In this document: piece by piece, positions 1 through 64,000 of the stretch
Position numbering within the stretch: the first letter of the stretch is position 1
How the letters are laid out: every line of letters begins with the position of its first letter
Origin: Sulfurospirillum sp.
GTDB lineage: Bacteria; Campylobacterota; Campylobacteria; Campylobacterales; Sulfurospirillaceae
Length of the DNA stretch: 64,000 nucleotides
Assembly: GCA_045047115.1 (NCBI GenBank)
Contig: JASFYR010000008.1
Span: forward strand, 64,001 to 128,000
Direction: 5' to 3'
Translations under genes and position numbers: made by a program
Notes under the pieces: generated by a model
Seen by the model: only the letters and a program-made list of their open reading frames with translations
Told to the model about the DNA's origin: nothing
Database searches by the model: none

Positions 1-1035
1 AAGATCAAAGCTCTGCTTACTGGCTTCTTTGGTTTGAAACAGTTTTTTAATTTTCATGTAGGTTGAAACCATGGTGGCTTCAGGAACCTCCAGTATAACA
101 TCATCCTTACTCATTTTTGTGAGTTTTGAGAGGATTTTTTCATGATTTTTTCTTAAAGTATCATTAAAAAGTGGGAGCATATACTCCAGCCTTTTTAGTT
201 CTTTATCAAATTCGGTATCACTCTTTAGTGCGGTCTCTATGGACCTGACAAGTTCATTGATGAGCTTACTTGTGGGTCCTAGCTCCATCAACTTCTCTTT
301 TAAGATTTTCTTTTTGAAAGCCAAAGTTAAATCATAAGCCATTTTAGTCTGCTCATCAGCATCTTCGTCAGGTGTTTTAACTAAAGTCTTCATCCAATCT
401 TTTTTTGCTTTTTCTAAGGCTTTGAAACTTGCTACTACTTTTTGTGTCCGACTGTCATCTTTTTTATTTGCTTTTTTACTCTCACTATCATCATCGTCAT
501 CATCGCTGTCGTCTTCAAAACTTCTAAAGAGTTCTTTTACTCTTCTCTCTCTGTTTATGAGTGCTTCTTTATAATCAAGTATAAAATCTATGAGATAAGG
601 AACAGAACAAAAAGCATCTATGATGATATCTTCACCAAACTCTATCTTTTTGCTTATGTCTATCTCTTCTTCTTTTGTCAAAAGAGATATTTGCCCCATC
701 TCTCTTAAGTACATTCTTACAGGACTGTCGCTTCTACTCCACTCTAAAAGCTCTTTTTCGCTGGCTAAGTCAAACTCGTCTTCCAGTGCTTCGTCTTGAA
801 GTTTTTGCCTCTCTTCTTCTCTTTTTTGCGCCTCTTGTTTGTTTCTGAGTTTTGCGATTTCAGCTGAAGTTATAAGAGAAGTTTTGTACTTGTTGAGCAA
901 AGATATGACTTTTTTGGCATTTGATGCAGTAGGTTGTTTTGGAAAAATATCCATTACTTTTTCATATGTAACATGACCTTTTTCGTTTTCTTTGAACAGC
1001 TCTTCAAGTTTTGCGTAGATTTCTTTGGTGGACAT
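1..1035 (-). CDS. rpoD: RNA polymerase sigma factor RpoD (sigma70), N-terminal part; runs off the window start
   Basis: Manual minus-strand translation from ATG at 1035: MSTKEIYAKLEELFKENEKGHVTYEK..., region 1.2 motif WSRSDSPVRMYLREMGQISLLTKEEEI, acidic linker. Absent from the ORF track because it is truncated. Confidence 0.95.
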   Translation of the reverse strand, partial: MSTKEIYAKLEELFKENEKGHVTYEKVMDIFPKQPTASNAKKVISLLNKYKTSLITSAEIAKLRNKQEAQKREEERQKLQDEALEDEFDLASEKELLEWSRSDSPVRMYLREMGQISLLTKEEEIDISKKIEFGEDIIIDAFCSVPYLIDFILDYKEALINRERRVKELFRSFEDDSDDDDDDSESKKANKKDDSRTQKVVASFKALEKAKKDWMKTLVKTPDEDADEQTKMAYDLTLAFKKKILKEKLMELGPTSKLINELVRSIETALKSDTEFDKELKRLEYMLPLFNDTLRKNHEKILSKLTKMSKDDVILEVPEATMVSTYMKIKKLFQTKEASKQSFDL

Positions 1036-1143
1036 GCTTTGTAGCCCCTTATTTGTGTAGTAATAAAGAACGGATTGTACCCAAATATATTTAAAAAGAG
1101 GTTAAATGCAACTTGCCGTTTAAATATATTTGTTGATTTATAG

Positions 1144-1161
1144 TTGGAACACATATTGCTT
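1144..1161 (+). promoter_or_regulatory. sigma54 (RpoN) -24/-12 promoter for flgF-flgG
   Basis: TTGGAACACATATTGCTT: GG at 1146-1147 and GC at 1158-1159 with the canonical 10-nt spacing, ~55 nt upstream of a flagellar rod gene. Confidence 0.85.
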
Positions 1162-1213
1162 TTAGTGCTGTAAGAATTAATATAACTGATATAGTTAGTA
1201 AGGTAGGTTTATT

Positions 1214-2017
1214 GTGCAGAGCGGATATTATGATGTCACGGGTGGTATGGTTACTCAGTTTAACAGACTTGATGTTATCTCAAATAACCTTGCAAATCTT
1301 AACACAACAGCTTTTAAAAGAGATGATGTTGTGATTGGTGACTTTAAAAGGATTTTTCAAAATACCCAAGATAATATGCCTGTAAAAGGCAACACTAAAG
1401 AAGCGGCAAAGTTTGTAAATTCGAGTATAGACAGAGTGCCTCGCATAAGGGAGCAATATACAAATTTTAAACAAGGTGGTTTGAAAAACACCGGAAACAG
1501 TTTGGATTTTGCACTTAAAAGCAAAGATACTTTTTTTATGGTGAAGACTCCAGATGGAATCAGGCTTAGTCAAGATGGTTCATTTGTATTGAACAATGAC
1601 GGTGTTTTGAGTACAAAAGAGGGCTATCCAGTATTGCCAAAAAATTATTTTAAAAATTCACAATTTATAAGAGTTCCACAAGATACACCTCTAACATGCG
1701 ATAAGAGTGGGAATCTATACTCGGATGGAAATAGTATAGCGCAGTTTTATATAGCAACAACAGACGATATGAAAAGTCTTAAAAAAGATGGTGAAGGGCT
1801 ATATAAATTTAAAAATCTTAAAAATATAGAACCAAGTGCAAAAAAAGATGTGGTTGCACAAGGCTTTTTAGAGACAAGCAATGTAAATCCGGTATATGAG
1901 ATGGTCGATTTGATAGAAACAAACAGATTGGTTGAGATGTACCAAAGAGTTATGAGTGCTCATATGAATGATTTAAACAGTGATGCAATAAATAAATTAG
2001 CATCCATGAGAGCATAA
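1214..2017 (+). CDS. flgF: Flagellar basal-body rod protein FlgF (FlgG2)
   Basis: N-terminal LDVISNNLANLNT..FK, TGNSLDFAL, C-terminal LETSNVNPVYEM; directly upstream of flgG. Confidence 0.88.
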   Translation: MQSGYYDVTGGMVTQFNRLDVISNNLANLNTTAFKRDDVVIGDFKRIFQNTQDNMPVKGNTKEAAKFVNSSIDRVPRIREQYTNFKQGGLKNTGNSLDFALKSKDTFFMVKTPDGIRLSQDGSFVLNNDGVLSTKEGYPVLPKNYFKNSQFIRVPQDTPLTCDKSGNLYSDGNSIAQFYIATTDDMKSLKKDGEGLYKFKNLKNIEPSAKKDVVAQGFLETSNVNPVYEMVDLIETNRLVEMYQRVMSAHMNDLNSDAINKLASMRA

Positions 2018-2080
2018 ACGACCGCAAGGTTGTGCTTTAGCAGAGCGTGAATTATCGAGGGGCTTTGCCCCTTGATAAGA
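2018..2080 (+). repeat. Intergenic REP-like element with hairpin (member of a dispersed family)
   Basis: ACCGCAAGGTTGTGCTTTAGCA followed by the hairpin TTATCGAGGGGC-TTT-GCCCCTTGATAA; modules shared with 9871-9928 and 23362-23515. Confidence 0.55.
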
Positions 2081-2110
2081 TGATAATTAAATAAAAAAAG
2101 GAATACTAAA

Positions 2111-2899
2111 ATGATAAGATCGCTTTATACAGCAGCAACAGGCATGATAGCACAACAGACACAGATTGATACAACTTCAAATAATATAGCAAATGTAAAT
2201 ACGATAGGCTATAAAAAGCAAAGAGCAGAGTTTGCAGATCTGATGTATCAGACTATGAAATATGCAGGAACCGCAACAAGTGACACTACAGTATCTCCTA
2301 CGGGTATAGAGGTAGGTCTTGGTGTCAGACCAACCGCAATCGCCAAGCAGTTTACCCAGGGAAATTTTAAAGAGACCGGAAACCCACTTGATATGGCGAT
2401 AACGGGAAATGGCTTTTTTCAGTTACAGTTACCTGATGGGACAACAGCATATACGAGAAACGGTTCATTTAAACTTGACAGCAATGGCAATGTAGTAAAC
2501 AGTGATGGATATAAGCTTACACCAAATATCGTGATTCCTGCAGATACTACCCAAATCTCAATTGGAACAGATGGAACAGTATCTGTTATGCAAGCAGGTC
2601 AAACACAGATGTCTCAAGTAGGTCAAATAGAACTGGCAAATTTTGTAAATCCGGCAGGACTTCACTCGTTAGGTAATAATAATCTCATAAATACAACTGC
2701 ATCAGGTGATGCACTCACAGGCACCCCGGGACTTAATGGCATAGGTCAGCTAAGACAAAACTTTGTGGAGATGAGCAATGTTCAACTGGTAGAAGAGATG
2801 ACGGATCTCATAACCGGTCAAAGAGCATACGAGGCGAACTCAAAAGCTATCACAACAAGTGATCAGATGCTACAGACTGTAAATGGACTCAAAAGGTAG
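2111..2899 (+). CDS. flgG: Flagellar basal-body rod protein FlgG
   Basis: MIRSLYTAATGM..NNIANVNTIGYKKQRAEFADLMYQ, YTRNGSF, EMSNVQLVEEM..QRAYEANSKAI. Confidence 0.97.
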   Translation: MIRSLYTAATGMIAQQTQIDTTSNNIANVNTIGYKKQRAEFADLMYQTMKYAGTATSDTTVSPTGIEVGLGVRPTAIAKQFTQGNFKETGNPLDMAITGNGFFQLQLPDGTTAYTRNGSFKLDSNGNVVNSDGYKLTPNIVIPADTTQISIGTDGTVSVMQAGQTQMSQVGQIELANFVNPAGLHSLGNNNLINTTASGDALTGTPGLNGIGQLRQNFVEMSNVQLVEEMTDLITGQRAYEANSKAITTSDQMLQTVNGLKR

Positions 2900-2903
2900 T
2901 AGA

Positions 2904-3080
2904 ATGCTTATGATACTGCCTTTTTTGGTGGTTATACTCATAATAGTAGCGATAAACCACATATACTATAGCGATGTAAAATCTAAAAATCTAAAAACTC
3001 CTTCACATGTAGAGAAAAAATTAGACAAACGAGATACAACACAAAGCTATCTTGACAAATATATAAAAAAACAGCCATGA
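2904..3080 (+). CDS. Small hypothetical membrane-anchored protein
   Basis: Single N-terminal hydrophobic helix; fills the gap between flgG and azlC, and its stop overlaps the azlC start. Confidence 0.55.
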   Translation: MLMILPFLVVILIIVAINHIYYSDVKSKNLKTPSHVEKKLDKRDTTQSYLDKYIKKQP

Positions 3081-3751
3081 GTTTTTTTTCGATATTTAAG
3101 CTCACTATTCCCGTGCTTATGGGCTATATACCTTTGGGTATGGCATTTGGATTGTTGCTTTCAAAGATGATAATACCGTGGTATTATGCATTTTTTATGT
3201 CCACTTTTATATTTGCGGGAAGCGGACAGTTTTTGGCTTTGACTCTCTTTGCTTCGCAGGCAACTATATTGGAGATAGGAGTTGCTACATTTTTGCTAAA
3301 TCTCAGACATACTTTTTACGGACTCTCCATGGTGAGTACCTTTAACAATTTCTCTTGGAAGAAGAATTATCTTATATTTGGTTTGACAGATGAGACTTTT
3401 GCACTTCTAAAAACAAGCGAAATCGAAGAAAAAAACAAAGAGAGAGTATATCTCATTATCACTGTTTTAAATCAGAGTTATTGGATTATAGGAAGTGTTA
3501 CAGGAGCATTGTTGGGAAATATCTTGCCTTTTAATTACAAAGGCATAGAGTTTTCTCTGACAGCTCTTTTTGTGGTATTGTCTATCGACCTGTATAAAAA
3601 AAGCAAACTTCACAAGCCTTTTTTGATAGCGGTTGTCATAGGATTTGTTGGGATGTTAGGTTTCCCAAGCGATAAGATGCTTATACTCACACTCTCACTG
3701 GCAGCTGCAGTTTTGATACTCTTTAGAAAGAATCTCGAAGATGCAAGATAG
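3077..3751 (+). CDS. azlC: AzlC family branched-chain amino acid exporter permease
   Basis: PVLMGYIPLGMAFG, FAGSGQF, LLNLRH.FYG, LTDETFA motifs. Confidence 0.92.
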   Translation: MSFFSIFKLTIPVLMGYIPLGMAFGLLLSKMIIPWYYAFFMSTFIFAGSGQFLALTLFASQATILEIGVATFLLNLRHTFYGLSMVSTFNNFSWKKNYLIFGLTDETFALLKTSEIEEKNKERVYLIITVLNQSYWIIGSVTGALLGNILPFNYKGIEFSLTALFVVLSIDLYKKSKLHKPFLIAVVIGFVGMLGFPSDKMLILTLSLAAAVLILFRKNLEDAR

Positions 3752-4067
3752 TTACCTAATAGCCGGTATAGCAGTGGCTACGATTGCTACAATGCTGACA
3801 AGATTTATACCTTTTATCTTTTTTGCCAAAAGAAAACCATCCCCGCTCATAAGATACATAGAGTGGAATATGCCGTTGATGATCATGGTAATTTTGGTAT
3901 TTTATGCTCTAAAAGATGTAAAATGGACTCAACACCCTTTTGGTCTGGCAGAGATTATCGGAGTGGCGATAGCCATATCTGTACATGTAAAGTTTAACAA
4001 TGCACTTCTTAGTATAATAATTTCTACTGTTATATATATGTTCTTGGTGCAGAGAGTTTTTGTTTAG
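3741..4067 (+). CDS. azlD: AzlD family branched-chain amino acid exporter small subunit
   Basis: T.LTRFIPF, P.MIMVILVFYALK; overlaps azlC. Confidence 0.9.
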   Translation: MQDSYLIAGIAVATIATMLTRFIPFIFFAKRKPSPLIRYIEWNMPLMIMVILVFYALKDVKWTQHPFGLAEIIGVAIAISVHVKFNNALLSIIISTVIYMFLVQRVFV

Positions 4068-4135
4068 GAATCAAAAAAAACACAAAAGATTCTGTGCAGT
4101 GGTTTCTTTAAACTTTTATTTAGTATAATAATATG

Positions 4136-4169
4136 ACTGCACAATGGAGTATATATTCCATTGTGCAGT
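4136..4169 (+). promoter_or_regulatory. Perfect 13-bp inverted repeat in the ppaC leader
   Basis: ACTGCACAATGGA-N8-TCCATTGTGCAGT just downstream of TATAAT (4124-4129). Confidence 0.5.
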
Positions 4170-4205
4170 GGTCTCATAATTATATAAAAAAATAAAAGGT
4201 TTAAA

Positions 4206-5123
4206 ATGGCAACTTTCGTATTTGGTCATACCAATCCTGATTCTGATTCTATTGTCGGAGCTATCTCTTTGGCTTATTTAAAAAATCAATTAGGCGAAGA
4301 TTGTATTCCCAGCAGGCAAGGTGAAATTTCTCCTGAGACAGAGTTTATATTGGAAAAGTTCAGTGGTACACTTCCGATTCTCAAAACTGATTATGCAGGT
4401 GAAAATGTTTATATCGTAGATACTACAGATTTGGCTCTTTTGCCAAAAGATATAGCCGATGCTACTGTTTTGGGTGTGGTTGATCACCATAAACTAGGTG
4501 ATCTTACTACCTCTGCGCCTCTTGAATGTTGGATAAGACCTGTCGGATGTTCAAACACCATCATAAAAGAGATGTTTGATTATCACAGTGTAAAGATTCC
4601 AAAAGATTTGGCAGGTATGATGATGTGCGCGATACTTAGTGATACTGTTATATTTAAGTCACCGACTTGCACAAAATCCGATACAAAAGCTGTAAAAGAG
4701 TTGGCGAGCATCGCAGGTGTTAAGGATTATAAGGCATTTGGTATGGAGATGTTTATAGTAAAATCAGCAGTTGGCGATGCGAGTGCAGAGGAACTTGTTA
4801 AAAGAGACTATAAAGAGTTTGCTATGGGTGAGAGCAAGGTTGGCGTAGGTCAGCTTGAAGTTGTTGATTTGAGCATTTTTGACGATAAAAAAGATATGCT
4901 GTTTGATGAAATGAAAAGGGTAAAAGAGAAAAGTGGACTCCATAGCATGATAATTCTTTTGACAGATATCATGACTGAAGGTTCACAGCTTTTGGCAGTC
5001 AGTGACGATGAGAGTCTGATAGAAAAAGCCTTTGGCAAAAAACTACAAAATCATGAAATTTGGTTAGATGGAGTTTTGAGTCGTAAAAAACAGGTTATTC
5101 CATTTTTACAGCCACTATTTTAA
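4206..5123 (+). CDS. ppaC: Manganese-dependent inorganic pyrophosphatase (family II, DHH)
   Basis: GHTNPDSDS, VDHH, ILSDT..FKSPTCT, C-terminal SRKKQVIP. Confidence 0.96.
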   Translation: MATFVFGHTNPDSDSIVGAISLAYLKNQLGEDCIPSRQGEISPETEFILEKFSGTLPILKTDYAGENVYIVDTTDLALLPKDIADATVLGVVDHHKLGDLTTSAPLECWIRPVGCSNTIIKEMFDYHSVKIPKDLAGMMMCAILSDTVIFKSPTCTKSDTKAVKELASIAGVKDYKAFGMEMFIVKSAVGDASAEELVKRDYKEFAMGESKVGVGQLEVVDLSIFDDKKDMLFDEMKRVKEKSGLHSMIILLTDIMTEGSQLLAVSDDESLIEKAFGKKLQNHEIWLDGVLSRKKQVIPFLQPLF

Positions 5124-5350
5124 AACTGACCATTGTTGCAGGAACAAAAACCATCTTCTTCTAGTTTTTTGTTCTCTGCATCAAGTTTTCTCTTATATTT
5201 TTGATATTTTTTCTCTTTTTCAGATACAAAAGTCGTTTTTGATTTGTTCCATTTAAGTTCTTGCTTTATACTTTGGTTTTGATCAAAATTTACACCAAAA
5301 GCGAGTGAGCAAATGATGATGGAACAAAATAGAGTTTTAAACATAAGCAA
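5120..5350 (-). CDS. Small secreted hypothetical protein with C-terminal CxC
   Basis: Signal-peptide-like N-terminus, AAGGA RBS, ends GFCSCNNGQF. Confidence 0.55.
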   Translation of the reverse strand: MLMFKTLFCSIIICSLAFGVNFDQNQSIKQELKWNKSKTTFVSEKEKKYQKYKRKLDAENKKLEEDGFCSCNNGQF

Positions 5351-5401
5351 TCCTTAAAAATTTATAGACCAATATATCAAAACTATGCTATTATTTCACT
5401 T

Positions 5402-6088
5402 ATGCAATTAATAACAATACCTAGTTTACTTTTTATGTTTATTCCTATCATTATCGTAGGGATAGTCTATTTTGTATGGACCAAAAATTTCAAAGAGATA
5501 GGTATGGCAACTTTTAGGATGATTTTACAGCTGTTGATTATAGGTTATTTTTTGACTTATATTTTTCAAAACAGCAACTCTTTTATAGGCATTACTATTT
5601 TGATTTTTATGATAGCTATCTCCAGCTTTATAGCTCTTAGAAATGTAAATGATAAAAACAGAGGTACCTATGTAAATTTTTTTATATCTATTGCTATTGG
5701 TGGTAGTTTAAATCTGGTGTTAGTGCTGTTTTTTGTCTTAAATCTCGATCCGATGTATCAGCCAAGATTTATAATCCCACTGGCCGGCATGATATATGCA
5801 AACTCTATGAATGCTCTCTCTTTGGGTGCTGAGAGATTCGAAAATGAAATCAAAACAAAAGATTATATCAAAGCAAGAGCTATCTCTTTTAGAGCTTCAC
5901 TGATACCTCAAATTAACTCTTTTTTAGCTGTAGGTTTGGTCTCATTGCCCGGCATGATGACAGGGCAGATACTCTCAGGCGTAAGTCCGATTATTGCAGT
6001 GAGATATCAGATAGTAGTGATGGCTATGATTTTAGGAAGTGCCGGCATGAGTGTTATGATATATCTGTATTTGCAAGGAAAAAGATAA
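5402..6088 (+). CDS. FetB/YbbM (UPF0014) family ABC transporter permease
   Basis: RM.LQL.IIGY.L, IPLAGMI..NSM, GLVSLPGMMTGQILSG.SP..AVRYQI. Confidence 0.9.
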   Translation: MQLITIPSLLFMFIPIIIVGIVYFVWTKNFKEIGMATFRMILQLLIIGYFLTYIFQNSNSFIGITILIFMIAISSFIALRNVNDKNRGTYVNFFISIAIGGSLNLVLVLFFVLNLDPMYQPRFIIPLAGMIYANSMNALSLGAERFENEIKTKDYIKARAISFRASLIPQINSFLAVGLVSLPGMMTGQILSGVSPIIAVRYQIVVMAMILGSAGMSVMIYLYLQGKR

Positions 6089-6099
6089 AAATCGATCTC

Positions 6100-7845
6100 T
6101 TATGCTTCTAGATTTTTTATCTCCTTGATACTGTTTATACGGTTTTCTTTTATGTCGTAACATTTAAATGATAATATTACACCACTGTCTTTCAGGACTG
6201 TCTCGAGAGCTTCTATGTCCTTGTTTAAATCAAGTTTGTTTTGTGATGCTATCAAAAAGTCATCCCCGTGTATCCTGAAAATAGCACATTTGCTACATAG
6301 ATTATCTAGCTTCTTGGCAAATTTGGCAAGTAAAATATCCCCATCTTCCCAACTTTTTCTTCTGTTATACTGCGTAAAATTGTGCAGATTAAACTTGCAA
6401 ATATAGTTATAATCAAATGCCTTTGTGTGATTGTAAAGAAGTATAAATTCCAGATAGTCCTTGTTAAATGCATCTGTAATTGTATCTTTGAAAAAGTAAG
6501 AAAATCTCTCTTTTTCCATTTTGGTTTTTGGTATTTGGGATATTGTATTATCTATTTTTATATTTTTTAATGATTTTATTGCGGCATCTACAATCTTTGG
6601 ATGAAACTGTTTGGATTTTGAATCTTCCAATTCATCCAAGGCTTCATTTATATCTTTTTTTGTTTTATATATCCTATCTGTAGTCATGGCATTAAATGCA
6701 TCGGCTACTGCCATGATCTGTGAAAGCATCAGAGTGCCATCTCCTTTTAGTCCAAAAGGGTATCCGGAGCCATCATATCTTTCGTGATGATATCTGACTA
6801 TTGTTGCTATCTCTTTATATATATCGACATCTTTCAAGAGCTCATATCCGACCTGGGCATGTTCTTTTATGATTTCATACTCTAGTGCATTGAGTTTCCC
6901 CGGCTTTAGCAACACTGAGTCAGGAATGGCAATCTTGCCTATATCGTGCAGCATTGAAGCTCTATAGAGATTTTCTATGTCTTTATCGCCGTAACCCATC
7001 TCCTTTGCTATAAGTATAGAATAGGTTGCTACTCTTTTTGTATGACCTGCTGTATAGCTATCTCTCTTTTCTATCATGTTTACCAAAGAATAGATATGTT
7101 GCTCATAACCCCGTATTTTTTCGCTCAGTGTTTTTAAAGCAAATTTTTTACCATACAAAATAGATATTAATCCTATAAAATATATAAGAACAATAGTAAG
7201 TATATCTACTAGAGAATGTTTAAAAGCAGTTGCATAATAACTCTTCAGAGGGATGAAAACAGAAACTCCACCCCGTATATCTCCAATTCTGTATCCTTGA
7301 AAGGCATGGCATTTTAAACAAGATTTTTTAGCAACGAGCGGATTCATATATCTTATATAAAATTCATTGCCTATTTCTACCTTTGCCAATACCGGTTTCC
7401 TTGTTTTCTCTATCTTTTCGAGTGTCTTTTTCTCCCACTCATCCGGTCTATTTTTAGGATTTAAGAGTGTAAGACTTGTGATGTGGGCTTTAACACCATA
7501 AAGTTTTGAATACTCTTTCATCATCTCAGAGAGTGTATAAGCCGGATTCATTAGAGTCAAATGTTGATTGGCATTTGTTGTTACATCTCGATTTTTGATA
7601 TGTGCCAGATATGGATTTGGAGGCGTATTTTTTGTGATGGGCACATAGACTCCTCCATGAGAAGCAACCCAGCTTCTATATGCCAAATCTTTTTTTACAC
7701 TTACCTTTGCTTCATTTATCGCTAAAGAGGTTGCATAATAATAATCTTGATGCAAATAGATTGTACCGACGAAAACTATCAGCAGAGACCAGCCAATTAT
7801 AATGAAAAGAGTAACTCTGTTTATAAATTTATTTTTGGAACTCAT
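6100..7845 (-). CDS. Membrane sensor HD-GYP c-di-GMP phosphodiesterase with periplasmic DUF3365 (heme c) domain and degenerate C-terminal GGDEF domain
   Basis: TM, W...HGGVYVP..NPYL, CLKCH, second TM, YTAGH, LHDIGK, HHERYDGSGYP, then D.ITDAFN...GDILL...FRIHGDDF. Confidence 0.88.
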   Translation of the reverse strand: MSSKNKFINRVTLFIIIGWSLLIVFVGTIYLHQDYYYATSLAINEAKVSVKKDLAYRSWVASHGGVYVPITKNTPPNPYLAHIKNRDVTTNANQHLTLMNPAYTLSEMMKEYSKLYGVKAHITSLTLLNPKNRPDEWEKKTLEKIEKTRKPVLAKVEIGNEFYIRYMNPLVAKKSCLKCHAFQGYRIGDIRGGVSVFIPLKSYYATAFKHSLVDILTIVLIYFIGLISILYGKKFALKTLSEKIRGYEQHIYSLVNMIEKRDSYTAGHTKRVATYSILIAKEMGYGDKDIENLYRASMLHDIGKIAIPDSVLLKPGKLNALEYEIIKEHAQVGYELLKDVDIYKEIATIVRYHHERYDGSGYPFGLKGDGTLMLSQIMAVADAFNAMTTDRIYKTKKDINEALDELEDSKSKQFHPKIVDAAIKSLKNIKIDNTISQIPKTKMEKERFSYFFKDTITDAFNKDYLEFILLYNHTKAFDYNYICKFNLHNFTQYNRRKSWEDGDILLAKFAKKLDNLCSKCAIFRIHGDDFLIASQNKLDLNKDIEALETVLKDSGVILSFKCYDIKENRINSIKEIKNLEA

Positions 7846-7925
7846 ATGATTATACTATCGTTATGCTACTTAAATTTTAATATATGATTTGCTATACTAA
7901 TAAAAAGATAAATAAGGGTTTTAAA

Positions 7926-8684
7926 ATGGCTAGATTATTGATTGTGTTTTTGTGCTTTTTATCTTTTTCTACACTTGGTGTAGCCGGTGAATATGGTAGG
8001 ATTTTTGCATCAAGTAATCTTGAATTTGTTTTTTCAGATATGATTAAAAGTTTTTATGCAAAATATCCAAGCTCCAGTGTGCACATACAGTATGGCTCAT
8101 CCGGTAGTTTGTTTGAAGATATACAAGATGGTAATAAATATGACATATTTTTCTCTGCTGACATGAGATATCCCCAAATGTTATATAAAAACGGAAAAGC
8201 CGTATCGCCTCCAAAGGCTTATGTCAGGGGGTTTTTAGTGCTTATTGGCTTTGATGATAAAGTCATAAAACAAAATGGTCTTAAGTGTCTGAGAAACAGT
8301 GATATTAAGAAGATTATGATAGCAAACAAAACAACAGCCCCATATGGAAAAGCATCTATAGAGATACTAAAAAATGCAGGCTTGTATAAAAATGTTAAAC
8401 AGAAGATTGAGTACTCTTTGGATGTGGCTTTGGTCATAGACGGAGTTTTGTGGAATCATTATATCGGATTCATCCCTAAATCAGCACTTGGCATACTTCC
8501 AAAAAATAAAATAAACTGGATAGATGTAGATAAGAGACTATACAGCCCGATTATACAAGGATATGCTATCTCTAAAAAAGGTATAAAAAATAAAAATGCT
8601 ATGAATTTTTTGAAATTTATAACTTCACCAGGTGGTGGAAAAATATTTAAAAAATATGGATACGAAACTATCTCTATGAAATAA
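7926..8684 (+). CDS. modA: Molybdate ABC transporter substrate-binding protein
   Basis: Signal peptide, YGSSG.L, YDIFFSAD..YP, IAN..TAPYGKAS; start placed at ATG 7926. Confidence 0.85.
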   Translation: MARLLIVFLCFLSFSTLGVAGEYGRIFASSNLEFVFSDMIKSFYAKYPSSSVHIQYGSSGSLFEDIQDGNKYDIFFSADMRYPQMLYKNGKAVSPPKAYVRGFLVLIGFDDKVIKQNGLKCLRNSDIKKIMIANKTTAPYGKASIEILKNAGLYKNVKQKIEYSLDVALVIDGVLWNHYIGFIPKSALGILPKNKINWIDVDKRLYSPIIQGYAISKKGIKNKNAMNFLKFITSPGGGKIFKKYGYETISMK

Positions 8685-8714
8685 TGCACTCTAAATCTTA
8701 CAAGGGAAAAAATT

Positions 8715-9218
8715 GTGGAATATAAGATAAAAGATAAACAAAATATCTCAAAATGTTGCTTTGTGTGTGGCATACAAAACAGTGTCGGTCTAAAAGCCAA
8801 ATTTTATGTCAGTGATGAGGACGAAACCATAGCTCTCTTTACTCCAAGAGAGAATCTCCAAAGTTACCCGGGAGTCATGCATGGAGGAATTTCTGCTACG
8901 ATTTTAGATGAGACTATCGGGCGGGCTATCATGAACAAATACTCTCAAGATACTTTTGGCGTTACGCTTGAATTAAATATAAAGTATAAAAAACCTGTTC
9001 CAACCGATGTGGAGCTCAAAGTTGTAGGGCGAATCACAAAGGACAAAGGCAGGATTTTTGAAGGAAGCGGAGAGATATATCTGAGTGATGGTACAGTAGC
9101 GGTGATGGCAAGTGGAAAATACCTAAAAAGAGAGCTTAGCCAAATCACAGACAGTGAATTTGCAAGTGATGAGTGGTTTGGCTCAGATGCCAAAGATATG
9201 GATAAAATAAATATTTAA
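8715..9218 (+). CDS. PaaI family (hotdog-fold) thioesterase
   Basis: CFVCG..N..GL, QSYPGVMHGGISATILDE, Y.KPVP. Confidence 0.9.
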   Translation: MEYKIKDKQNISKCCFVCGIQNSVGLKAKFYVSDEDETIALFTPRENLQSYPGVMHGGISATILDETIGRAIMNKYSQDTFGVTLELNIKYKKPVPTDVELKVVGRITKDKGRIFEGSGEIYLSDGTVAVMASGKYLKRELSQITDSEFASDEWFGSDAKDMDKINI

Positions 9219-9246
9219 TTTCTTTTTGGATAAAATACCGTTCATC

Positions 9247-9360
9247 AGACTTTTGTTTGAGTTGTATTTGAGCGACTCTGCAACCGATGGGTCAAAATCT
9301 TTGATTTTGGGGTACCCACCGTGTGAAGCCTTAGCGATGGTAGAATTCAAACAAAAGTCT
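9247..9360 (+). repeat. 114-bp imperfect palindromic element (MITE/ERIC-like or structured leader) upstream of leuD
   Basis: Terminal arms AGACTTTTGTTTGAGTT and AATTCAAACAAAAGTCT (16/17 plus one G-U); central hairpin CAAAATC-TTT-GATTTTG flanked by TGGGT/ACCCA. Confidence 0.65.
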
Positions 9361-9386
9361 AGGAATTAAAATTTATAAGGAATTTT

Positions 9387-9890
9387 ATGAGCAGTATAAA
9401 TGGTAAAGTATGGAAATTTGGAGATAATATAGACACTGATTTGATAATTGCTGCCAGATATCTAAGCACTTCTGAGCCTGGTGAGTTGGCAAAACATGTT
9501 ATGGAAGACGCTGATCCGCAGTTTGTAGAGAAGATGAGCGAAGGAGATGTGATAGTAGCCGGTGAAAATTTTGGTTGCGGCAGCAGTCGTGAGCATGCTC
9601 CTATCGCTTTGAAAGCCGCTGGTATAAGTGCAGTAGTAGCTAAAAGTTTTGCAAGGATTTTTTATAGAAATGCTTTCAATATGGGACTTGCGATATTTGA
9701 ACTTCCTCAAAGTAATGAGATAAAAGAGGGTGATGTGATAGAAATAGATATGGAAAAAGGTGAGATAAAAAATGAAGATAGAGTTTATAAGTTTACCCCA
9801 ATTCCTCCGTTTATGCAAGAGCTGATAGCAAGTGGCGGACTCATAAATTTTGCCAAAAAAGAGATAGAAGATACTCTATGCAAAGCATAA
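9387..9890 (+). CDS. leuD: 3-isopropylmalate dehydratase small subunit
   Basis: [31 protein letters not shown]. Confidence 0.95.
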
Positions 9891-9928
9891 GCAATAGTAG
9901 CGAGGAATTTAAGAGGGGCTTTGCCTCT
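9871..9928 (+). repeat. Dispersed intergenic repeat copy overlapping the leuD 3' end
   Basis: ATACTCTATGCAAAGCATAAGCAATAGTAGCGAGGAATTT is 34/40 identical to the minus strand of 23386-23424; followed by the AGAGGGGCTTTGCCTCT hairpin, as at ~2054-2080. Confidence 0.7.
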
Positions 9929-9946
9929 ATTGAAGGAGACAATAAT

Positions 9947-11017
9947 ATGAAATCATACAATATAGCAGTCATAAAAGGCGACGGTATAGGTCCTGAAATT
10001 GTAGATGAGGCTATAAAAGTTCTAGATGCCGTTAGTAAAAAAGAGGGATTTGAGCTAAACTATAAAGAGTATTTGATGGGCGGATGTGCCTATGAGGCAG
10101 TCGGCAATCCTATACCAGATGAGACCATAGAGGGGAGTAAAAAAAGCGATGCTGTGCTTTTTGGCGCGATAGGTGGCTATAAATGGGATAACTTGCCACG
10201 AGAGCTAAAACCCGAGAGTGGTCTTTTGAAGCTAAGAAAAGAACTGGGACTCTTTGCAAACCTAAGACCCGTAGCAGTTTTTGATGAACTTATAGAGGCA
10301 AGCAGTATGAAGCCTGAAGTTATAAAAGGGGTTGATCTGCTTGTGGTACGAGAGCTTACGGGTGGTATATATTTTGGTGAGCCTAGAGTCAATGACGGTC
10401 AAATTGCCTATAACACTATGGTATATACAAAAGACGAGATACAAAGAATTGCAAAAGTTGCCTTTGAATCAGCCATAAAGAGAAGAAAAAAACTCTGCTC
10501 GGTTGACAAAGCAAATGTCTTGGAAGTCAGTCGTTTGTGGAGGGCAACAGTCGATGAAATGTCTAAGGATTATCCAGAGGTTGAAGTCTCTCATATGTTT
10601 GTTGACAATGCGGCTATGCAGTTAGTGCGAGACCCGAGACAGTTTGATGTTATACTCACGGGTAATATCTTTGGTGATATTTTAAGTGACGAAGCAAGTA
10701 TAATGAGTGGTTCTATCGGATTGCTCCCATCCTCTTCAGTTGGCGGAATGGTCGGACTTTATGAGCCGATTCACGGTTCAGCTCCTGATATAGTCGGACA
10801 AGGTATAGCAAATCCTATTGCTACGATTTTGAGTGCGTCTATGATGCTTAGATACTCTTTGGAAGAGGTAAGAGCGGCCGATATGATAGACAACGCTATA
10901 AAAGAGGCTTTATATGAGGGTTACAGAACTCCTGATTTGGCAAAATACCACGCAAAAGTTGTCTGCTCTACTGCTCAAATGGGTACAGTTATAATTGACA
11001 AGATAAGCAAGGTCTAG
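9947..11017 (+). CDS. leuB: 3-isopropylmalate dehydrogenase
   Basis: [46 protein letters not shown]; start at ATG 9947 after GAAGGAG. Confidence 0.96.
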
Positions 11018-11023
11018 TTCATA

Positions 11024-11269
11024 ATGGTAAAAACTCTCACTCTGGCATCTATATACGAGCTTCAAGGCTTAAAATCAGATGCGTTGGATATCTATAAGGA
11101 TATACTTAAAAACGATCCGAACAACAAAGAGGCAAGAGTAGCAATACGAAGACTTAGCGGAATCAGAAAAAAATACTTGGGAGTTGATGAGCAGATGAAG
11201 GATTTTTTTGTAAATATGAAGAGCAAGGTAGAGTTTTTGGAATTCGAAAGATGGTTGGTTAAACTTTGA
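11024..11269 (+). CDS. Conserved small TPR-like hypothetical protein
   Basis: TLTLASIYELQG.K.DAL.IY..IL..DP.N.EA TPR-like pattern; precedes the ciaD-like gene as in Campylobacter. Confidence 0.75.
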   Translation: MVKTLTLASIYELQGLKSDALDIYKDILKNDPNNKEARVAIRRLSGIRKKYLGVDEQMKDFFVNMKSKVEFLEFERWLVKL

Positions 11270-11283
11270 TGAGTGAGGGTGAT

Positions 11284-11616
11284 ATGGAACTAAAAGAGAT
11301 GATTATATCTACTTTGGCAGAATTAGAAGATAGCAATCAAGACGAAGAGCTGCAAGATGCAAAAGCACAAAGCAAAAAAGAGGATAAAATTGCGATAAAA
11401 GACGATCTTCCAAATCCTATGGATGTAGACAGTATAACAAGTAGTGAAAAGCAGTTTTATGAAAACATCAGGGAGAGGATTTTGGTTCTTTTTGAAGGTT
11501 TTCAATCACCAAACAATAAAAATATAGAGGCAAAAGTTGATTTGACACTAAATTTTTTAGAGTATCTTTTAGCTACCATAGATGAAAGATTGGAAAATTT
11601 AAAAACCAAAGAGTAA
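11284..11616 (+). CDS. CiaD-like protein
   Basis: C-terminal F..NIRERILVLFEG.....N.E.KVDLTLNFLEYLLA motif; same position before cca-purU as C. jejuni Cj0788. Confidence 0.75.
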   Translation: MELKEMIISTLAELEDSNQDEELQDAKAQSKKEDKIAIKDDLPNPMDVDSITSSEKQFYENIRERILVLFEGFQSPNNKNIEAKVDLTLNFLEYLLATIDERLENLKTKE

Positions 11617-12725
11617 TGAGTCTGATAAAAAATCTACCACCACATCTAAAAATCCAATTTGAAAAAGTGCAAAATTTTCTGAAAAACCACACAAATCGTG
11701 CTTACCTATCAGGTGGAGGAGTGAGGGATCTAGTGATGAAACAACCTCTTAAAGACCTGGATATTGAGGTTTATGACATAGATGATATGCATTTTGATTG
11801 CTTGATGAAGAGGCTTGGCGCCAAAGGAGTCGGTAAGAGTTTTTTTGTCTACAAATTAGGAGATATCGATATATCTCTTCCTAGAGTTGAGAGAAAAAAC
11901 GGTATAGGTCATAAAGCTTTTGAAGTAGAACTTTGTGATGATGAAAAAGAGGCTTCAAAGAGGCGCGATTTCACTATGAATGCCATGATGCTGGATATAT
12001 TTGATTATAAGCTTTTGGATTTTTATGGTGGCTTAAAGAGTATAGAGAGTAAAACCATCAGCCTGGTTGATGAGACAAGTTTTAAAGATGACAGTCTGAG
12101 AGTTTTGAGGGCTGTTCAGTTTAGCTCAAGATTAGGTTTTAAGATAGATGAAAAGACTCTAGGAATTATGGATGAAATTTCTCTTGAAGATTTGAGCAAT
12201 ACGAGGATTTTTTGGGAACTTGAGAAGCTGTTTTATGCCTCAAATCTTCACTTTGGACTCTACTATATGTATAGACTTCATCTGTTTGAAAAACTCTTTG
12301 TATACAGAGCTGAAGACAGACTCTTTTGCAAGTGTGCGCTGGAGTTGGGAAGAGCAAATGCAAGTTTTGAAAAAGATATCTATCCTTACTATTTTTTATA
12401 TGTAGTTGTCAATATTTTAGGCTTTAGCATATCTAAGATTTTAAAGAGTATCGAAGCACCTAGACACTTTGAGAGAGCTTTAAAAAATCAGCCTTTTTAT
12501 GATGGAGATGTAAATGATAAGCAACTTAAAACGATAGCGATAGATATGCCTCTTAAAGAGTGGCTTGGAAATTACAAAAAAGGGGTAAAGAAAAGGGCTC
12601 AAGAACTTGATATTTGGGATAAAAGATTTGATGGCGGTATTAAGATCAGTGATGTTATAAGCGAGGGATTTGAAAAAGATGAGATTAAAAAAGAGTATAA
12701 AAGAAGGGTATTAGGTACGATATGA
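11616..12725 (+). CDS. cca: CCA tRNA nucleotidyltransferase
   Basis: GG.VRD..M....KDLDIE, RRDFTMNA, F.DDSLRVLRAVQFSSRL. Confidence 0.92.
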   Translation: MSLIKNLPPHLKIQFEKVQNFLKNHTNRAYLSGGGVRDLVMKQPLKDLDIEVYDIDDMHFDCLMKRLGAKGVGKSFFVYKLGDIDISLPRVERKNGIGHKAFEVELCDDEKEASKRRDFTMNAMMLDIFDYKLLDFYGGLKSIESKTISLVDETSFKDDSLRVLRAVQFSSRLGFKIDEKTLGIMDEISLEDLSNTRIFWELEKLFYASNLHFGLYYMYRLHLFEKLFVYRAEDRLFCKCALELGRANASFEKDIYPYYFLYVVVNILGFSISKILKSIEAPRHFERALKNQPFYDGDVNDKQLKTIAIDMPLKEWLGNYKKGVKKRAQELDIWDKRFDGGIKISDVISEGFEKDEIKKEYKRRVLGTI

Positions 12726-13555
12726 ATAAATATGTATTGAAGATAAAATGTTCTGATGCAAAAGGTTTGATATATAAGATTTCAAATGTTTTATATAAAA
12801 ATGATTTAAATATAGAGAAAAACAGTGAATTTGTTGATGGCCAAAACAGAAAATTCTTTTTTAGAGCAAGGCTGGATGGCGCCATAGATACACAAAAGAT
12901 AAAAGAGGAACTTCAAAAGGTTATGCCTGAAGATGCAGTCATAACCTTAAGAAAAAAAGTAAAGAAAAAGATCATTATTTTAGCTACAAAAGAGTCACAC
13001 TGTTTAGGTGATATATTGCTTAAACATGACAGTGCCGAGCTAAATGCAGATATACTCTGTGTCGTCTCAAACCACGACTCACTAAAATCTCTTTGTGATA
13101 GATTTGGCGTGAAATACCATTTTGTATCAAGTGATGGTTTAGATAGGGTTGAACATGAAAAAAATATTTTTGAAGTACTTGAGAGATACGAGGTCGATTA
13201 TCTTGTTTTAGCAAAATATATGAGGATTTTATCTGAAAATTTTGTCTCTAAATATGAGCAAAAAATCATAAATATACATCACTCTTTCTTGCCGGCTTTC
13301 ATCGGCGCAAATCCCTACAAGCAAGCCTATAAGAGAGGTGTTAAAATCATCGGTGCAACTGCACACTTTGTAAACAACAATCTGGATGAAGGACCTATTA
13401 TCGCTCAGGATGTTATATCGGTAAATCATGAATTAAATTGGAAAGACATGCAAAAAGCTGGCAGAAATGTAGAAAAAACTGTGCTTTCAAATGCACTTGA
13501 TTTGGTTTTTGATGACAAAATCTTTGTTTATCAAAACAAAACGGTGATTTTCTGA
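12722..13555 (+). CDS. purU: Formyltetrahydrofolate deformylase
   Basis: N-terminal ACT domain, VLAKYMRILS, IINIHHSFLPAFIGANPY.QAY.RGVKIIGATAH. Confidence 0.97.
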   Translation: MNKYVLKIKCSDAKGLIYKISNVLYKNDLNIEKNSEFVDGQNRKFFFRARLDGAIDTQKIKEELQKVMPEDAVITLRKKVKKKIIILATKESHCLGDILLKHDSAELNADILCVVSNHDSLKSLCDRFGVKYHFVSSDGLDRVEHEKNIFEVLERYEVDYLVLAKYMRILSENFVSKYEQKIINIHHSFLPAFIGANPYKQAYKRGVKIIGATAHFVNNNLDEGPIIAQDVISVNHELNWKDMQKAGRNVEKTVLSNALDLVFDDKIFVYQNKTVIF

Positions 13556-14034
13556 TGTTTAATATCGTCTTGGTTCACCCACAAATCCCACAAAATACTG
13601 GAAGCATAGGCAGAATATGCGTAAATACAGACTCACGACTTCACATCATAAAACCGACTTGCTTTGAGATAAATGACAAAAATGTAAAAAGAGCAGGATT
13701 GGACTATTGGCATCTTTTGGATATAACAGTATGGGAAAGCCTAGATGAGTTTATGGATGCAAATTCTAGGTATTTAGACAGATTTTTCTTCTCCACTACA
13801 AAGAGTAAGAAGCCATATTTCCAAGCAGATTTTAGAGATGGAGATTTTATATTTTTTGGTGGAGAATCAACAGGTTTACCTATGGAGTTGATGAGCAAAA
13901 AGTGGGAAAATGCCGTCACGATTCCTATGGGAAAAAACGGAAGAAGTCTAAACCTCTCTGTTGCAGTGGGTATAGTGCTTTATGATGCCATAAGACAAAA
14001 TTTTAGTTCCCTTGAGGCATTTGTTGATTTTTGA
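13555..14034 (+). CDS. trmL: tRNA (cytidine(34)-2'-O)-methyltransferase
   Basis: PQIPQNTG.IGR, RAGLDYW, FG.ESTGLP, RSLNLS. Confidence 0.93.
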   Translation: MFNIVLVHPQIPQNTGSIGRICVNTDSRLHIIKPTCFEINDKNVKRAGLDYWHLLDITVWESLDEFMDANSRYLDRFFFSTTKSKKPYFQADFRDGDFIFFGGESTGLPMELMSKKWENAVTIPMGKNGRSLNLSVAVGIVLYDAIRQNFSSLEAFVDF

Positions 14035-15169
14035 TATAGTCTTTATCGGAGCAGGGGCCAGCTCCTTAATGGCTGCTTCATTTTTGCAAAATCTCTCAAT
14101 TGCTTTGATAGACAGCTCAGCAAAAATTGCACCAAAAATAAAGATTTCAGGCGGTGGTCGATGTAACTTTACAAATGCAAATATCAGTAGCAAAAATTAT
14201 CTAGGAAACAGTGAGTTTGTAGAGAGGACATTTGAGAGTTTCGGGCAAAAAGAGCTGTTGGAATTTTTCAAATCCAATGGGCTTTTGTATGAACGAAGAG
14301 ATAGCGGAAAATATTTTTGTAAGAAGAGTTCTAGTGATATCATAGATATATTTGCCAAACTAAATAGAAAATCTACTTTTTTTCTATCTCAAGTAGTGCA
14401 AAATGTTGAGCATAAAGAGTGTTTCACGATAAAAACAGATAAAAAGATCATAAAAGCAAAAAAAATAGTAGTTGCTAGTGGAGGCTTGAGTTACAAGAGT
14501 TTGGGTGCAAGCGATATTGGCTATATAATAGCTCAAAAATTTGGTCATAATATAGTAACTCCGATTCCTGCTTTGGTTGGTTTTACGCTTCAAAAAGAGC
14601 AGTTTTGGATGAAAAGCTTAAGTGGTATATCTCTTGAAGTTGCTCTACATGTAGAAGGTAAAAAATTTGTTGATGATATGCTTTTTGCTCACAAAGGAGT
14701 GAGCGGACCAGCTGTTTTATCGGCTTCATTATACTGGAAAAAGGGTCTGATAAGTGTTGATTTTGCTCCAAATATAGATATATCAAAGCTATTACATCAA
14801 AAAAGTAAAAAGCATATAAGCTCTATCCTTCCCTTCCCAAAAAGATTTATCAAAGAGTATTTAAAATCTATCCATTTGGACGATGTAGCAGTAGATAGAT
14901 TGAGTGAGTTTCAAATACAGAAGTTGTGCAAACTCAAATCTTACAAATTTGCACCTGCTGGCAACTTTGGATATTCTAAAGCAGAAGTCACCAAAGGTGG
15001 TGTGAGCAGTGATGAGATAAATTATTTAACATTTGAGAGTATAATGAAGAAGAATTTGTACTTTATCGGTGAAGTACTTGATATTACGGGCGAGCTTGGT
15101 GGCTACAATTTTCAGTGGGCTTTTTCATCAGCAGCTGTGATGGCAAAAAATATGGAGAGAGATTTATGA
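14012..15169 (+). CDS. HI0933/BaiN family NAD(P)/FAD-dependent flavoprotein
   Basis: GAGAS, KIKISGGGRCNFTN, AEVTKGGV, GEVLDITGELGGYNFQWAFSS. Confidence 0.93.
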   Translation: MRHLLIFDIVFIGAGASSLMAASFLQNLSIALIDSSAKIAPKIKISGGGRCNFTNANISSKNYLGNSEFVERTFESFGQKELLEFFKSNGLLYERRDSGKYFCKKSSSDIIDIFAKLNRKSTFFLSQVVQNVEHKECFTIKTDKKIIKAKKIVVASGGLSYKSLGASDIGYIIAQKFGHNIVTPIPALVGFTLQKEQFWMKSLSGISLEVALHVEGKKFVDDMLFAHKGVSGPAVLSASLYWKKGLISVDFAPNIDISKLLHQKSKKHISSILPFPKRFIKEYLKSIHLDDVAVDRLSEFQIQKLCKLKSYKFAPAGNFGYSKAEVTKGGVSSDEINYLTFESIMKKNLYFIGEVLDITGELGGYNFQWAFSSAAVMAKNMERDL

Positions 15170-16359
15170 GATATTTTATAGTAGTTTTTTTAGTTTTAAC
15201 TTCGCTTTTTGCAAAAGATTTTAAGATTGCTACCTACAATGTACAAAATCTTTTTGATTTACAAAAAAATGGAGGCGAGTATAAAGAGTATATACCAAAT
15301 ACAAAATCAAAGTGGAACAAGAAAAATTTCAGTATAAAATTGAAACATATTTCAAAAGTGATAAAAGATTTGAAAGCGGACATTATAGCTTTGGAAGAAG
15401 TTGAAAATCTTAGTGCAGCAAGAGCTTTAAACAGGGCATTGAAAAGTAAAAAATACCCATATATCTATACTTTTTTAAAAAAATACAAAAATACAATAGA
15501 CAGCGTGGTTTTTTCAAGATACAAAGTGGCAAATAAATATTCGCTCAAAGTGGATGGATACCCAAGAGCTATACATGTTTTGAAATTCTACCTTGATCAC
15601 CATAAACTAACGCTCTATATAAATCACTGGCCGGCATACAAACACGGATATAAGGCTAGAGCTGCTTATGCCACAAAATTAAAATCTGCACTAAACAGTA
15701 AAGAAGAGAGTGTAATTTTAGGGGATCTAAATACCCCCTTGAGAGTAGAAAAAAATGGCTGGGGAAAGAGCTTGAGAGATATTTTGGATTCCGGAAATTT
15801 TAAAAAACCACTTTATGATTTATGGTATGAAGTACCGCCTACTATAAGATATACTCATGTTTATGGAAGAATTAAAAATGCACTTGACCACATCATAGTC
15901 ACCAAAAATCTTTTTAACGATAGAGGTTTTGAATATAAACCAAACTCTTTTGGAGTTTTTAGACCAAAATATTTAATAGACAAGTATGGTTATCCCAAAA
16001 GATGGAAGCTTAAAAACGGTAAAGTTCATTTGGGAGTTGGGTATTCGGACCACCTTCCTATATATGCAACTTTTCAGACGAAACCATATAGCAAAAAAGT
16101 CCTGCAAAGTGTAAGTATAAGCTATCTGAAAGGTATGTTTAATGATATGATGCCTGTTGTTTTAAAAAATGTAGAGGCCATAAGGGTTGACAAGTATGGA
16201 ATCACTATAGCAGACGGAAAAGATAGAATAAAAATTTATCTGCCGGATGAAAAATTTGAAAAAGGCAAGAAGTATGATATTTTAGTTAAAAGAATAGGAA
16301 AATATCATAGAAATATGGAGATAAGACTCTGTAGAATCATAAGAAAGGTTGGTAAATAA
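15166..16359 (+). CDS. Secreted endonuclease/exonuclease/phosphatase family protein
   Basis: Signal peptide, IATYNVQNLFD, ADIIALEEVEN, LGDLN, LDHI, GYSDHLP; start at ATG 15166. Confidence 0.88.
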   Translation: MRYFIVVFLVLTSLFAKDFKIATYNVQNLFDLQKNGGEYKEYIPNTKSKWNKKNFSIKLKHISKVIKDLKADIIALEEVENLSAARALNRALKSKKYPYIYTFLKKYKNTIDSVVFSRYKVANKYSLKVDGYPRAIHVLKFYLDHHKLTLYINHWPAYKHGYKARAAYATKLKSALNSKEESVILGDLNTPLRVEKNGWGKSLRDILDSGNFKKPLYDLWYEVPPTIRYTHVYGRIKNALDHIIVTKNLFNDRGFEYKPNSFGVFRPKYLIDKYGYPKRWKLKNGKVHLGVGYSDHLPIYATFQTKPYSKKVLQSVSISYLKGMFNDMMPVVLKNVEAIRVDKYGITIADGKDRIKIYLPDEKFEKGKKYDILVKRIGKYHRNMEIRLCRIIRKVGK

Positions 16360-16484
16360 TGTTTGATAATATAATGCTAGGCGCATTTGTCCTGTTTATG
16401 ATTTGGATGATGATAGGGTTCTTTCAACAAATGGAAAGACGAAAAAAAGAGAGAGAAGAAAAAGAAAAAGAGAAAGATAAATAA
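16359..16484 (+). CDS. 41-aa single-TM small protein (not in the ORF track)
   Basis: MFDNIMLGAFVLFMIWMMIGFFQQMERRKKEREEKEKEKDK; ATG overlaps the upstream stop (TAATG), hydrophobic helix plus charged tail. Confidence 0.6.
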   Translation: MFDNIMLGAFVLFMIWMMIGFFQQMERRKKEREEKEKEKDK

Positions 16485-16539
16485 AAGCACATTTTAGATA
16501 GAATATAATCCTTAAATTTATATAATCGAGGTTTTTTAT

Positions 16540-18582
16540 ATGAGCAAACCACTACTTATTGAGATCGGTGTCGAGGAGCTTCCGGCTATACCCTTTCTTA
16601 AAGAATATCCAAATATCGAGAAAAAATACAGTCAAATTTTACAAAATTATTCACTTCTGTGCGAGTTTGAGTTTTACTACACACCCAGAAGATTAGTTTT
16701 GTGGCATCGTGAGTTTCCACTTCACCAAGCTGATAAGGAGGAGGAGTTTTATGGTGCACCTCTTAGCATAGCATACAAAGACGGAGCTCCAACACCAGCG
16801 GCTTTAGGTTTTGCCAAAAAATGCAAAGTCAGTGTAGATGAGCTACAGACTGCCACAAAAGGCAGCAAAGAGGTATTGTATTATAAAAAAATCACCAGTG
16901 GAGGTGAATCAAAAGAGGCGATAGGTAAAATTGTAGATGAGTTTTTAAAGAGTCTAAGTTTTGGAAAATCTATGAGATGGGGATATAATGAAGAGAGTTT
17001 TATCAGACCTATTCGCTCTATTGCCTGTCTGCTTGGAGATGAGATTGTAGAGTTTGAGAGTTTTGGCGTGAACTCTTCAAACAAGGTATACCCGCATAGA
17101 CACATCTCTTACGAGCCTTTCTCTTTCGATTTTGCCGGTGATTATTTCAAAAAGATAGAAGAGAGCGGAATTACACTTTTTGCAGATGAGAGAGAGAAGA
17201 AGATTTTAGAAGATTTTAGAACTATAGAGGAACAAAATGGTGTAAAGATCGAGATAGACTCTGATTTGCTTGCCGAAGTTGTGGCGATCACAGAGCATCC
17301 CAAAGCCTTGATAGGAAGCTTTGATGAGGAGTTTTTGAGAGTTCCTGCTGAGGTGATTATGACTTCCATGAAAGAGCATCAGAGGTATTTTCCTGTATTT
17401 AAAAAAGGTACTTTGACAAATAATTTTATTGTCGTAAGCAATGCTATAAGTGATGATTATAGTTTAATTGTCAGTGGAAACGAGAAGGTTTTGAGAGCAA
17501 GACTGAGTGATGCTCTGTTTTTCTATGAAAATGATTTGAAAAACGGTTTGGATTTTTCAGGGCTGAAAGATATACTCTTTTTGGATAGTCTAGGCTCTGT
17601 TTTTGACAAAGAGATGCGAGAAAAAAATATAATAGACTATTTGTATAAAAAGTATGAAAATAGACTTTTGGAAGAGAGTAGTGACAAAGACAAACTTTTG
17701 GATTTGCTACATCGTTCTGTGCTCTTTTCAAAAGCTGATTTGCTTAGTGAAGTTGTTTATGAGTTTACAGAGTTGCAAGGCTTGATGGGTTACTACTATG
17801 CAAAAGCAGCTGGTGATGATGAGTTGGTGGCGCTATCTATAAAAGAGCAGTATCTGCCAAACAGTGAAGAGAGCCTCTTGCCTAGCACTCTTTTCAGCTC
17901 TTTGGTAGCACTCTCAAACAAGCTTGACTCTTTGATAGCTCTATTTAGCATAGGTAGAATTCCAACAGGAACAAAAGATCCTTTTGCATTAAGAAGAGCA
18001 GCAAATGGTATCATCAAGATAGTGCTTGAATATGGCTTGAAATTTAATATAGCAGAAGATTTGCATGCTATATCAAGACAGTACAAGAGTTTTGATATTG
18101 GTCTGTTGGAACAGTTTTTCATAGAGAGAATATATCAATTTTTTGATGTAAATCCATCGGTTATAAAGGCTGTGTTAGACAGTGGTGAGAGAGATATAGT
18201 GAAGCTCTCATTGAAGATAGAAGCACTTAGCAAAATAGTAAACAGTGATGGTTTTAAAGAGAGTTTTACCACTTTTAAAAGGATTGCAAATATCATCAAA
18301 AATCTAAATTTTGATGATATAAAGATTGACAAAAAGCTTTTGGAAACCAATGAAGAGAAGAGACTTTATAGAGAGTTTTTAAAGGTAAAAAACGGAATAT
18401 TTAAGACTTATGAAGCAAAACTTGATGCTCTTTTTGCGCTAAAACCTGTTATCGATGACTTTTTTGATAATGTTATGGTGAATGTTAAAAATGAGAAGAT
18501 AAAAACAAACAGACAAAATCTCATAGCTTCTATTTACCAAGAGTTTAAAGCAATTGCAGATATCAAAGAAATCTCTGTTTGA
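16540..18582 (+). CDS. glyS: Glycine--tRNA ligase beta subunit
   Basis: LLIEIGVEELP, TPRRL, KSMRWG, HQRYF, GNEKVLRARLSDA, EFTELQG.MG, DPFALRRAA. Confidence 0.97.
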   Translation: MSKPLLIEIGVEELPAIPFLKEYPNIEKKYSQILQNYSLLCEFEFYYTPRRLVLWHREFPLHQADKEEEFYGAPLSIAYKDGAPTPAALGFAKKCKVSVDELQTATKGSKEVLYYKKITSGGESKEAIGKIVDEFLKSLSFGKSMRWGYNEESFIRPIRSIACLLGDEIVEFESFGVNSSNKVYPHRHISYEPFSFDFAGDYFKKIEESGITLFADEREKKILEDFRTIEEQNGVKIEIDSDLLAEVVAITEHPKALIGSFDEEFLRVPAEVIMTSMKEHQRYFPVFKKGTLTNNFIVVSNAISDDYSLIVSGNEKVLRARLSDALFFYENDLKNGLDFSGLKDILFLDSLGSVFDKEMREKNIIDYLYKKYENRLLEESSDKDKLLDLLHRSVLFSKADLLSEVVYEFTELQGLMGYYYAKAAGDDELVALSIKEQYLPNSEESLLPSTLFSSLVALSNKLDSLIALFSIGRIPTGTKDPFALRRAANGIIKIVLEYGLKFNIAEDLHAISRQYKSFDIGLLEQFFIERIYQFFDVNPSVIKAVLDSGERDIVKLSLKIEALSKIVNSDGFKESFTTFKRIANIIKNLNFDDIKIDKKLLETNEEKRLYREFLKVKNGIFKTYEAKLDALFALKPVIDDFFDNVMVNVKNEKIKTNRQNLIASIYQEFKAIADIKEISV

Positions 18583-19690
18583 TTTTGCCATTATAGGTGC
18601 AGGTATCAGTGGTGCCAGTTGTGCCTATTTTTTAAAGAAACGGGGCAAAAGAGTAGTTGTTATCGACTCAGATAAGATAGCCAACGGAGGAAGTGGAGCT
18701 GCTGGGGCTTTCTTGTCTCCTAAAATCTGCTCTCCCTCGGCATATACTGCTTTTATAAATGACTCTTTTGAATTTTCCATAAAGTTTTACCAAGATAACT
18801 TTGAGAAGTTTTTGGATATAACCGGAATTTTAAGAGTATTAAAAAGTAAAAGAGATATGGAACAATGTAGGTTTTATGAGGATGTTTTGCCAAAAAAATT
18901 CATATATTTAAAACCACAAGATATAAAATATCTTAAAAAGGATGCTTGCAAATTTGGAGCATATTTTTTTGAAGATGGAGCACTAATAGACAGTGTAGGT
19001 GTTGTAGAAGCTATGCTAGAAGATATAGAAGTGATAGAATCTTTACATGTAGAGTCTCTAAACTATGTAGGCGGACACTATGAGTTCGGCAACATAAAGG
19101 CAAAAGGTGTTGTTTTGTGTGCCGGAAATAGCAAAGATTTTTCTCACTTGGACTTTTTAGGATTGAAAGATATATGTGGACACAGGATAGATGTAAAAAC
19201 TCTTACAAATCTTCCTTTTCATATGCACAAATCCTGCTCTATCAGTGCAAATCGTGATGGAGTGGTACATATAGGGGCTACGCATATACCAAACTATAGA
19301 TACTCTAAAGATGATTGCTATAAAAAAGAGATAAAAGATATGCAGGAAAAGGCAAAATCATATCTCAATTTTGATTGTTTTGAAGTGCAAAAGATACACT
19401 TTGGAGTAAGAAACTCAACAAATGATTTTTATCCTGTCGCTGGCAGGGTGATAGATGCAAAAGAGACTTTGAAAAAATACCCATATATCACAAAAGGCTC
19501 CAAAGTTCCAAAAGAGAGTTATGTCTACTATCCTCATATGTTTGTCCACTGTGGTCTTGGTGCTAGAGGATTTGTGTTGGCTCCGAAAACAGCAGAGATT
19601 TTAGCAAAAAATATATGCGATAATGTGCCAATAGATAAAAAATTGGACACTCAAAGGCTTTTTTTAAAATATGCAAAAAGGAAAGTTTGA
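18554..19690 (+). CDS. FAD-dependent oxidoreductase (DAO family, resembles the MnmC oxidase domain)
   Basis: IIGAGISG, GGSGAAGAFLSP, GLGARGFVLAP. Confidence 0.8.
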   Translation: MQISKKSLFDFAIIGAGISGASCAYFLKKRGKRVVVIDSDKIANGGSGAAGAFLSPKICSPSAYTAFINDSFEFSIKFYQDNFEKFLDITGILRVLKSKRDMEQCRFYEDVLPKKFIYLKPQDIKYLKKDACKFGAYFFEDGALIDSVGVVEAMLEDIEVIESLHVESLNYVGGHYEFGNIKAKGVVLCAGNSKDFSHLDFLGLKDICGHRIDVKTLTNLPFHMHKSCSISANRDGVVHIGATHIPNYRYSKDDCYKKEIKDMQEKAKSYLNFDCFEVQKIHFGVRNSTNDFYPVAGRVIDAKETLKKYPYITKGSKVPKESYVYYPHMFVHCGLGARGFVLAPKTAEILAKNICDNVPIDKKLDTQRLFLKYAKRKV

Positions 19691-19747
19691 AACTATTTAG
19701 ATAGATATAGTATAATTATACAAGAAATATAAATAAGGAATTAAAAT

Positions 19748-20548
19748 ATGAGATATTTTATATTGGTTGTTTTAGCGAGCATCGGACTAAATGCGACCAT
19801 CTACTATGCAAAAGTTGAACCTGTACAAAAGTACAGCATCAAGTCAGCTGCAAGTGGAAAAGTTTTGAAATCAAAATACAAGATGGAGGGAAGAATCTCC
19901 AAAGGTGATGCTATTATCCATCTGGATGATGTTTTAAATAAAGAGGATTTAAAAAATTCTACTGAAAAATTAAAAACTATAAGAGATTTGATTTCTATTA
20001 CAAAAAAGAATCTTAAAAACGCCAAGAGAGTAGCTGGCATAAGAGAGAAAAACTACAATAAGATCAAAAATTTGAAGACAAAAGCAAGAGTCGAAAAAGA
20101 TAACGAACTTATAAACAGTATAAATGCACAAAATCAAGTACTAAGCCTTATGAGCAGTCTTGAAAATCTAAAGAGTCAATTAAACGATCAAAAGTATAAA
20201 ATTGCTACACTAAAGGATTTGATAAGCAAAAAGAGCATATCAATCCCAAAAGGATATCTGATATATAAACTCTATCTTCAAAAAGGCGACTTTGCCGGAG
20301 TCGGTACACCTTTGGTAGATGCTTACGATATATCTCATGCAAAACTGACTGTTTATGTCTCAAAAGAGGATTACTATTTGGCAAAAAACGGGATAATTTA
20401 CTTGGATGGCAAGGCGACAAATTATAGAGTAAATAAACTCTGGGATAGTAGCGACACACAAAATATATCATCATATAAGGCGGAGATACTTATATCTGCA
20501 CCAAAAGTTTTTTCAAAACTTGTAAAAGTTGAGTTTAGGAAAAGATAG
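19748..20548 (+). CDS. HlyD-like periplasmic adaptor (membrane fusion) protein
   Basis: Signal peptide, lipoyl-like IKSAASGKV, central coiled coil, second lipoyl half (L..GDF...GTPL). Confidence 0.7.
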   Translation: MRYFILVVLASIGLNATIYYAKVEPVQKYSIKSAASGKVLKSKYKMEGRISKGDAIIHLDDVLNKEDLKNSTEKLKTIRDLISITKKNLKNAKRVAGIREKNYNKIKNLKTKARVEKDNELINSINAQNQVLSLMSSLENLKSQLNDQKYKIATLKDLISKKSISIPKGYLIYKLYLQKGDFAGVGTPLVDAYDISHAKLTVYVSKEDYYLAKNGIIYLDGKATNYRVNKLWDSSDTQNISSYKAEILISAPKVFSKLVKVEFRKR

Positions 20549-22293
20549 TGAATTTATCCACTTGTCCCCTTGATTGTTTTGACAGTTGTAGTGTTGTTTT
20601 GGGAGATGACGGTCGGCTAAAAGGCGATAAAAATCATCCCATCACTCAAGGTTTTTTGTGTCACCATTTAAACAATTACCATAAAATCCCAAGAATTTTG
20701 AAGCCACTCTATAGAGGCAGAGAAATTGAGCTTGACGAGGCTTTAAATATACTTGTACAAAAGCTAAAACAGAGTATGCCAGCAAAAACTCTGTACTATA
20801 AAGGCAGTGGAAATCTAGGTGCAATGCAGAGTGTAACAAGGCTTTTCTTTGACAGATATGGTGCAGTTGTCACTAAAGGTGGACTTTGTGAAGAGGCTGG
20901 AATTTATGGTATACAGGAGGGTAGAGGTGCAGCTTTGCCACTCTCTCCAAACATAGTAAAACAAAGTGATGTTGTGATAGTTTGGGGACGAAATACAAGC
21001 ATAACAAACTCTCATATGTTACCCTCTCTAAAAGGTAAAAAACTCATAGTGATAGACCCCCGCAAAACCGATATTGCCAAAAAAGCAGATATACATGTAG
21101 CGATAAAACCAAGAAGTGATCTCTGGCTTGCTATGCTTTTAAGTAGAGCTGCATATATGGAACAGATGGAAGATGTGGATTTTATAGAAAAGAGATGTGA
21201 AAATTTTGACTACTTTTTAGATGAAGTAAATGGAACTCCCATAGTCAAGCTAATGCAAAACAGCGGAGTAGGTCTGGATGTCATAGGTGAGATACTCTCT
21301 ATGATAGATGGTAAGAGAGTTACGATTTTAGTAGGAATTGGTGTGCAAAAATATAGTCACGGAAATAGTGTTTTGAGAGCTATTGACTCTTTTGCTGCAC
21401 TTTTGGGGCTTTTTGACAAAGATGGTTGCGGAGTAGGTTTTATAGATGACAGCTCTTATGGTTTTGGCAAACCCTTTGCATGTAGAGCTAAAAAAAGAGT
21501 TCCAATGCCTACGATAAATTTCAGTGATTATGATATAAGCTTTATACAAGGTGGCAATCCTGTGACTCAACTCCCTTGCACCCCAAAGGTAAAAGAGGGG
21601 CTTGAGAAATCAAAATTTATAGTCTATTTTGGTCTTCATCATAATGAAACTTCAAAAATAGCGGATTTGATTATCCCTGCAAAGACTTTTTTGGAAAAAG
21701 AGGATGTTAAGCTCTCGTATGGACATGAGTATGTAGGTTTTATGCCAAAGCTCAAAGAGAGTAAAATCGGCATAAGTGAGTATGAACTCAGCTCATATCT
21801 TATGGGTGCATTTGATTATGGCAAGCTCAAGAGTGAAAAAGAGTATATAGATGAGATTGTTACTAAAAACAGTGTTGAAAAAGATGGTTTCTTAGCTTCA
21901 AAGTATCTTTTAGACTCTCCATATAGCCAAAAATTTTATACCGATAGCCAAAAATTTGAATTTTTTGATGAGTTTGAGGATGAGTTTGAGGATAAGGGAG
22001 AGTTCTTTTTGCTAGCAGTCAAACAGAATAAATCTTTGAATTCACAGTTTTATACAGATGATTTTTTAAGAGTTCCATCAACCATTGGGCTTAGTGATGG
22101 AGATATGGTCAGGTTGACAAACGGGACATATGAATGTGAGTATGAAATAAGAGTTGACGATACTCTTAGAGATGACTGTATGGCTCTAAATTCCGGCGGA
22201 ATTAGCGCAAATATGCTGACACCTCATCTTATGAGTCAAGAGGGTTATGGAGCAGTATATCAAGAATGCAAAGTGAGTATTGTAAGATGTTAG
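20548..22293 (+). CDS. Molybdopterin-dependent oxidoreductase
   Basis: CPLDCFDSC-x-C 4Fe-4S motif, GD..HPITQGFLC, VWGRN, IDPR.T..A..AD, ADLIIPA. Confidence 0.88.
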   Translation: MNLSTCPLDCFDSCSVVLGDDGRLKGDKNHPITQGFLCHHLNNYHKIPRILKPLYRGREIELDEALNILVQKLKQSMPAKTLYYKGSGNLGAMQSVTRLFFDRYGAVVTKGGLCEEAGIYGIQEGRGAALPLSPNIVKQSDVVIVWGRNTSITNSHMLPSLKGKKLIVIDPRKTDIAKKADIHVAIKPRSDLWLAMLLSRAAYMEQMEDVDFIEKRCENFDYFLDEVNGTPIVKLMQNSGVGLDVIGEILSMIDGKRVTILVGIGVQKYSHGNSVLRAIDSFAALLGLFDKDGCGVGFIDDSSYGFGKPFACRAKKRVPMPTINFSDYDISFIQGGNPVTQLPCTPKVKEGLEKSKFIVYFGLHHNETSKIADLIIPAKTFLEKEDVKLSYGHEYVGFMPKLKESKIGISEYELSSYLMGAFDYGKLKSEKEYIDEIVTKNSVEKDGFLASKYLLDSPYSQKFYTDSQKFEFFDEFEDEFEDKGEFFLLAVKQNKSLNSQFYTDDFLRVPSTIGLSDGDMVRLTNGTYECEYEIRVDDTLRDDCMALNSGGISANMLTPHLMSQEGYGAVYQECKVSIVRC

Positions 22294-22997
22294 ATGCAGA
22301 AGTTTTGCTTGAAGATACACTGCTTTTAGTTGAACAAAATTTCTATTTTCTAAATATGGGTGAATTTTTGGGTATGCTCTGTAAAACAGAGGATTTGACA
22401 GATAGAAGTATGTTTGTAGTAAAAAAGTTTGATGAAGAAAATGCGTACTACTTCAATGCGGATATAACCTATGAGCTTCTAAAAAACGCAAGAGAATACA
22501 AACAAGATGAACTCTCTTTATTTGAGTATTTTGTAGAGTTTAATGCCTTTCGCGGAATCTGCATGGCCATGGTAGAAGCTTTGAGGCTTGAGAGTTCTTT
22601 TAAAAGATATATAGAAGATAGATTTAATGATGAATATGAAAATTTTTATGATATACTCTCTTTTGTGCGAAATGTTCTGTCGCACAACACGCATGCAGAG
22701 ATAAGACTAAATGAAAAAGACTTTGCAGGTACACTAAAACGAATAAGAAGAATGAGAAGAGATGAAAAAGTAAAACTAAATTTCAGATACAGTAATGCTC
22801 TGCCCGAAATATCTCCTCCAAACAGTAAATATGGTGTCAATATAGAGATAGATTTTCTCTCCTTGAAGGTTGGAGATGAGTTTTTGAAGATTGTTACTTT
22901 GTGGGATCTTTTTATGCTAAGCGAGCTATGTTTCAATCTTGTATTATCATTTAGGGCATTGAGCCAGCCAAAAGACCAACTCAATATTTATGATTAG
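22287..22997 (+). CDS. Hypothetical protein with RxxxxH (HEPN-like) motif
   Basis: Coupled to the upstream gene; helical acidic protein containing SFVRNVLSHN. Confidence 0.7.
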   Translation: MLDAEVLLEDTLLLVEQNFYFLNMGEFLGMLCKTEDLTDRSMFVVKKFDEENAYYFNADITYELLKNAREYKQDELSLFEYFVEFNAFRGICMAMVEALRLESSFKRYIEDRFNDEYENFYDILSFVRNVLSHNTHAEIRLNEKDFAGTLKRIRRMRRDEKVKLNFRYSNALPEISPPNSKYGVNIEIDFLSLKVGDEFLKIVTLWDLFMLSELCFNLVLSFRALSQPKDQLNIYD

Positions 22998-23011
22998 GTA
23001 CTTAGTGCGGG

Positions 23012-23515
<504 letters not shown>

Positions 23516-23540
23516 TTCTTTTATAAAAGGAATTTCCTTA

Positions 23541-24839
23541 TTATAGGTTAAAACCTCTTTCGCCATGTATTGCTTCATCAAGTCCTATTGTTTCAGTCTC
23601 TTCGTCAACTCTTCCACCACCGGTCAATGCTGAAGCTATATAGTAAACTATGACAGTTCCTATGAGTGTAAATGCTCCGACTACCAAGATAGACTCTAGC
23701 TGAACTAATACTTGTCCCATTCTGTCTCCCGTGGCTTTTAGAGGTCCGTCCCACAAGAGGTCATTGTCTTTGACTGCAAGGAAACCTGTTGCCAAAGCTC
23801 CCCATAATCCAGCCAAGAAGTGTATACCAAAAGCATCCAGTGAATCATCGTATTTTAATTTTTTCTTCAATACGGAAACTCCAAAAAATGCTATAACAGA
23901 GCCAAATATACCAACTATTAAAGCTCCACTTACATCTACAAATCCAGCAGCAGGAGTGATAGCAACAAGACCGGCTACTACACCTGAAACTGCTCCTAAA
24001 AGTGTAGTTTTTTTATAAACTATGTACTCTATAGCTATCCATGTAAGGGCGGCTGCTGCAGGTGCCAGCGTGGTTGTCAGATATGCAAGTCCGGCTATTG
24101 CATTTGCTCCAAATGCACTTCCGCCGTTGAATCCAAACCATCCAAACCAAAGCAGAGCTCCACCAAGAGCTGTCAGCATGATACTCATAGGCTTCATAGC
24201 TACTTTTGGATAGCCTTTTCTTTTACCAATCAAAACAGCAAGAACCAAGCCTGCCAAACCACCATTCATATGTACAACGGTACCACCTGCAAAATCAAGT
24301 GCTCCGGCATCAAATAAAAATGCGCCATCTCCACCCCAAACCATGTGAGTGATTGGTGCATAGACTACAATAGTCCAAATGGCAACAAATATAATCCAGG
24401 TTGAAAATTTCATCCTCTCTATGACTGAGCCACTTGCTATTGCTACTGTGATCGCTGCAAATGTTCCTTGAAAAACAACAAATACATAAGTAGGATATGT
24501 GCCGCTTAAGTCATTCCACTTTATACCGTTTAAAAACATATTGTCAAATCCGCCTATAACAGCCTGCATAGAGCCGCCATTGCCAAATGCAACAGAATAT
24601 CCGGCAACTATCCACACAACAAATGCAACAGTAAATGCTACAAAAACCATAGCATAAGAGTTGAGTACATTTTTAGCTCTGGTCATACCGCCATAAAAGA
24701 GTGCCAAGCCTGCTGGAGTCATAAGTAAAACCAGTGCAGCTGACATCATCATCCAGGCTGTATCTCCACTGTCTAGCTTATCTCCGGCAAAGCTAATCGT
24801 GGGTAAAAGTAGTAGTGTAGGTAAAAACCATTTTTTCAT
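23541..24839 (-). CDS. amtB: Ammonium transporter
   Basis: GDTAWM, LMTPAGLALFYGG, ALDFAGGTVVH, LWFGWFGFNGGS, DDSLDAFGIH. Confidence 0.97.
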   Translation of the reverse strand: MKKWFLPTLLLLPTISFAGDKLDSGDTAWMMMSAALVLLMTPAGLALFYGGMTRAKNVLNSYAMVFVAFTVAFVVWIVAGYSVAFGNGGSMQAVIGGFDNMFLNGIKWNDLSGTYPTYVFVVFQGTFAAITVAIASGSVIERMKFSTWIIFVAIWTIVVYAPITHMVWGGDGAFLFDAGALDFAGGTVVHMNGGLAGLVLAVLIGKRKGYPKVAMKPMSIMLTALGGALLWFGWFGFNGGSAFGANAIAGLAYLTTTLAPAAAALTWIAIEYIVYKKTTLLGAVSGVVAGLVAITPAAGFVDVSGALIVGIFGSVIAFFGVSVLKKKLKYDDSLDAFGIHFLAGLWGALATGFLAVKDNDLLWDGPLKATGDRMGQVLVQLESILVVGAFTLIGTVIVYYIASALTGGGRVDEETETIGLDEAIHGERGFNL

Positions 24840-24870
24840 AATCCATCTCCTTGTTTTTTTGATTGCAACA

Positions 24871-24955
24871 ATTTTAGCAAAAAAATAGACATAAAATATT
24901 AATTTAGTGATTAAAAAATAGGCAATATAGAGTACCCGGTAAAATATGCTATAAT
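24871..24955. promoter_or_regulatory. Divergent amtB/metH promoter region with extended -10 elements
   Basis: TGCTAAAAT on the minus strand (24879-24871) for amtB; TGCTATAAT on the plus strand (24947-24955) for metH. Confidence 0.55.
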
Positions 24956-24971
24956 ATAAATAAATTAAGAT

Positions 24972-27900
24972 ATGGAAAACAAATTGAAATTAGAAGATTT
25001 AATCAAACAAAAAGTAATGATACTAGATGGTGCCATGGGTACCCAGATACAAAATGCAGATGTACCTGATATTGTTTGGGACGGATTAGAGGGATGCAAT
25101 GAGATCTTAAACTCTACATATGCAGATTTGATAGGGGGTATCCACAAAGGCTATCTAAAAGCCGGAGCTGATATAATAAAAACAAATACCTTTGGAGCGC
25201 TTCCTTGGGTGCTTGATGATTATGGTATAGCTTCACGGGCATTTGAACTTGCAAAAGATGGTGCAAAAGTGGCAAAAGATGCTTGTACTTCTTTTTCAAG
25301 TGACAAAAAACCTCGTTTTTGTGCTGGTTCACTAGGGCCAGGAACAAAACTTCCCTCACTGGGTCATATTACTTATGATGAGATGTTTGAGGGTTACAAG
25401 ATGGCTGCTTTGGGGCTGATAGAAGGAGGAGTTGATCTCTTTTTGCTGGAGACTGCCCAAGATCCACTCCAGATAAAAGCCGCACTTCATGCCATAGAAG
25501 ATGCCCAGTTGAGTGATGCTGTAAAGCTTCCTGTTATGGTTTCGGTGACGATTGAGCTTAGTGGGACTATGCTCATAGGAACAGACGCTATGACGATAGC
25601 TACTATACTGAAACCGTTTGATGTGCTTAGTCTTGGTTTCAACTGTGGTACAGGACCCCAGCAGGTCAAAAAACATGTAAAAACTCTAAGTGAGATATGG
25701 GATAAACCTATCAGCGTACATGCAAATGCCGGACTTCCTCAAAACAGAGGCGGACACTCGTTTTATCCGATGGGACCACGAGAATTTGCTGACTTTCAAG
25801 AGGGCTTTTTGGAATTTGACGGAGTCTGTCTGCTTGGTGGTTGTTGTGGTACTACTCCACAACATATATATGAGCTCTCCAAAAGAGTGGAAGGCAAGAT
25901 ACCGCTTTCCCCAAAAGGAGAACAACCTACCTCTTTGGCATCACTATTTGAGACTAGAACTATCAAACAAGATCCCGCACCGTTTTTGATAGGAGAGAGA
26001 AGCAATGCCACAGGCTCAAAAGCTTTTAGAGAGTTGCTTTTAGCGGAGGATTACGAGGGAACTCTATCGGTTGCCCAACAGCAGGTTAGAAGTGGTGCAC
26101 ACGGGATAGATGTGAGTGTAGGCTTTGCCGGCAGAGATGAGAGCAGAGATATGAGAGAGGTTGTGAGTCGTTACAACAGCAAAATCTCACTCCCTCTTAT
26201 GCCTGATACTACACAGATCCATGCCCTTGAAGTTGCACTAAAGCATATAGGTGGGAAACCCATCATAAACTCTGTAAATTTAGAAGATGGTATAGAGAAG
26301 TTTGATAGAGTTTGTTCTTTGGCTAAGAGATTTGGCTGTGCACTTGTTTGTTTGACGATAGATGAAAAAGGAATGGCTAAAACAAAAGAACAAAAGATAG
26401 AAATTGCACAGAGAATTTATGAATTAGCTACCAAAAAACATAGGATTGATTCAAGAGATTTGGTTTTTGATTTGCTCACTTTTACTGTTGGGAGCGGGGA
26501 TGAGGAGTATTTTACAGCTGCCATTGATGTCATAGAGGCTATAAGAGAGTTTCACAAGATGCACCCGGAAGTCGGTTTTGTGTTAGGGATTTCAAACATC
26601 TCTTTTGGTTTGGCAAAGCATGCCAGGGAGTATCTGAACTCAGTATTTTTACACCATTGTGTAAAAGCAGGTCTTAGTATGGCGATAGTAAATGTTAAAA
26701 ATACGATACCGATGCACAAGATAAATGATGAGCAGAGAAAAGTATGTGAAGATCTACTCTTTAACAACCGAAGCGAGGGAGATCCGCTTTTTAAGTTTAT
26801 AGACTATTTTGAAGATGTAAAAGAGACAAACCAAGAAGATGAAGATAAAGCTTTTAATGCCTTAAATACGCAAGAAAAATTAAAAAAATTACTTATAGAT
26901 GGCGACAAAGAGAGAATGATGCCTCTTTTAGTGGATGCCAAAGATGAGATAGCCCCAGAAGTGATAGTAAATAAAATTTTAATAGATGCTATGAAAGTAG
27001 TAGGCGAGCTATTTGGAAGCGGCCAGATGCAGCTACCTTTTGTACTTCAAAGTGCAGAGGTAATGAAAGCAAGTGTGGACTACCTAAATCCATATCTTCC
27101 AAAGATAGACAAAGAGAGTGAAACTACGCTCATACTGGGAACCGTCAAAGGCGATGTTCATGATGTAGGCAAAAACTTAGTTGATATTATTCTTTCAAAC
27201 AATGGTTTTAAAGTGATAAACATAGGTATAAAAGCCGATATAGATGAGCTTATAAAAGCTTATGATGAGCATAAAGCCACTGCTATTGGTATGAGCGGAT
27301 TGTTGGTAAAATCAACAAATGTTATGAAAGAAAATCTTGAAAAACTACAATCTATGGGGCTGAAAGTTCCTATTTTGCTTGGTGGTGCGGCTTTGACGGA
27401 TAACTTTATAGAGGATTATTGTCGTCCTATATATGATGGACCTATATTTTATTGCAAAGATGCCTTTGAAGGTATAGAGGCGATGAGCAGGATAGAAAAA
27501 GGTGATTTTAATACTGACTTTGGAAGAAAAAAGATAGTTGAGGGGATAAAAAAAGAGCAAAAAGAGCTGTCTCCTATGCCTGAGTTTAAAGATATAAAAA
27601 TGCCCAGTCGTGATATAGCGATACCGACTCCACCTTTTTGGGGCAGAAGAGTCATAAAAGAGGGAATAAGCGATATAGCATATGAATGGATAAACCACAA
27701 GATGCTCTTCTCTCGTGCTTGGGGATACAGTGGCAAAGGGATGAGCAAAGAGGAGAAACAGAAGCAAAGAGATGATACTCTATGGCCATTATATGAGAAG
27801 ATAAAGTCTGAAATAGAGAAAAAAGGTCTTTTTGATCCGACTGTCATCTACGGATACTATCCTTGCAGGAGCGAGGCAAACAAGCTTTTTGTGCTAGATG

Positions 27901-28451
27901 AAAAGAGAGGCTATTTCAAGCCTGAGGATATAAACAAAGTGCCACTAAAACAGAGCGACATACTTCATACACTGGATTTTCCAAGGCAGAAAAAAAAGCC
28001 CTATAGATGCTTGAGTGACTTTTTTGCAAATGACAGAGATGATGTGGTAGCATTTACATGTGTGAGTGCCGGCTCAAAGTTTAGTGAGTATGAAAAAGAG
28101 CTTTACAGTGAGGGAAAATTTAAAGAGTATCATTTGATACATGGTATAAGTGTAGAGATAGCAGAAGCTTTAGCAGAGGTTGCACACAAGCAAATAAGGC
28201 TGGATCTTGGTATCGCACAAAATGAAAAGCACTCTTTGAAAGATGTACAGATGAGAGCGTATCAGGGATGCAGGTACTCATTTGGCTATCCTGCATGTCC
28301 TGATCTTAGTGACTCCAAGGTGATATTTGAGCTTTTGAAGCCTGAAGAGTTTGGTATAGAGCTGAGCGAAACTTTTCAAATCCACCCGGAGCAGAGCACT
28401 ACTGCTATAGTGCTTCACCATAGGGAGGCTATGTATTTTAATGTTGGTTGA
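24972..28451 (+). CDS. metH: Cobalamin-dependent methionine synthase
   Basis: LDGAMGT, GGCCGT, IGER.NA.GSK.F, B12-binding GDVHDVGKNLV, activation-domain RYSFGYPACP. Confidence 0.97.
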   Translation: MENKLKLEDLIKQKVMILDGAMGTQIQNADVPDIVWDGLEGCNEILNSTYADLIGGIHKGYLKAGADIIKTNTFGALPWVLDDYGIASRAFELAKDGAKVAKDACTSFSSDKKPRFCAGSLGPGTKLPSLGHITYDEMFEGYKMAALGLIEGGVDLFLLETAQDPLQIKAALHAIEDAQLSDAVKLPVMVSVTIELSGTMLIGTDAMTIATILKPFDVLSLGFNCGTGPQQVKKHVKTLSEIWDKPISVHANAGLPQNRGGHSFYPMGPREFADFQEGFLEFDGVCLLGGCCGTTPQHIYELSKRVEGKIPLSPKGEQPTSLASLFETRTIKQDPAPFLIGERSNATGSKAFRELLLAEDYEGTLSVAQQQVRSGAHGIDVSVGFAGRDESRDMREVVSRYNSKISLPLMPDTTQIHALEVALKHIGGKPIINSVNLEDGIEKFDRVCSLAKRFGCALVCLTIDEKGMAKTKEQKIEIAQRIYELATKKHRIDSRDLVFDLLTFTVGSGDEEYFTAAIDVIEAIREFHKMHPEVGFVLGISNISFGLAKHAREYLNSVFLHHCVKAGLSMAIVNVKNTIPMHKINDEQRKVCEDLLFNNRSEGDPLFKFIDYFEDVKETNQEDEDKAFNALNTQEKLKKLLIDGDKERMMPLLVDAKDEIAPEVIVNKILIDAMKVVGELFGSGQMQLPFVLQSAEVMKASVDYLNPYLPKIDKESETTLILGTVKGDVHDVGKNLVDIILSNNGFKVINIGIKADIDELIKAYDEHKATAIGMSGLLVKSTNVMKENLEKLQSMGLKVPILLGGAALTDNFIEDYCRPIYDGPIFYCKDAFEGIEAMSRIEKGDFNTDFGRKKIVEGIKKEQKELSPMPEFKDIKMPSRDIAIPTPPFWGRRVIKEGISDIAYEWINHKMLFSRAWGYSGKGMSKEEKQKQRDDTLWPLYEKIKSEIEKKGLFDPTVIYGYYPCRSEANKLFVLDEKRGYFKPEDINKVPLKQSDILHTLDFPRQKKKPYRCLSDFFANDRDDVVAFTCVSAGSKFSEYEKELYSEGKFKEYHLIHGISVEIAEALAEVAHKQIRLDLGIAQNEKHSLKDVQMRAYQGCRYSFGYPACPDLSDSKVIFELLKPEEFGIELSETFQIHPEQSTTAIVLHHREAMYFNVG

Positions 28452-28457
28452 ATTTAA

Positions 28458-28748
28458 GTGAGAAAATTTGACATTTTTAAAGCAAATCTGGCAAAACAGC
28501 TAAAACCAAAAACAAGCTGGTGGAGTTTGGCAGGTATCATTGTATTTTTCTTCTTCCCCGAAATCATAGCATTTTTTTGGGGAGATAAAATTATAGCCTA
28601 TTCAAACCTGATGCAAAAACACAGTGATGACTATCTGATGCAAAAATTATACGAAATTCTAAAGATGTTCGGCGAAAACAGCCTTTTTAATATCATCGTG
28701 GGGACAGGGTTGGTAATTTGGTTTTTTTATGAAAGAAGAAAGTCTTAG
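28458..28748 (+). CDS. Hypothetical two-TM membrane protein
   Basis: Two hydrophobic segments; immediately follows metH. Confidence 0.6.
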   Translation: MRKFDIFKANLAKQLKPKTSWWSLAGIIVFFFFPEIIAFFWGDKIIAYSNLMQKHSDDYLMQKLYEILKMFGENSLFNIIVGTGLVIWFFYERRKS

Positions 28749-28840
28749 TTTTAACCAACAAGTCTAATATATATTTGACAGTCTTAAATAAGTATAAAGA
28801 TGATACGATGCTTGCCAATAAATAGTTTGGATACACAAAG

Positions 28841-29167
28841 ATGTCGTTATTAATAAAGAGTTTACTCGGGGCAATTACTGTTGTTATTATTGATTTTATG
28901 GCGAAAACCAAGAATTTTTATATTGCCGGACTTGCTCCGCTTTTTCCTACTTTTGCTATTATTGCACACTATATAGTAGGAAAGGAACATAATACTTCAG
29001 ACTTGCAAAAAACAGTCTTGTTTGGTATTTGTGCACTTATTCCCTATTTTATTTATTTGCTTTCAGTTTATCTTTTGTGTACAAAATTATCGTTAATTCA
29101 TACAATTATAGTCTCGACTGTGGCATGGATATTGACCGCCATAGTACTTTTATTATTGTGGAAATAA
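28841..29167 (+). CDS. GlpM/YdgC family membrane protein
   Basis: K.LLGA..V..I..MAKTKNFYIAGL.PLFPTFA.IAHYIVG. Confidence 0.88.
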   Translation: MSLLIKSLLGAITVVIIDFMAKTKNFYIAGLAPLFPTFAIIAHYIVGKEHNTSDLQKTVLFGICALIPYFIYLLSVYLLCTKLSLIHTIIVSTVAWILTAIVLLLLWK

Positions 29168-29183
29168 AAAAGCATAATATCTC

Positions 29184-29239
29184 TTGACAAAGTTTTCTTA
29201 TTGCGTTATCATTTCTTATGTAATTAGCAAAATTACTAA
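29184..29239 (+). promoter_or_regulatory. Canonical sigma70 promoter plus candidate repressor operator
   Basis: TTGACA (29184-29189), 17 nt, TATCAT (29207-29212); downstream TTAG-N8-CTAA (29224-29239). Confidence 0.55.
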
Positions 29240-29265
29240 ATACTTAATCTACAACGGGGAAACAG

Positions 29266-29622
29266 ATGAAAACATTACTGATTTTTAATCATCAACCATA
29301 TGATGGAAGCGATATAGCATGGAATGCTTTAAGGCTGGCAAAAACATTGTCTGAAAAAGGTGGCGAAGTTAGAATTTTTTTAATGAATGATAGTGTTGAT
29401 TTGGCAAGAAATATTACAAAAAAACCAGATTTTTATGAGTATGATTTGGTGGAAATGTTAAAGGAGCTATATCAAAATGGTATTAAGCTAAAAGTATGCG
29501 GGACTTGTCAGGCAAGATGCGGGATAAATAAAAATCAACCATATTTCAATGATGAGATTAAGGGCACTATGAGCGATTTGGCTTTTTGGGTAGTTGAGTG
29601 CGATAAGGTATTGACTTTTTAA
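29266..29622 (+). CDS. DsrE/YchN family sulfur relay protein
   Basis: N..PY.GSD..WNALRLA, V.IFLM.D.V, VCGTC.ARCG, WV.E.DKVLTF. Confidence 0.88.
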   Translation: MKTLLIFNHQPYDGSDIAWNALRLAKTLSEKGGEVRIFLMNDSVDLARNITKKPDFYEYDLVEMLKELYQNGIKLKVCGTCQARCGINKNQPYFNDEIKGTMSDLAFWVVECDKVLTF

Positions 29623-29655
29623 GCAACCCCACCAAAAAAGGAGATTTAAACAGAA

Positions 29656-30273
29656 GTGATTACATTGGTTTTTTTATTAACATCTACAGTTATCATATTG
29701 GTGCCGGGTCAAGATATGATTTTGGTTATGTCTCGATCAATTTCCCAAGGACCAAAGGCGGGGATAATGACTGCTTTTGGAGTCAGTGTTGGATTGCTGG
29801 GGCATACGCTGCTGGCTACATTTGGTTTGGGTGCTCTTTTGTTGGCATCTGAATTTTTATTTGATATTGTAAAATTTATCGGTGCAGGGTATTTGGTCTA
29901 TATCGGATATCAGCTTTTAAAAACCAAAGATGACAGCATAGATACGGAAGATTTGCCAAAAGCATCTTACAAAAAGATGTTCATGCAAGGTGTGATATCA
30001 AATATAACAAATCCAAAAGTTGCGATATTTTATTTCTCATATTTACCACAGTTCGTTGTTTCAAATGATGAAAGTCAGACGATGCAACTCTTCATATTGG
30101 GATTTACATTTGCTGTTTTAACTTTTAGTATCAAAGCACCTATCGGATTTATATCAGGATTATTGTCCTTTTGGATAAAAACAAGACCTGTTGTTTTAAA
30201 ATATATACACAGAACAAGCGGTATTATTTTGATAGGATTGGGTTTTAAACTTGCATTGCAAAATAGAAGCTAG
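29656..30273 (+). CDS. LysE/RhtB family translocator
   Basis: PG.DMILV..RS..QG..AG, GA.YL.YIG, NITNPKVAIF...LPQF. Confidence 0.92.
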   Translation: MITLVFLLTSTVIILVPGQDMILVMSRSISQGPKAGIMTAFGVSVGLLGHTLLATFGLGALLLASEFLFDIVKFIGAGYLVYIGYQLLKTKDDSIDTEDLPKASYKKMFMQGVISNITNPKVAIFYFSYLPQFVVSNDESQTMQLFILGFTFAVLTFSIKAPIGFISGLLSFWIKTRPVVLKYIHRTSGIILIGLGFKLALQNRS

Positions 30274-30309
30274 GGGATAAAAACTTCTTTTATGATGATA
30301 TTTTGGATG

Positions 30310-30335
30310 ACTGACCTTGACCATACAAGGTCAGT
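30310..30335. terminator. Hairpin between convergent lysE-family and enolase genes
   Basis: ACTGACCTTG-ACCATA-CAAGGTCAGT, perfect 10-bp stem. Confidence 0.6.
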
Positions 30336-30342
30336 TTCACTG

Positions 30343-31617
30343 TTATTTCCAGTAGTATCTGGCTCTATCGCCCAGTTTGTCCTCTATCTCTAAGAGTCTG
30401 TTGTATTTTGCTAATCTTTCGCTCCTTGAGGCGGAGCCTGTTTTTAGATGGCCGGTGCCAAGGGCTACTGTAAAGTCTGCCAAAAATGTATCGCAAGTCT
30501 CTCCTGAACGGTGTGATACAAAGGCTCTCCAATTATGTTCATAGCAAAGCCTCACGGCATCTACTGTTTCGCTAACCGAGCCTATTTGATTTAGTTTGAT
30601 GAGCGATGCGTTCGCAGTGTGCTCTTTGATACCTCTTTCTATAAATTTTGTGTTAGTAACAAATATATCATCCCCGACAACCTCTATCTTGTCGCCCAAC
30701 TCTTTTGTCAATTTCTTAAATCCATCCCAATCCTCTTCGGCAAGTGGGTCTTCCCAAAGTATGATAGGGTATCTTCTTACCCACTCTTTTGCCATCTCTA
30801 TGATTTCATCACTTGTTTTTATGCCGGCACCTGACCATTTGAGGTCATACTGTCCGGATTTTCCCCCTACAAAGGATGTTGCAGCACTGTCAAGTGCGAT
30901 AGATATATCCACACCCGGTTTGTACCCGCTTTTTTCTATCGCTTTTATGATGATCTCTATCGCATCTTCATTGCTGGCAAGGTTTGGTGCAAATCCTCCC
31001 TCATCACCGACTGAAGTAGCTAAATCTTTTTCTTTTAGTAGTTTTTTAAGCGTATGAAAAGTCTCAGATACATATCTCAAGCCCTCTTTAAACGAAGGTG
31101 CTCCAAAAGGTACAGCCATAAACTCTTGTATATCTACGCTATTGTCTGCGTGTTCGCCTCCGTTTAGGATATTCATACAGGGGATAGGTATTCTGTTTGC
31201 CTCTGTGCCTCCTAGATACTCATATATCTCAAGATTATGACTTGCCGCGGCTGCCTTTGTGGTAGCCATAGATACTCCTAGAATCGCATTTGCACCTAGT
31301 TTGTCTTTGTTTTGTGTACCATCGAGATTTATGAGCAATTCATCTATCTTCATTTGCTCTGTTGCATCGATACCCATAAGAGCAGGGGCGATTGCATTAT
31401 TCACATTTTCAACAGCTCTCAATACCCCTTTTCCTCCATAGCGACTTTTGTCTCCATCTCGAAGTTCACAAGCTTCATACTCTCCCGTACTCGCCCCACT
31501 TGGAACTGATGATTTTACTTTCGTGCCATCTTCTAACTCCATAAATACTCTCACAGTCGGATTTCCTCTTGAGTCCAGTATCTCCATTGCTCTTATGTTT
31601 TTGATTTTACTGCTCAT
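30343..31617 (-). CDS. eno: Enolase (phosphopyruvate hydratase)
   Basis: EILDSRGNPTV, VPSGASTG, GDEGGFAP, IKLNQIG, SHRSGET, KTGS..RSER.AKYN; start at ATG 31617 after AAGGAAGG. Confidence 0.96.
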   Translation of the reverse strand: MSSKIKNIRAMEILDSRGNPTVRVFMELEDGTKVKSSVPSGASTGEYEACELRDGDKSRYGGKGVLRAVENVNNAIAPALMGIDATEQMKIDELLINLDGTQNKDKLGANAILGVSMATTKAAAASHNLEIYEYLGGTEANRIPIPCMNILNGGEHADNSVDIQEFMAVPFGAPSFKEGLRYVSETFHTLKKLLKEKDLATSVGDEGGFAPNLASNEDAIEIIIKAIEKSGYKPGVDISIALDSAATSFVGGKSGQYDLKWSGAGIKTSDEIIEMAKEWVRRYPIILWEDPLAEEDWDGFKKLTKELGDKIEVVGDDIFVTNTKFIERGIKEHTANASLIKLNQIGSVSETVDAVRLCYEHNWRAFVSHRSGETCDTFLADFTVALGTGHLKTGSASRSERLAKYNRLLEIEDKLGDRARYYWK

Positions 31618-31648
31618 TTCCTTCCTTTGTTGTTTTTTGTTTATTATA

Positions 31649-31813
31649 TCACTTTTTCTGGTAGAGGGAGCAGGTTGTACCACTATTTTTCTTGACTATG
31701 ATTGAAGGAATTAGTTTTGATTTGAAGCCGTAAGCCTTGCATCCATGAGGTCTGGTTTTTTCCCATGTTACATAGTAGTATTTGCATTTTTGACATATTA
31801 TCTTTTTTTCCAT
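31649..31813 (-). CDS. 54-aa four-cysteine small protein (family often labelled uracil-DNA glycosylase in automated annotation)
   Basis: Manual translation MEKKIICQKCKYYYVTWEKTRPHGCKAYGFKSKLIPSIIVKKNSGTTCSLYQKK; pattern CxxC..Y.TW...P.GC..YGFKS...P...V...SG..C. Confidence 0.8.
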   Translation of the reverse strand: MEKKIICQKCKYYYVTWEKTRPHGCKAYGFKSKLIPSIIVKKNSGTTCSLYQKK

Positions 31814-31831
31814 AAGAAATTTTACAAAAAA

Positions 31832-32248
31832 TTAGTTGAATTTTAGATTTTTTTTGACACTTTTAAAGGCATTTTTCAAATCACTTTCTTGAACATTGTC
31901 ATTTAAGTCTTTGTAGTAGCTAAATATCAAGTCATTCATGTCTTTATTCACTTCCATTCTTAGGTAGCTATTAGGAAAATTTGATAAAGTTTTTTTTGCT
32001 GCATTTTGATTACTGTTACAAACTATATTTGCTTTATATGATACCAATAAAAGATACTCGCATTTTTGTTTGAATGGATATGATTTTTCAAGAGTTTTTT
32101 GCATCTTTACATTTTTTGGAAAGATAGAAAGTTGCAGGCAAGGTATGGTTTTACTTTTGTATGATTTATCATACAGGGTAGATACAGATCTGTCATTGCA
32201 ACCTATGAAAAGAAAGAAAAGGGTAAAAGTAAGATGAAAAAGTTTCAT
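31832..32248 (-). CDS. Hypothetical lipoprotein
   Basis: Lipobox FIGC after a hydrophobic N-terminus. Confidence 0.7.
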   Translation of the reverse strand: MKLFHLTFTLFFLFIGCNDRSVSTLYDKSYKSKTIPCLQLSIFPKNVKMQKTLEKSYPFKQKCEYLLLVSYKANIVCNSNQNAAKKTLSNFPNSYLRMEVNKDMNDLIFSYYKDLNDNVQESDLKNAFKSVKKNLKFN

Positions 32249-32286
32249 AAACCAGTCTGAGGTAAATATCTTATAAGATTTCCTGA

Positions 32287-32943
32287 CTATATAAGTTGTG
32301 AGCCGTAAATAGCAGTGATTGCCAAAGTATAAGCTCCAAGCAGATAGACATTTCTAGGGTTTCCTGAAAGTTTTGGTGTTTTTATCTCTGATACATTTAA
32401 AACAGCCAATCCAACTCCGCAAATATATAGAATCATAGAAAAAGTAGCTTTATCTAAAAAGCTTTCAAATAAAAATACAAAAACTAGAAGCAGACTGTTA
32501 TTATCAAGAGCAAGCCCCGTATATTTTGTACCCCCTGCCAATCCATAGGTACTAAAATAACTTAGACGAATAGCAGCAGCAGCTAACATAAAAAATGCTC
32601 CTATTAAAAATATTGGCTCAAATTTCCCATAACTTAAAAGTAAAACAGCAGGAGCTACTCCATAACTTACTATATCTATCGTAACATCTAATTGTCCACC
32701 AAATTTTGCATCTGTGAGTGTCCTACCTTTTAGTTTTCTAGCCACCAATCCATCAGCCCAATCAAAAGCAACAGCCCAAACCATACCAATCATAGAAGCT
32801 GCATAAAGGCCTGTAATACTAAAATAAATAGCCAATACCGTACAGGCTAACCCCGAAAGTGATAAAAGATTTGGAAGGTCTTTAACATAGGATAAGATTG
32901 TTGGTTGTTTTGCTACTAAAACTGTAGAATTTTTATTTGACAT
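32287..32943 (-). CDS. CDP-alcohol phosphatidyltransferase family protein
   Basis: LPN..S, DWADGLVAR......FGGQLDVTIDIVSYG (DxxDGxxAR...GxxxDxxxD motif). Confidence 0.92.
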   Translation of the reverse strand: MSNKNSTVLVAKQPTILSYVKDLPNLLSLSGLACTVLAIYFSITGLYAASMIGMVWAVAFDWADGLVARKLKGRTLTDAKFGGQLDVTIDIVSYGVAPAVLLLSYGKFEPIFLIGAFFMLAAAAIRLSYFSTYGLAGGTKYTGLALDNNSLLLVFVFLFESFLDKATFSMILYICGVGLAVLNVSEIKTPKLSGNPRNVYLLGAYTLAITAIYGSQLI

Positions 32944-33007
32944 AAAACGGAGTCCTTTAAATAAATGGTAAATTTGTTTGAATGATGCGATATATTTAGC
33001 ATAAAAG

Positions 33008-33022
33008 TGGTATATTATACCA
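33008..33022. promoter_or_regulatory. Palindromic, overlapping extended -10 elements (candidate bidirectional promoter)
   Basis: TGGTATA-T-TATACCA reads TGGTATATT on plus and TGGTATAAT on minus, between divergent genes. Confidence 0.5.
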
Positions 33023-33037
33023 TAAATAATAATAGAC

Positions 33038-33200
33038 TTCCTGTATAGCTCCTATTTTGACACTTAGAGAGAGTTTTGTTGTCGCAAAATGCGGTAACAA
33101 ACAAGACAGATAGCTAAAAACATAGCAAAAGCTACTATTTATCTTATCCAACTGAAGTTATTTTCTCTGTAAAATGCTGAGAATAGGTGTTGTGCAAGAA
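33038..33200 (+). ncRNA. Candidate structured leader RNA or ncRNA upstream of the cytidylyltransferase
   Basis: Nested pairings 33038-33049/33189-33200, 33051-33058/33180-33187 and 33066-33074/33160-33168; hairpin 33075-33101; stem 33103-33113/33135-33145; many G-U pairs work only on the plus strand. Confidence 0.55.
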
Positions 33201-33219
33201 TGCTTAAGGAGATTATATT

Positions 33220-33633
33220 ATGCTTGTATATACTGTCGGTACTTTTGATTTGTTGCATGTAGGACATTTGGCTTTGTTGGAGTTTTGTAAAACTTTGGGG
33301 GACACTTTTGTCGTGGGTGTGGCTTCTGATGAAGTGGTAAATTCATATAAACCAAATGTTCCGGTTATCCCGTTAGAGCAAAGAATGGAGATGCTTAAAG
33401 CCCTTAAATGTGTTGATGATGTACGAGCATATCATAAGCTTGAGTATGTGTCGGCCTGTAAAGAGTTGGATGTTGACATTTTTGTAATTGGAGAGGATTG
33501 GGGAGATAAACCACACAATAAAGAAGTGGAACAATACCTTAAATCAAAAGGAAAAAAAATAGTTCAAGTTAGCTATGACCCAAAAACCTCGTCTACAAAA
33601 ATAAAACAAAAGGTTGTAAATCAACCCAGGTGA
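33220..33633 (+). CDS. HxGH cytidylyltransferase (glycerol-3-phosphate cytidylyltransferase/TagD-like)
   Basis: YTVGTFDLLHVGH, GV.SD, P...LEQR...L..L..VD.V, G.DW, SSTKIK. Confidence 0.9.
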   Translation: MLVYTVGTFDLLHVGHLALLEFCKTLGDTFVVGVASDEVVNSYKPNVPVIPLEQRMEMLKALKCVDDVRAYHKLEYVSACKELDVDIFVIGEDWGDKPHNKEVEQYLKSKGKKIVQVSYDPKTSSTKIKQKVVNQPR

Positions 33634-33692
33634 ATACCTTAAGTGGAATTTCACTATAATCTCTTTTAAAAATTTATTTTAGGAGAAAACAG

Positions 33693-35714
33693 ATGAAATG
33701 TCCAAGAGGATTCCGTGGCAACTACTTTTCGCTTGCTGCTATACTTGCTTTTAGTGCGAGTGCGACTCTGGCTGGCACAACTGCTAGCTACAATGATTCG
33801 TCATCAAACTTGCAAAAACAAGATGAGTATACTCAAAGCGAAGAGGAGACCCCGCCACAAAACGAACAGCCCATAGTTGTCATATCTAAGAAGATAAAAG
33901 TTGATGAAGCCCGTGCGCCCTTTGCGTCCGAAGTTTATACCCAGGTCAGGATCAAAAAATCTCATGCAAAAAATCTCTACGAATTTTTAAATACCCAAAC
34001 ATCTATTACAACACTGCCTGGCTTTGGAAACAAATTTTCACAAAAGATTGATTTTCGCGGATATGGAAGTGGAAATGGATATGAAAATATAGTCATAACG
34101 CTTGATGGCAGAAGATTGAACAATATAGATATGATGCCGCAACTTCTCTCATCTATACCAATAGACAGTGTTAAGAGGATTGAGATTATCAAAGGCTCAG
34201 GTTCAGTCGAGTATGGAGACGGAGCAAATGCAGGAGTGATAAATATAATCACAAAAAAGGGATACAACGGAGCAAAAATCAAGACATATTTTGGTAGCAA
34301 TGGAGTAAAATTTGGCTCACTTGGGCTTGGTATCAAAAGAGAGAAGTTTACACTCAGTGGATATGTAGACGGATATCAGGGTGATGGCGAAAAAGTGATA
34401 GCAAGCGACGGCACTAAGGATAACAGCTGGAACAGAAACAGAGCTATAAAAGGGACATTTACTCCCATCAAAAATTTAACATTTAATTTAGGAAAGACTT
34501 TCTCGAAGATGAAGTTAAAGTATGCAAATGCCTTAACTCTCACTCAGTATGAAACAGATGTGTTTACGATACCGAATCCATCCTGGGGAGTACCATACAG
34601 TGAGCAATACTTCTCCTCAGATATGCTTACTTATGGTGTCAAATATAAGATTTCACCAAAATTTACACTTACTTTACAAGGTAGTGATGAGGATAAAACA
34701 AGTGATTTTATCACTTATAACTCACGAAATGATTATGATTATAAAAGCTACAATGCAAGATTGAATTACAGCGACAAAGATTTAAAAGCTGTTTTTGGAG
34801 TACAAAAATTTGCCGGACAGAGATATAATTCTACTAAATCCACAGACAAGGACAATCTGGGCTACTATGCAAAATTTGACTATGCATTTGGTAAAAATCT
34901 CGTATCTTTTGGCATAAGAGGAGAGAGTATAAAATATAAATACACAACAGCTTCAACCAATCTGTCTGATAGAGCTTATATGGAAGCTTATGATTTGGGG
35001 TATAACTACAAACTAAACTCAATATCGTCTCTGTTTTTAAATCTCAATCAATCCTTTCAATCCCCGGATATCGACAGATTTTTTAATGCCTTTACAAATA
35101 CATTCAACGGTTTTATAAAACCTATGCGAGTAAGAACCGTAAATGCAGGATATAATTATCTGGGGTATCCTAATAAGCTCAAATTTTCCGCTTTTTACAG
35201 TTATATTGATAATGAGATATACTACAACTCTCTTACTTGGACAAATACAAACCTGGATAAAACACGAAAATATGGTTTTGAATTATATGACAGATACAAC
35301 TTCAGATACAACCTCTTTGCAACACTAAATTATGCCTTTGTAGATACAAATATAAGAGAAAATTCAAGTGATCCAAGTATCGTTGGTAGAGAAATTCCCG
35401 GAGTCTCAAAACACAATGTTAAACTCTCTTTGGGCTATAAGCCGATGTATGGAGTATCTCTGGCTTTAACACACATTTATAAATCAAAAGCTTATGCTAT
35501 GAGTGATTTTGATGGTAGTTTTGGTAAAATGGATGCTTACAACTCTACAGATCTTATGGCTAGCTACAAGTATAAAAAGTTTGATTTTTTTGTGAAAATA
35601 AACAATCTTTTTGACAGAAAAAATGCTCTTTTTGCCGATAATGGTTTTAGCATAGGCGTTTATCCGGTCAATTATGAGAGAAATTTTATGATAGGAGCTA
35701 ATGCCAAGTTTTGA
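33693..35714 (+). CDS. TonB-dependent outer membrane receptor (possibly cobalamin)
   Basis: Plug motifs (IDFRG, LDG.R, IPIDSVKRIEIIKGSGSVEYG..A.AGVINIITK), barrel end INNLFD...RNF..G..AKF with terminal Phe. Confidence 0.9.
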   Translation: MKCPRGFRGNYFSLAAILAFSASATLAGTTASYNDSSSNLQKQDEYTQSEEETPPQNEQPIVVISKKIKVDEARAPFASEVYTQVRIKKSHAKNLYEFLNTQTSITTLPGFGNKFSQKIDFRGYGSGNGYENIVITLDGRRLNNIDMMPQLLSSIPIDSVKRIEIIKGSGSVEYGDGANAGVINIITKKGYNGAKIKTYFGSNGVKFGSLGLGIKREKFTLSGYVDGYQGDGEKVIASDGTKDNSWNRNRAIKGTFTPIKNLTFNLGKTFSKMKLKYANALTLTQYETDVFTIPNPSWGVPYSEQYFSSDMLTYGVKYKISPKFTLTLQGSDEDKTSDFITYNSRNDYDYKSYNARLNYSDKDLKAVFGVQKFAGQRYNSTKSTDKDNLGYYAKFDYAFGKNLVSFGIRGESIKYKYTTASTNLSDRAYMEAYDLGYNYKLNSISSLFLNLNQSFQSPDIDRFFNAFTNTFNGFIKPMRVRTVNAGYNYLGYPNKLKFSAFYSYIDNEIYYNSLTWTNTNLDKTRKYGFELYDRYNFRYNLFATLNYAFVDTNIRENSSDPSIVGREIPGVSKHNVKLSLGYKPMYGVSLALTHIYKSKAYAMSDFDGSFGKMDAYNSTDLMASYKYKKFDFFVKINNLFDRKNALFADNGFSIGVYPVNYERNFMIGANAKF

Positions 35715-36283
35715 GAACTCTGCATATAAAACCATATCTTTGTTATAAGTTTTTAAATTCTCTTTTTTTGGGGCTTGGTGTGGGGAGTATATTTGTCTTG
35801 TATACTCCACTGCAACCCTCCGTATTTTCTCTCGGTGGAATTTTTCTAGCTGTTTCTATGTTGGTTTTGGCAAAATTTTACAGTAAGATTATGAATATAG
35901 AGGCATTTTTTTATATTACACTTCTTGTTGAAGTGGTGGTTTTGCTCTTTGTCTCGTTTTTTTTGCTCTTTAACTACTCTTATGTAACAGCACTTTTAGT
36001 CTATTTGGGCTATCAAGTTACTTTTATATTTGGAAGTTATCTGGTGAGAATGGAGACTATCGCTTTGAAAAAAACGATCCTTATCTCTGCAGCAGATGTT
36101 GTGAAGCAAAAGGGTTATCTGACCGGTTTGGTGTTTTCATATCTCTTTTATAAGATTTTGGACTATATAGGCGTAAGTGATAAGCAGATACAGGTATATG
36201 ATCTGCACATCGGACTTTTGCTTTTAGAGATAGTAATCATATTTACTATTTTTCGCTCTTTTAAAAGCTATTTGTGGGTATGA
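35711..36283 (+). CDS. Hypothetical multi-pass (MFS-half-like) membrane protein
   Basis: About six hydrophobic segments; start overlaps the receptor stop. Confidence 0.7.
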   Translation: MRTLHIKPYLCYKFLNSLFLGLGVGSIFVLYTPLQPSVFSLGGIFLAVSMLVLAKFYSKIMNIEAFFYITLLVEVVVLLFVSFFLLFNYSYVTALLVYLGYQVTFIFGSYLVRMETIALKKTILISAADVVKQKGYLTGLVFSYLFYKILDYIGVSDKQIQVYDLHIGLLLLEIVIIFTIFRSFKSYLWV

Positions 36284-36315
36284 AAATCATAAAAATAGTT
36301 CTGCAATCTTGTTTG

Positions 36316-36924
36316 TCAGTTAAGTCTGTTCGTCCTTTTTTTGAGTAGATAGTATATGATACCAATGATAGATATAAAAGAGAAGAGTATGAGTAAAATA
36401 ATATGCAGATACTCTTTTATCAAAATTTGATTTTCACCTATAAAATAGCCCAAAAGTGTGAGTATTGTCACCCATAAGCCAGCTCCTAATGCAGTGTAAA
36501 AAACGAAAAATTTTAGATTCATTCTACCCAATCCTGCGGGTAGCGAGATGTATTGTCTAACCCCGGGGATTAGTCTTCCGATAAAGGTGGAGATATTACC
36601 GTATTTCTTGAAAAATTGTTCTATTTTATCTAATTTTTGTTCGCTCATAAAGAAGTATTTTCCATATTTTACAATTAAAGCACGACCAAGTCTAAGTGCT
36701 AGGTAGTAATTAAAAAGTGCCCCTAAAACACCACCAAATACCCCTGAAAATATAGCTATATAGATATCCATATCGCCTTTAGATGCAAGATAACCAGCAG
36801 GAATCATAACAACCTCACTTGGAAAAGGGAAAAAAGAGCTTTCTAAAAACATCATAATAATAATGCCTAAATAGCCCAAGTCGCTTACCATATTTACGAT
36901 AGTGTTTATAACTTGATTTAACAT
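36316..36924 (-). CDS. DedA family membrane protein
   Basis: [42 protein letters not shown]. Confidence 0.93.
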
Positions 36925-37182
36925 TTAAATTACTCGTTAACTAAAAATTTTTCTGAAATTCTACCATAAAGTCAAAAAAGTATATTTCAATTTTTGTCGC
37001 ACTGGTTTTTAGCTGTATTTAGAGTTGAGGTGCTTATGGTTGGAACAATCAATACATAAAAGAATCTTTTTATATACTGGCCTTTTTATCATTAGACTTC
37101 TTGTACAAGTCTTTTAAAAAAGGCTGTACGAAAAGCCTATTGTACAAAACAAGACCAAATATGTCAATAGATGATTTATAAC

Positions 37183-37204
37183 AGCAGGGGGTTTATCCCC
37201 TGCT
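37183..37204 (-). terminator. GC-rich hairpin downstream of the mbx operon (terminator or REP-like)
   Basis: AGCAGGGG-GTTTAT-CCCCTGCT; the U-tract is weak. Confidence 0.45.
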
Positions 37205-37227
37205 TGTTGAAGGATGGTTATAAATTG

Positions 37228-37698
37228 TTATAGATTTTTAAGTGTTCGCTCAAAGTCTCCGGCTATCTCTTCGCCTGCTTTATCTATGTCGCTGGTTGTG
37301 ACATCTATCCAGTGGATAAAAAGTGTATCATCCCTTATATCCATAGTGATAGTTCCGGGAGTCAAGGTTATACTGTTTGCAAGCATCAGTTTTTTATAGT
37401 TCTCTTTAAGATCTGTTTTTATCGCAACGATACCTGGGTTTATAGGGAGTTTTGGGTCGATTACTCTTTTTGCCACATCCCAGTTTGCCAAAATCAAAGC
37501 TTTTAAAAATGTTACCAGATATATGATATATGCAATTGGTCTAAATCTAAACTTATCACTACTTTCATAATTTTTTACATAGAGCAGGGCGATAATGAAA
37601 GAGACAACAAAGCCGGTGATTAGCTCTTGAGAACTAAAGCTCATGGTGAGTCCCATCCAAATTAAAAATAAAAACACTGTCCAAAATATAAGTCTCAT
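37228..37698 (-). CDS. mbxA: Na+/H+ antiporter subunit E (MnhE/MrpE-like; MbxA/MbsA)
   Basis: AN.DVA.RV..P.LPI.PGIV, LANSITLTPGTIT, L.IHW; ATG 37698 after GGAGG overlaps the mbxN stop. Confidence 0.88.
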   Translation of the reverse strand: MRLIFWTVFLFLIWMGLTMSFSSQELITGFVVSFIIALLYVKNYESSDKFRFRPIAYIIYLVTFLKALILANWDVAKRVIDPKLPINPGIVAIKTDLKENYKKLMLANSITLTPGTITMDIRDDTLFIHWIDVTTSDIDKAGEEIAGDFERTLKNL

Positions 37699-38105
37699 TT
37701 TACCTCCTCTGCGATATTTTTTTGGTTTATAGGCATATACAAAAAATTGTCCGCACAAGAGTCAGCATGTATGCAGATATTGTCCAGTTTTAGCGAACCA
37801 GGAGGGCATACATCTGTGCAAAGTGAACACCAGCAACATCTTCCATAGTCGATTCTTGGGATACAGCCGCTTGTATTTTTTATATTGTACTCTTTATCAG
37901 GATGTATCATATCTATCGCTTCATTCATACAAACCTCTTGACAGTTTGCACAACCGATGCAGGCTTCAAGGTCGTTTATATGAAAACCTCTGTAGCCTTT
38001 TGGTATATCTTTTTTTACTGCAGGATAAGTTACGGTCTTAGGATGTTCAAACAGAGTTCCTATCGCACTAAGTGGCGATAAAACACCTTTTATATCTATA
38101 GCCAT
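37695..38105 (-). CDS. mbxN: 2[4Fe-4S] ferredoxin-like subunit (NuoI-like; MbxN/MbsN)
   Basis: P.TV.YP, YRGFH, CIGCANCQEVC and RIDYGRCCWCSLCTDVCP. Confidence 0.88.
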   Translation of the reverse strand: MAIDIKGVLSPLSAIGTLFEHPKTVTYPAVKKDIPKGYRGFHINDLEACIGCANCQEVCMNEAIDMIHPDKEYNIKNTSGCIPRIDYGRCCWCSLCTDVCPPGSLKLDNICIHADSCADNFLYMPINQKNIAEEVK

Positions 38106-38115
38106 TTTATCTCCT

Positions 38116-39228
38116 TTATCTCTCTATCTCAGGTGGACATATGCCAAGTGAGTTCATAGTCATCGCTACATCTGCAAGTTGTGAATCCACAAGCAGTTTT
38201 TCAAGCAAAGTATATGCATGTATCAGTGAAGGGCCCCGTACTTGCATTCTTCTTATTTTTTCACTTCCGTCACCTGCCATATAGTAGCTCATAGCCCCTC
38301 TGGCGCTCTCTGTTTGTACATAGGTGTCATCTTTTGGGAGTTTGAATTTTCTGTGTTTTGGAATTTTTTGTAAAATCTCTCCCTCTTTTGGCATCTGCTC
38401 TATAATCTGTCTTAAGATTCTGATTGATTGGATTATCTCATCTCTTCTTACAAGCGCCCTGGCATAGACATCTCCATCGCTCTGTGTCGGTATATCAAAT
38501 TCTAATTTATCATACATAAGGTAGGGTATATCTCTTCTTACATCTTTTTTGATTCCGCAAGCTCTCATGGTTTGACCTACATATCCGTTCTTTAAGACTT
38601 CATCTTTGTTTACTGCGCCAACACCTATGGCTCTTTGTTTAAAAATAACATTATCAAAAAATGTATTGTTGTAGACTATGATTCTTTTTTCATAATAATC
38701 AAGCAACTCTGAGAGTCTGTCTAAAAATCCGTCTGGTAAATCTCTTCTGACTCCACCTGGAAATGCGTACATATGATACACTCTTCCTCCTGTGAGTTCT
38801 TCAAAAAGATCCAGCATATAGTCTCTGTCGCAAACTGACCATTGAGGTATGAGACCGAGTCCTATGGAGCCTGCTTGCCCGCCCATCCATAAAAACTGAG
38901 TTGCTAGTCTTTGCATCTCCAAAACCATGGTTCTTATGTATTTTGCTTTTTCGCTTATTTCTAATCCTGCGAGATTTTCAACTGCTCTTGCAAAGTTTTC
39001 TTCGTTTGGATCCGGTTCGGGAACGCAGATCCTGCAAACTATCGTAAAAGCCTGTACCACAGTCCTTCTCTCTATCAGTTTTTCAAAACCCCTATGAAGA
39101 TAGCCGACATGAGTTTGGGCTTTTTTTATGGTTTCACCAATCAAATCAAGCTCTACACTCATATTTCCCGTGATGCCAGGGTGTTGAGGTCCGTGAAAGA
39201 TTTTTACCATTTTTTCATTTTCAGTCAT
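38116..39228 (-). CDS. mbxL: NuoD/hydrogenase-large-subunit-like catalytic subunit (MbxL/MbsL)
   Basis: GPQHPG, GYLHRGFEK, RICVPEPD, C-terminal CPPEIER; no NiFe CxxC pairs and no NuoD RxDY motif. Confidence 0.88.
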   Translation of the reverse strand: MTENEKMVKIFHGPQHPGITGNMSVELDLIGETIKKAQTHVGYLHRGFEKLIERRTVVQAFTIVCRICVPEPDPNEENFARAVENLAGLEISEKAKYIRTMVLEMQRLATQFLWMGGQAGSIGLGLIPQWSVCDRDYMLDLFEELTGGRVYHMYAFPGGVRRDLPDGFLDRLSELLDYYEKRIIVYNNTFFDNVIFKQRAIGVGAVNKDEVLKNGYVGQTMRACGIKKDVRRDIPYLMYDKLEFDIPTQSDGDVYARALVRRDEIIQSIRILRQIIEQMPKEGEILQKIPKHRKFKLPKDDTYVQTESARGAMSYYMAGDGSEKIRRMQVRGPSLIHAYTLLEKLLVDSQLADVAMTMNSLGICPPEIER

Positions 39229-39829
39229 TTTTTTCTACCTCATCACTTAGGTTGTTTTCCACTTGCGTATCTACTTTGACCTTTGCTTCTTGTTCGGCTT
39301 TTAGTTTTGCTGCTTTTTTAGCCTCTCTCTTCTTTTTCATCTCCACTTTTGCATCAAGCCCGTCATCTCTTTGTCCACGAAACGGATTCATACTGTTTAC
39401 ATACTCAAGCGTATCAAAATCCCTTCTCATAGGCGGTATATTCTCCCAGTGCTCCAGTGCAAAGTCTATGAGGCTTGGGTGAGTAGGAAAATCAACACCA
39501 AACATTTCATGCATCTCTCTCTCCATTATCTCCGCTTGAGGCCAAAAAGTGTGCATTGACGGTAGTGTTGCATTTTCTCTTTGTATATTAGTTTGTACCA
39601 TTACTATGTGATCTCTGTTTTGTGTTTGTAAACAGTATGTGATAGTGAAAAACCCGTCTTCTATATCGTCTCGACAATTTATGGAGTCAAGTGTTATATA
39701 TCCATACTCGTTTAAAAATCTCAACAACAGCGACTCTAACTGTTGGGCATCTATATTTACTTTATAGAGATAGTCATTTTTTGGTATAAGTTCAAGTGAG
39801 AGTTTTTCCAATTTTGAAGCTAAATCCAT
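39221..39829 (-). CDS. mbxK: NuoC-like subunit (MbxK/MbsK)
   Basis: LPS....WP.AE..EREMHEMFGVDF..HP, W..IPPMRRDF; start at 39829 (TAATG coupling). Confidence 0.87.
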   Translation of the reverse strand: MDLASKLEKLSLELIPKNDYLYKVNIDAQQLESLLLRFLNEYGYITLDSINCRDDIEDGFFTITYCLQTQNRDHIVMVQTNIQRENATLPSMHTFWPQAEIMEREMHEMFGVDFPTHPSLIDFALEHWENIPPMRRDFDTLEYVNSMNPFRGQRDDGLDAKVEMKKKREAKKAAKLKAEQEAKVKVDTQVENNLSDEVEKND

Positions 39830-40464
39830 TATGCAATTCCTCCGCCGTTTAAATTGTACCAATCAGTCTCATAGGCCGGGTCGATATGTCCTCCCAAGAC
39901 TCTTTTTTGGTTGTTTTTATAAAATTCCAAATTTTCATCATATTTTTGCCAACCGGCTTTTTCACCGTTTTTTATCTTCTCTTGAAGAAGGACAAATCCC
40001 TCTATTACTGACTCTGGGCGAGGCATACAGCCTGGTACCAAAACATCTACTGGTAGATAGTCATCCAGTTTTTTAATAGTATTGTAAGAGTCCCAGTACA
40101 TTCCGCCGTTTATCGGACAACTTCCAAGCGTGATGATATACTTTGGTCTTTGCATCTGCTCATATGTTCTTATAACTCTTCTTAGAGTTTTATATGCAAG
40201 ATAACCTGAAAGTATGATCAAGTCAGCCTGCCTTGGCGTGGCAACTCCTACTACGCCCATTCTCTCAGCATCATACCTGCTTGTGAAGGTAGGAGGCATT
40301 TCGATAGCTCCACATCCTGTGCCGTAAGCCACTACAAATATGCTTCTGCTTTGAAACCATTTTACAGCCTTTTCCATAACAGAGTGAGTGTTTACCACTC
40401 CGCTCTCTTCTAATTTACATTTCAAACTTCCATCTAAATCGCAACCGTGAAAACCACTCTCCAT
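39829..40464 (-). CDS. mbxJ: NuoB-like Fe-S subunit (MbxJ/MbsJ)
   Basis: GTGCGAIEMPP..TSRYD.ER.G, TPRQAD, YEQM..PKY....GSC.INGG.YWDSY, PVDV..PGCMPRPE. Confidence 0.9.
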   Translation of the reverse strand: MESGFHGCDLDGSLKCKLEESGVVNTHSVMEKAVKWFQSRSIFVVAYGTGCGAIEMPPTFTSRYDAERMGVVGVATPRQADLIILSGYLAYKTLRRVIRTYEQMQRPKYIITLGSCPINGGMYWDSYNTIKKLDDYLPVDVLVPGCMPRPESVIEGFVLLQEKIKNGEKAGWQKYDENLEFYKNNQKRVLGGHIDPAYETDWYNLNGGGIA

Positions 40465-40474
40465 CTTATCCCCT

Positions 40475-41368
40475 TTACCCAAACCAAACTACTCTAATCA
40501 GTCCTGTGACTGCGATTAGAGTTGGTATTTTCATCAAAAAATCAACAGCCTGCTCTACCTTGTATCTTCCGTAAACTATACCTATGAAGATAATGGATAC
40601 AAATATAGCAAGAGTTTTTAGCACCAACATATATAAAGAGTCAGCTCCGCCTAAAAACAGATCAACTATCAAAACCAGCTTTGCAAAAGCAAAGATAGAG
40701 CCCTGAGACATCAAAAGTGCTAAAAATTTGCCACTAAATTCCGTCCTTGGACCGGAATACACCTCTTGAGGAGCTCCTGGTATATCAAAAGGTGACTCTC
40801 CAAAAAAACCAACCATTGAAATCATAGCCGCTATAAAAAGAAGAGGGTGGTTTACTATGTTTAAACCCTGGATTCGCTGCATATCTATGATGTGGACTAT
40901 ATCACTACTGTTTGCTGCGATGATGAGCCCTACTATCGCTATATAAAAAGGCAGTTCCAGGCCTATGAGTCTTGTTAAGCCTCTAACAACACCCATGACC
41001 CCAAAAGGGTTTCCACCGGTTCCAACTGCAAGGGCATTTCCAAGAGGTCCTAAAACCATTAGATATAGAAGCACAAAGAGATTTCCTTGTGAATTTACAG
41101 CTCTTAGAAACCCGCTTTGTGTAAATACGGGTACAAAAAGAAGTGTCAAAACTGCTCCGGTTGCCATGATGATTGGTCCCAGATAGAACATCCAGCCATA
41201 ACTTATAGAGTCTTTTTTTGAAAAGAGTTTTATACTGTCATAAAATGACTGGTATATCGTAGGTCCATATCTGCCTTGAATCCTTGCAGTTATATTTCGG
41301 TATAGTCCAAAGTATATGAAGCCGACTACATAAGCTAGCATGATCAGTAAAATTATTTGAAAAATCAT
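40475..41368 (-). CDS. mbxM: NuoH-like membrane subunit (MbxM/MbsM)
   Basis: R..TARIQ.R.GP...Q.FYD.IKL.SK, PFDI..A.QE..SGP..EFSGK. Confidence 0.9.
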   Translation of the reverse strand: MIFQIILLIMLAYVVGFIYFGLYRNITARIQGRYGPTIYQSFYDSIKLFSKKDSISYGWMFYLGPIIMATGAVLTLLFVPVFTQSGFLRAVNSQGNLFVLLYLMVLGPLGNALAVGTGGNPFGVMGVVRGLTRLIGLELPFYIAIVGLIIAANSSDIVHIIDMQRIQGLNIVNHPLLFIAAMISMVGFFGESPFDIPGAPQEVYSGPRTEFSGKFLALLMSQGSIFAFAKLVLIVDLFLGGADSLYMLVLKTLAIFVSIIFIGIVYGRYKVEQAVDFLMKIPTLIAVTGLIRVVWFG

Positions 41369-43140
41369 CAATTGACTCCTGTAAAAAATAGTGCACTAAA
41401 GAAGAGCAGGATTATAAGCATTGTATTGTGGATATTTCCATAGTACATTCGGCTAAAGAGCTCAGATGTCCTTTTGGTTTGTGTTGCTAACGATTCATAA
41501 AAGCCTGTTGTGCTTCTTTTTAGTATGGCATTTACAAATTTGATTCTATATAAATCAGTACCAAAACCATACCCGAAGTGTAGCGGGGTATCACTTGAGG
41601 GGACTTCACCACAATAACTTATGTCAAATCTGTTTATATTTTTTTTTGCTTTAGAGTTTACTTTCCAGACAAGAAGCAAGATAACAATAAATACAATAAC
41701 AAACGCACTCATGATAAAAAATCCATCAAAATTGCCAACTGCACTGTGTAAAACTCCAATTCCGTCATATGGTATAAGTGGAAGCATAAATTCCTTTAAG
41801 ATAGGGTTTATCACCTCTACAAATACTCCCGGGAATGTTCCTGTTCCTATTAAAAGCAGAGCCAAGATAATCTGGGGAATCAAATAGCTAAGGGGTACCT
41901 CTTTTGTGCTTTCCAAATTCTTAGAAGTAGGGTGTCCTAAATAGATACCGTAAACAAGCTTATAACAATACAGAAATGATGCAGCACCGGAAAAAAGCAT
42001 ACCTATAAGAATAAGAGCAAATTTTGTGTTGATTGCTGCGTTATAGAGTAGAAATTTTGAAGCAAAACCACCAAGTGGAGGCATGCCTGCAAGTCCGATG
42101 ATACCGATAAGCAACATCACAAAAGAGACAGGAGTTCTATATATCAATCCGCCTAACTCACTAAATCTGTTTTTGCCGGTTTGCGCTACAATAGCAGCTA
42201 CATTTATAAATAGCAACAACTTAATGATAGTATGAATCAAAGTATGGTACAAGGCTCCTGCAACTCCATAAGTTGTGCCAAAGCCGATAACGGCTATGAT
42301 ATAACCTAGTTGTGCGATAGATGAGTATGCAAGCAGTCTTTTGACTTCATCTTGTGTGATGGCTTTGAAAGTGGCTATGATGGAGGTAGCAACTCCTATC
42401 CAGGCCAAAGTGTATCCAAAGTCAGTTCCGTTTAGTATGACCCCAAAGATCTCTTTTAACTGAGTGTATCCTACGATATTTCCATATATCAAAAGTAGTC
42501 CGTATATGCCCATTTTCGACATAACGGCAGAGAGGATGGAGCTAAAGAGATCCGGTGATTTGGAGTATGTGTCAACCACCCAGTAGTGCAAGCCTATAAC
42601 GCCGGCTTTTATAAAAAAGCTTAGTGAGAAGAGCACTATGAGGGTTACTTTTATATTCAGAGGCATCGAGCCAAAGGCGCTTGAGACCGTAGAAAAATCA
42701 AATGAGTTTGCAAAAGAGTATGCGATCACCATACCTGCTATCAAAGAGAAAGCCGATGTAAGTGAGAAAAGTATATACTTTTGCAAAGTTTTTGTATCTA
42801 TATTTTTTGATTTTGAGATTAGAAAGTAACTACTCCAAGTCATAATCTCCCAGCCGATAAAAAATGTGATAAAATCACCTGCCATCACTATAACAAACAT
42901 GGCTATCGAGAGTAAAAATTGCAATACATAATAATTGCAGGAGAGTTTTTTACTCTTCTGGGCTATCGTAACAAGTAAAAATGAGATCAAACTCAAGTAT
43001 GCAAAGAATGTACCAAGTGGAGTCTGCGTAAGGCTTAGTGTAAAGCCGGGTGCAAAATTTAGCTCTATATGCAGAGCTCCTCCAAACTGGTACAAAAACA
43101 GTATAGGCAGTAAGTTCAAAAGTAAAAAGATCGAATTCAT
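41368..43140 (-). CDS. Proton-translocating MrpD/NuoL-M-N-like subunit (MbxH'/MbsH')
   Basis: FFIGWEIM, IKAG...LH.W..D.Y, KRLLAYSSIAQLGYI, GLAGMPPLGGFASKF, C-terminal extension. Confidence 0.88.
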   Translation of the reverse strand: MNSIFLLLNLLPILFLYQFGGALHIELNFAPGFTLSLTQTPLGTFFAYLSLISFLLVTIAQKSKKLSCNYYVLQFLLSIAMFVIVMAGDFITFFIGWEIMTWSSYFLISKSKNIDTKTLQKYILFSLTSAFSLIAGMVIAYSFANSFDFSTVSSAFGSMPLNIKVTLIVLFSLSFFIKAGVIGLHYWVVDTYSKSPDLFSSILSAVMSKMGIYGLLLIYGNIVGYTQLKEIFGVILNGTDFGYTLAWIGVATSIIATFKAITQDEVKRLLAYSSIAQLGYIIAVIGFGTTYGVAGALYHTLIHTIIKLLLFINVAAIVAQTGKNRFSELGGLIYRTPVSFVMLLIGIIGLAGMPPLGGFASKFLLYNAAINTKFALILIGMLFSGAASFLYCYKLVYGIYLGHPTSKNLESTKEVPLSYLIPQIILALLLIGTGTFPGVFVEVINPILKEFMLPLIPYDGIGVLHSAVGNFDGFFIMSAFVIVFIVILLLVWKVNSKAKKNINRFDISYCGEVPSSDTPLHFGYGFGTDLYRIKFVNAILKRSTTGFYESLATQTKRTSELFSRMYYGNIHNTMLIILLFFSALFFTGVN

Positions 43141-44585
43141 AGTCCTACTCCTAATGCATAATTGAGATAGCTAGTCGGATGCAGTAGTGCATTTGCGGCT
43201 AAATCCGTATAGTGAAGCAGAAATGACGGATATATGCCAAAAAACACAATGAGTGCTGCTAAAACAGTGAGTATGGCATAGTTTACAGCTCCAATATTTA
43301 TCACTACTTTTGCTCTTTTTTTGTCTGTCATCATAGCGATAATTCTAAAAAAGTATATCGCTTCTACAATCGATACTAAAAGTATAAATGCAACAGCACC
43401 GTAGTTGTGTGAAAGTGCAAAACCTTTTAGTATAAGTATTTTTCCTATAAATCCACTAAACGGTGGAATTCCGAGGACCGATAAAAATGATATGATAAGC
43501 ACAAGAGTCAAAAATGTTGATTTAAAACCGCCTAAGATATCTATTTTCATACTTTTTAGTTTATGTATCAATATACCCAGAGCCAAAAATATCAACAGTT
43601 TTGATATAGAGTGGCTGGTTAGCTGAAATAGCGCACCCGAGACCGTAGTGAGTGAATCTGTACTAAATGCCATAAACAAGATACCCAGCTGTCCGAGTGT
43701 TGAGTAGGCAAAAAGCCTTTTGACATTTGTTTGATTTAGTGCGGTAAATTCGGAGACAAGAAATGTCACGCCACCTATAACAAGTACAAAAAGCATATAT
43801 TTTGAGTTCAATCCAAATAGATAAAAAAGGTGAAAAAAGACAAAAAGGTAGGCTTTTGCCACAACTGAGCTAAAGAGTCCGTTCACAGGAGTTATGCTAC
43901 CTTGGTAGATATCCGGTGCCCAAAAGTTCATGGGAAAAAGCTCCGCTTTTGTGCCAAACCCCATAAAAAGCATCAAGACAATAAGAACTGAGATTTTTGG
44001 ATCTATCAGGTGAAATCTTTGTGCTATGAGACCTAGATTTACAGTACCGATCTGCAGATATATGAGCATGATTGCAAAAACTATAAATATAGAAGCGATG
44101 GAACCGATAATGAGGTACTTGATACCGGATTCCAGCCCCGGCTTGTCTTTGTTGTATGCTGAAAGTGTGTATGAGCAAATACCTGTAATCTCAAAGAAAA
44201 TATAGAGGTTAAATATATCGCAGCTCAGTATCATGCCGATACTGCCGGCTATGAGCATATTGAAAAAGACATAAAATCTAGCCTCATCTCTCTTTTGGTG
44301 CGCTTTAAAAAACCAAGGCATATACAAAGACACCATAAGCCCGGAAAATGTAAAAATCAACAAAAAGAGCAAAGAGTACCCATCCAGTATAAACGCGATT
44401 CCCAAAGGAGGTTTTATAGAAAACTCAGAAATCTGTGGAAGAGTTACACCTGTGTAAGCTAAAGTTTGTAAAAATAGAAGTAAATTTAAGACTATAGAAC
44501 TAGCTCTAAGGACTCCTAGTTTTTTAAAATACGGAGTTAAAAATGAAAAAATTACGGGTAGTAAAAAATAGTAACCTAAGCTCAT
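43137..44585 (-). CDS. mbxH: Proton-translocating MrpD-like subunit (MbxH/MbsH)
   Basis: DIFNLYIFFEI, KYLIIG, KAELFP..FWAPD.Y, KRLFAYST..Q.G, GIPPFSGFIGK. Confidence 0.88.
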   Translation of the reverse strand: MSLGYYFLLPVIFSFLTPYFKKLGVLRASSIVLNLLLFLQTLAYTGVTLPQISEFSIKPPLGIAFILDGYSLLFLLIFTFSGLMVSLYMPWFFKAHQKRDEARFYVFFNMLIAGSIGMILSCDIFNLYIFFEITGICSYTLSAYNKDKPGLESGIKYLIIGSIASIFIVFAIMLIYLQIGTVNLGLIAQRFHLIDPKISVLIVLMLFMGFGTKAELFPMNFWAPDIYQGSITPVNGLFSSVVAKAYLFVFFHLFYLFGLNSKYMLFVLVIGGVTFLVSEFTALNQTNVKRLFAYSTLGQLGILFMAFSTDSLTTVSGALFQLTSHSISKLLIFLALGILIHKLKSMKIDILGGFKSTFLTLVLIISFLSVLGIPPFSGFIGKILILKGFALSHNYGAVAFILLVSIVEAIYFFRIIAMMTDKKRAKVVINIGAVNYAILTVLAALIVFFGIYPSFLLHYTDLAANALLHPTSYLNYALGVGL

Positions 44586-44586
44586 A

Positions 44587-44964
44587 TCAATCCCTTAATT
44601 CATTCATTTTAGATATATCATTTCTGCCTGTGAGTTTATAGTACTCTATACCAAACGACAATCCAAGCGCCAAGATCGCAAGTCCTATAACGATGGTTGT
44701 CAAAATCATCGCCTGAGGAACAGGATCCACCATATTTGTAAATGTTTTTAGATTTTTATCAACTATCGGTGCTACCAAACCAACTTTATAGTGAAGTCCT
44801 ATAAAAAATAAAAAGAGGGCTGACTCCATGATATCAAAAGAGACGAGAAGTTTTACCAGGTTTTTTTGTGTGGCGATTCCGTAAAATCCAACAAAAAAAA
44901 GAGACATGGAGCCCACTATGATGATAAAATGTATAGTCTGTGTATCATTAAAAAACTCAAGCAT
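44587..44964 (-). CDS. mbxG: Na+/H+ antiporter subunit C (MnhC/MrpC-like; MbxG/MbsG)
   Basis: G.YG.....NL.K, VDPVPQAMILT.IVIG. Confidence 0.9.
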   Translation of the reverse strand: MLEFFNDTQTIHFIIIVGSMSLFFVGFYGIATQKNLVKLLVSFDIMESALFLFFIGLHYKVGLVAPIVDKNLKTFTNMVDPVPQAMILTTIVIGLAILALGLSFGIEYYKLTGRNDISKMNELRD

Positions 44965-45685
44965 CGCACACCTCTTTATAGTAATCTTCTTTTATAAAAT
45001 ACTCCACAATCACGCTCATCTCGCTTCCGACTTTTATACCTACTATGATGTAAATCACAGGGATAATACCACCACTTATCAACTCTCCTATCTCACTAAT
45101 CGGGTGAGGCAGGAAGTTTCCAAGCAGGATATTCATCTTGAAGAGTCCGATGATAGCAATCAGGATATATGCTAAACCGCTTAAAGATTCACCAAGTGTC
45201 AAAATACTATGGCTCAGAGACATATTTGGATTTGCTAAAAACAGCAATAAGAAGGCTGTAGCTATAACAACACCACCTTGAAATCCTCCACCGGGACTTA
45301 AATGTCCATGGATGATGATATATACACCAAAGAGAACAATCACACTCATCAGCAGACGACCCCCGACATTTAGTATGAAGCTATCTTGTTTTACAACTTT
45401 TGCACAAGTTCTCTGGGTAGTGCTAAGCATCAGTGCCACACCGGATGTTGCTAAAAACAACACTGTGACTTCACCGACAGTATCAATTCCTCTGAAAAAT
45501 GTAACAACAGAAGTTACTGCATTTGCTGTGGCTGTTTGCATATTTAGATTTAAAAACAGATCCCCGACTGTTTCAAATGTATCTGTTTTGACTTGCATAA
45601 GAAGTCCTAGAATTGACAGAAGAAGAGCAGAAGACAGTATGGATAGAACTATATGCTTGAGTCTTAACTCTTTTTTTAGATTCAT
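44957..45685 (-). CDS. mbxF: MnhB/MrpB-domain subunit (MbxF, MbsE equivalent)
   Basis: NAVTSVV..FRG.DT.GE..VL, IIHGHLSPGGGFQGG. Confidence 0.9.
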   Translation of the reverse strand: MNLKKELRLKHIVLSILSSALLLSILGLLMQVKTDTFETVGDLFLNLNMQTATANAVTSVVTFFRGIDTVGEVTVLFLATSGVALMLSTTQRTCAKVVKQDSFILNVGGRLLMSVIVLFGVYIIIHGHLSPGGGFQGGVVIATAFLLLFLANPNMSLSHSILTLGESLSGLAYILIAIIGLFKMNILLGNFLPHPISEIGELISGGIIPVIYIIVGIKVGSEMSVIVEYFIKEDYYKEVCDA

Positions 45686-45930
45686 GACTCCACCTCCTCT
45701 TGTGAAGTGTGCCTTATACCGAGTAAAAATACAGCTGCACTGAGCCCGGTACCTATAACAGCTTCAGTAAGTGCAACATCAGGAGCTTGAAATATGAAGA
45801 AAAGAACAACGCTTCCAAGACCGACTGCCATAAAAAGCATAACAGACTGCGTAATGTCTTTACTTAAAATTGCTCCTACAGCTACTGCGATAATCGACAA
45901 AAAGGTAAAAAGTATAAGTAAACCTATCAT
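45682..45930 (-). CDS. mbxD: DUF4040/MbhD-like subunit (MbxD/MbsD)
   Basis: F...QAPDVALTEAVIGTG. Confidence 0.88.
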   Translation of the reverse strand: MIGLLILFTFLSIIAVAVGAILSKDITQSVMLFMAVGLGSVVLFFIFQAPDVALTEAVIGTGLSAAVFLLGIRHTSQEEVES

Positions 45931-46262
45931 TCTTCATTCTCCTTCGAAGTCTCTTTGAGTGCATCAGTTCCACTTGTATTGTAAACACTTTTATAAAATC
46001 TTTTATATGTAGTCATCGCCAACACAGAAGAAGATATAGGATTTGTAATGAGTATAAAAACAGCTAAAACGATGAGTTTAAATGCCCATTGTGGCTCAAA
46101 ACAGGCAACTGCCAAAATCACCAGCAAAGAGCCAAGCGTCGAAGCCTTTGTTGCTGCTTGCATCCTTGTTAGGGTGTCTGGCATACGAAGCAGTCCAAGA
46201 CCGCTTATTAAAAACAGTACAGCTCCTAAAAGCCCAAGTATGTAACCTAAGAAAACCAGCAT
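45927..46262 (-). CDS. mbxC: Na+/H+ antiporter subunit G (MnhG/MrpG-like; MbxC/MbsC)
   Basis: GLLRMPD..TRMQAATKASTLG, F.LITNP.SS. Confidence 0.9.
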   Translation of the reverse strand: MLVFLGYILGLLGAVLFLISGLGLLRMPDTLTRMQAATKASTLGSLLVILAVACFEPQWAFKLIVLAVFILITNPISSSVLAMTTYKRFYKSVYNTSGTDALKETSKENEE

Positions 46263-46510
46263 TAAAACTCCTTATCCAAGAATTTGGCAAATACAACAGT
46301 ACCTACAAATCCAATCAGTCCAAAAACAAATGCCACATCAAGATATAGACTTTTTTGAAAATAAAAAGAGAGTACAACCAACAGTGAAGTGGCAATGATA
46401 CTCATCGAATCAAAGGCTACAACCCGATCAGCGAGAGTTGGACCTCTTAAGAATCTAACCAAGACCAGAAGCAGTGATAACGCTATAAGCAAAATCAAAA
46501 AATTTAACAT
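46262..46510 (-). CDS. mbxB: Na+/H+ antiporter subunit F (MnhF/MrpF-like; MbxB/MbsB)
   Basis: R...GPT.ADRVVA.D, YLDVA.V..L..F.GT...AK; start placed at ATG 46510. Confidence 0.9.
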   Translation of the reverse strand: MLNFLILLIALSLLLVLVRFLRGPTLADRVVAFDSMSIIATSLLVVLSFYFQKSLYLDVAFVFGLIGFVGTVVFAKFLDKEF

Positions 46511-46641
46511 AATCACCCCATTAAAATTTACTTTATGCAAGATTATCTTGAATATGCTTTTTGATTGCTAAGCAATTGTAATTATTTTATTTACTTAATA
46601 TTAATATTAGAGAGATAACAAACAAATGACAAAAATATATG

Positions 46642-47808
46642 CTATTTTTTATTTTCTAAATAGTTCAGCAGATTAAACAATTCTTGATTTTCTTCGTTTA
46701 ATTTGGATTTGTCAAGGGTCTTGAGGTAGTATCTTAAAAATGTCAAAGAGCTGTATGGATAGGGTATGTTTGATTCTTCAAAGCGGGCTATTATAGCTTT
46801 TGAGTAACTTGCTTTTTTCCACATAAGTCTGTCAAACAAAAATGCCATAGAATCAAGTATCTCTATAAGGCTTTTTATATTTTTTTCATATGAGGATTCA
46901 AATTTTTCACTAAATTCATTGAAAAAGTGTTCAAAATACTCATCAGTTATGGGTAAAAGCATTTCATTTTCTTCTCTTAGGGTGCCAATATAGTCAATAG
47001 CATCGACATAAAGACTCTTTAGATGCTTGATATTATGCTTAAGAGTTGTGAGTTCCAGATCATCTTTGTTGAGTTCTCCTAGCTGAGCCATTTTCTGTTT
47101 AATTTCACTTTCCATTACGCTTAGACTTGCTTTTAGACTCTTCATGGCGGAGATATTTCTCTCTAAGCGTTTTTTTGCCTCCTTGTATCTTGTATATCTT
47201 AAAAATATATTTGAAAATGCAATTTTTGGGTACATATAGCTTTTTTTGTATATATTGTATATATCATTTATGTTTTGAATGTTTTGATAGACTTCTGTGA
47301 GATTTCCATCAGCAAGTGAACTGTCTATCTCCAAAAGATTGTTATAAGCGGTAAATAAAAATCTTTTTATCCTAAAATAATCCAATCTCTCGTCACCTGA
47401 TTGAAGTTCATAATCTTTGTATTTACTGACAGTATCCCTTAAAGAAGAGAAAAAATTGTTCATTGTGGTATTTATAAAGTTTTTTGGAACAGTTTTTATA
47501 GAGTAAAAATCCGGGTCAATTTTTTTATCAATTGACTCTATATTCTCATCTGGCAAGCTTGTTTGGAGTATAGTCTTTTTTGCATCTTGTATATCTATGG
47601 GATTGTTGGTTTTAGTATCGGCTTTGGACTGCTTCTTGATACTTTTGGCAATCCCGTCTTCCAAGACAAAAGAGACCTTTAGTCCAATCTGCGGTAAGTT
47701 GTCTAAATCATCCCAAGATTCTATATCAAATCTATACTTCTGTTTTTCATTTGAAAGTATCAAACCAGTGCCATTATCAGTATTGTAAAATATAATAGTT
47801 CCATTCAT
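46642..47808 (-). CDS. Hypothetical protein with N-terminal cold-shock-like OB fold and central coiled coil
   Basis: M.G.I..YN...G.G.I......Y.F....W......P..G..V.F; heptad-rich middle region. Confidence 0.7.
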   Translation of the reverse strand: MNGTIIFYNTDNGTGLILSNEKQKYRFDIESWDDLDNLPQIGLKVSFVLEDGIAKSIKKQSKADTKTNNPIDIQDAKKTILQTSLPDENIESIDKKIDPDFYSIKTVPKNFINTTMNNFFSSLRDTVSKYKDYELQSGDERLDYFRIKRFLFTAYNNLLEIDSSLADGNLTEVYQNIQNINDIYNIYKKSYMYPKIAFSNIFLRYTRYKEAKKRLERNISAMKSLKASLSVMESEIKQKMAQLGELNKDDLELTTLKHNIKHLKSLYVDAIDYIGTLREENEMLLPITDEYFEHFFNEFSEKFESSYEKNIKSLIEILDSMAFLFDRLMWKKASYSKAIIARFEESNIPYPYSSLTFLRYYLKTLDKSKLNEENQELFNLLNYLENKK

Positions 47809-47873
47809 ATAAACACCTTTGACATAAGCATAGCATATTATTTTTTAATATCCTATATGATAGAATTCTACCT

Positions 47874-48497
47874 ATGATTAATGAAACTTTTTTACTCGAT
47901 ATCGCAGATTTTATCGGAATAGCATCCTTTGCACTTAGTGGTTTTTATATCGCAACCAAGGATAGACTGGATATATTGGGTGTATTTATAGCCTCTTTTT
48001 TGACGGCACTCGGAGGCGGTATCATAAGAGACATTATAGTAAACCGTGCACCTTTTACATTTTTGCACTCTTATCCCTCTTTGATTGTTGTTTGCGTGTT
48101 GGTTTTAAGTGTTTTGTTGGGACTGCATAAAAGCGATAGGATTTTAAAGAGCAAGCTTTTGATTCTTAGTGACTCTGTCGGTCTTATCTCTTTTTCTATC
48201 TCAGGTTCCCTAGTGGCTTTACAGGCTGGATTTAGTCTCTTTGGGGTCAGTTTGCTGGCGGTTATCACAGCAACGGGAGGAGGAGTTATGAGAGATATTC
48301 TTCTAAATAAAATACCACTTCTTTTGGTAAGTGAACTCTATGGCACCATATCCATAATGGTGGCTGTGATTATTTTTATTTTAAGTATCTGTGGTGGTGT
48401 AAATTTTTTCACACTGGGCATAGTGTTTGTTGTGGCTCTTGCATTTAGGCTTTTGGCATATTATAAAAAATGGCATTTACCACATTTGAGCGATTAA
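47874..48497 (+). CDS. Trimeric intracellular cation channel family (UPF0126/YadS) protein
   Basis: Two repeats: IG..SFALSG..TALGGG..RD and D.VGL..F..SG..TATGGG.MRD. Confidence 0.92.
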   Translation: MINETFLLDIADFIGIASFALSGFYIATKDRLDILGVFIASFLTALGGGIIRDIIVNRAPFTFLHSYPSLIVVCVLVLSVLLGLHKSDRILKSKLLILSDSVGLISFSISGSLVALQAGFSLFGVSLLAVITATGGGVMRDILLNKIPLLLVSELYGTISIMVAVIIFILSICGGVNFFTLGIVFVVALAFRLLAYYKKWHLPHLSD

Positions 48498-48534
48498 AGT
48501 TAATTTGCTATAATTGTAACAAAAGGAAAAAGAT

Positions 48535-49719
48535 ATGTATGAAGAAATGGACAAAGATTTTGTATTAAATACTTATGCGAGAAATTGTGTAAATTTTAAG
48601 CAGGGTATCAATGCAACACTCTATGATGACAAAGGCAAGGATTATATAGATTTTACAAGTGGCATAGGTGTGAGTAGTGTGGGGCACGGCAACGCAAGAC
48701 TTGCAAATGTCATATGTGAGCAGGCAAAAAATCTGATACACACTTCAAATCTATATCTAATCGAACCACAGGCAAAACTTGCCAAAAGACTTGTTGAGCT
48801 AAGCGGTTTTGATATGGCAGTATTTTTTGGGAACTCGGGTGCTGAGGCAAACGAGGGCGCTATAAAGATAGCCAGAAAATATGGTGAGAAAAACTTTGAT
48901 AACAAAAAATATAAAATTATCACATTGGAAAATTCATTTCATGGCAGAACCATCACAACAGTAAAAGCAACAGGGCAAAAAAGCTTTCACAAATCGGATT
49001 TTAGTCCATACCCGGATGGTTTTTCATATGATAAAAATATAAAAAAGATATATGAGTCTATAGATGATGAGACTGTGGCTGTTATGATTGAATTGGTTCA
49101 AGGAGAGGGCGGAGTCCAGCCTTTTGCAAAGAGTGAAATCAAAGAATTAGCAGATTATCTAAAAAAGAGAGGTCTCTTGCTTATCGTAGATGAGGTGCAG
49201 ACAGGAGTTTATCGAAGCGGTGAGTTTTTGGCGACAAATCTGTACGATATAGAGCCTGATATCATCACTTTGGCAAAAGGACTTGCAGGCGGTGTGCCTA
49301 TCGGAGCTGTGATGACAAAACATAAAGATATATTTGAGCCCGGAGATCACGGAAGTACATTTGGAGGAAATTTTTTAAGTACAAGAGCTGGATTGGAAGT
49401 TATAAGTATATTGGACAGCTATAAAAACAGCGGTTTGCTTGATGAGACATTTTTGTATTTTGAAGAAGAGTTATCAAAAATTTGTAAAAGTTTTCCAAAC
49501 TTTTTTACAGAGCATGTAGGTCTGGGACTGATGAGAGGTTTTAGATGCAAAGATGCCGATACCCTCTCTAAAATCATAGATGCTTGTTTCAATGAAGGAC
49601 TTTTAGTTTTAAAAGCCGGTAAAAATACACTCAGAATGTTGCCCCCTGTTACGATAAGTAAAGATGAGATAAATGAAGGATTTAAAAGGATGACAAGTGC
49701 GCTTGATTGGCTGTCTTAG
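48535..49719 (+). CDS. argD: Acetylornithine aminotransferase
   Basis: YIDF.SGI.V..VGH, NSGAEANEGAIK, SFHGRT, DEVQTG, TLAKGLAGGVPIGA, HGSTFGGN. Confidence 0.92.
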   Translation: MYEEMDKDFVLNTYARNCVNFKQGINATLYDDKGKDYIDFTSGIGVSSVGHGNARLANVICEQAKNLIHTSNLYLIEPQAKLAKRLVELSGFDMAVFFGNSGAEANEGAIKIARKYGEKNFDNKKYKIITLENSFHGRTITTVKATGQKSFHKSDFSPYPDGFSYDKNIKKIYESIDDETVAVMIELVQGEGGVQPFAKSEIKELADYLKKRGLLLIVDEVQTGVYRSGEFLATNLYDIEPDIITLAKGLAGGVPIGAVMTKHKDIFEPGDHGSTFGGNFLSTRAGLEVISILDSYKNSGLLDETFLYFEEELSKICKSFPNFFTEHVGLGLMRGFRCKDADTLSKIIDACFNEGLLVLKAGKNTLRMLPPVTISKDEINEGFKRMTSALDWLS

Positions 49720-50875
49720 TTTAGGTATTGTTTCAGTTTTTACTATGGTGCAAGCTGGAAATGTAACGCTTTTGTCAAAATTAAAACAAGATATACTTGC
49801 AAATGAAAAAAAGACAAATGAATTAAACAGTGACAATTTAGAAAAGAGCTGGATAAACAGTGTAGTAGGCTCTTTTTCATATAGCAATAGCGACTCAAGT
49901 GGTGAAAGAAGAGAGTCAAATACCCTTTCTGTGTCTATAAATCAGCCGATTTTTAAGAGTGGAGGTATATATTATGCTATAAAATATGCTGATGCAAACA
50001 GGGGTTTTTTAAGAATCAGTACCAAGCTTAATGAACAGACAGAGATAAAGACTGTGCTCTCTTCACTCTATAGCCTAAAAAAACTAGATTTGCAGATTCA
50101 AAAGCAAAAGTATATGATTGACAATGCCAATATAGATATAATCAGAAGAAAAGAGCAATATATAAGCGGTTTTTTGGATAGCAGTTATCTAAATCAGGCT
50201 ATACTTTCGCAGAGTACTCTTCAGAGGTCACTATTGGATATGAAATCAAGCAGGCTTGAGCTTCTAAGAACACTAAAGTCATATAGTGATGCCGACATAG
50301 ATACTGTTTCTCTTCCTCATTTTACGCTGATAAATAAAACAGAATTTTTAAATAAATCTCTATTGTTGAGACAAAAAAACAGTGAAATAATAAAAAACAA
50401 TTACCTTAAAAAGATGACACTCTCAAGCTATCTGCCAACAGTGACTTTCAGTGCAGGCTACTATGATACACGAGATTTTGGTACCAGAAAATATACAAGC
50501 TTTGGGTTAAGTGTGAGTATGCCTCTTGTGGATATAAACAGAGGCAGAAGCATAGAGATAAAAAGATTGGAGTATCTTAAATCAAAACTCGAACTTCAAG
50601 ATACAAAAAGAGCAGAGAGTGAAACTTTTGATTTGGCTGTAAAAAAGATAAAACTTTTGGAGAAGAAAATTGCTTTGGCAAAAGTTGATTTGAAACTGTA
50701 TGATTCGCTTTTGCTGTCCACAAGGGACTCATACAAAGCAGGTGAGAAGACTATATATGATGTAGATACTCTGAAAAATTCTAAAAACACGATGGCTCTT
50801 GATATAAAAATCTTCAAAACAGATATAGAGCTCTCCTTATTAGATTTATATGCGAAGATGAATGGAAAAATTTAG
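49697..50875 (+). CDS. TolC family outer membrane efflux protein
   Basis: Signal peptide, SINQPIF..GG, YLPTV...A.Y, G.SVSMPL, helical repeats. Confidence 0.8.
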   Translation: MRLIGCLSLGIVSVFTMVQAGNVTLLSKLKQDILANEKKTNELNSDNLEKSWINSVVGSFSYSNSDSSGERRESNTLSVSINQPIFKSGGIYYAIKYADANRGFLRISTKLNEQTEIKTVLSSLYSLKKLDLQIQKQKYMIDNANIDIIRRKEQYISGFLDSSYLNQAILSQSTLQRSLLDMKSSRLELLRTLKSYSDADIDTVSLPHFTLINKTEFLNKSLLLRQKNSEIIKNNYLKKMTLSSYLPTVTFSAGYYDTRDFGTRKYTSFGLSVSMPLVDINRGRSIEIKRLEYLKSKLELQDTKRAESETFDLAVKKIKLLEKKIALAKVDLKLYDSLLLSTRDSYKAGEKTIYDVDTLKNSKNTMALDIKIFKTDIELSLLDLYAKMNGKI

Positions 50876-51896
50876 CTCTTATATGCAAGATTGGCTCTAT
50901 GGCAAAGGCGGATACTATGAGAGCCACAAAGAGATAGGTAAAAAAGGTGATTTTTATACTGCTGTTAGCAGCTCTATGTTTTTTGGCGGTTCAATCAGTA
51001 AGAGGCTTGTGAGCGTTATAGAGAGTGGTTTTTTAAGTCCAACTTGCAATGTTGTTGAGATAGGAGCTCACAAAGGTTACCTGCTGGCTGATATAGTTCA
51101 GTTTATATATACACTGAAACCTGAGCTTTTAAAGACATTGAATTTTGTGATAATCGAGCCTTTTGAGCAAAATAGAGATGCTCAAATTGAGTACTTTAAT
51201 GAGTCATTTGGAGGTGCTGTAAAACTGAGCCATTTTTCATCGCTTGCAGAGTTAAAGTGTGAAGAGGCTTTTTTTGTAGCAAATGAAATATTTGATGCAT
51301 TTACATGTGAAGTGGTAAAAAACGGACAGATGCTGATGCTTGAAAATGGAACTTTAACCTTTGGGCAAATGGATGACGCAACCAGGAAACTTTCAAATTA
51401 TTATGATATACATAAAGGCGAGATACCTTTGGGATATGAAGAGTTTGCGCAAGATATGTTTGGAAGTGCCAAAAAATACGAATTTATAACATTTGACTAT
51501 GGTGACAGATATGCACGAGAGGACTTTTCTCTCAGGGTTTATGACAAGCACAATGTGTATCCTTTTTTCTCACTTACAAGGTTTGTGAAAGATGAAAACA
51601 GAGATAAAAACTTCAAAGATTTTTATAAAAAAAGTGACATTACTTATGATGTAAATTTTGACTATCTTATAAAAGCTTTTGAAAAAAGTGGAGCAAAACT
51701 AGAGATGTTTTCCAGTCAATTTTCGGCTTTGATGAAATTTGGCTTGGCTGAACTTTTGGAAATATTACAAAAAAATTCCACAGAAGCTGTCTATAAAAGA
51801 GAGATAGACAAAGTAAAAATTCTCATAGACCCATCTATGATGGGAGAGAGATTTAAGATGGCAGCATTCAGAAAAGAGTTCGAACCCAGTTTATAA
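50862..51896 (+). CDS. SAM-dependent methyltransferase, MidA/NDUFAF7 family
   Basis: FS.YM..WLY...GYY.....IG..GDFYTA, EIGA..G.L, ANEIFDAF, DYG, DIT.DVNF, MGERFK. Confidence 0.9.
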   Translation: MEKFSSYMQDWLYGKGGYYESHKEIGKKGDFYTAVSSSMFFGGSISKRLVSVIESGFLSPTCNVVEIGAHKGYLLADIVQFIYTLKPELLKTLNFVIIEPFEQNRDAQIEYFNESFGGAVKLSHFSSLAELKCEEAFFVANEIFDAFTCEVVKNGQMLMLENGTLTFGQMDDATRKLSNYYDIHKGEIPLGYEEFAQDMFGSAKKYEFITFDYGDRYAREDFSLRVYDKHNVYPFFSLTRFVKDENRDKNFKDFYKKSDITYDVNFDYLIKAFEKSGAKLEMFSSQFSALMKFGLAELLEILQKNSTEAVYKREIDKVKILIDPSMMGERFKMAAFRKEFEPSL

Positions 51897-51979
51897 ACAG
51901 ATAAAAATTGTCTTATTTAAAAATAAGTATAAATTTGTTATAATATAATTATAATCTAATTAAATTATAAGGAATTAAA

Positions 51980-52549
51980 ATGAAAAAAAGTATATTGACC
52001 ATAGGTATTGCTACTGCTTTATTGTCACTTTCAGCCCAGGCTGCTGGTGATAAAGAGATTAAAATGGAAGCAAAGAGTGCTATTATGAAGCTTGGCAAGA
52101 CATTAAAAGCTGAAGTTGTTAAAAATATGAAGGCTCACGGACCGCAGAGCACCGCCTATTTTTGTTATAAAAGTGCAGGAGATCTTACAAAAAGAGTTAA
52201 TGCTACTTATCCAAAAGGGATAAGCGTGAAGAGGATTTCCCTTAAAAATAGAAACAAAAATGCTTATCCTGTTGCAAAAGATGAGTTTGCAATGCTTAAA
52301 AAACTACAAAAACAGGTAAATAATGGCAAAAAACTTCCAAAGATGATAGTAGAAAAGATCTCTGAAAATCACTACAAAGTCTATAAGCCGATTTTTGTTG
52401 GTAAAAAATGTCTCGTCTGCCATGGAGATGCAAAGCATAGAAACAAAGATGCGTATAAGACTATAAAAGAGAAGTATCCGAACGATAAAGCTATAGGCTA
52501 TAAATTAAATGACTTTAGGGGTGCATTTGTAGCGGAGATAATAAAATAG
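51980..52549 (+). CDS. Periplasmic DUF3365 (Tll0287-like) c-type heme protein
   Basis: Signal peptide, RISLKNRN, CLVCHG, YP.D.A.GY...D.RGAF. Confidence 0.88.
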   Translation: MKKSILTIGIATALLSLSAQAAGDKEIKMEAKSAIMKLGKTLKAEVVKNMKAHGPQSTAYFCYKSAGDLTKRVNATYPKGISVKRISLKNRNKNAYPVAKDEFAMLKKLQKQVNNGKKLPKMIVEKISENHYKVYKPIFVGKKCLVCHGDAKHRNKDAYKTIKEKYPNDKAIGYKLNDFRGAFVAEIIK

Positions 52550-52554
52550 AATGA

Positions 52555-52581
52555 TAAAAGGCTCTGGTGTGGAGCCTTTTA
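52555..52581. terminator. Bidirectional rho-independent terminator
   Basis: AAAAGGCTCT-GGTGT-GGAGCCTTTT between convergent genes. Confidence 0.7.
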
Positions 52582-52590
52582 CTGATCGCT

Positions 52591-52971
52591 TTAAAGTTCC
52601 AAGTCTGTATTTTTTTGTTTTATTTTTGTATCTATCTGCGCTACAGCGATTGCAAAACCACTGTCATGTGCTATAGACAGGTTTAAAGCGATTATATCAA
52701 ACTCATTTATTAAGTGCTTGGAAAGTTTAAAGTAGGGTTTATTTTTTTCATCTTTAAAAATTTGTATATCAAAGAAGCTACATTTTTGACTTATTCCTAA
52801 ACCTAATGCTTTTGAAATTGCCTCTTTTGCAGCCCAAAATCCAGCTATTGTATTTGTTGATTTTGCCAGTTTTATCTCTTCGATACTAAGAAATTTACTA
52901 AGCGCTTTGTCGCCAAAACGCTCTGTAAATCTTTTTATTCTGTCTATTTTTACTAGATCTATGCCTATCAT
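52591..52971 (-). CDS. acpS: Holo-[acyl-carrier-protein] synthase
   Basis: IGIDLV.I.RI, AGFWAAKEA.SKALG.G, LSIAHD..FAIA. Confidence 0.94.
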   Translation of the reverse strand: MIGIDLVKIDRIKRFTERFGDKALSKFLSIEEIKLAKSTNTIAGFWAAKEAISKALGLGISQKCSFFDIQIFKDEKNKPYFKLSKHLINEFDIIALNLSIAHDSGFAIAVAQIDTKIKQKNTDLEL

Positions 52972-53498
52972 TGAACAACAAAGTCGGTAAAAAATATATT
53001 TTTTATCTGTCCATCTGCCAAAACATCATTTATTTTACTGACGATCTCATCTTTTAGTCTACTTTTACCTTTCATGGTGCTCACCTCTTCAAAAGTTTTT
53101 GAAGACAATACTCTGATGATGATATCTCTTATAAGAGGTTTTTTCTTATCTAATTCAGCAGAAAGTTCAGGCTTATCCATCTCCAGGTCGATAGTGGTTT
53201 TTAAGAACCTGCTACCATTTTCGCTAAGTAAATTTACTATAAATTGGCTCATAGGATACATAGGTCCTACAGTTAGATAATCAGTAGACCTTTTAGTTGC
53301 CCGCTTTACCGTCTTGGTTTGTGCTTGTGGTGCAGTAGCATCAACCGCAGCATTATTTGAGCCGCTGAGTAAGAAATAAGCAGCCAATCCTCCACCAACC
53401 AAAAGTAGAACAAGAAGTACTATCACGATGATAAGCACCATGTTTCCGCCAGATTTTTTTTCTACTACCTCTTCTTCATCCGTTTTTTTATCTGCCAT
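52968..53498 (-). CDS. fliL: Flagellar basal body-associated protein FliL
   Basis: N-terminal TM, F.VNL....G.RFL, IRD.II..LS.K, I.NIFFTDFVVQ. Confidence 0.94.
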   Translation of the reverse strand: MADKKTDEEEVVEKKSGGNMVLIIVIVLLVLLLVGGGLAAYFLLSGSNNAAVDATAPQAQTKTVKRATKRSTDYLTVGPMYPMSQFIVNLLSENGSRFLKTTIDLEMDKPELSAELDKKKPLIRDIIIRVLSSKTFEEVSTMKGKSRLKDEIVSKINDVLADGQIKNIFFTDFVVQ

Positions 53499-53555
53499 AA
53501 TTGGCTCCTTGTTTTATATTTTCTATAACTTATATCGTAAAATCTAAAAAAAATT

Positions 53556-54905
53556 TTACATCCACTCTATCAACTTTGGTACTTCATCGATATTGTAACA
53601 TTTTATTCCATCTATCTCTTCGATTGGAAGCGTAGGGACTATAGCTTTTGTAAAATGTTGACTCTTTGCCTCTTTAAGCCTTGCATCAAGGTTAAAAACA
53701 TCTCTTATGTCTCCTATGAGACTTACTTCGCCCAAAAATACAGTGTCTTTACTGATAGGCCTGTCTCTAAAGCTACTGATGATAGCAGCTATGATAGCAA
53801 GATCTGCTGCAGTTTCATTTATTTTGATACCGCCTGCTATGTTTATAAAGACATCGTATTGATTAAGTGGAAGGTCTAGTTTCCTCTCTAAGAGAGCCAA
53901 AAGCATTGTAAGCCTGTTGAGTTCATAGCCAGTAGCGCTTCTTTTTGGATTTGGATATCCGCTTTCGCTTACAAGTGCCTGGACTTCAAGTATGATTGGG
54001 CGAGAGCCCTCCATGACAACTGTCGTGGCGGAGCCTGATTGGGCATTGCCTCTTGTGAAAAACTTTTTGGAGACATCTTTTGCACTGAGTAGTCCTCTTT
54101 TTGTCATCTCAAAGATTCCAACCTCACTGGTAGAGCCAAATCTATTCTTAAACCCTCTTAAGAGTCTTAGCTCTCTTGAACTGTCACCTTCAAAATATAA
54201 AACAGTATCAACCATATGCTCCAATACTCTGGGTCCGGCGATGGAACCTTCTTTAGTGATATGCCCTATGATAAAAACTGCTACACCACTCTCTTTTGCA
54301 TATCTCATCAAATCAAAAGTTATCTCTCTTACTTGCGAGACACTTCCGGGAGCTGCAGTAAGTTTATCACTAAATACTGTCTGTATGGAGTCAATTATCA
54401 AGATACTGAAATCTTGTTTGCCTAACTCACCAAATATCGTATCTAGTCTGATTTCCGATAAAAGATAGAGATTGTCACTATTGCTTTGTAGCCTGTCTGA
54501 GCGAAGTTTTATCTGACTTGCTGACTCTTCCGCACTGACATACAAGACCTTTCTGCCATTTTGTGCAAGGTTTCCGGCAATTTTCAGTAGAAGTGTTGAT
54601 TTGCCGACCCCGGGACTCCCGCCTATGAGGACCATACTGCCATTTACTATGCCTCCTCCTAAAACCAGATCCAGCTCTTTGTCGCCACAGCTGTATCTTT
54701 GTATCTTTTCATGCTCGACTTGAGTTATAGGAATTGCTCCAATAGAATCTTTTTTTTGTACTCCTATGTCTTTCAATGCCTCTATCTGCGTTGAATTTAA
54801 CTCTAAAAATTGATCCCAAGCACCACAGTTTGGACACTTTCCCAGCCATTTACTGCTTTGGTGTCCGCAAGCCTGGCACTCAAACAGAGTCTTAGCTTTT
54901 GCCAT
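53556..54905 (-). CDS. radA: DNA repair protein RadA/Sms
   Basis: CQACG...KWLGKCPNC, GGSPGVGKSTL, GH.TKEG.IAGP..LEHMVD, KNRFG. Confidence 0.97.
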   Translation of the reverse strand: MAKAKTLFECQACGHQSSKWLGKCPNCGAWDQFLELNSTQIEALKDIGVQKKDSIGAIPITQVEHEKIQRYSCGDKELDLVLGGGIVNGSMVLIGGSPGVGKSTLLLKIAGNLAQNGRKVLYVSAEESASQIKLRSDRLQSNSDNLYLLSEIRLDTIFGELGKQDFSILIIDSIQTVFSDKLTAAPGSVSQVREITFDLMRYAKESGVAVFIIGHITKEGSIAGPRVLEHMVDTVLYFEGDSSRELRLLRGFKNRFGSTSEVGIFEMTKRGLLSAKDVSKKFFTRGNAQSGSATTVVMEGSRPIILEVQALVSESGYPNPKRSATGYELNRLTMLLALLERKLDLPLNQYDVFINIAGGIKINETAADLAIIAAIISSFRDRPISKDTVFLGEVSLIGDIRDVFNLDARLKEAKSQHFTKAIVPTLPIEEIDGIKCYNIDEVPKLIEWM

Positions 54906-55782
54906 CATCTCTTACAAAGATAGACTCTAATATAGTCTCTATATACTCATCGGCATCAAACGCCACAAGGTCATTTTCACTCTCTCCGACACCAACATAT
55001 ATGATGGGAAGCTTTAACTCCTTTGCTATTGCAAACAGGGATCCGCCTTTTGCAGTGCCATCTAGTTTTGTGATGATTATAGCATCAACTCCAACTATCT
55101 CATTAAAAGCTTTTGCCTGATTTATAGCAGAAGTTCCCTGTGTACCATCTAGTATCAAAATCTTCCTGTCTGGTGCTCCTTTTTTTGCTTTATCGCAAAT
55201 CCTAACTATTTTTTTAAGCTCATTTGAGAGGTTTGTTTGATTGTGCAGTCTGCCTGCGGTGTCGATAATTACATTGTCCATATTTTTAGCAGTTGCAGAA
55301 CTTATGGCATCAAATGCAACAGCTGAAGGATCATGTCCCTGTTTTGTAGAGACTATAGGGATATCAAGTTTGCTAGCCCATCTGCCAAGCTGCTCAATAG
55401 CTGCAGCTCTGAAAGTATCTGAGGCTCCCAGTAAAACTCTTTTTCCTTCCTTTTTATAGTTGTGTGCAAGTTTGGCTATGGTTGTTGTTTTTCCTGCGCC
55501 ATTGACACCAATCACCAGGTCAACAAAAGGTTTTTGTACCTCTTTATCCTCTGATTTATCGTATATAAAATATGATTTTAAAACTCTCTTTATGTCTTTT
55601 TCTTCCACTTTTTCTTGTGGAGGCAGATAGTAGATGATCTCTTCTACGAGTTCATAGGGCACATCCGATTCTATAAGAATCTCTTCAAGAGTATCTTTGT
55701 CAATTTTTTCAACTTTTTCTGGCAAAACCTCTTTTATGACATTTATGGTTTTACTGAGCCCTTTCTTTATAAAGCCTATCAT
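54892..55782 (-). CDS. ftsY: Signal recognition particle receptor FtsY
   Basis: GVNGAGKTTTIAKLA, DTFRAAA.EQL, DTAGR, TKLDGTAKGG. Confidence 0.96.
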   Translation of the reverse strand: MIGFIKKGLSKTINVIKEVLPEKVEKIDKDTLEEILIESDVPYELVEEIIYYLPPQEKVEEKDIKRVLKSYFIYDKSEDKEVQKPFVDLVIGVNGAGKTTTIAKLAHNYKKEGKRVLLGASDTFRAAAIEQLGRWASKLDIPIVSTKQGHDPSAVAFDAISSATAKNMDNVIIDTAGRLHNQTNLSNELKKIVRICDKAKKGAPDRKILILDGTQGTSAINQAKAFNEIVGVDAIIITKLDGTAKGGSLFAIAKELKLPIIYVGVGESENDLVAFDADEYIETILESIFVRDDGKS

Positions 55783-56354
55783 TTTTTTAGTGCCGACGCT
55801 ATATCGGAATCTATCATCTCTTCAGGAATGGCGCCCAGATAGTGCGTAACATAATCACCTTTTTTATCATACATCAGCATAAAAGGTATATTTCTGACTC
55901 CACCTATTTCGGCTGCAAAAGCTTGATTTGTGGGTGAATTTGTGATTGTGTAATTGATAGCATGGTAGTTTATAAAATCTTTTAATTCATTTTCATCTTT
56001 ATTGGACTCTATCAATACACCTATGATTTTAAGTTTTCCTTTATACTTCTCCTGCAGGTTGTTTAGATGGGGAATTTCTGCTTTGCAAGGCGGACACCAA
56101 GTTGCAAAAAAACTCACCAATACAACCTCATTTTTTGCATTTGAAAAGGTAAAGCCTTTGGCTGTTTTTGTTATCTCTATTTTTTTACCATCAGTAGTTG
56201 TTAAAACTATACTGTTGCTGTTTTTTTGTATGATTTTGGCTTTTTTAATCTCTTTTTTAACATTGGCATTTTTAGTTTCATTTTTTTCTTTAGAGCATGA
56301 AGCGAGGATTAGAGCTAAAACAAGCAACAAAAGATACGAGTATTTTTTCATCAT
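55779..56354 (-). CDS. TlpA-family thiol-disulfide oxidoreductase lipoprotein
   Basis: Lipobox LASC, F.ATWCPPCKAEIP.L. Confidence 0.9.
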   Translation of the reverse strand: MMKKYSYLLLLVLALILASCSKEKNETKNANVKKEIKKAKIIQKNSNSIVLTTTDGKKIEITKTAKGFTFSNAKNEVVLVSFFATWCPPCKAEIPHLNNLQEKYKGKLKIIGVLIESNKDENELKDFINYHAINYTITNSPTNQAFAAEIGGVRNIPFMLMYDKKGDYVTHYLGAIPEEMIDSDIASALKK

Positions 56355-56404
56355 AAAAACCTTTTTATAAAAATAAGGATAATATTGTATAAAAAATTTG
56401 CTTA

Positions 56405-56446
56405 AAAGCTAAAACAATGAAAAAAGAAAGCTAAAACAATGAAAAA
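56405..56446 (+). repeat. 20-bp direct repeat (period 22) spanning the ygfA start
   Basis: AAAGCTAAAACAATGAAAAA at 56405-56424 and 56427-56446. Confidence 0.8.
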
Positions 56447-57002
56447 TATAGTATTTGAAAACAAACAGGATTTTAGAAAATTCTGTAAAAACAGACTAAA
56501 AAACAGTAGAAACAAAATCAAAAGAGATGTGCTTGTAAACCAAAAATTGCTAAATTATATAGATGAAATAAAAGCTAAAAACATACTGTTATATTTGCCT
56601 TTAAAAGAGGAGGCAAATATAATCAAACTTCTTCAAACAATCAGAAAAAGAGATCGATGCACTGTTTCTGTTCCATTTATGGAAGGTGTCAGCTTTAAAA
56701 TGGTAAAATTTAGGTTGCCTCTGTATATAAAGAAATTTAATATAAAAGAGCCTAAAAATTCTTTTGCTATAAGCAAAAGGATAGATTTAGCTATTGTTCC
56801 ATCTCTTGGGGTAGATGGAGTATTTAGAAGAATTGGTTTCGGAAAAGGGATGTATGATAGATTTTTTGAATCTCTTCCTTATAGACCAAAGATAGCATTT
56901 GTAGAGTCGGTTGAGTGTTTTACAGCTTCACATGTAGGAGAGTCACACGATATACAAGCAGATATATATATAACCCCTTATAAAATAATGAGACGAGGGT
57001 AA
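56439..57002 (+). CDS. ygfA: 5-formyltetrahydrofolate cyclo-ligase
   Basis: K..FRK, Y.P...E, I.EP, IDLAIVP..G.D....RIGFG.G.YDRF, HD...D. Confidence 0.9.
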   Translation: MKNIVFENKQDFRKFCKNRLKNSRNKIKRDVLVNQKLLNYIDEIKAKNILLYLPLKEEANIIKLLQTIRKRDRCTVSVPFMEGVSFKMVKFRLPLYIKKFNIKEPKNSFAISKRIDLAIVPSLGVDGVFRRIGFGKGMYDRFFESLPYRPKIAFVESVECFTASHVGESHDIQADIYITPYKIMRRG

Positions 57003-57004
57003 AG

Positions 57005-58561
57005 ATGATATTAGAATCAACCGTAGTTGGTGTAAGCGCCATAGTGGGTGCTGGGATAGGGTTTTTTGCTGCAAAAAAAATAGAAGCGGCAAATTATGAG
57101 GTGCATGTAGAACAGGCAAAAGCAAAGGCAAAAGCGATAGAACATGAAGCTGAGCTCATACTGAAAAATAGCAACATAAAAGTAAAAGAGGCTGAACTGG
57201 AAGCCAGACAAAAGTATGAAGATAAACTCATAACATACAAGAAAGAGTACTCCGGAAAGATGTTGGATCTTGAGAAAAAAGAGGAACATTTTAAAGAGGA
57301 ACTCAAAAAGATAAACAAAGAAAAGAGTGAACTTGGCAATATACAAAAAGAGGCAAAAGAGCTATATGCCGAGGGAGAAAAACTCAAAAACGAATATACC
57401 AGCAAAGTTCAGGAAGCCTTGAATGTACTCGAAAAATCTGCAGGTCTTACTCAAAGTGAAGCAAGAGATATAGTCCTCAAAAAAGTAGAAGAGCAATCTC
57501 GTTCAGAGATAGCCCATATAGTCAGAAAATACGAAGAAGAAGCAAAGCAGGATGTAAGAAGAAGAGTAAACTATATACTGGCTCAAGCTACAAGTAGATT
57601 TGCCGGTGAATTTGCGGCAGAGAGACTCATAAATGTTGTAAATATAAAAAATGATGAATTAAAAGGCAGGATAATAGGAAAAGAGGGAAGAAATATAAAA
57701 GCTCTAGAGATGCTTTTGGGTGTGGATATCATCATAGATGATACACCAAATGCTATCATTCTGAGCAGTTTTAACCTCTATAGAAGAGCTGTTGCTACCA
57801 AAGTTATAGAGCTTTTGGTGGAAGATGGAAGAATCCAGCCAGCCAGAATTGAAGCGATATATGAAAAAGTAAAAGAGGAGTTTGACAAAGGCTTGATAGA
57901 AGAGGGTGAAAATATCCTTATGGATTTAGGTCTCACAAAAGTACATCCTGAGATAGTTAAGCTCATAGGAAGACTAAAATTTAGAGCAAGTTATGGACAA
58001 AATGCTCTTGGGCACTCACTAGAAGTCGCACATCTTGCAGGCATCATAGCAGCAGAGTGCGGTGGAGACGAGATGCTAGCTAGAAGAGCTGGAATTCTAC
58101 ACGACATAGGAAAAGCACTTACTCATGATTTTCCTGGAAGCCATGTTGACTTGGGTGCTGATATATGTAAAAGATACAAAGAGAAAGATGTTGTTATTAA
58201 TGCCATCTATGCGCACCACGGACACGAAGAGCCGACAAGTGTAGAATCAGCTGCAGTTTGTGCAGCAGATACACTCTCAGCTGCCAGACCGGGAGCCAGA
58301 AGAGAAGTGCTGGAGGCATTTTTGAAGAGGGTCAAGAGTATAGAAGAGATAGCCACCGATAAAGACGGTATAAAACAGGCTTATGCTATAAACGCCGGAA
58401 GAGAAGTCAGAGTCATAGCAAATGCCAAGCTTGTAAATGATGATGAGGCTGTGCTTTTGGCAAAAGAGATAGCAAAAGAGATAGAAGAAAAAGTGCAGTA
58501 TCCGGGTGAAATTAAAGTCAATGTTATAAGAGAAGTTCGTTCTATCGACTTTGCCAGATAG
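57005..58561 (+). CDS. rny: Ribonuclease Y
   Basis: TM, coiled coil, KH (KGRIIGKEGRNI), HD (SYGQN.L.HS, LHDIGK, AD.LSAARPGAR). Confidence 0.97.
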   Translation: MILESTVVGVSAIVGAGIGFFAAKKIEAANYEVHVEQAKAKAKAIEHEAELILKNSNIKVKEAELEARQKYEDKLITYKKEYSGKMLDLEKKEEHFKEELKKINKEKSELGNIQKEAKELYAEGEKLKNEYTSKVQEALNVLEKSAGLTQSEARDIVLKKVEEQSRSEIAHIVRKYEEEAKQDVRRRVNYILAQATSRFAGEFAAERLINVVNIKNDELKGRIIGKEGRNIKALEMLLGVDIIIDDTPNAIILSSFNLYRRAVATKVIELLVEDGRIQPARIEAIYEKVKEEFDKGLIEEGENILMDLGLTKVHPEIVKLIGRLKFRASYGQNALGHSLEVAHLAGIIAAECGGDEMLARRAGILHDIGKALTHDFPGSHVDLGADICKRYKEKDVVINAIYAHHGHEEPTSVESAAVCAADTLSAARPGARREVLEAFLKRVKSIEEIATDKDGIKQAYAINAGREVRVIANAKLVNDDEAVLLAKEIAKEIEEKVQYPGEIKVNVIREVRSIDFAR

Positions 58562-58588
58562 CTCTATATGTAGAGGTGAATTTTAGAT

Positions 58589-60352
58589 ATGTACAGCTTC
58601 GATAAGTTTTTTGAAGAAGCTAAGAGATATAAAAAAGAGCTGATATATGCAAATGTATTGGCTCTTCTTGCTGTTATAGTCAGTACTCCCGCGCCTCTTG
58701 TTATGCCTGTTCTTGTAGATGAAGTTTTACTTAAGAAGCCAGGCATCGTTACAAACAGCATAGATGCTTTTTTTGGTCATCCTTCTACAGCTTATGTTTA
58801 TGTCGGGATAATGCTTGTTTTGGTTATCTTGCTTCGGGCTTTGTATTTTATTTTGAATTATTATCAAACAAAACTTTTTACTGTGGTTTCTAAAAATATC
58901 TCTTTTAAACTAAGAGAGGATTTATTGAAACATTTAAGCTGTGTTGCTATAAATGAGTTGGAATTTTTTGGCTCAGGCAAGAGTGCCTCTTTGATGGTGG
59001 TTGATGTAGATACTATAGAGAACTTTTTGGGCTCATTTGTGAGTCGTCTCATCATCTCTGTTTTGACCATCATCGGAGTTGGTATTGTCCTTTTGATGAT
59101 TCAATGGAAATTAGCACTTTTTATACTCTTTTTAAATCCATTTGTTGTAGTTTTGACAACAAAAATAGCCAAAAAAGTCTCTGTCTTAAAGAGAGAGCAA
59201 AACAGAGCTTTTGAAGTTTTTCAAGAGTCTTTAAGCGAAACATTGGAGCTTTTTTCTCAGGTAAGAGCTGCAAATCAAGATAAAAATTTTTTCTCAAGAG
59301 TGATAACCAGCGCAAAAGAGATAAAAAACAAATCGATAGAGTTTACCTATAAAAGTGACGGCGCAAGCAGACTCTCATTTTTGGTATTTTTGTCAGGTTT
59401 TGAAGTTTTTAGAGCAGCTAGTATTTTGGTGGTTGCGTATTCGGACCTGACTATCGGTTTAATGTTGGGAATCTTTGGTTATCTTTGGGTTATGATGAAT
59501 CCTATCCAGGATATTTTAAATATCCAGTATGCATATCAAAATGCAAGAAAATCTCTACAAAGAATCAACTCTATATTTGCTCTTAGGTGCGAACCGCAAT
59601 ATAAACACAAATACAATCCTTTTGTAAAAAATCCAACAAATAAAATAGAGGTAAAAAATTTAACATTTGCTTATGAAGATGAAAAAAATATACTCCAAAA
59701 TATAAATCTAAAGATTAGAAGAGGTATGAAAATCGCAATAGTCGGCGCAAGTGGGAGTGGCAAGACTACCTTGGCAAATCTACTGGTCGGACTGTATGCT
59801 TTTGAAAAAGGAGATATACTTTATGATGACTGTTCTATCAAAGATATAGGCTTGGATGTGGTAAGAGACCATGTTTATCTTGTTTTGCAAAATCCACAAA
59901 TGTTCAACGACACTATCAGGGCAAATTTGACATTTGGTGAAAAAGTAGATGATGAAAAGCTGTATAAGGCTTTAGAGATAGCGCAATTGGGTGGTTTTAT
60001 CGAAGAGTTAAAAAATGGACTTGACACACAGATAGGCAGAAATGGTGTCAAACTTTCAGGTGGACAGAGACAGAGGATATCTATAGCCAGGATGATAGTT
60101 CAAAATCCAAATATAGTCATACTGGACGAGTCCACATCGGCACTTGATGTGCATACGGAAAATAGACTGTTTGAGTCGTTAAATGATTATTTAAAAGATA
60201 AGACTACAATTATAATAGCACATAGACTAAGCACCATAAGAAAAGCTGACTATATCTATGTGTTGGATCACGGAGTTATAGAAGAAGAGGGCACTCATGA
60301 CGAGCTGATGAGCTTGGAAGGTACATTTTACAGTTATACAAAAGGAGTTTAA
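58589..60352 (+). CDS. ABC exporter, fused permease and ATP-binding domains
   Basis: 6-TM N-domain, GASGSGKTT, LSGGQRQR, ILDESTSALD, IAHRLST. Confidence 0.93.
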   Translation: MYSFDKFFEEAKRYKKELIYANVLALLAVIVSTPAPLVMPVLVDEVLLKKPGIVTNSIDAFFGHPSTAYVYVGIMLVLVILLRALYFILNYYQTKLFTVVSKNISFKLREDLLKHLSCVAINELEFFGSGKSASLMVVDVDTIENFLGSFVSRLIISVLTIIGVGIVLLMIQWKLALFILFLNPFVVVLTTKIAKKVSVLKREQNRAFEVFQESLSETLELFSQVRAANQDKNFFSRVITSAKEIKNKSIEFTYKSDGASRLSFLVFLSGFEVFRAASILVVAYSDLTIGLMLGIFGYLWVMMNPIQDILNIQYAYQNARKSLQRINSIFALRCEPQYKHKYNPFVKNPTNKIEVKNLTFAYEDEKNILQNINLKIRRGMKIAIVGASGSGKTTLANLLVGLYAFEKGDILYDDCSIKDIGLDVVRDHVYLVLQNPQMFNDTIRANLTFGEKVDDEKLYKALEIAQLGGFIEELKNGLDTQIGRNGVKLSGGQRQRISIARMIVQNPNIVILDESTSALDVHTENRLFESLNDYLKDKTTIIIAHRLSTIRKADYIYVLDHGVIEEEGTHDELMSLEGTFYSYTKGV

Positions 60353-60354
60353 AT

Positions 60355-61011
60355 ATGAAAAGGATTCTGTTTTTATTTATGTCAGTTTTGCTGTTTTCGA
60401 GTAGTTTGTTTGCAGGAGCAAATGAAGAGTTGCTTGATTCAGCAAACAGTTTAAAAGAGATACTAAGAGTAAATAAGATACCAACAAAAATACTCTTAAG
60501 ATCAAAAGCGATAGTAGTAATCCCAAGTGCCACAAAGATAGGCTTTTTTATCGGTGGTGAGTTTGGAAACGGGGTTGCTAGCATAAGAAAGGGTGATGGA
60601 TCTTGGAGCAATCCTTTCTTTGTGAAACTTCAAAGTGGCAGTTTGGGCTGGCAGTTTGGATATGAACATAACTCTGTTTTGCTGATTTTCAATAGTACCA
60701 AAAGTGTAAATTCACTATTGAGCAGAAGCATAACTATGGGTGCAGATGCCTCTGTATCAGCAGGTCCTCTTGCTAAGACTTTTGAGAAAAACAGCAAGAT
60801 AAATCTTAGTGCAGAAGTTTATGCTTATAGAAAATCAGAAGGTCTGTTTTTGGGTGTTTCGCTAAAAGGAGCTGTTATAAATCAAGATTTGGACAGAGAT
60901 ATAGAGTACTATGGCAATGGCATAAAAGCAGCAGGTATTGTAGCGATGCCTCAAAAACACGACTCTTATGCCATAAAAGAGTTCTTTAGTTCCATAAATA
61001 CTATACAATAA
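60355..61011 (+). CDS. Lipid-binding SYLF (Ysc84) domain protein
   Basis: IP..IL...KAI.VIP...K.GF.IGG..G.G, WS.P, S.G.Q.G, S.GLF.GVSL.G. Confidence 0.9.
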   Translation: MKRILFLFMSVLLFSSSLFAGANEELLDSANSLKEILRVNKIPTKILLRSKAIVVIPSATKIGFFIGGEFGNGVASIRKGDGSWSNPFFVKLQSGSLGWQFGYEHNSVLLIFNSTKSVNSLLSRSITMGADASVSAGPLAKTFEKNSKINLSAEVYAYRKSEGLFLGVSLKGAVINQDLDRDIEYYGNGIKAAGIVAMPQKHDSYAIKEFFSSINTIQ

Positions 61012-61019
61012 GGAAAAAT

Positions 61020-61592
61020 TTGCAAGATATATTAAATTCACTATCAACCTATGGGTACATAATCTTATTTATATACTCTCTAGGTGGTGGTATGGTAGCA
61101 CTTATAGCTGCCGGTGTACTCTCTTACTCTGGACAGATGGATTTGAGTCTCTCTATTTTAGTGGCTTTCGTGGCAAATGCCATAGGGGATTCACTGCTTT
61201 TTTATATAAGTAGATACAACAAAGCCCAAATGATGCCATATCTGAAAAAACACAGAAGAAAGTTGGCTTTGAGTCACCTTTTGATGAAGAAGTATGGAGA
61301 TAAAATCATCTTTTTTCAAAAATTTGTTTATGGGATAAAGACACTCATTCCTATAGCCATAGGATTCACAAAATACAGTGCTTTTAAGTTTAATGCTTTA
61401 AATATAATCTCAGCAGCACTTTGGAGTCTTATAGTGGCATTTGCAAGCTATAAAGCAGGAGAGACTTTGATGAAAGCAAGCAAATACATTTCGTCAAATC
61501 CTTGGCTCGCACCTTTGATACTCATATCGCTTTTAGGACTGTTGTGGCTCTATATGCAGTTAGCAACAAAGAAGAAGAAGAGAGTGGTTTAA
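61020..61592 (+). CDS. DedA family membrane protein
   Basis: YGY.ILF.YSLGGG, AN..GD.LLFY..R, KYG..IIF.QKF.YG.KT. Confidence 0.88.
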   Translation: MQDILNSLSTYGYIILFIYSLGGGMVALIAAGVLSYSGQMDLSLSILVAFVANAIGDSLLFYISRYNKAQMMPYLKKHRRKLALSHLLMKKYGDKIIFFQKFVYGIKTLIPIAIGFTKYSAFKFNALNIISAALWSLIVAFASYKAGETLMKASKYISSNPWLAPLILISLLGLLWLYMQLATKKKKRVV

Positions 61593-61603
61593 ACTCCACT
61601 CTC
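61580..61603. terminator. Hairpin between convergent dedA and ppiB
   Basis: GAGAGTGG-TTTAAACT-CCACTCTC. Confidence 0.5.
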
Positions 61604-61615
61604 AAATATTTTATA

Positions 61616-62107
61616 CTATAGGCTCTCTTTTATCTCTATACTCTCTATCTTGTCACCTTGTTGTATGGCATCAAGGACTTTCATACTCTCCTCATCACCA
61701 TCTTCTATACCGCCAAAGACTGTGTGGACACCATCTAGGTGTGGTAGGTTGTCATAACAGATAAAAAACTGGCTTCCACCTGTGTCTCTTCCTGCGTGAG
61801 CCATGGAGAGCTTTCCTTTTGAGTGTTTGCTTGTTTGGTTATCGCACTCACAAGCTATACTCCAGCCAGGACCACCTGTGCCAGTTCCCAAAGGACATCC
61901 GCCTTGGGCTACAAAGCCTGGAATCACTCTGTGAAAATTCAATCCATTGTAAAAACCGTCATTTACCAAGCTGGCAAAGTTTGCAACAGTATTTGGAGTC
62001 TCCTGCGGATATAGTTTTACTCTCATTTCACCATCTTTTGTTTTAATGACAGCCCACTGAAACTTGTTTAGTTCCTCTTGTGTATAGTCGTATTTTTTTA
62101 AACTCAT
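61616..62107 (-). CDS. ppiB: Cyclophilin-type peptidyl-prolyl cis-trans isomerase
   Basis: P.TVANF, FY.GL.FHRVIPGFV.QGG, LSMAHAGRDTGGSQFFI, LDG.HTVFG. Confidence 0.93.
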   Translation of the reverse strand: MSLKKYDYTQEELNKFQWAVIKTKDGEMRVKLYPQETPNTVANFASLVNDGFYNGLNFHRVIPGFVAQGGCPLGTGTGGPGWSIACECDNQTSKHSKGKLSMAHAGRDTGGSQFFICYDNLPHLDGVHTVFGGIEDGDEESMKVLDAIQQGDKIESIEIKESL

Positions 62108-62144
62108 TTTTTTGCCTTTGTAAAAATTTTGAAGCTAATTATAT

Positions 62145-62780
62145 CTAAAGTAGAGTTAATTTTCCATTTTTTACTTCGTAAGTTTTGTCTGCTATTTTTT
62201 TGCAGTCATCTAACTCGTGAGTGACCATTATAGTACATATCTGTTTTGTTTTTGTGATATTTTTTACAAGTTTTAGCATATGCTCTCTGGTGTTAAAATC
62301 AAGTCCGGTAAATGGCTCATCAAGCAGCAGTACAGGTTTGTTTCTTAAAAGCGATCTGGCAAGCGCTACTCTTTGTTGCTGACCGCCTGAGAGGGTTGAG
62401 GCAATTTTTTTTTCAAAGCCTTCGAGTCCTACCTCTTTAAGAATTTCATATACTTTTTTCAATATATTATTTTTACAAGAGCCACTTATGCCCAAAAGTA
62501 CATTTCTTTCAACACTCAAATGTTCAAATAAATTGTAATTTTGAAACAGTATCGTGACAGGTCTCTTTTCCGGTGGAAGATGAGTCAAATCTTTTTCATC
62601 AAGAGTTATTTTACCGCCAACTGGCGATAAGAAACCGGCTACCAGATCCAAAAGCGTGGATTTTCCATTGCCGCTTGCTCCTATGATGCCCACCACTTCC
62701 CCTTTTTTTGCATCCAGTGAAAAATCATATCTGTCTTCATCTTTATAATTATAAACAACTCTATCAACTCTTAACAACAC
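62145..62780 (-). CDS. thiQ: Thiamine ABC transporter ATP-binding protein
   Basis: GASGNGKSTLL, PPEKRPV..LFQ.YNLF.HL, LSGGQQQRVALAR, LLLDEPF; downstream of thiP; GTG start after AAGGA. Confidence 0.82.
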   Translation of the reverse strand: MLLRVDRVVYNYKDEDRYDFSLDAKKGEVVGIIGASGNGKSTLLDLVAGFLSPVGGKITLDEKDLTHLPPEKRPVTILFQNYNLFEHLSVERNVLLGISGSCKNNILKKVYEILKEVGLEGFEKKIASTLSGGQQQRVALARSLLRNKPVLLLDEPFTGLDFNTREHMLKLVKNITKTKQICTIMVTHELDDCKKIADKTYEVKNGKLTLL

Positions 62781-64000
62781 TTTTTCCTTTAAACAGTTTT
62801 GGTACAAATATAAAAACAGTCAAAACCAAAACAAGCAATATAAGCGCAACACCTGAAGCATCACTGTTTCGATATGAGCCCATGAGTCCATACAGATACC
62901 AAGGCAGGGTTGAAAAGTCTTGACTTCCGAAAAGAGATATGACTCCCAAATCACCCAGTGACAAGCAAAAAGAGAGGGCTAAAACATAGCCTATAGACTC
63001 TTTGAGATATGGCCATTCACAATATCTCCATCTTTCAAAGCCACTGATACCCAGACTGAAACACAGTTTATCATATCTTTTTGCAGTTTTTAGCATGGAT
63101 GGATACAAGACAGAGAGAGAAAAAGGCAGAGACATAAGGACATTTGCACTTAAGAGTGCGAAAATTGCCCAAAAAGTGAGTGGAGCTGAAAATCTCTGAG
63201 ACAAAAGAAAAAATCCAAGCCCTAAAACCAAAGAGGGTATAGCGAGATACAGAGTTCCCGAAAAAGAGATGACAAATGCTAGAAATCTTCCTGTTTTTCC
63301 TCCTCGTATGCGATGATTTAGTGCAAAATTTCTTTTAGAACCGGCAAGTGCCAGTGTAAACATAACCGTGATAATGCAAGATATGGAAGCTATAATGATG
63401 CTAGTGAAGAATGATTTGAAAAATATGGCTGATTTTATTATTCTTGTAAAATCAGATGTTATGCCATCAAAAAATATAGCGACTAAAGGCAGGATAAAAA
63501 ATAGACCAAATATAGTTATAGCAGTCTTTTGCAATGCTCTCACTCCAAATGGCTCTCTCCATGGTATGAGAAACTCTTGTGTTTTTATGTTTGATATACC
63601 TGTTTTTAAACTCGAAGAAAAGAGGACCAAAATCACAGATATGCCAAGCTGGACAAATGCCAACTCAAGCGCTAAAGATATATCAAAATCAAGCTTAACA
63701 GCTTCATATATGGCAACTTCAAGCGTATTGTAACTAGGGTTTCCGCCCAAGATCAAAACTATGGCAAATGAAGTAAAACAGAGTAAAAATATAGTAGAAG
63801 ATGTGCTAAAAAGGGTTGATTTTATAGCTGGAAACTCTATGATTTTAAATCTCTGAAGCGTGGAAAAACCCAAACTTTTTGCGAGTTTGTATCTCTCTTT
63901 TGGTATGGATTCAAAGCTGTGCAAAAGTGCTCTTGCGGCAAATGAGGCATTTAGATATGTGTGAGCTATCAGTATGCCGCTTAATCCATATAAAAACCCT
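62764..64000 (-). CDS. thiP: Thiamine ABC transporter permease ThiP (5' part outside the window)
   Basis: The frame stays open to the window edge (LYGL.GILIAH.YLN); FLLCFTSFAIVL.LGG.P...TLEVAIY, SLGDLGVI.LFGS..F.TLP..LY..MGSYR. Confidence 0.88.
   Translation of the reverse strand, partial: GFLYGLSGILIAHTYLNASFAARALLHSFESIPKERYKLAKSLGFSTLQRFKIIEFPAIKSTLFSTSSTIFLLCFTSFAIVLILGGNPSYNTLEVAIYEAVKLDFDISLALELAFVQLGISVILVLFSSSLKTGISNIKTQEFLIPWREPFGVRALQKTAITIFGLFFILPLVAIFFDGITSDFTRIIKSAIFFKSFFTSIIIASISCIITVMFTLALAGSKRNFALNHRIRGGKTGRFLAFVISFSGTLYLAIPSLVLGLGFFLLSQRFSAPLTFWAIFALLSANVLMSLPFSLSVLYPSMLKTAKRYDKLCFSLGISGFERWRYCEWPYLKESIGYVLALSFCLSLGDLGVISLFGSQDFSTLPWYLYGLMGSYRNSDASGVALILLVLVLTVFIFVPKLFKGKSVVKS

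Follow-up and report, generated by a model that had tools for sequence, protein, structure and literature searches.

The window, by which we mean the whole 64,000-nucleotide stretch that was analysed, carries on its minus strand an operon of 13 open reading frames extending from an ATG at 46510 to a stop at 37228 (Table 1); none of the 13 has an internal stop. At each of the 12 junctions, neighbouring genes either overlap by 1-8 bases or are separated by 1-10 bases. By Pfam and NCBIfam, the families are, in order, MrpF, MrpG, MbhD/DUF4040, MnhB (plus MbhE), MrpC/NuoK-like, two Proton_antipo_M proteins, NuoH, NuoB, NuoC, NuoD, NuoI-like and MrpE. With 13 intact frames and every subunit family represented, the original prediction of a complete MBX/MBS-type operon is borne out. 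The arrangement is not due to chance (E 1e-88 to MbsL; at least 11 other genome loci show all 13 genes in the identical order). The surroundings were also as predicted, Pfam scans of 18 + 49 ORFs (gene-like ORFs of at least 100 aa and two short operon genes) finding neither hyp nor NuoE/F/G families in the window; a molybdopterin ORF (20548-22293) considered as a possible NuoG is better described by Fdh/Nas-type models, which score higher.

Table 1. Genes of the operon in order of transcription
Gene	Product	Length (aa)	Position (strand)	Model or best PDB match
mbsB	MrpF-like; first gene	82	46262..46510 (-)	PF04066
mbsC	MrpG-like	111	45927..46262 (-)	PF03334; TIGR01300 over cut-off
mbsD	MbhD/DUF4040	82	45682..45930 (-)	PF13244
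mbsE	Fused MbhE+MbhF/MrpB-like	242	44957..45685 (-)	PF04039 + weak PF20501
mbsG	MrpC/NuoK-like	125	44587..44964 (-)	PF00420
mbsH	Antiporter-like proton pump	482	43137..44585 (-)	6u8y_H
mbsH'	Second antiporter-like pump	590	41368..43140 (-)	6u8y_X
mbsM	NuoH-like membrane anchor	297	40475..41368 (-)	6u8y_M
mbsJ	NuoB-like, predicted catalytic subunit, three-Cys proximal [4Fe-4S]	211	39829..40464 (-)	6u8y_J
mbsK	NuoC-like	202	39221..39829 (-)	PF00329
mbsL	NuoD-like large subunit	370	38116..39228 (-)	6u8y_L
mbsN	Short 2x[4Fe-4S] subunit	136	37695..38105 (-)	6u8y_N
mbsA	MrpE-like; last gene	156	37228..37698 (-)	PF01899

To which of the related complexes does it belong? The Pyrococcus MBS structure, 6U8Y, was the top PDB match for all eight subunits compared (B, E, H, H', M, J, L and N; A, C, D, G and K were left out), and L scored 301 bits against 6u8y_L, 209 against NuoD and 135 against MbhL. 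The expected signatures of L, RICVPEP (66-72) and a terminal CPPEIER, are present (RICVPE in 119/120 homologues), and with those of J they fit the predicted MBX/MBS assignment. Group 4 [NiFe] hydrogenases (MBH, Ech, Hyf) were rejected: besides the low MbhL score, L reads RICVPE and ICPPEIER, without RxCxxC or the C-terminal CxxC, and of the NiFe-binding motifs only the vestigial MBS pair C68 and C364 is left. L has an extra Cys65, found in 120/120 homologues, but the resulting C65-R-I-C68 spacing does not equal the RxCxxC motif. The hydrogenase-related Ehr complexes have HyfB/C/E/F-like membrane genes, a fused NuoC-D-like subunit without Ni cysteines and no Mrp E/F/G; that layout is found in this genome outside the MBS operon (G000:C14:108512-122912).

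J aligns without gaps to 6u8y_J (E 4.7e-62), P. furiosus C28/C93/C123 corresponding to C51/C116/C146 here and C25 to a Gly. Its motif, YGTGCG in 27/27 locus rows and [YF]GTGCG in 53/53 metagenome loci where it is visible (six further loci are cut), contains no fourth Cys, and the resulting three-cysteine cluster, known here from sequence alone, is the catalytic hallmark of MBS. According to the available part of PMC7684303, a C25A mutant of the P. furiosus subunit is still active, and its activity requires the unliganded iron.

Might the acceptor nevertheless be (methyl)menaquinone or another hydrophobic molecule rather than sulfur, making this a third, ferredoxin-fed, complex-I-like pump? L does, at 385 bits, exceed the 360-bit cut-off of the NCBIfam NuoD model, the YGTGC of J resembles the YGTAC of NdhK, and the MBS chamber equals that of complex I in width (PMC7684303, available text). 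The predicted absence of the NuoD quinone motifs was only partly upheld: Thr replaces the second His (Nqo4 H38) and Val replaces Y87, but the first His of HPxxHG stays (GPQHPGITG). Against a quinone acceptor, and against complex I (Nuo) itself, H38, Y87 and the tandem Cys of NuoB are missing here and present in both of the host's own nuo operons (one with a Cys for Tyr+1 variation), and every complex I chain scores below 6U8Y. We regard a quinone acceptor as improbable.

The pump subunits were compared by hand count with the charged residues listed in the available text of PMC7684303. H' (E 2.9e-66 to 6u8y_X) retains 5/5 of them (Pf E128, K217, K248, H336 and K399), and H (E 3.2e-67 to 6u8y_H) retains three of five (E138, K250 and K393), with Lys for E219 and Gln for H330. 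M (E 9.5e-43 to 6u8y_M) also keeps three of five in the central axis (D196, E203 and E211), with E193 shifted by one position and E104 gone. Residues unlike those of Pyrococcus (H Q321, M V106) count against an ion-pumping sulfur reductase. B matches 6u8y_B best (E 1.3e-15, on a par with Mrp F of 6z16) and keeps the sodium path, its D28/D34/D58 corresponding to the D30/D36/D60 named for P. furiosus in PMC8165549; E matches 6u8y_E at 2.5e-46, the next being 6cfw_F at 9.8e-14. The Mrp-type Na+ module is thus present (MrpE, F, G, B and C homologues). Compared with Pyrococcus, the predicted coupling to Na+ is less direct, since the c subunit of the host ATP synthase lacks the Na+ motif that we take to be diagnostic. 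It is conceivable that only the Mrp module matters, for salt or pH control in seawater, and that the redox arm is a passenger: the sodium-path aspartates are kept, no other Mrp genes were found in the host genome, and part of the operon stands alone in some loci. However, L and J are the parts best conserved between families (74-76% and 65-70%, vs 42-63% for the Mrp-like genes) and the cluster cysteines are invariant across homologues, so this seems very improbable.

Two features of the operon's clade are described here for the first time. Of the 611 positions of model PRK13984, MbsN covers only 6-131, and it ends in a stop codon with no FAD/NAD(P)H domain, which excludes a GltD-fused bacterial Mbx of the Thermotoga type, and mbsA is the last gene of the operon rather than the first. 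Sixty-one MbsN homologues are longer and fused. N is short in 28/28 close loci and GltD-fused in 25/25 distant loci, with no exception, and mbsA follows N in 27 of the 28 short-N loci but lies upstream in all 15 fused-N loci that contain it. Chromatiaceae share both features (N homologues of 130 aa). The short-N clade is nested within fused-N bacterial Mbx in both trees, which contained no archaeal row; judged from these sequences, the GltD-like NAD(P)H domain carried by N in more distant bacterial relatives has been lost in the clade. In several loci K-L-N-A stand without J and the membrane genes, which are missing from as much as 10 kb of upstream sequence; this counts against the sulfur-reductase reading given below.

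The distribution of MBS is patchy (4/401 genomes across the phylum, 12/61 in the host family, 28/151 in a Sulfurovum-like family). Contrary to the suggested horizontal acquisition, the operon is not a recent or archaeal import: GC3 of four operon genes (0.33-0.37) is near the genome norm (0.30 +/- 0.04; both nuoD genes 0.33), and the closest relatives outside Campylobacterota are bacterial (purple sulfur bacteria, 70-72% identity), the clade lying inside bacterial Mbx. The idea that the complex is uncharacterised in the phylum survives to the extent that our literature search found no paper on MBS/Mbx in Campylobacterota. The operon is not unique, however: it recurs in two families, and bacterial MBS/Mbx has been published in other phyla. 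Annotation does split the operon, as anticipated: databases label L 'NADH-quinone oxidoreductase subunit D', and five Mnh subunits figure among the vent-specific antiporter genes of a Sulfurospirillum paper from 2026.

If N has lost its GltD-like domain, a separate electron donor is likely to be needed. A candidate, also new, is a two-gene NfnAB on a different contig (G000:C18:16121-18402), in which the NAD-binding loop of NfnA has been rewritten with a cysteine: SDAVCG[HQ]AE occupies the site in 7/7 aligned orthologues and five more, and the glycine-rich loop that we take to be NAD-binding, GGG.G or AGG.G in 5/5 other NfnA proteins and two more, is absent. Most rewired copies also have a C-terminal CxxC. 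The pair has the diagnostic NfnB cluster motifs (RCx2Cx4Cx3CPV and GRVCPQExQCx3C) and the NfnA [2Fe-2S] motif, as given in the available text of PMC6405883, and the modelled partner folds like 5JCA_S (TM 0.84); NfnA is closer overall to NfnI (5JCA). In the host family the rewired type occurs in 11/12 MBS-bearing and 0/49 other genomes (Jaccard with MBS 0.92; 0.13-0.60 for four comparison genes), although Fisher values for this co-occurrence are too strong because related genomes are not independent. The 12 include G413, initially scored negative, which has the membrane arm on a contig ending in mbsM; in G404, the only exception, a contig ends at the nfn site, and in the MBS-negative G401 the two neighbours of that site are directly joined. 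The link is not universal. In the Sulfurovum-like family, 22 of the 28 MBS-bearing genomes gave no Nfn match, and of the six that gave some match only two had the rewired type; G460 (95% complete), a third genome with a rewired Nfn, matched none of L, H' and N.

Could NfnAB be a physical subunit, NfnB replacing the flavin domain by sitting on the short MbsN, to give an NADPH:polysulfide oxidoreductase that works without free ferredoxin? The lost domain is homologous to NfnB (38% identity), the two co-occur in 11/12 genomes, and nfnAB lies about 300 bases behind mbsA in locus L075 and behind a fused N in L095. Those adjacent copies carry the ordinary NAD loop, however; stand-alone NfnB and the fused domain form separate clades in a quick tree and so are not orthologues; the genes are on separate contigs in the host, and in G075, whose genome is closed, about 1.1 Mb lies between them; and most second-family MBS genomes have no Nfn match. 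Such an assembly is hardly probable.

We consider it fairly probable (about 0.6) that the complex is a ferredoxin:polysulfide reductase with ion pumping. Reduced ferredoxin would dock on N and pass electrons to J, where the iron without a cysteine ligand would cut the S-S bond of polysulfide (sulfane sulfur) in the cytoplasm, with H and H' each moving one proton and sodium being exchanged, all as in Pyrococcus MBS. Because the ATP synthase looks proton-driven, the energy gain would be mostly proton-motive force plus sodium export. In the host family the donor would likely be the unlinked NfnAB, balancing NADPH and ferredoxin during sulfur respiration, a role reported for NfnII/Nfn2 beside MBS in Pyrococcus and Zhurongbacter (PMC6405883, PMC10356935, available text). 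The route would be used with pyruvate, 2-oxoglutarate, CO or stored glycogen as the source of low-potential electrons; genes read as NifJ-type, four-gene POR-like and OOR-like are present, with a Ni-CODH over cut-off and glycogen synthase. A cultured relative, Sulfurospirillum sp. 1612 (L 85% identical), can grow with S0 when supplied with H2, and likewise with pyruvate, lactate or malate (PMC11406935). As predicted, canonical nuo genes lie elsewhere in the genome, in two separate operons with HPxxHG and tandem CC, and there are one Ehr-like cluster and one group 1 hydrogenase, so that other jobs for the MBS operon are already filled; given also four Psr/Phs-like molybdoenzymes, MBS would be an extra route, working alongside periplasmic enzymes that take quinol electrons. 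The same four enzymes can be turned against a sulfur reductase, since they already suffice to explain growth on S0 (they also occur in G165, which lacks MBS). A further objection is that the nearest relatives oxidise sulfur, a way of life in which reduced ferredoxin comes at a high cost.

The main rival, though an unlikely one, is that the complex runs backwards: sulfide or short polysulfide would give up electrons, proton- or sodium-motive force would lift them to ferredoxin, and the ferredoxin would feed the reductive TCA cycle, with NADPH made via NfnAB. The host carries ATP-citrate lyase (14/14 host-genus genomes) and Sox, and the lift would be 33-41 kJ/mol per two electrons, vs 73 from menaquinol, on general redox potentials, at 12-17 kJ per ion. 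Two ions yield only 23-35 kJ, which falls short, so that three would be needed. The Riftia symbiont Mrp-Mbx, in the available text of PMC11636981, is co-expressed with rTCA genes and has these, not Calvin genes, as first neighbours, which also counts against a sulfur reductase. Yet G419 and G422 (95% and 98% complete) have MBS and Nfn with no ATP-citrate lyase match, so the module is not tied to the rTCA cycle; 12 lyase-bearing genomes lack MBS; and in the MBS literature, as far as its text was available, we found no report of reverse activity.

Together, MBS and the altered NfnAB are likely to form an unstudied cytoplasmic route for sulfur respiration. More tentatively, once the flavin domain of MbsN had gone, the lineage may have recruited an NAD-independent NfnAB that sends high-potential electrons of NADPH to polysulfide or persulfide via the Cys loop (and, in most copies, the C-terminal CxxC) and low-potential ones through ferredoxin and MBS to further polysulfide, with ions pumped on the way. 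Though doubtful, this would mean that mesophilic vent bacteria conserve energy by an NADPH:sulfur respiration fed by bifurcation, which might also be reversed to provide ferredoxin, and it would identify what NAD-independent Nfn enzymes use as their third substrate. The current explanation of sulfur respiration in Campylobacterota is the periplasmic Psr. If MBS is conserved in two or three environmental families, they would have a second route that is cytoplasmic, linked to ferredoxin and energy-conserving, hidden in databases under nuoD and mnh names. A culturable mesophilic relative would make ion stoichiometry, reversibility and the role of the vestigial cysteines testable away from hyperthermophile conditions, and the pairing with a rewired Nfn offers a handle on what NAD-independent Nfn reduces during sulfur growth.

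Among known systems (the sources cited here being available in part), P. furiosus MBS (formerly MBX) is alike in its 13 subunits, fused E, H and H' pumps, unfused N, vestigial cysteine pair (C85/C385), lack of H38/Y87 and three-cysteine proximal cluster (PMC7684303). It differs in having C25 in J, no extra Cys in L, an N of 208 rather than 136 aa, another position for mbsA and several other charged residues; and the host here, being bacterial, also has Psr/Phs enzymes, a pair of complex I operons and an ATP synthase of the proton type. The GltD-fused mbx of Thermotoga and Magnetococcus has identical L and J motifs (PMC4758237, PRK13984), but here the flavin domain is gone and mbsA has moved behind N. 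MBS is likewise accompanied by an Nfn with an altered NAD-binding domain in Zhurongbacter 3DAC (Nfn2, high with sulfur together with MBS; PMC10356935) and P. furiosus (NfnII/Xfn, 5VJ7, which rises with sulfur and has no NAD activity; PMC6405883). In those cases MBS and Nfn are linked by expression, and their genes are archaeal-like; here, the link is one of presence and absence, NfnA is nearer NfnI, and the loop change is different, with a Cys. The putative Mrp-Mbx of the Riftia symbiont, likened here by its published description, is also of the Mbx type, and its bearer, a Gammaproteobacterium, is likewise a mesophile that oxidises sulfur at vents (PMC11636981). PsrABC/PhsABC, of which the host has four, share the predicted acceptor, but are unrelated, periplasmic, quinol-fed, sulfide-releasing molybdenum enzymes.

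The 13-gene operon in the window is a real and intact member of the MBS family (the membrane-bound sulfane reductase-like complexes, whose bacterial relatives are called Mbx), as the original prediction proposed. The genes are free of internal stops and are joined by overlaps of 1–8 bases or gaps of 1–10 bases, and family scans recovered, in operon order, MrpF, MrpG, MbhD, MrpB, MrpC, two pump subunits, NuoH, NuoB, NuoC, NuoD, NuoI and MrpE. Eight subunits (L, J, H, H′, M, N, E and B) were compared with solved structures, and each had the Pyrococcus furiosus MBS (6U8Y) as top match (for MbsB, level with an Mrp F); MbsL scored 301 bits to 6U8Y against 209 to the best NuoD and 135 to MbhL. Pump residues, hand-counted from printed alignments, are mostly retained: 5/5 in H′, 3/5 plus Lys for Glu in MbsH, and 3/5 plus one shifted in MbsM. 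That such a complex should act as an antiporter only is exceedingly improbable. The predicted lack of nickel-binding and quinone-site residues in MbsL is also real: the vestigial C68 and C364 are the sole cysteines kept, and the quinone positions H38 and Y87 are occupied by Thr and Val; a quinone as electron acceptor seems very doubtful. Family scans of 67 ORFs from the window turned up no hyp, NuoE, NuoF or NuoG family, again as anticipated. Scans for promoters (35 sites, versus 29.7 in shuffles) and terminators (7 versus 6.4) gave no grounds for claiming either.

The separate canonical nuo operon that was to be looked for exists; there are in fact two, one with NuoEF. The genome also carries a single group 1 hydrogenase, four Psr/Phs-like molybdoenzymes, two Nfn systems, Ni-CODH, ATP-citrate lyase, SoxY and glycogen synthase, so that MBS is an additional system and does not substitute for complex I or Psr. 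The c subunit of its ATP synthase lacks the Na+ motif. We also draw attention to several neighbouring or distant loci (see the table). The Ehr-like cluster of Hyf-like modules has large subunits without nickel cysteines and is followed by two NuoB-like small subunits. The anaerobic CO dehydrogenase, its CooS above the TIGR01702 cut-off, occurs in 5 of the 61 genomes of the host family. Genes resembling the NifB/NifX-like and MinD-type ATPase genes on C2 belong to the Thermococcales sulfur response.

Locations of the mbs operon and of other features in the window, the host genome (G000) and one compared genome (G259)
Feature	Location	Strand	Locus	Remarks
mbs operon	window 46510 to 37228	-		13 genes
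ORF, 388 aa	window 46642-47808	-		directly upstream of mbs; no Pfam/NCBIfam match; likewise precedes mbsB in L006 and L008, but not in other loci
Molybdopterin oxidoreductase, 581 aa, with the 243-aa ORF after it	window 20548-22997	+		no signal peptide; under every NCBIfam cut-off; followed by a 243-aa ORF without family
Enolase	window 30343-31683	-		weak DNA-level match to five relatives; perhaps a second, divergent copy
nfnAB, two genes	G000:C18:16121-18402	-	L025:7122-9403	rewritten Cys-bearing NAD loop; C-terminal CxxC
Two tandem Hyf-like modules	G000:C14:108512-122912		L032	
CooF-like, CooS, CooC-like genes	G000:C41:35950-39258		L031	
ETF-quinone-oxidoreductase-like, fused Etf, fused NfnAB genes	G000:C30:5952-11837			served as control
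Small NifB/NifX-like protein (by eye)	G000:C2:32561-38325		L030	two MinD-type ATPases that have ferredoxin motifs lie nearby
Glycogen cluster	G000:C10:668-16878			apart from mbs
mbs operon of another genome	G259:C120:22000-41213		L035	amid phosphofructokinase-, glucose-6-phosphate isomerase- and GH57 glucanotransferase-like genes (N-termini, by eye)

Pyrococcus is the source of the characterised MBS, and Zhurongbacter and neighbouring thermophilic phyla are reported to have it too (PMC7684303, PMC10356935); Mbx-like operons have been noted in Thermotoga and Magnetococcus (PMC4758237) and in the Riftia symbiont (PMC11636981). As the original prediction supposed, no report of MBS or Mbx in Campylobacterota was found in the literature searched; reviews and supplements could list members. 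The main texts of two papers on vent Sulfurospirillum isolates (PMC11406935, PMC13209400) gave no hit for Mrp, antiporter or sulfane; MnhB, C, E, F and G, listed as vent-specific in Table S10 of the latter, probably represent the mbs operon.

The distribution within the phylum is patchy. MbsL matches are scarce phylum-wide (4 of 401 sampled genomes, the host counted), and MBS recurs in two families: the host family (12/61, in three genera) and a Sulfurovum-like family (28/151, two at low identity) whose sequences cluster with Sulfurovum and Nitratifractor. The closest named L homologues are from Sulfurospirillum (85–88%), which makes the host a probable member of that family; named homologues at 70–78% include those of Sulfurovum, Sulfurimonas, Nitratifractor and Chromatiaceae. 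In two trees of hand-picked subsets (49 and 28 Mbs sequences, without archaeal or Thermotogota members), the Campylobacterota sequences came together in a single group (in the careful tree 91/92, below the starred threshold), which split into three well-supported subgroups and was sister to Chromatiaceae (99/99) within a 100/99 clade. The GC3 of the operon is close to that of the nuo genes, and there is no compositional signal of recent horizontal transfer. Tree placement, patchy distribution and nuo-like GC3 together point to an ancient acquisition from a bacterial source followed by frequent loss, so that the predicted horizontal origin would be an old event and not a recent one. A plasmid collection gave NuoD-level matches only (≤36% among the 20 of 138 matches listed). 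Four loci of the Sulfurimonas-like subgroup (L055, L057, L061 and L067) have mbsK-L-N(-A) only, with no J or membrane genes within up to 10 kb upstream, and in L067 some 5 kb of other genes lie between L and N; in this subgroup mbs may have been split or may be decaying.

The N subunit of the window (136 aa) is short, whereas 61 longer relatives (567–637 aa) include a GltD/NfnB-like flavin domain, a fusion already described in Thermotoga and proteobacteria (PMC4758237). Among the 53 of 80 metagenome loci with a complete N, the short form occurs in every one of the 28 whose L is at ≥69% identity, with mbsA behind N in 27, whereas all 25 more distant loci have the fused form, with mbsA upstream in all 15 that hold it. 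Chromatiaceae N proteins are also short, and fused-N forms make up the sister and outer branches of the 100/99 clade. A single rearrangement would have removed the NAD(P)H domain of N and placed mbsA there. The notion that stand-alone NfnB is the split-off half of fused N was rejected on a quick tree. In six distant fused-N relatives (L103, L105, L108, L113, L114 and L117), H and H′ are apparently fused (1000–1140 aa), and in some of them L ends in YPPEIER and so lacks the second vestigial Cys.

A candidate partner for MBS is the two-gene nfnAB on C18. Close orthologues (≥80%) occur in 11 of the 61 host-family genomes, each of which is one of the 12 MBS carriers; a seeming exception, G413, carries the membrane arm on a contig ending in mbsM. 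In G404, MBS-positive with no nfn match, the contig ends at the nfn site, and in the MBS-negative G401 the neighbours of that site are joined directly. The host genus has eight genomes with both, one with MBS only and five with neither, and a second genus two with both and 12 with neither; the genomes in these counts are kin, not independent. Over 35 kb of control DNA compared across five genomes (a small control, not genome-wide), solely nfnAB and mbs were present in G422 and G419 and absent from G165, G409 and G416. CODH, ATP-citrate lyase and the fused Nfn of C30 were rejected as obligate partners on mismatching presence patterns, as was glycogen synthase, though it came closest of the four (9/12; in the host genus, nine with both and two without MBS). 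Phylum-wide, with four candidates scored per genome, Nfn was found in at least 4 of 401 genomes, three shared with MBS. In the second family, just 6 of the 15 Nfn-matching genomes (of 151) have MBS, and of five NfnA checked three are of the rewired type, two with MBS and one (G460) without an MBS match, which weakens any general MBS–Nfn link. The rewired NfnAB of three second-family genomes is 75–85% identical.

The cluster motifs of NfnB are the usual ones. NfnA has a fold like NfnI in an AlphaFold model (the [2Fe-2S] loop and C-terminus at low confidence), each of the 12 copies seen has SDAVCG[HQ]AE where the glycine-rich loop would be, and 9 of 11 copies with visible ends have the C-terminal CxxC. 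In P. furiosus, the NAD domain of NfnII is likewise altered, and the enzyme shows no NAD activity and is up with sulfur (PMC6405883), and Zhurongbacter Nfn2 is high along with MBS (PMC10356935). What appears to be new here is the short N, the relocated mbsA and the rewired, likely dedicated Nfn. That this Nfn is a docked subunit of MBS is very unlikely, and a sulfur-coupled bifurcating Nfn feeding MBS is a rather improbable idea.

The subunits and motifs are seen in the sequence; the donor and acceptor, the direction of flow and what Nfn does are inferred: electrons would pass from ferredoxin through N and J to polysulfide, H and H′ would pump protons, the Mrp module would exchange sodium, and NfnAB would balance NADPH and ferredoxin. 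We give this forward route a probability of about 0.6. Reverse running of MBS to supply the rTCA cycle would fit co-expression in the Riftia symbiont (PMC11636981), but two genomes with MBS and Nfn have no ATP-citrate lyase match, and we consider it rather improbable.

In the Pyrococcus enzyme, an iron without a Cys ligand is required for trisulfide reduction and C25 of J is dispensable (PMC7684303). The window's MbsJ gives an ungapped alignment with Pyrococcus J and keeps the three ligating cysteines; the non-ligating C25 is replaced by Gly, a form general in bacteria (53/53 metagenome loci with a visible motif); and its MbsL has an extra cysteine, C65, shared by 120/120 homologues and 76/80 loci, where Pyrococcus has Leu.
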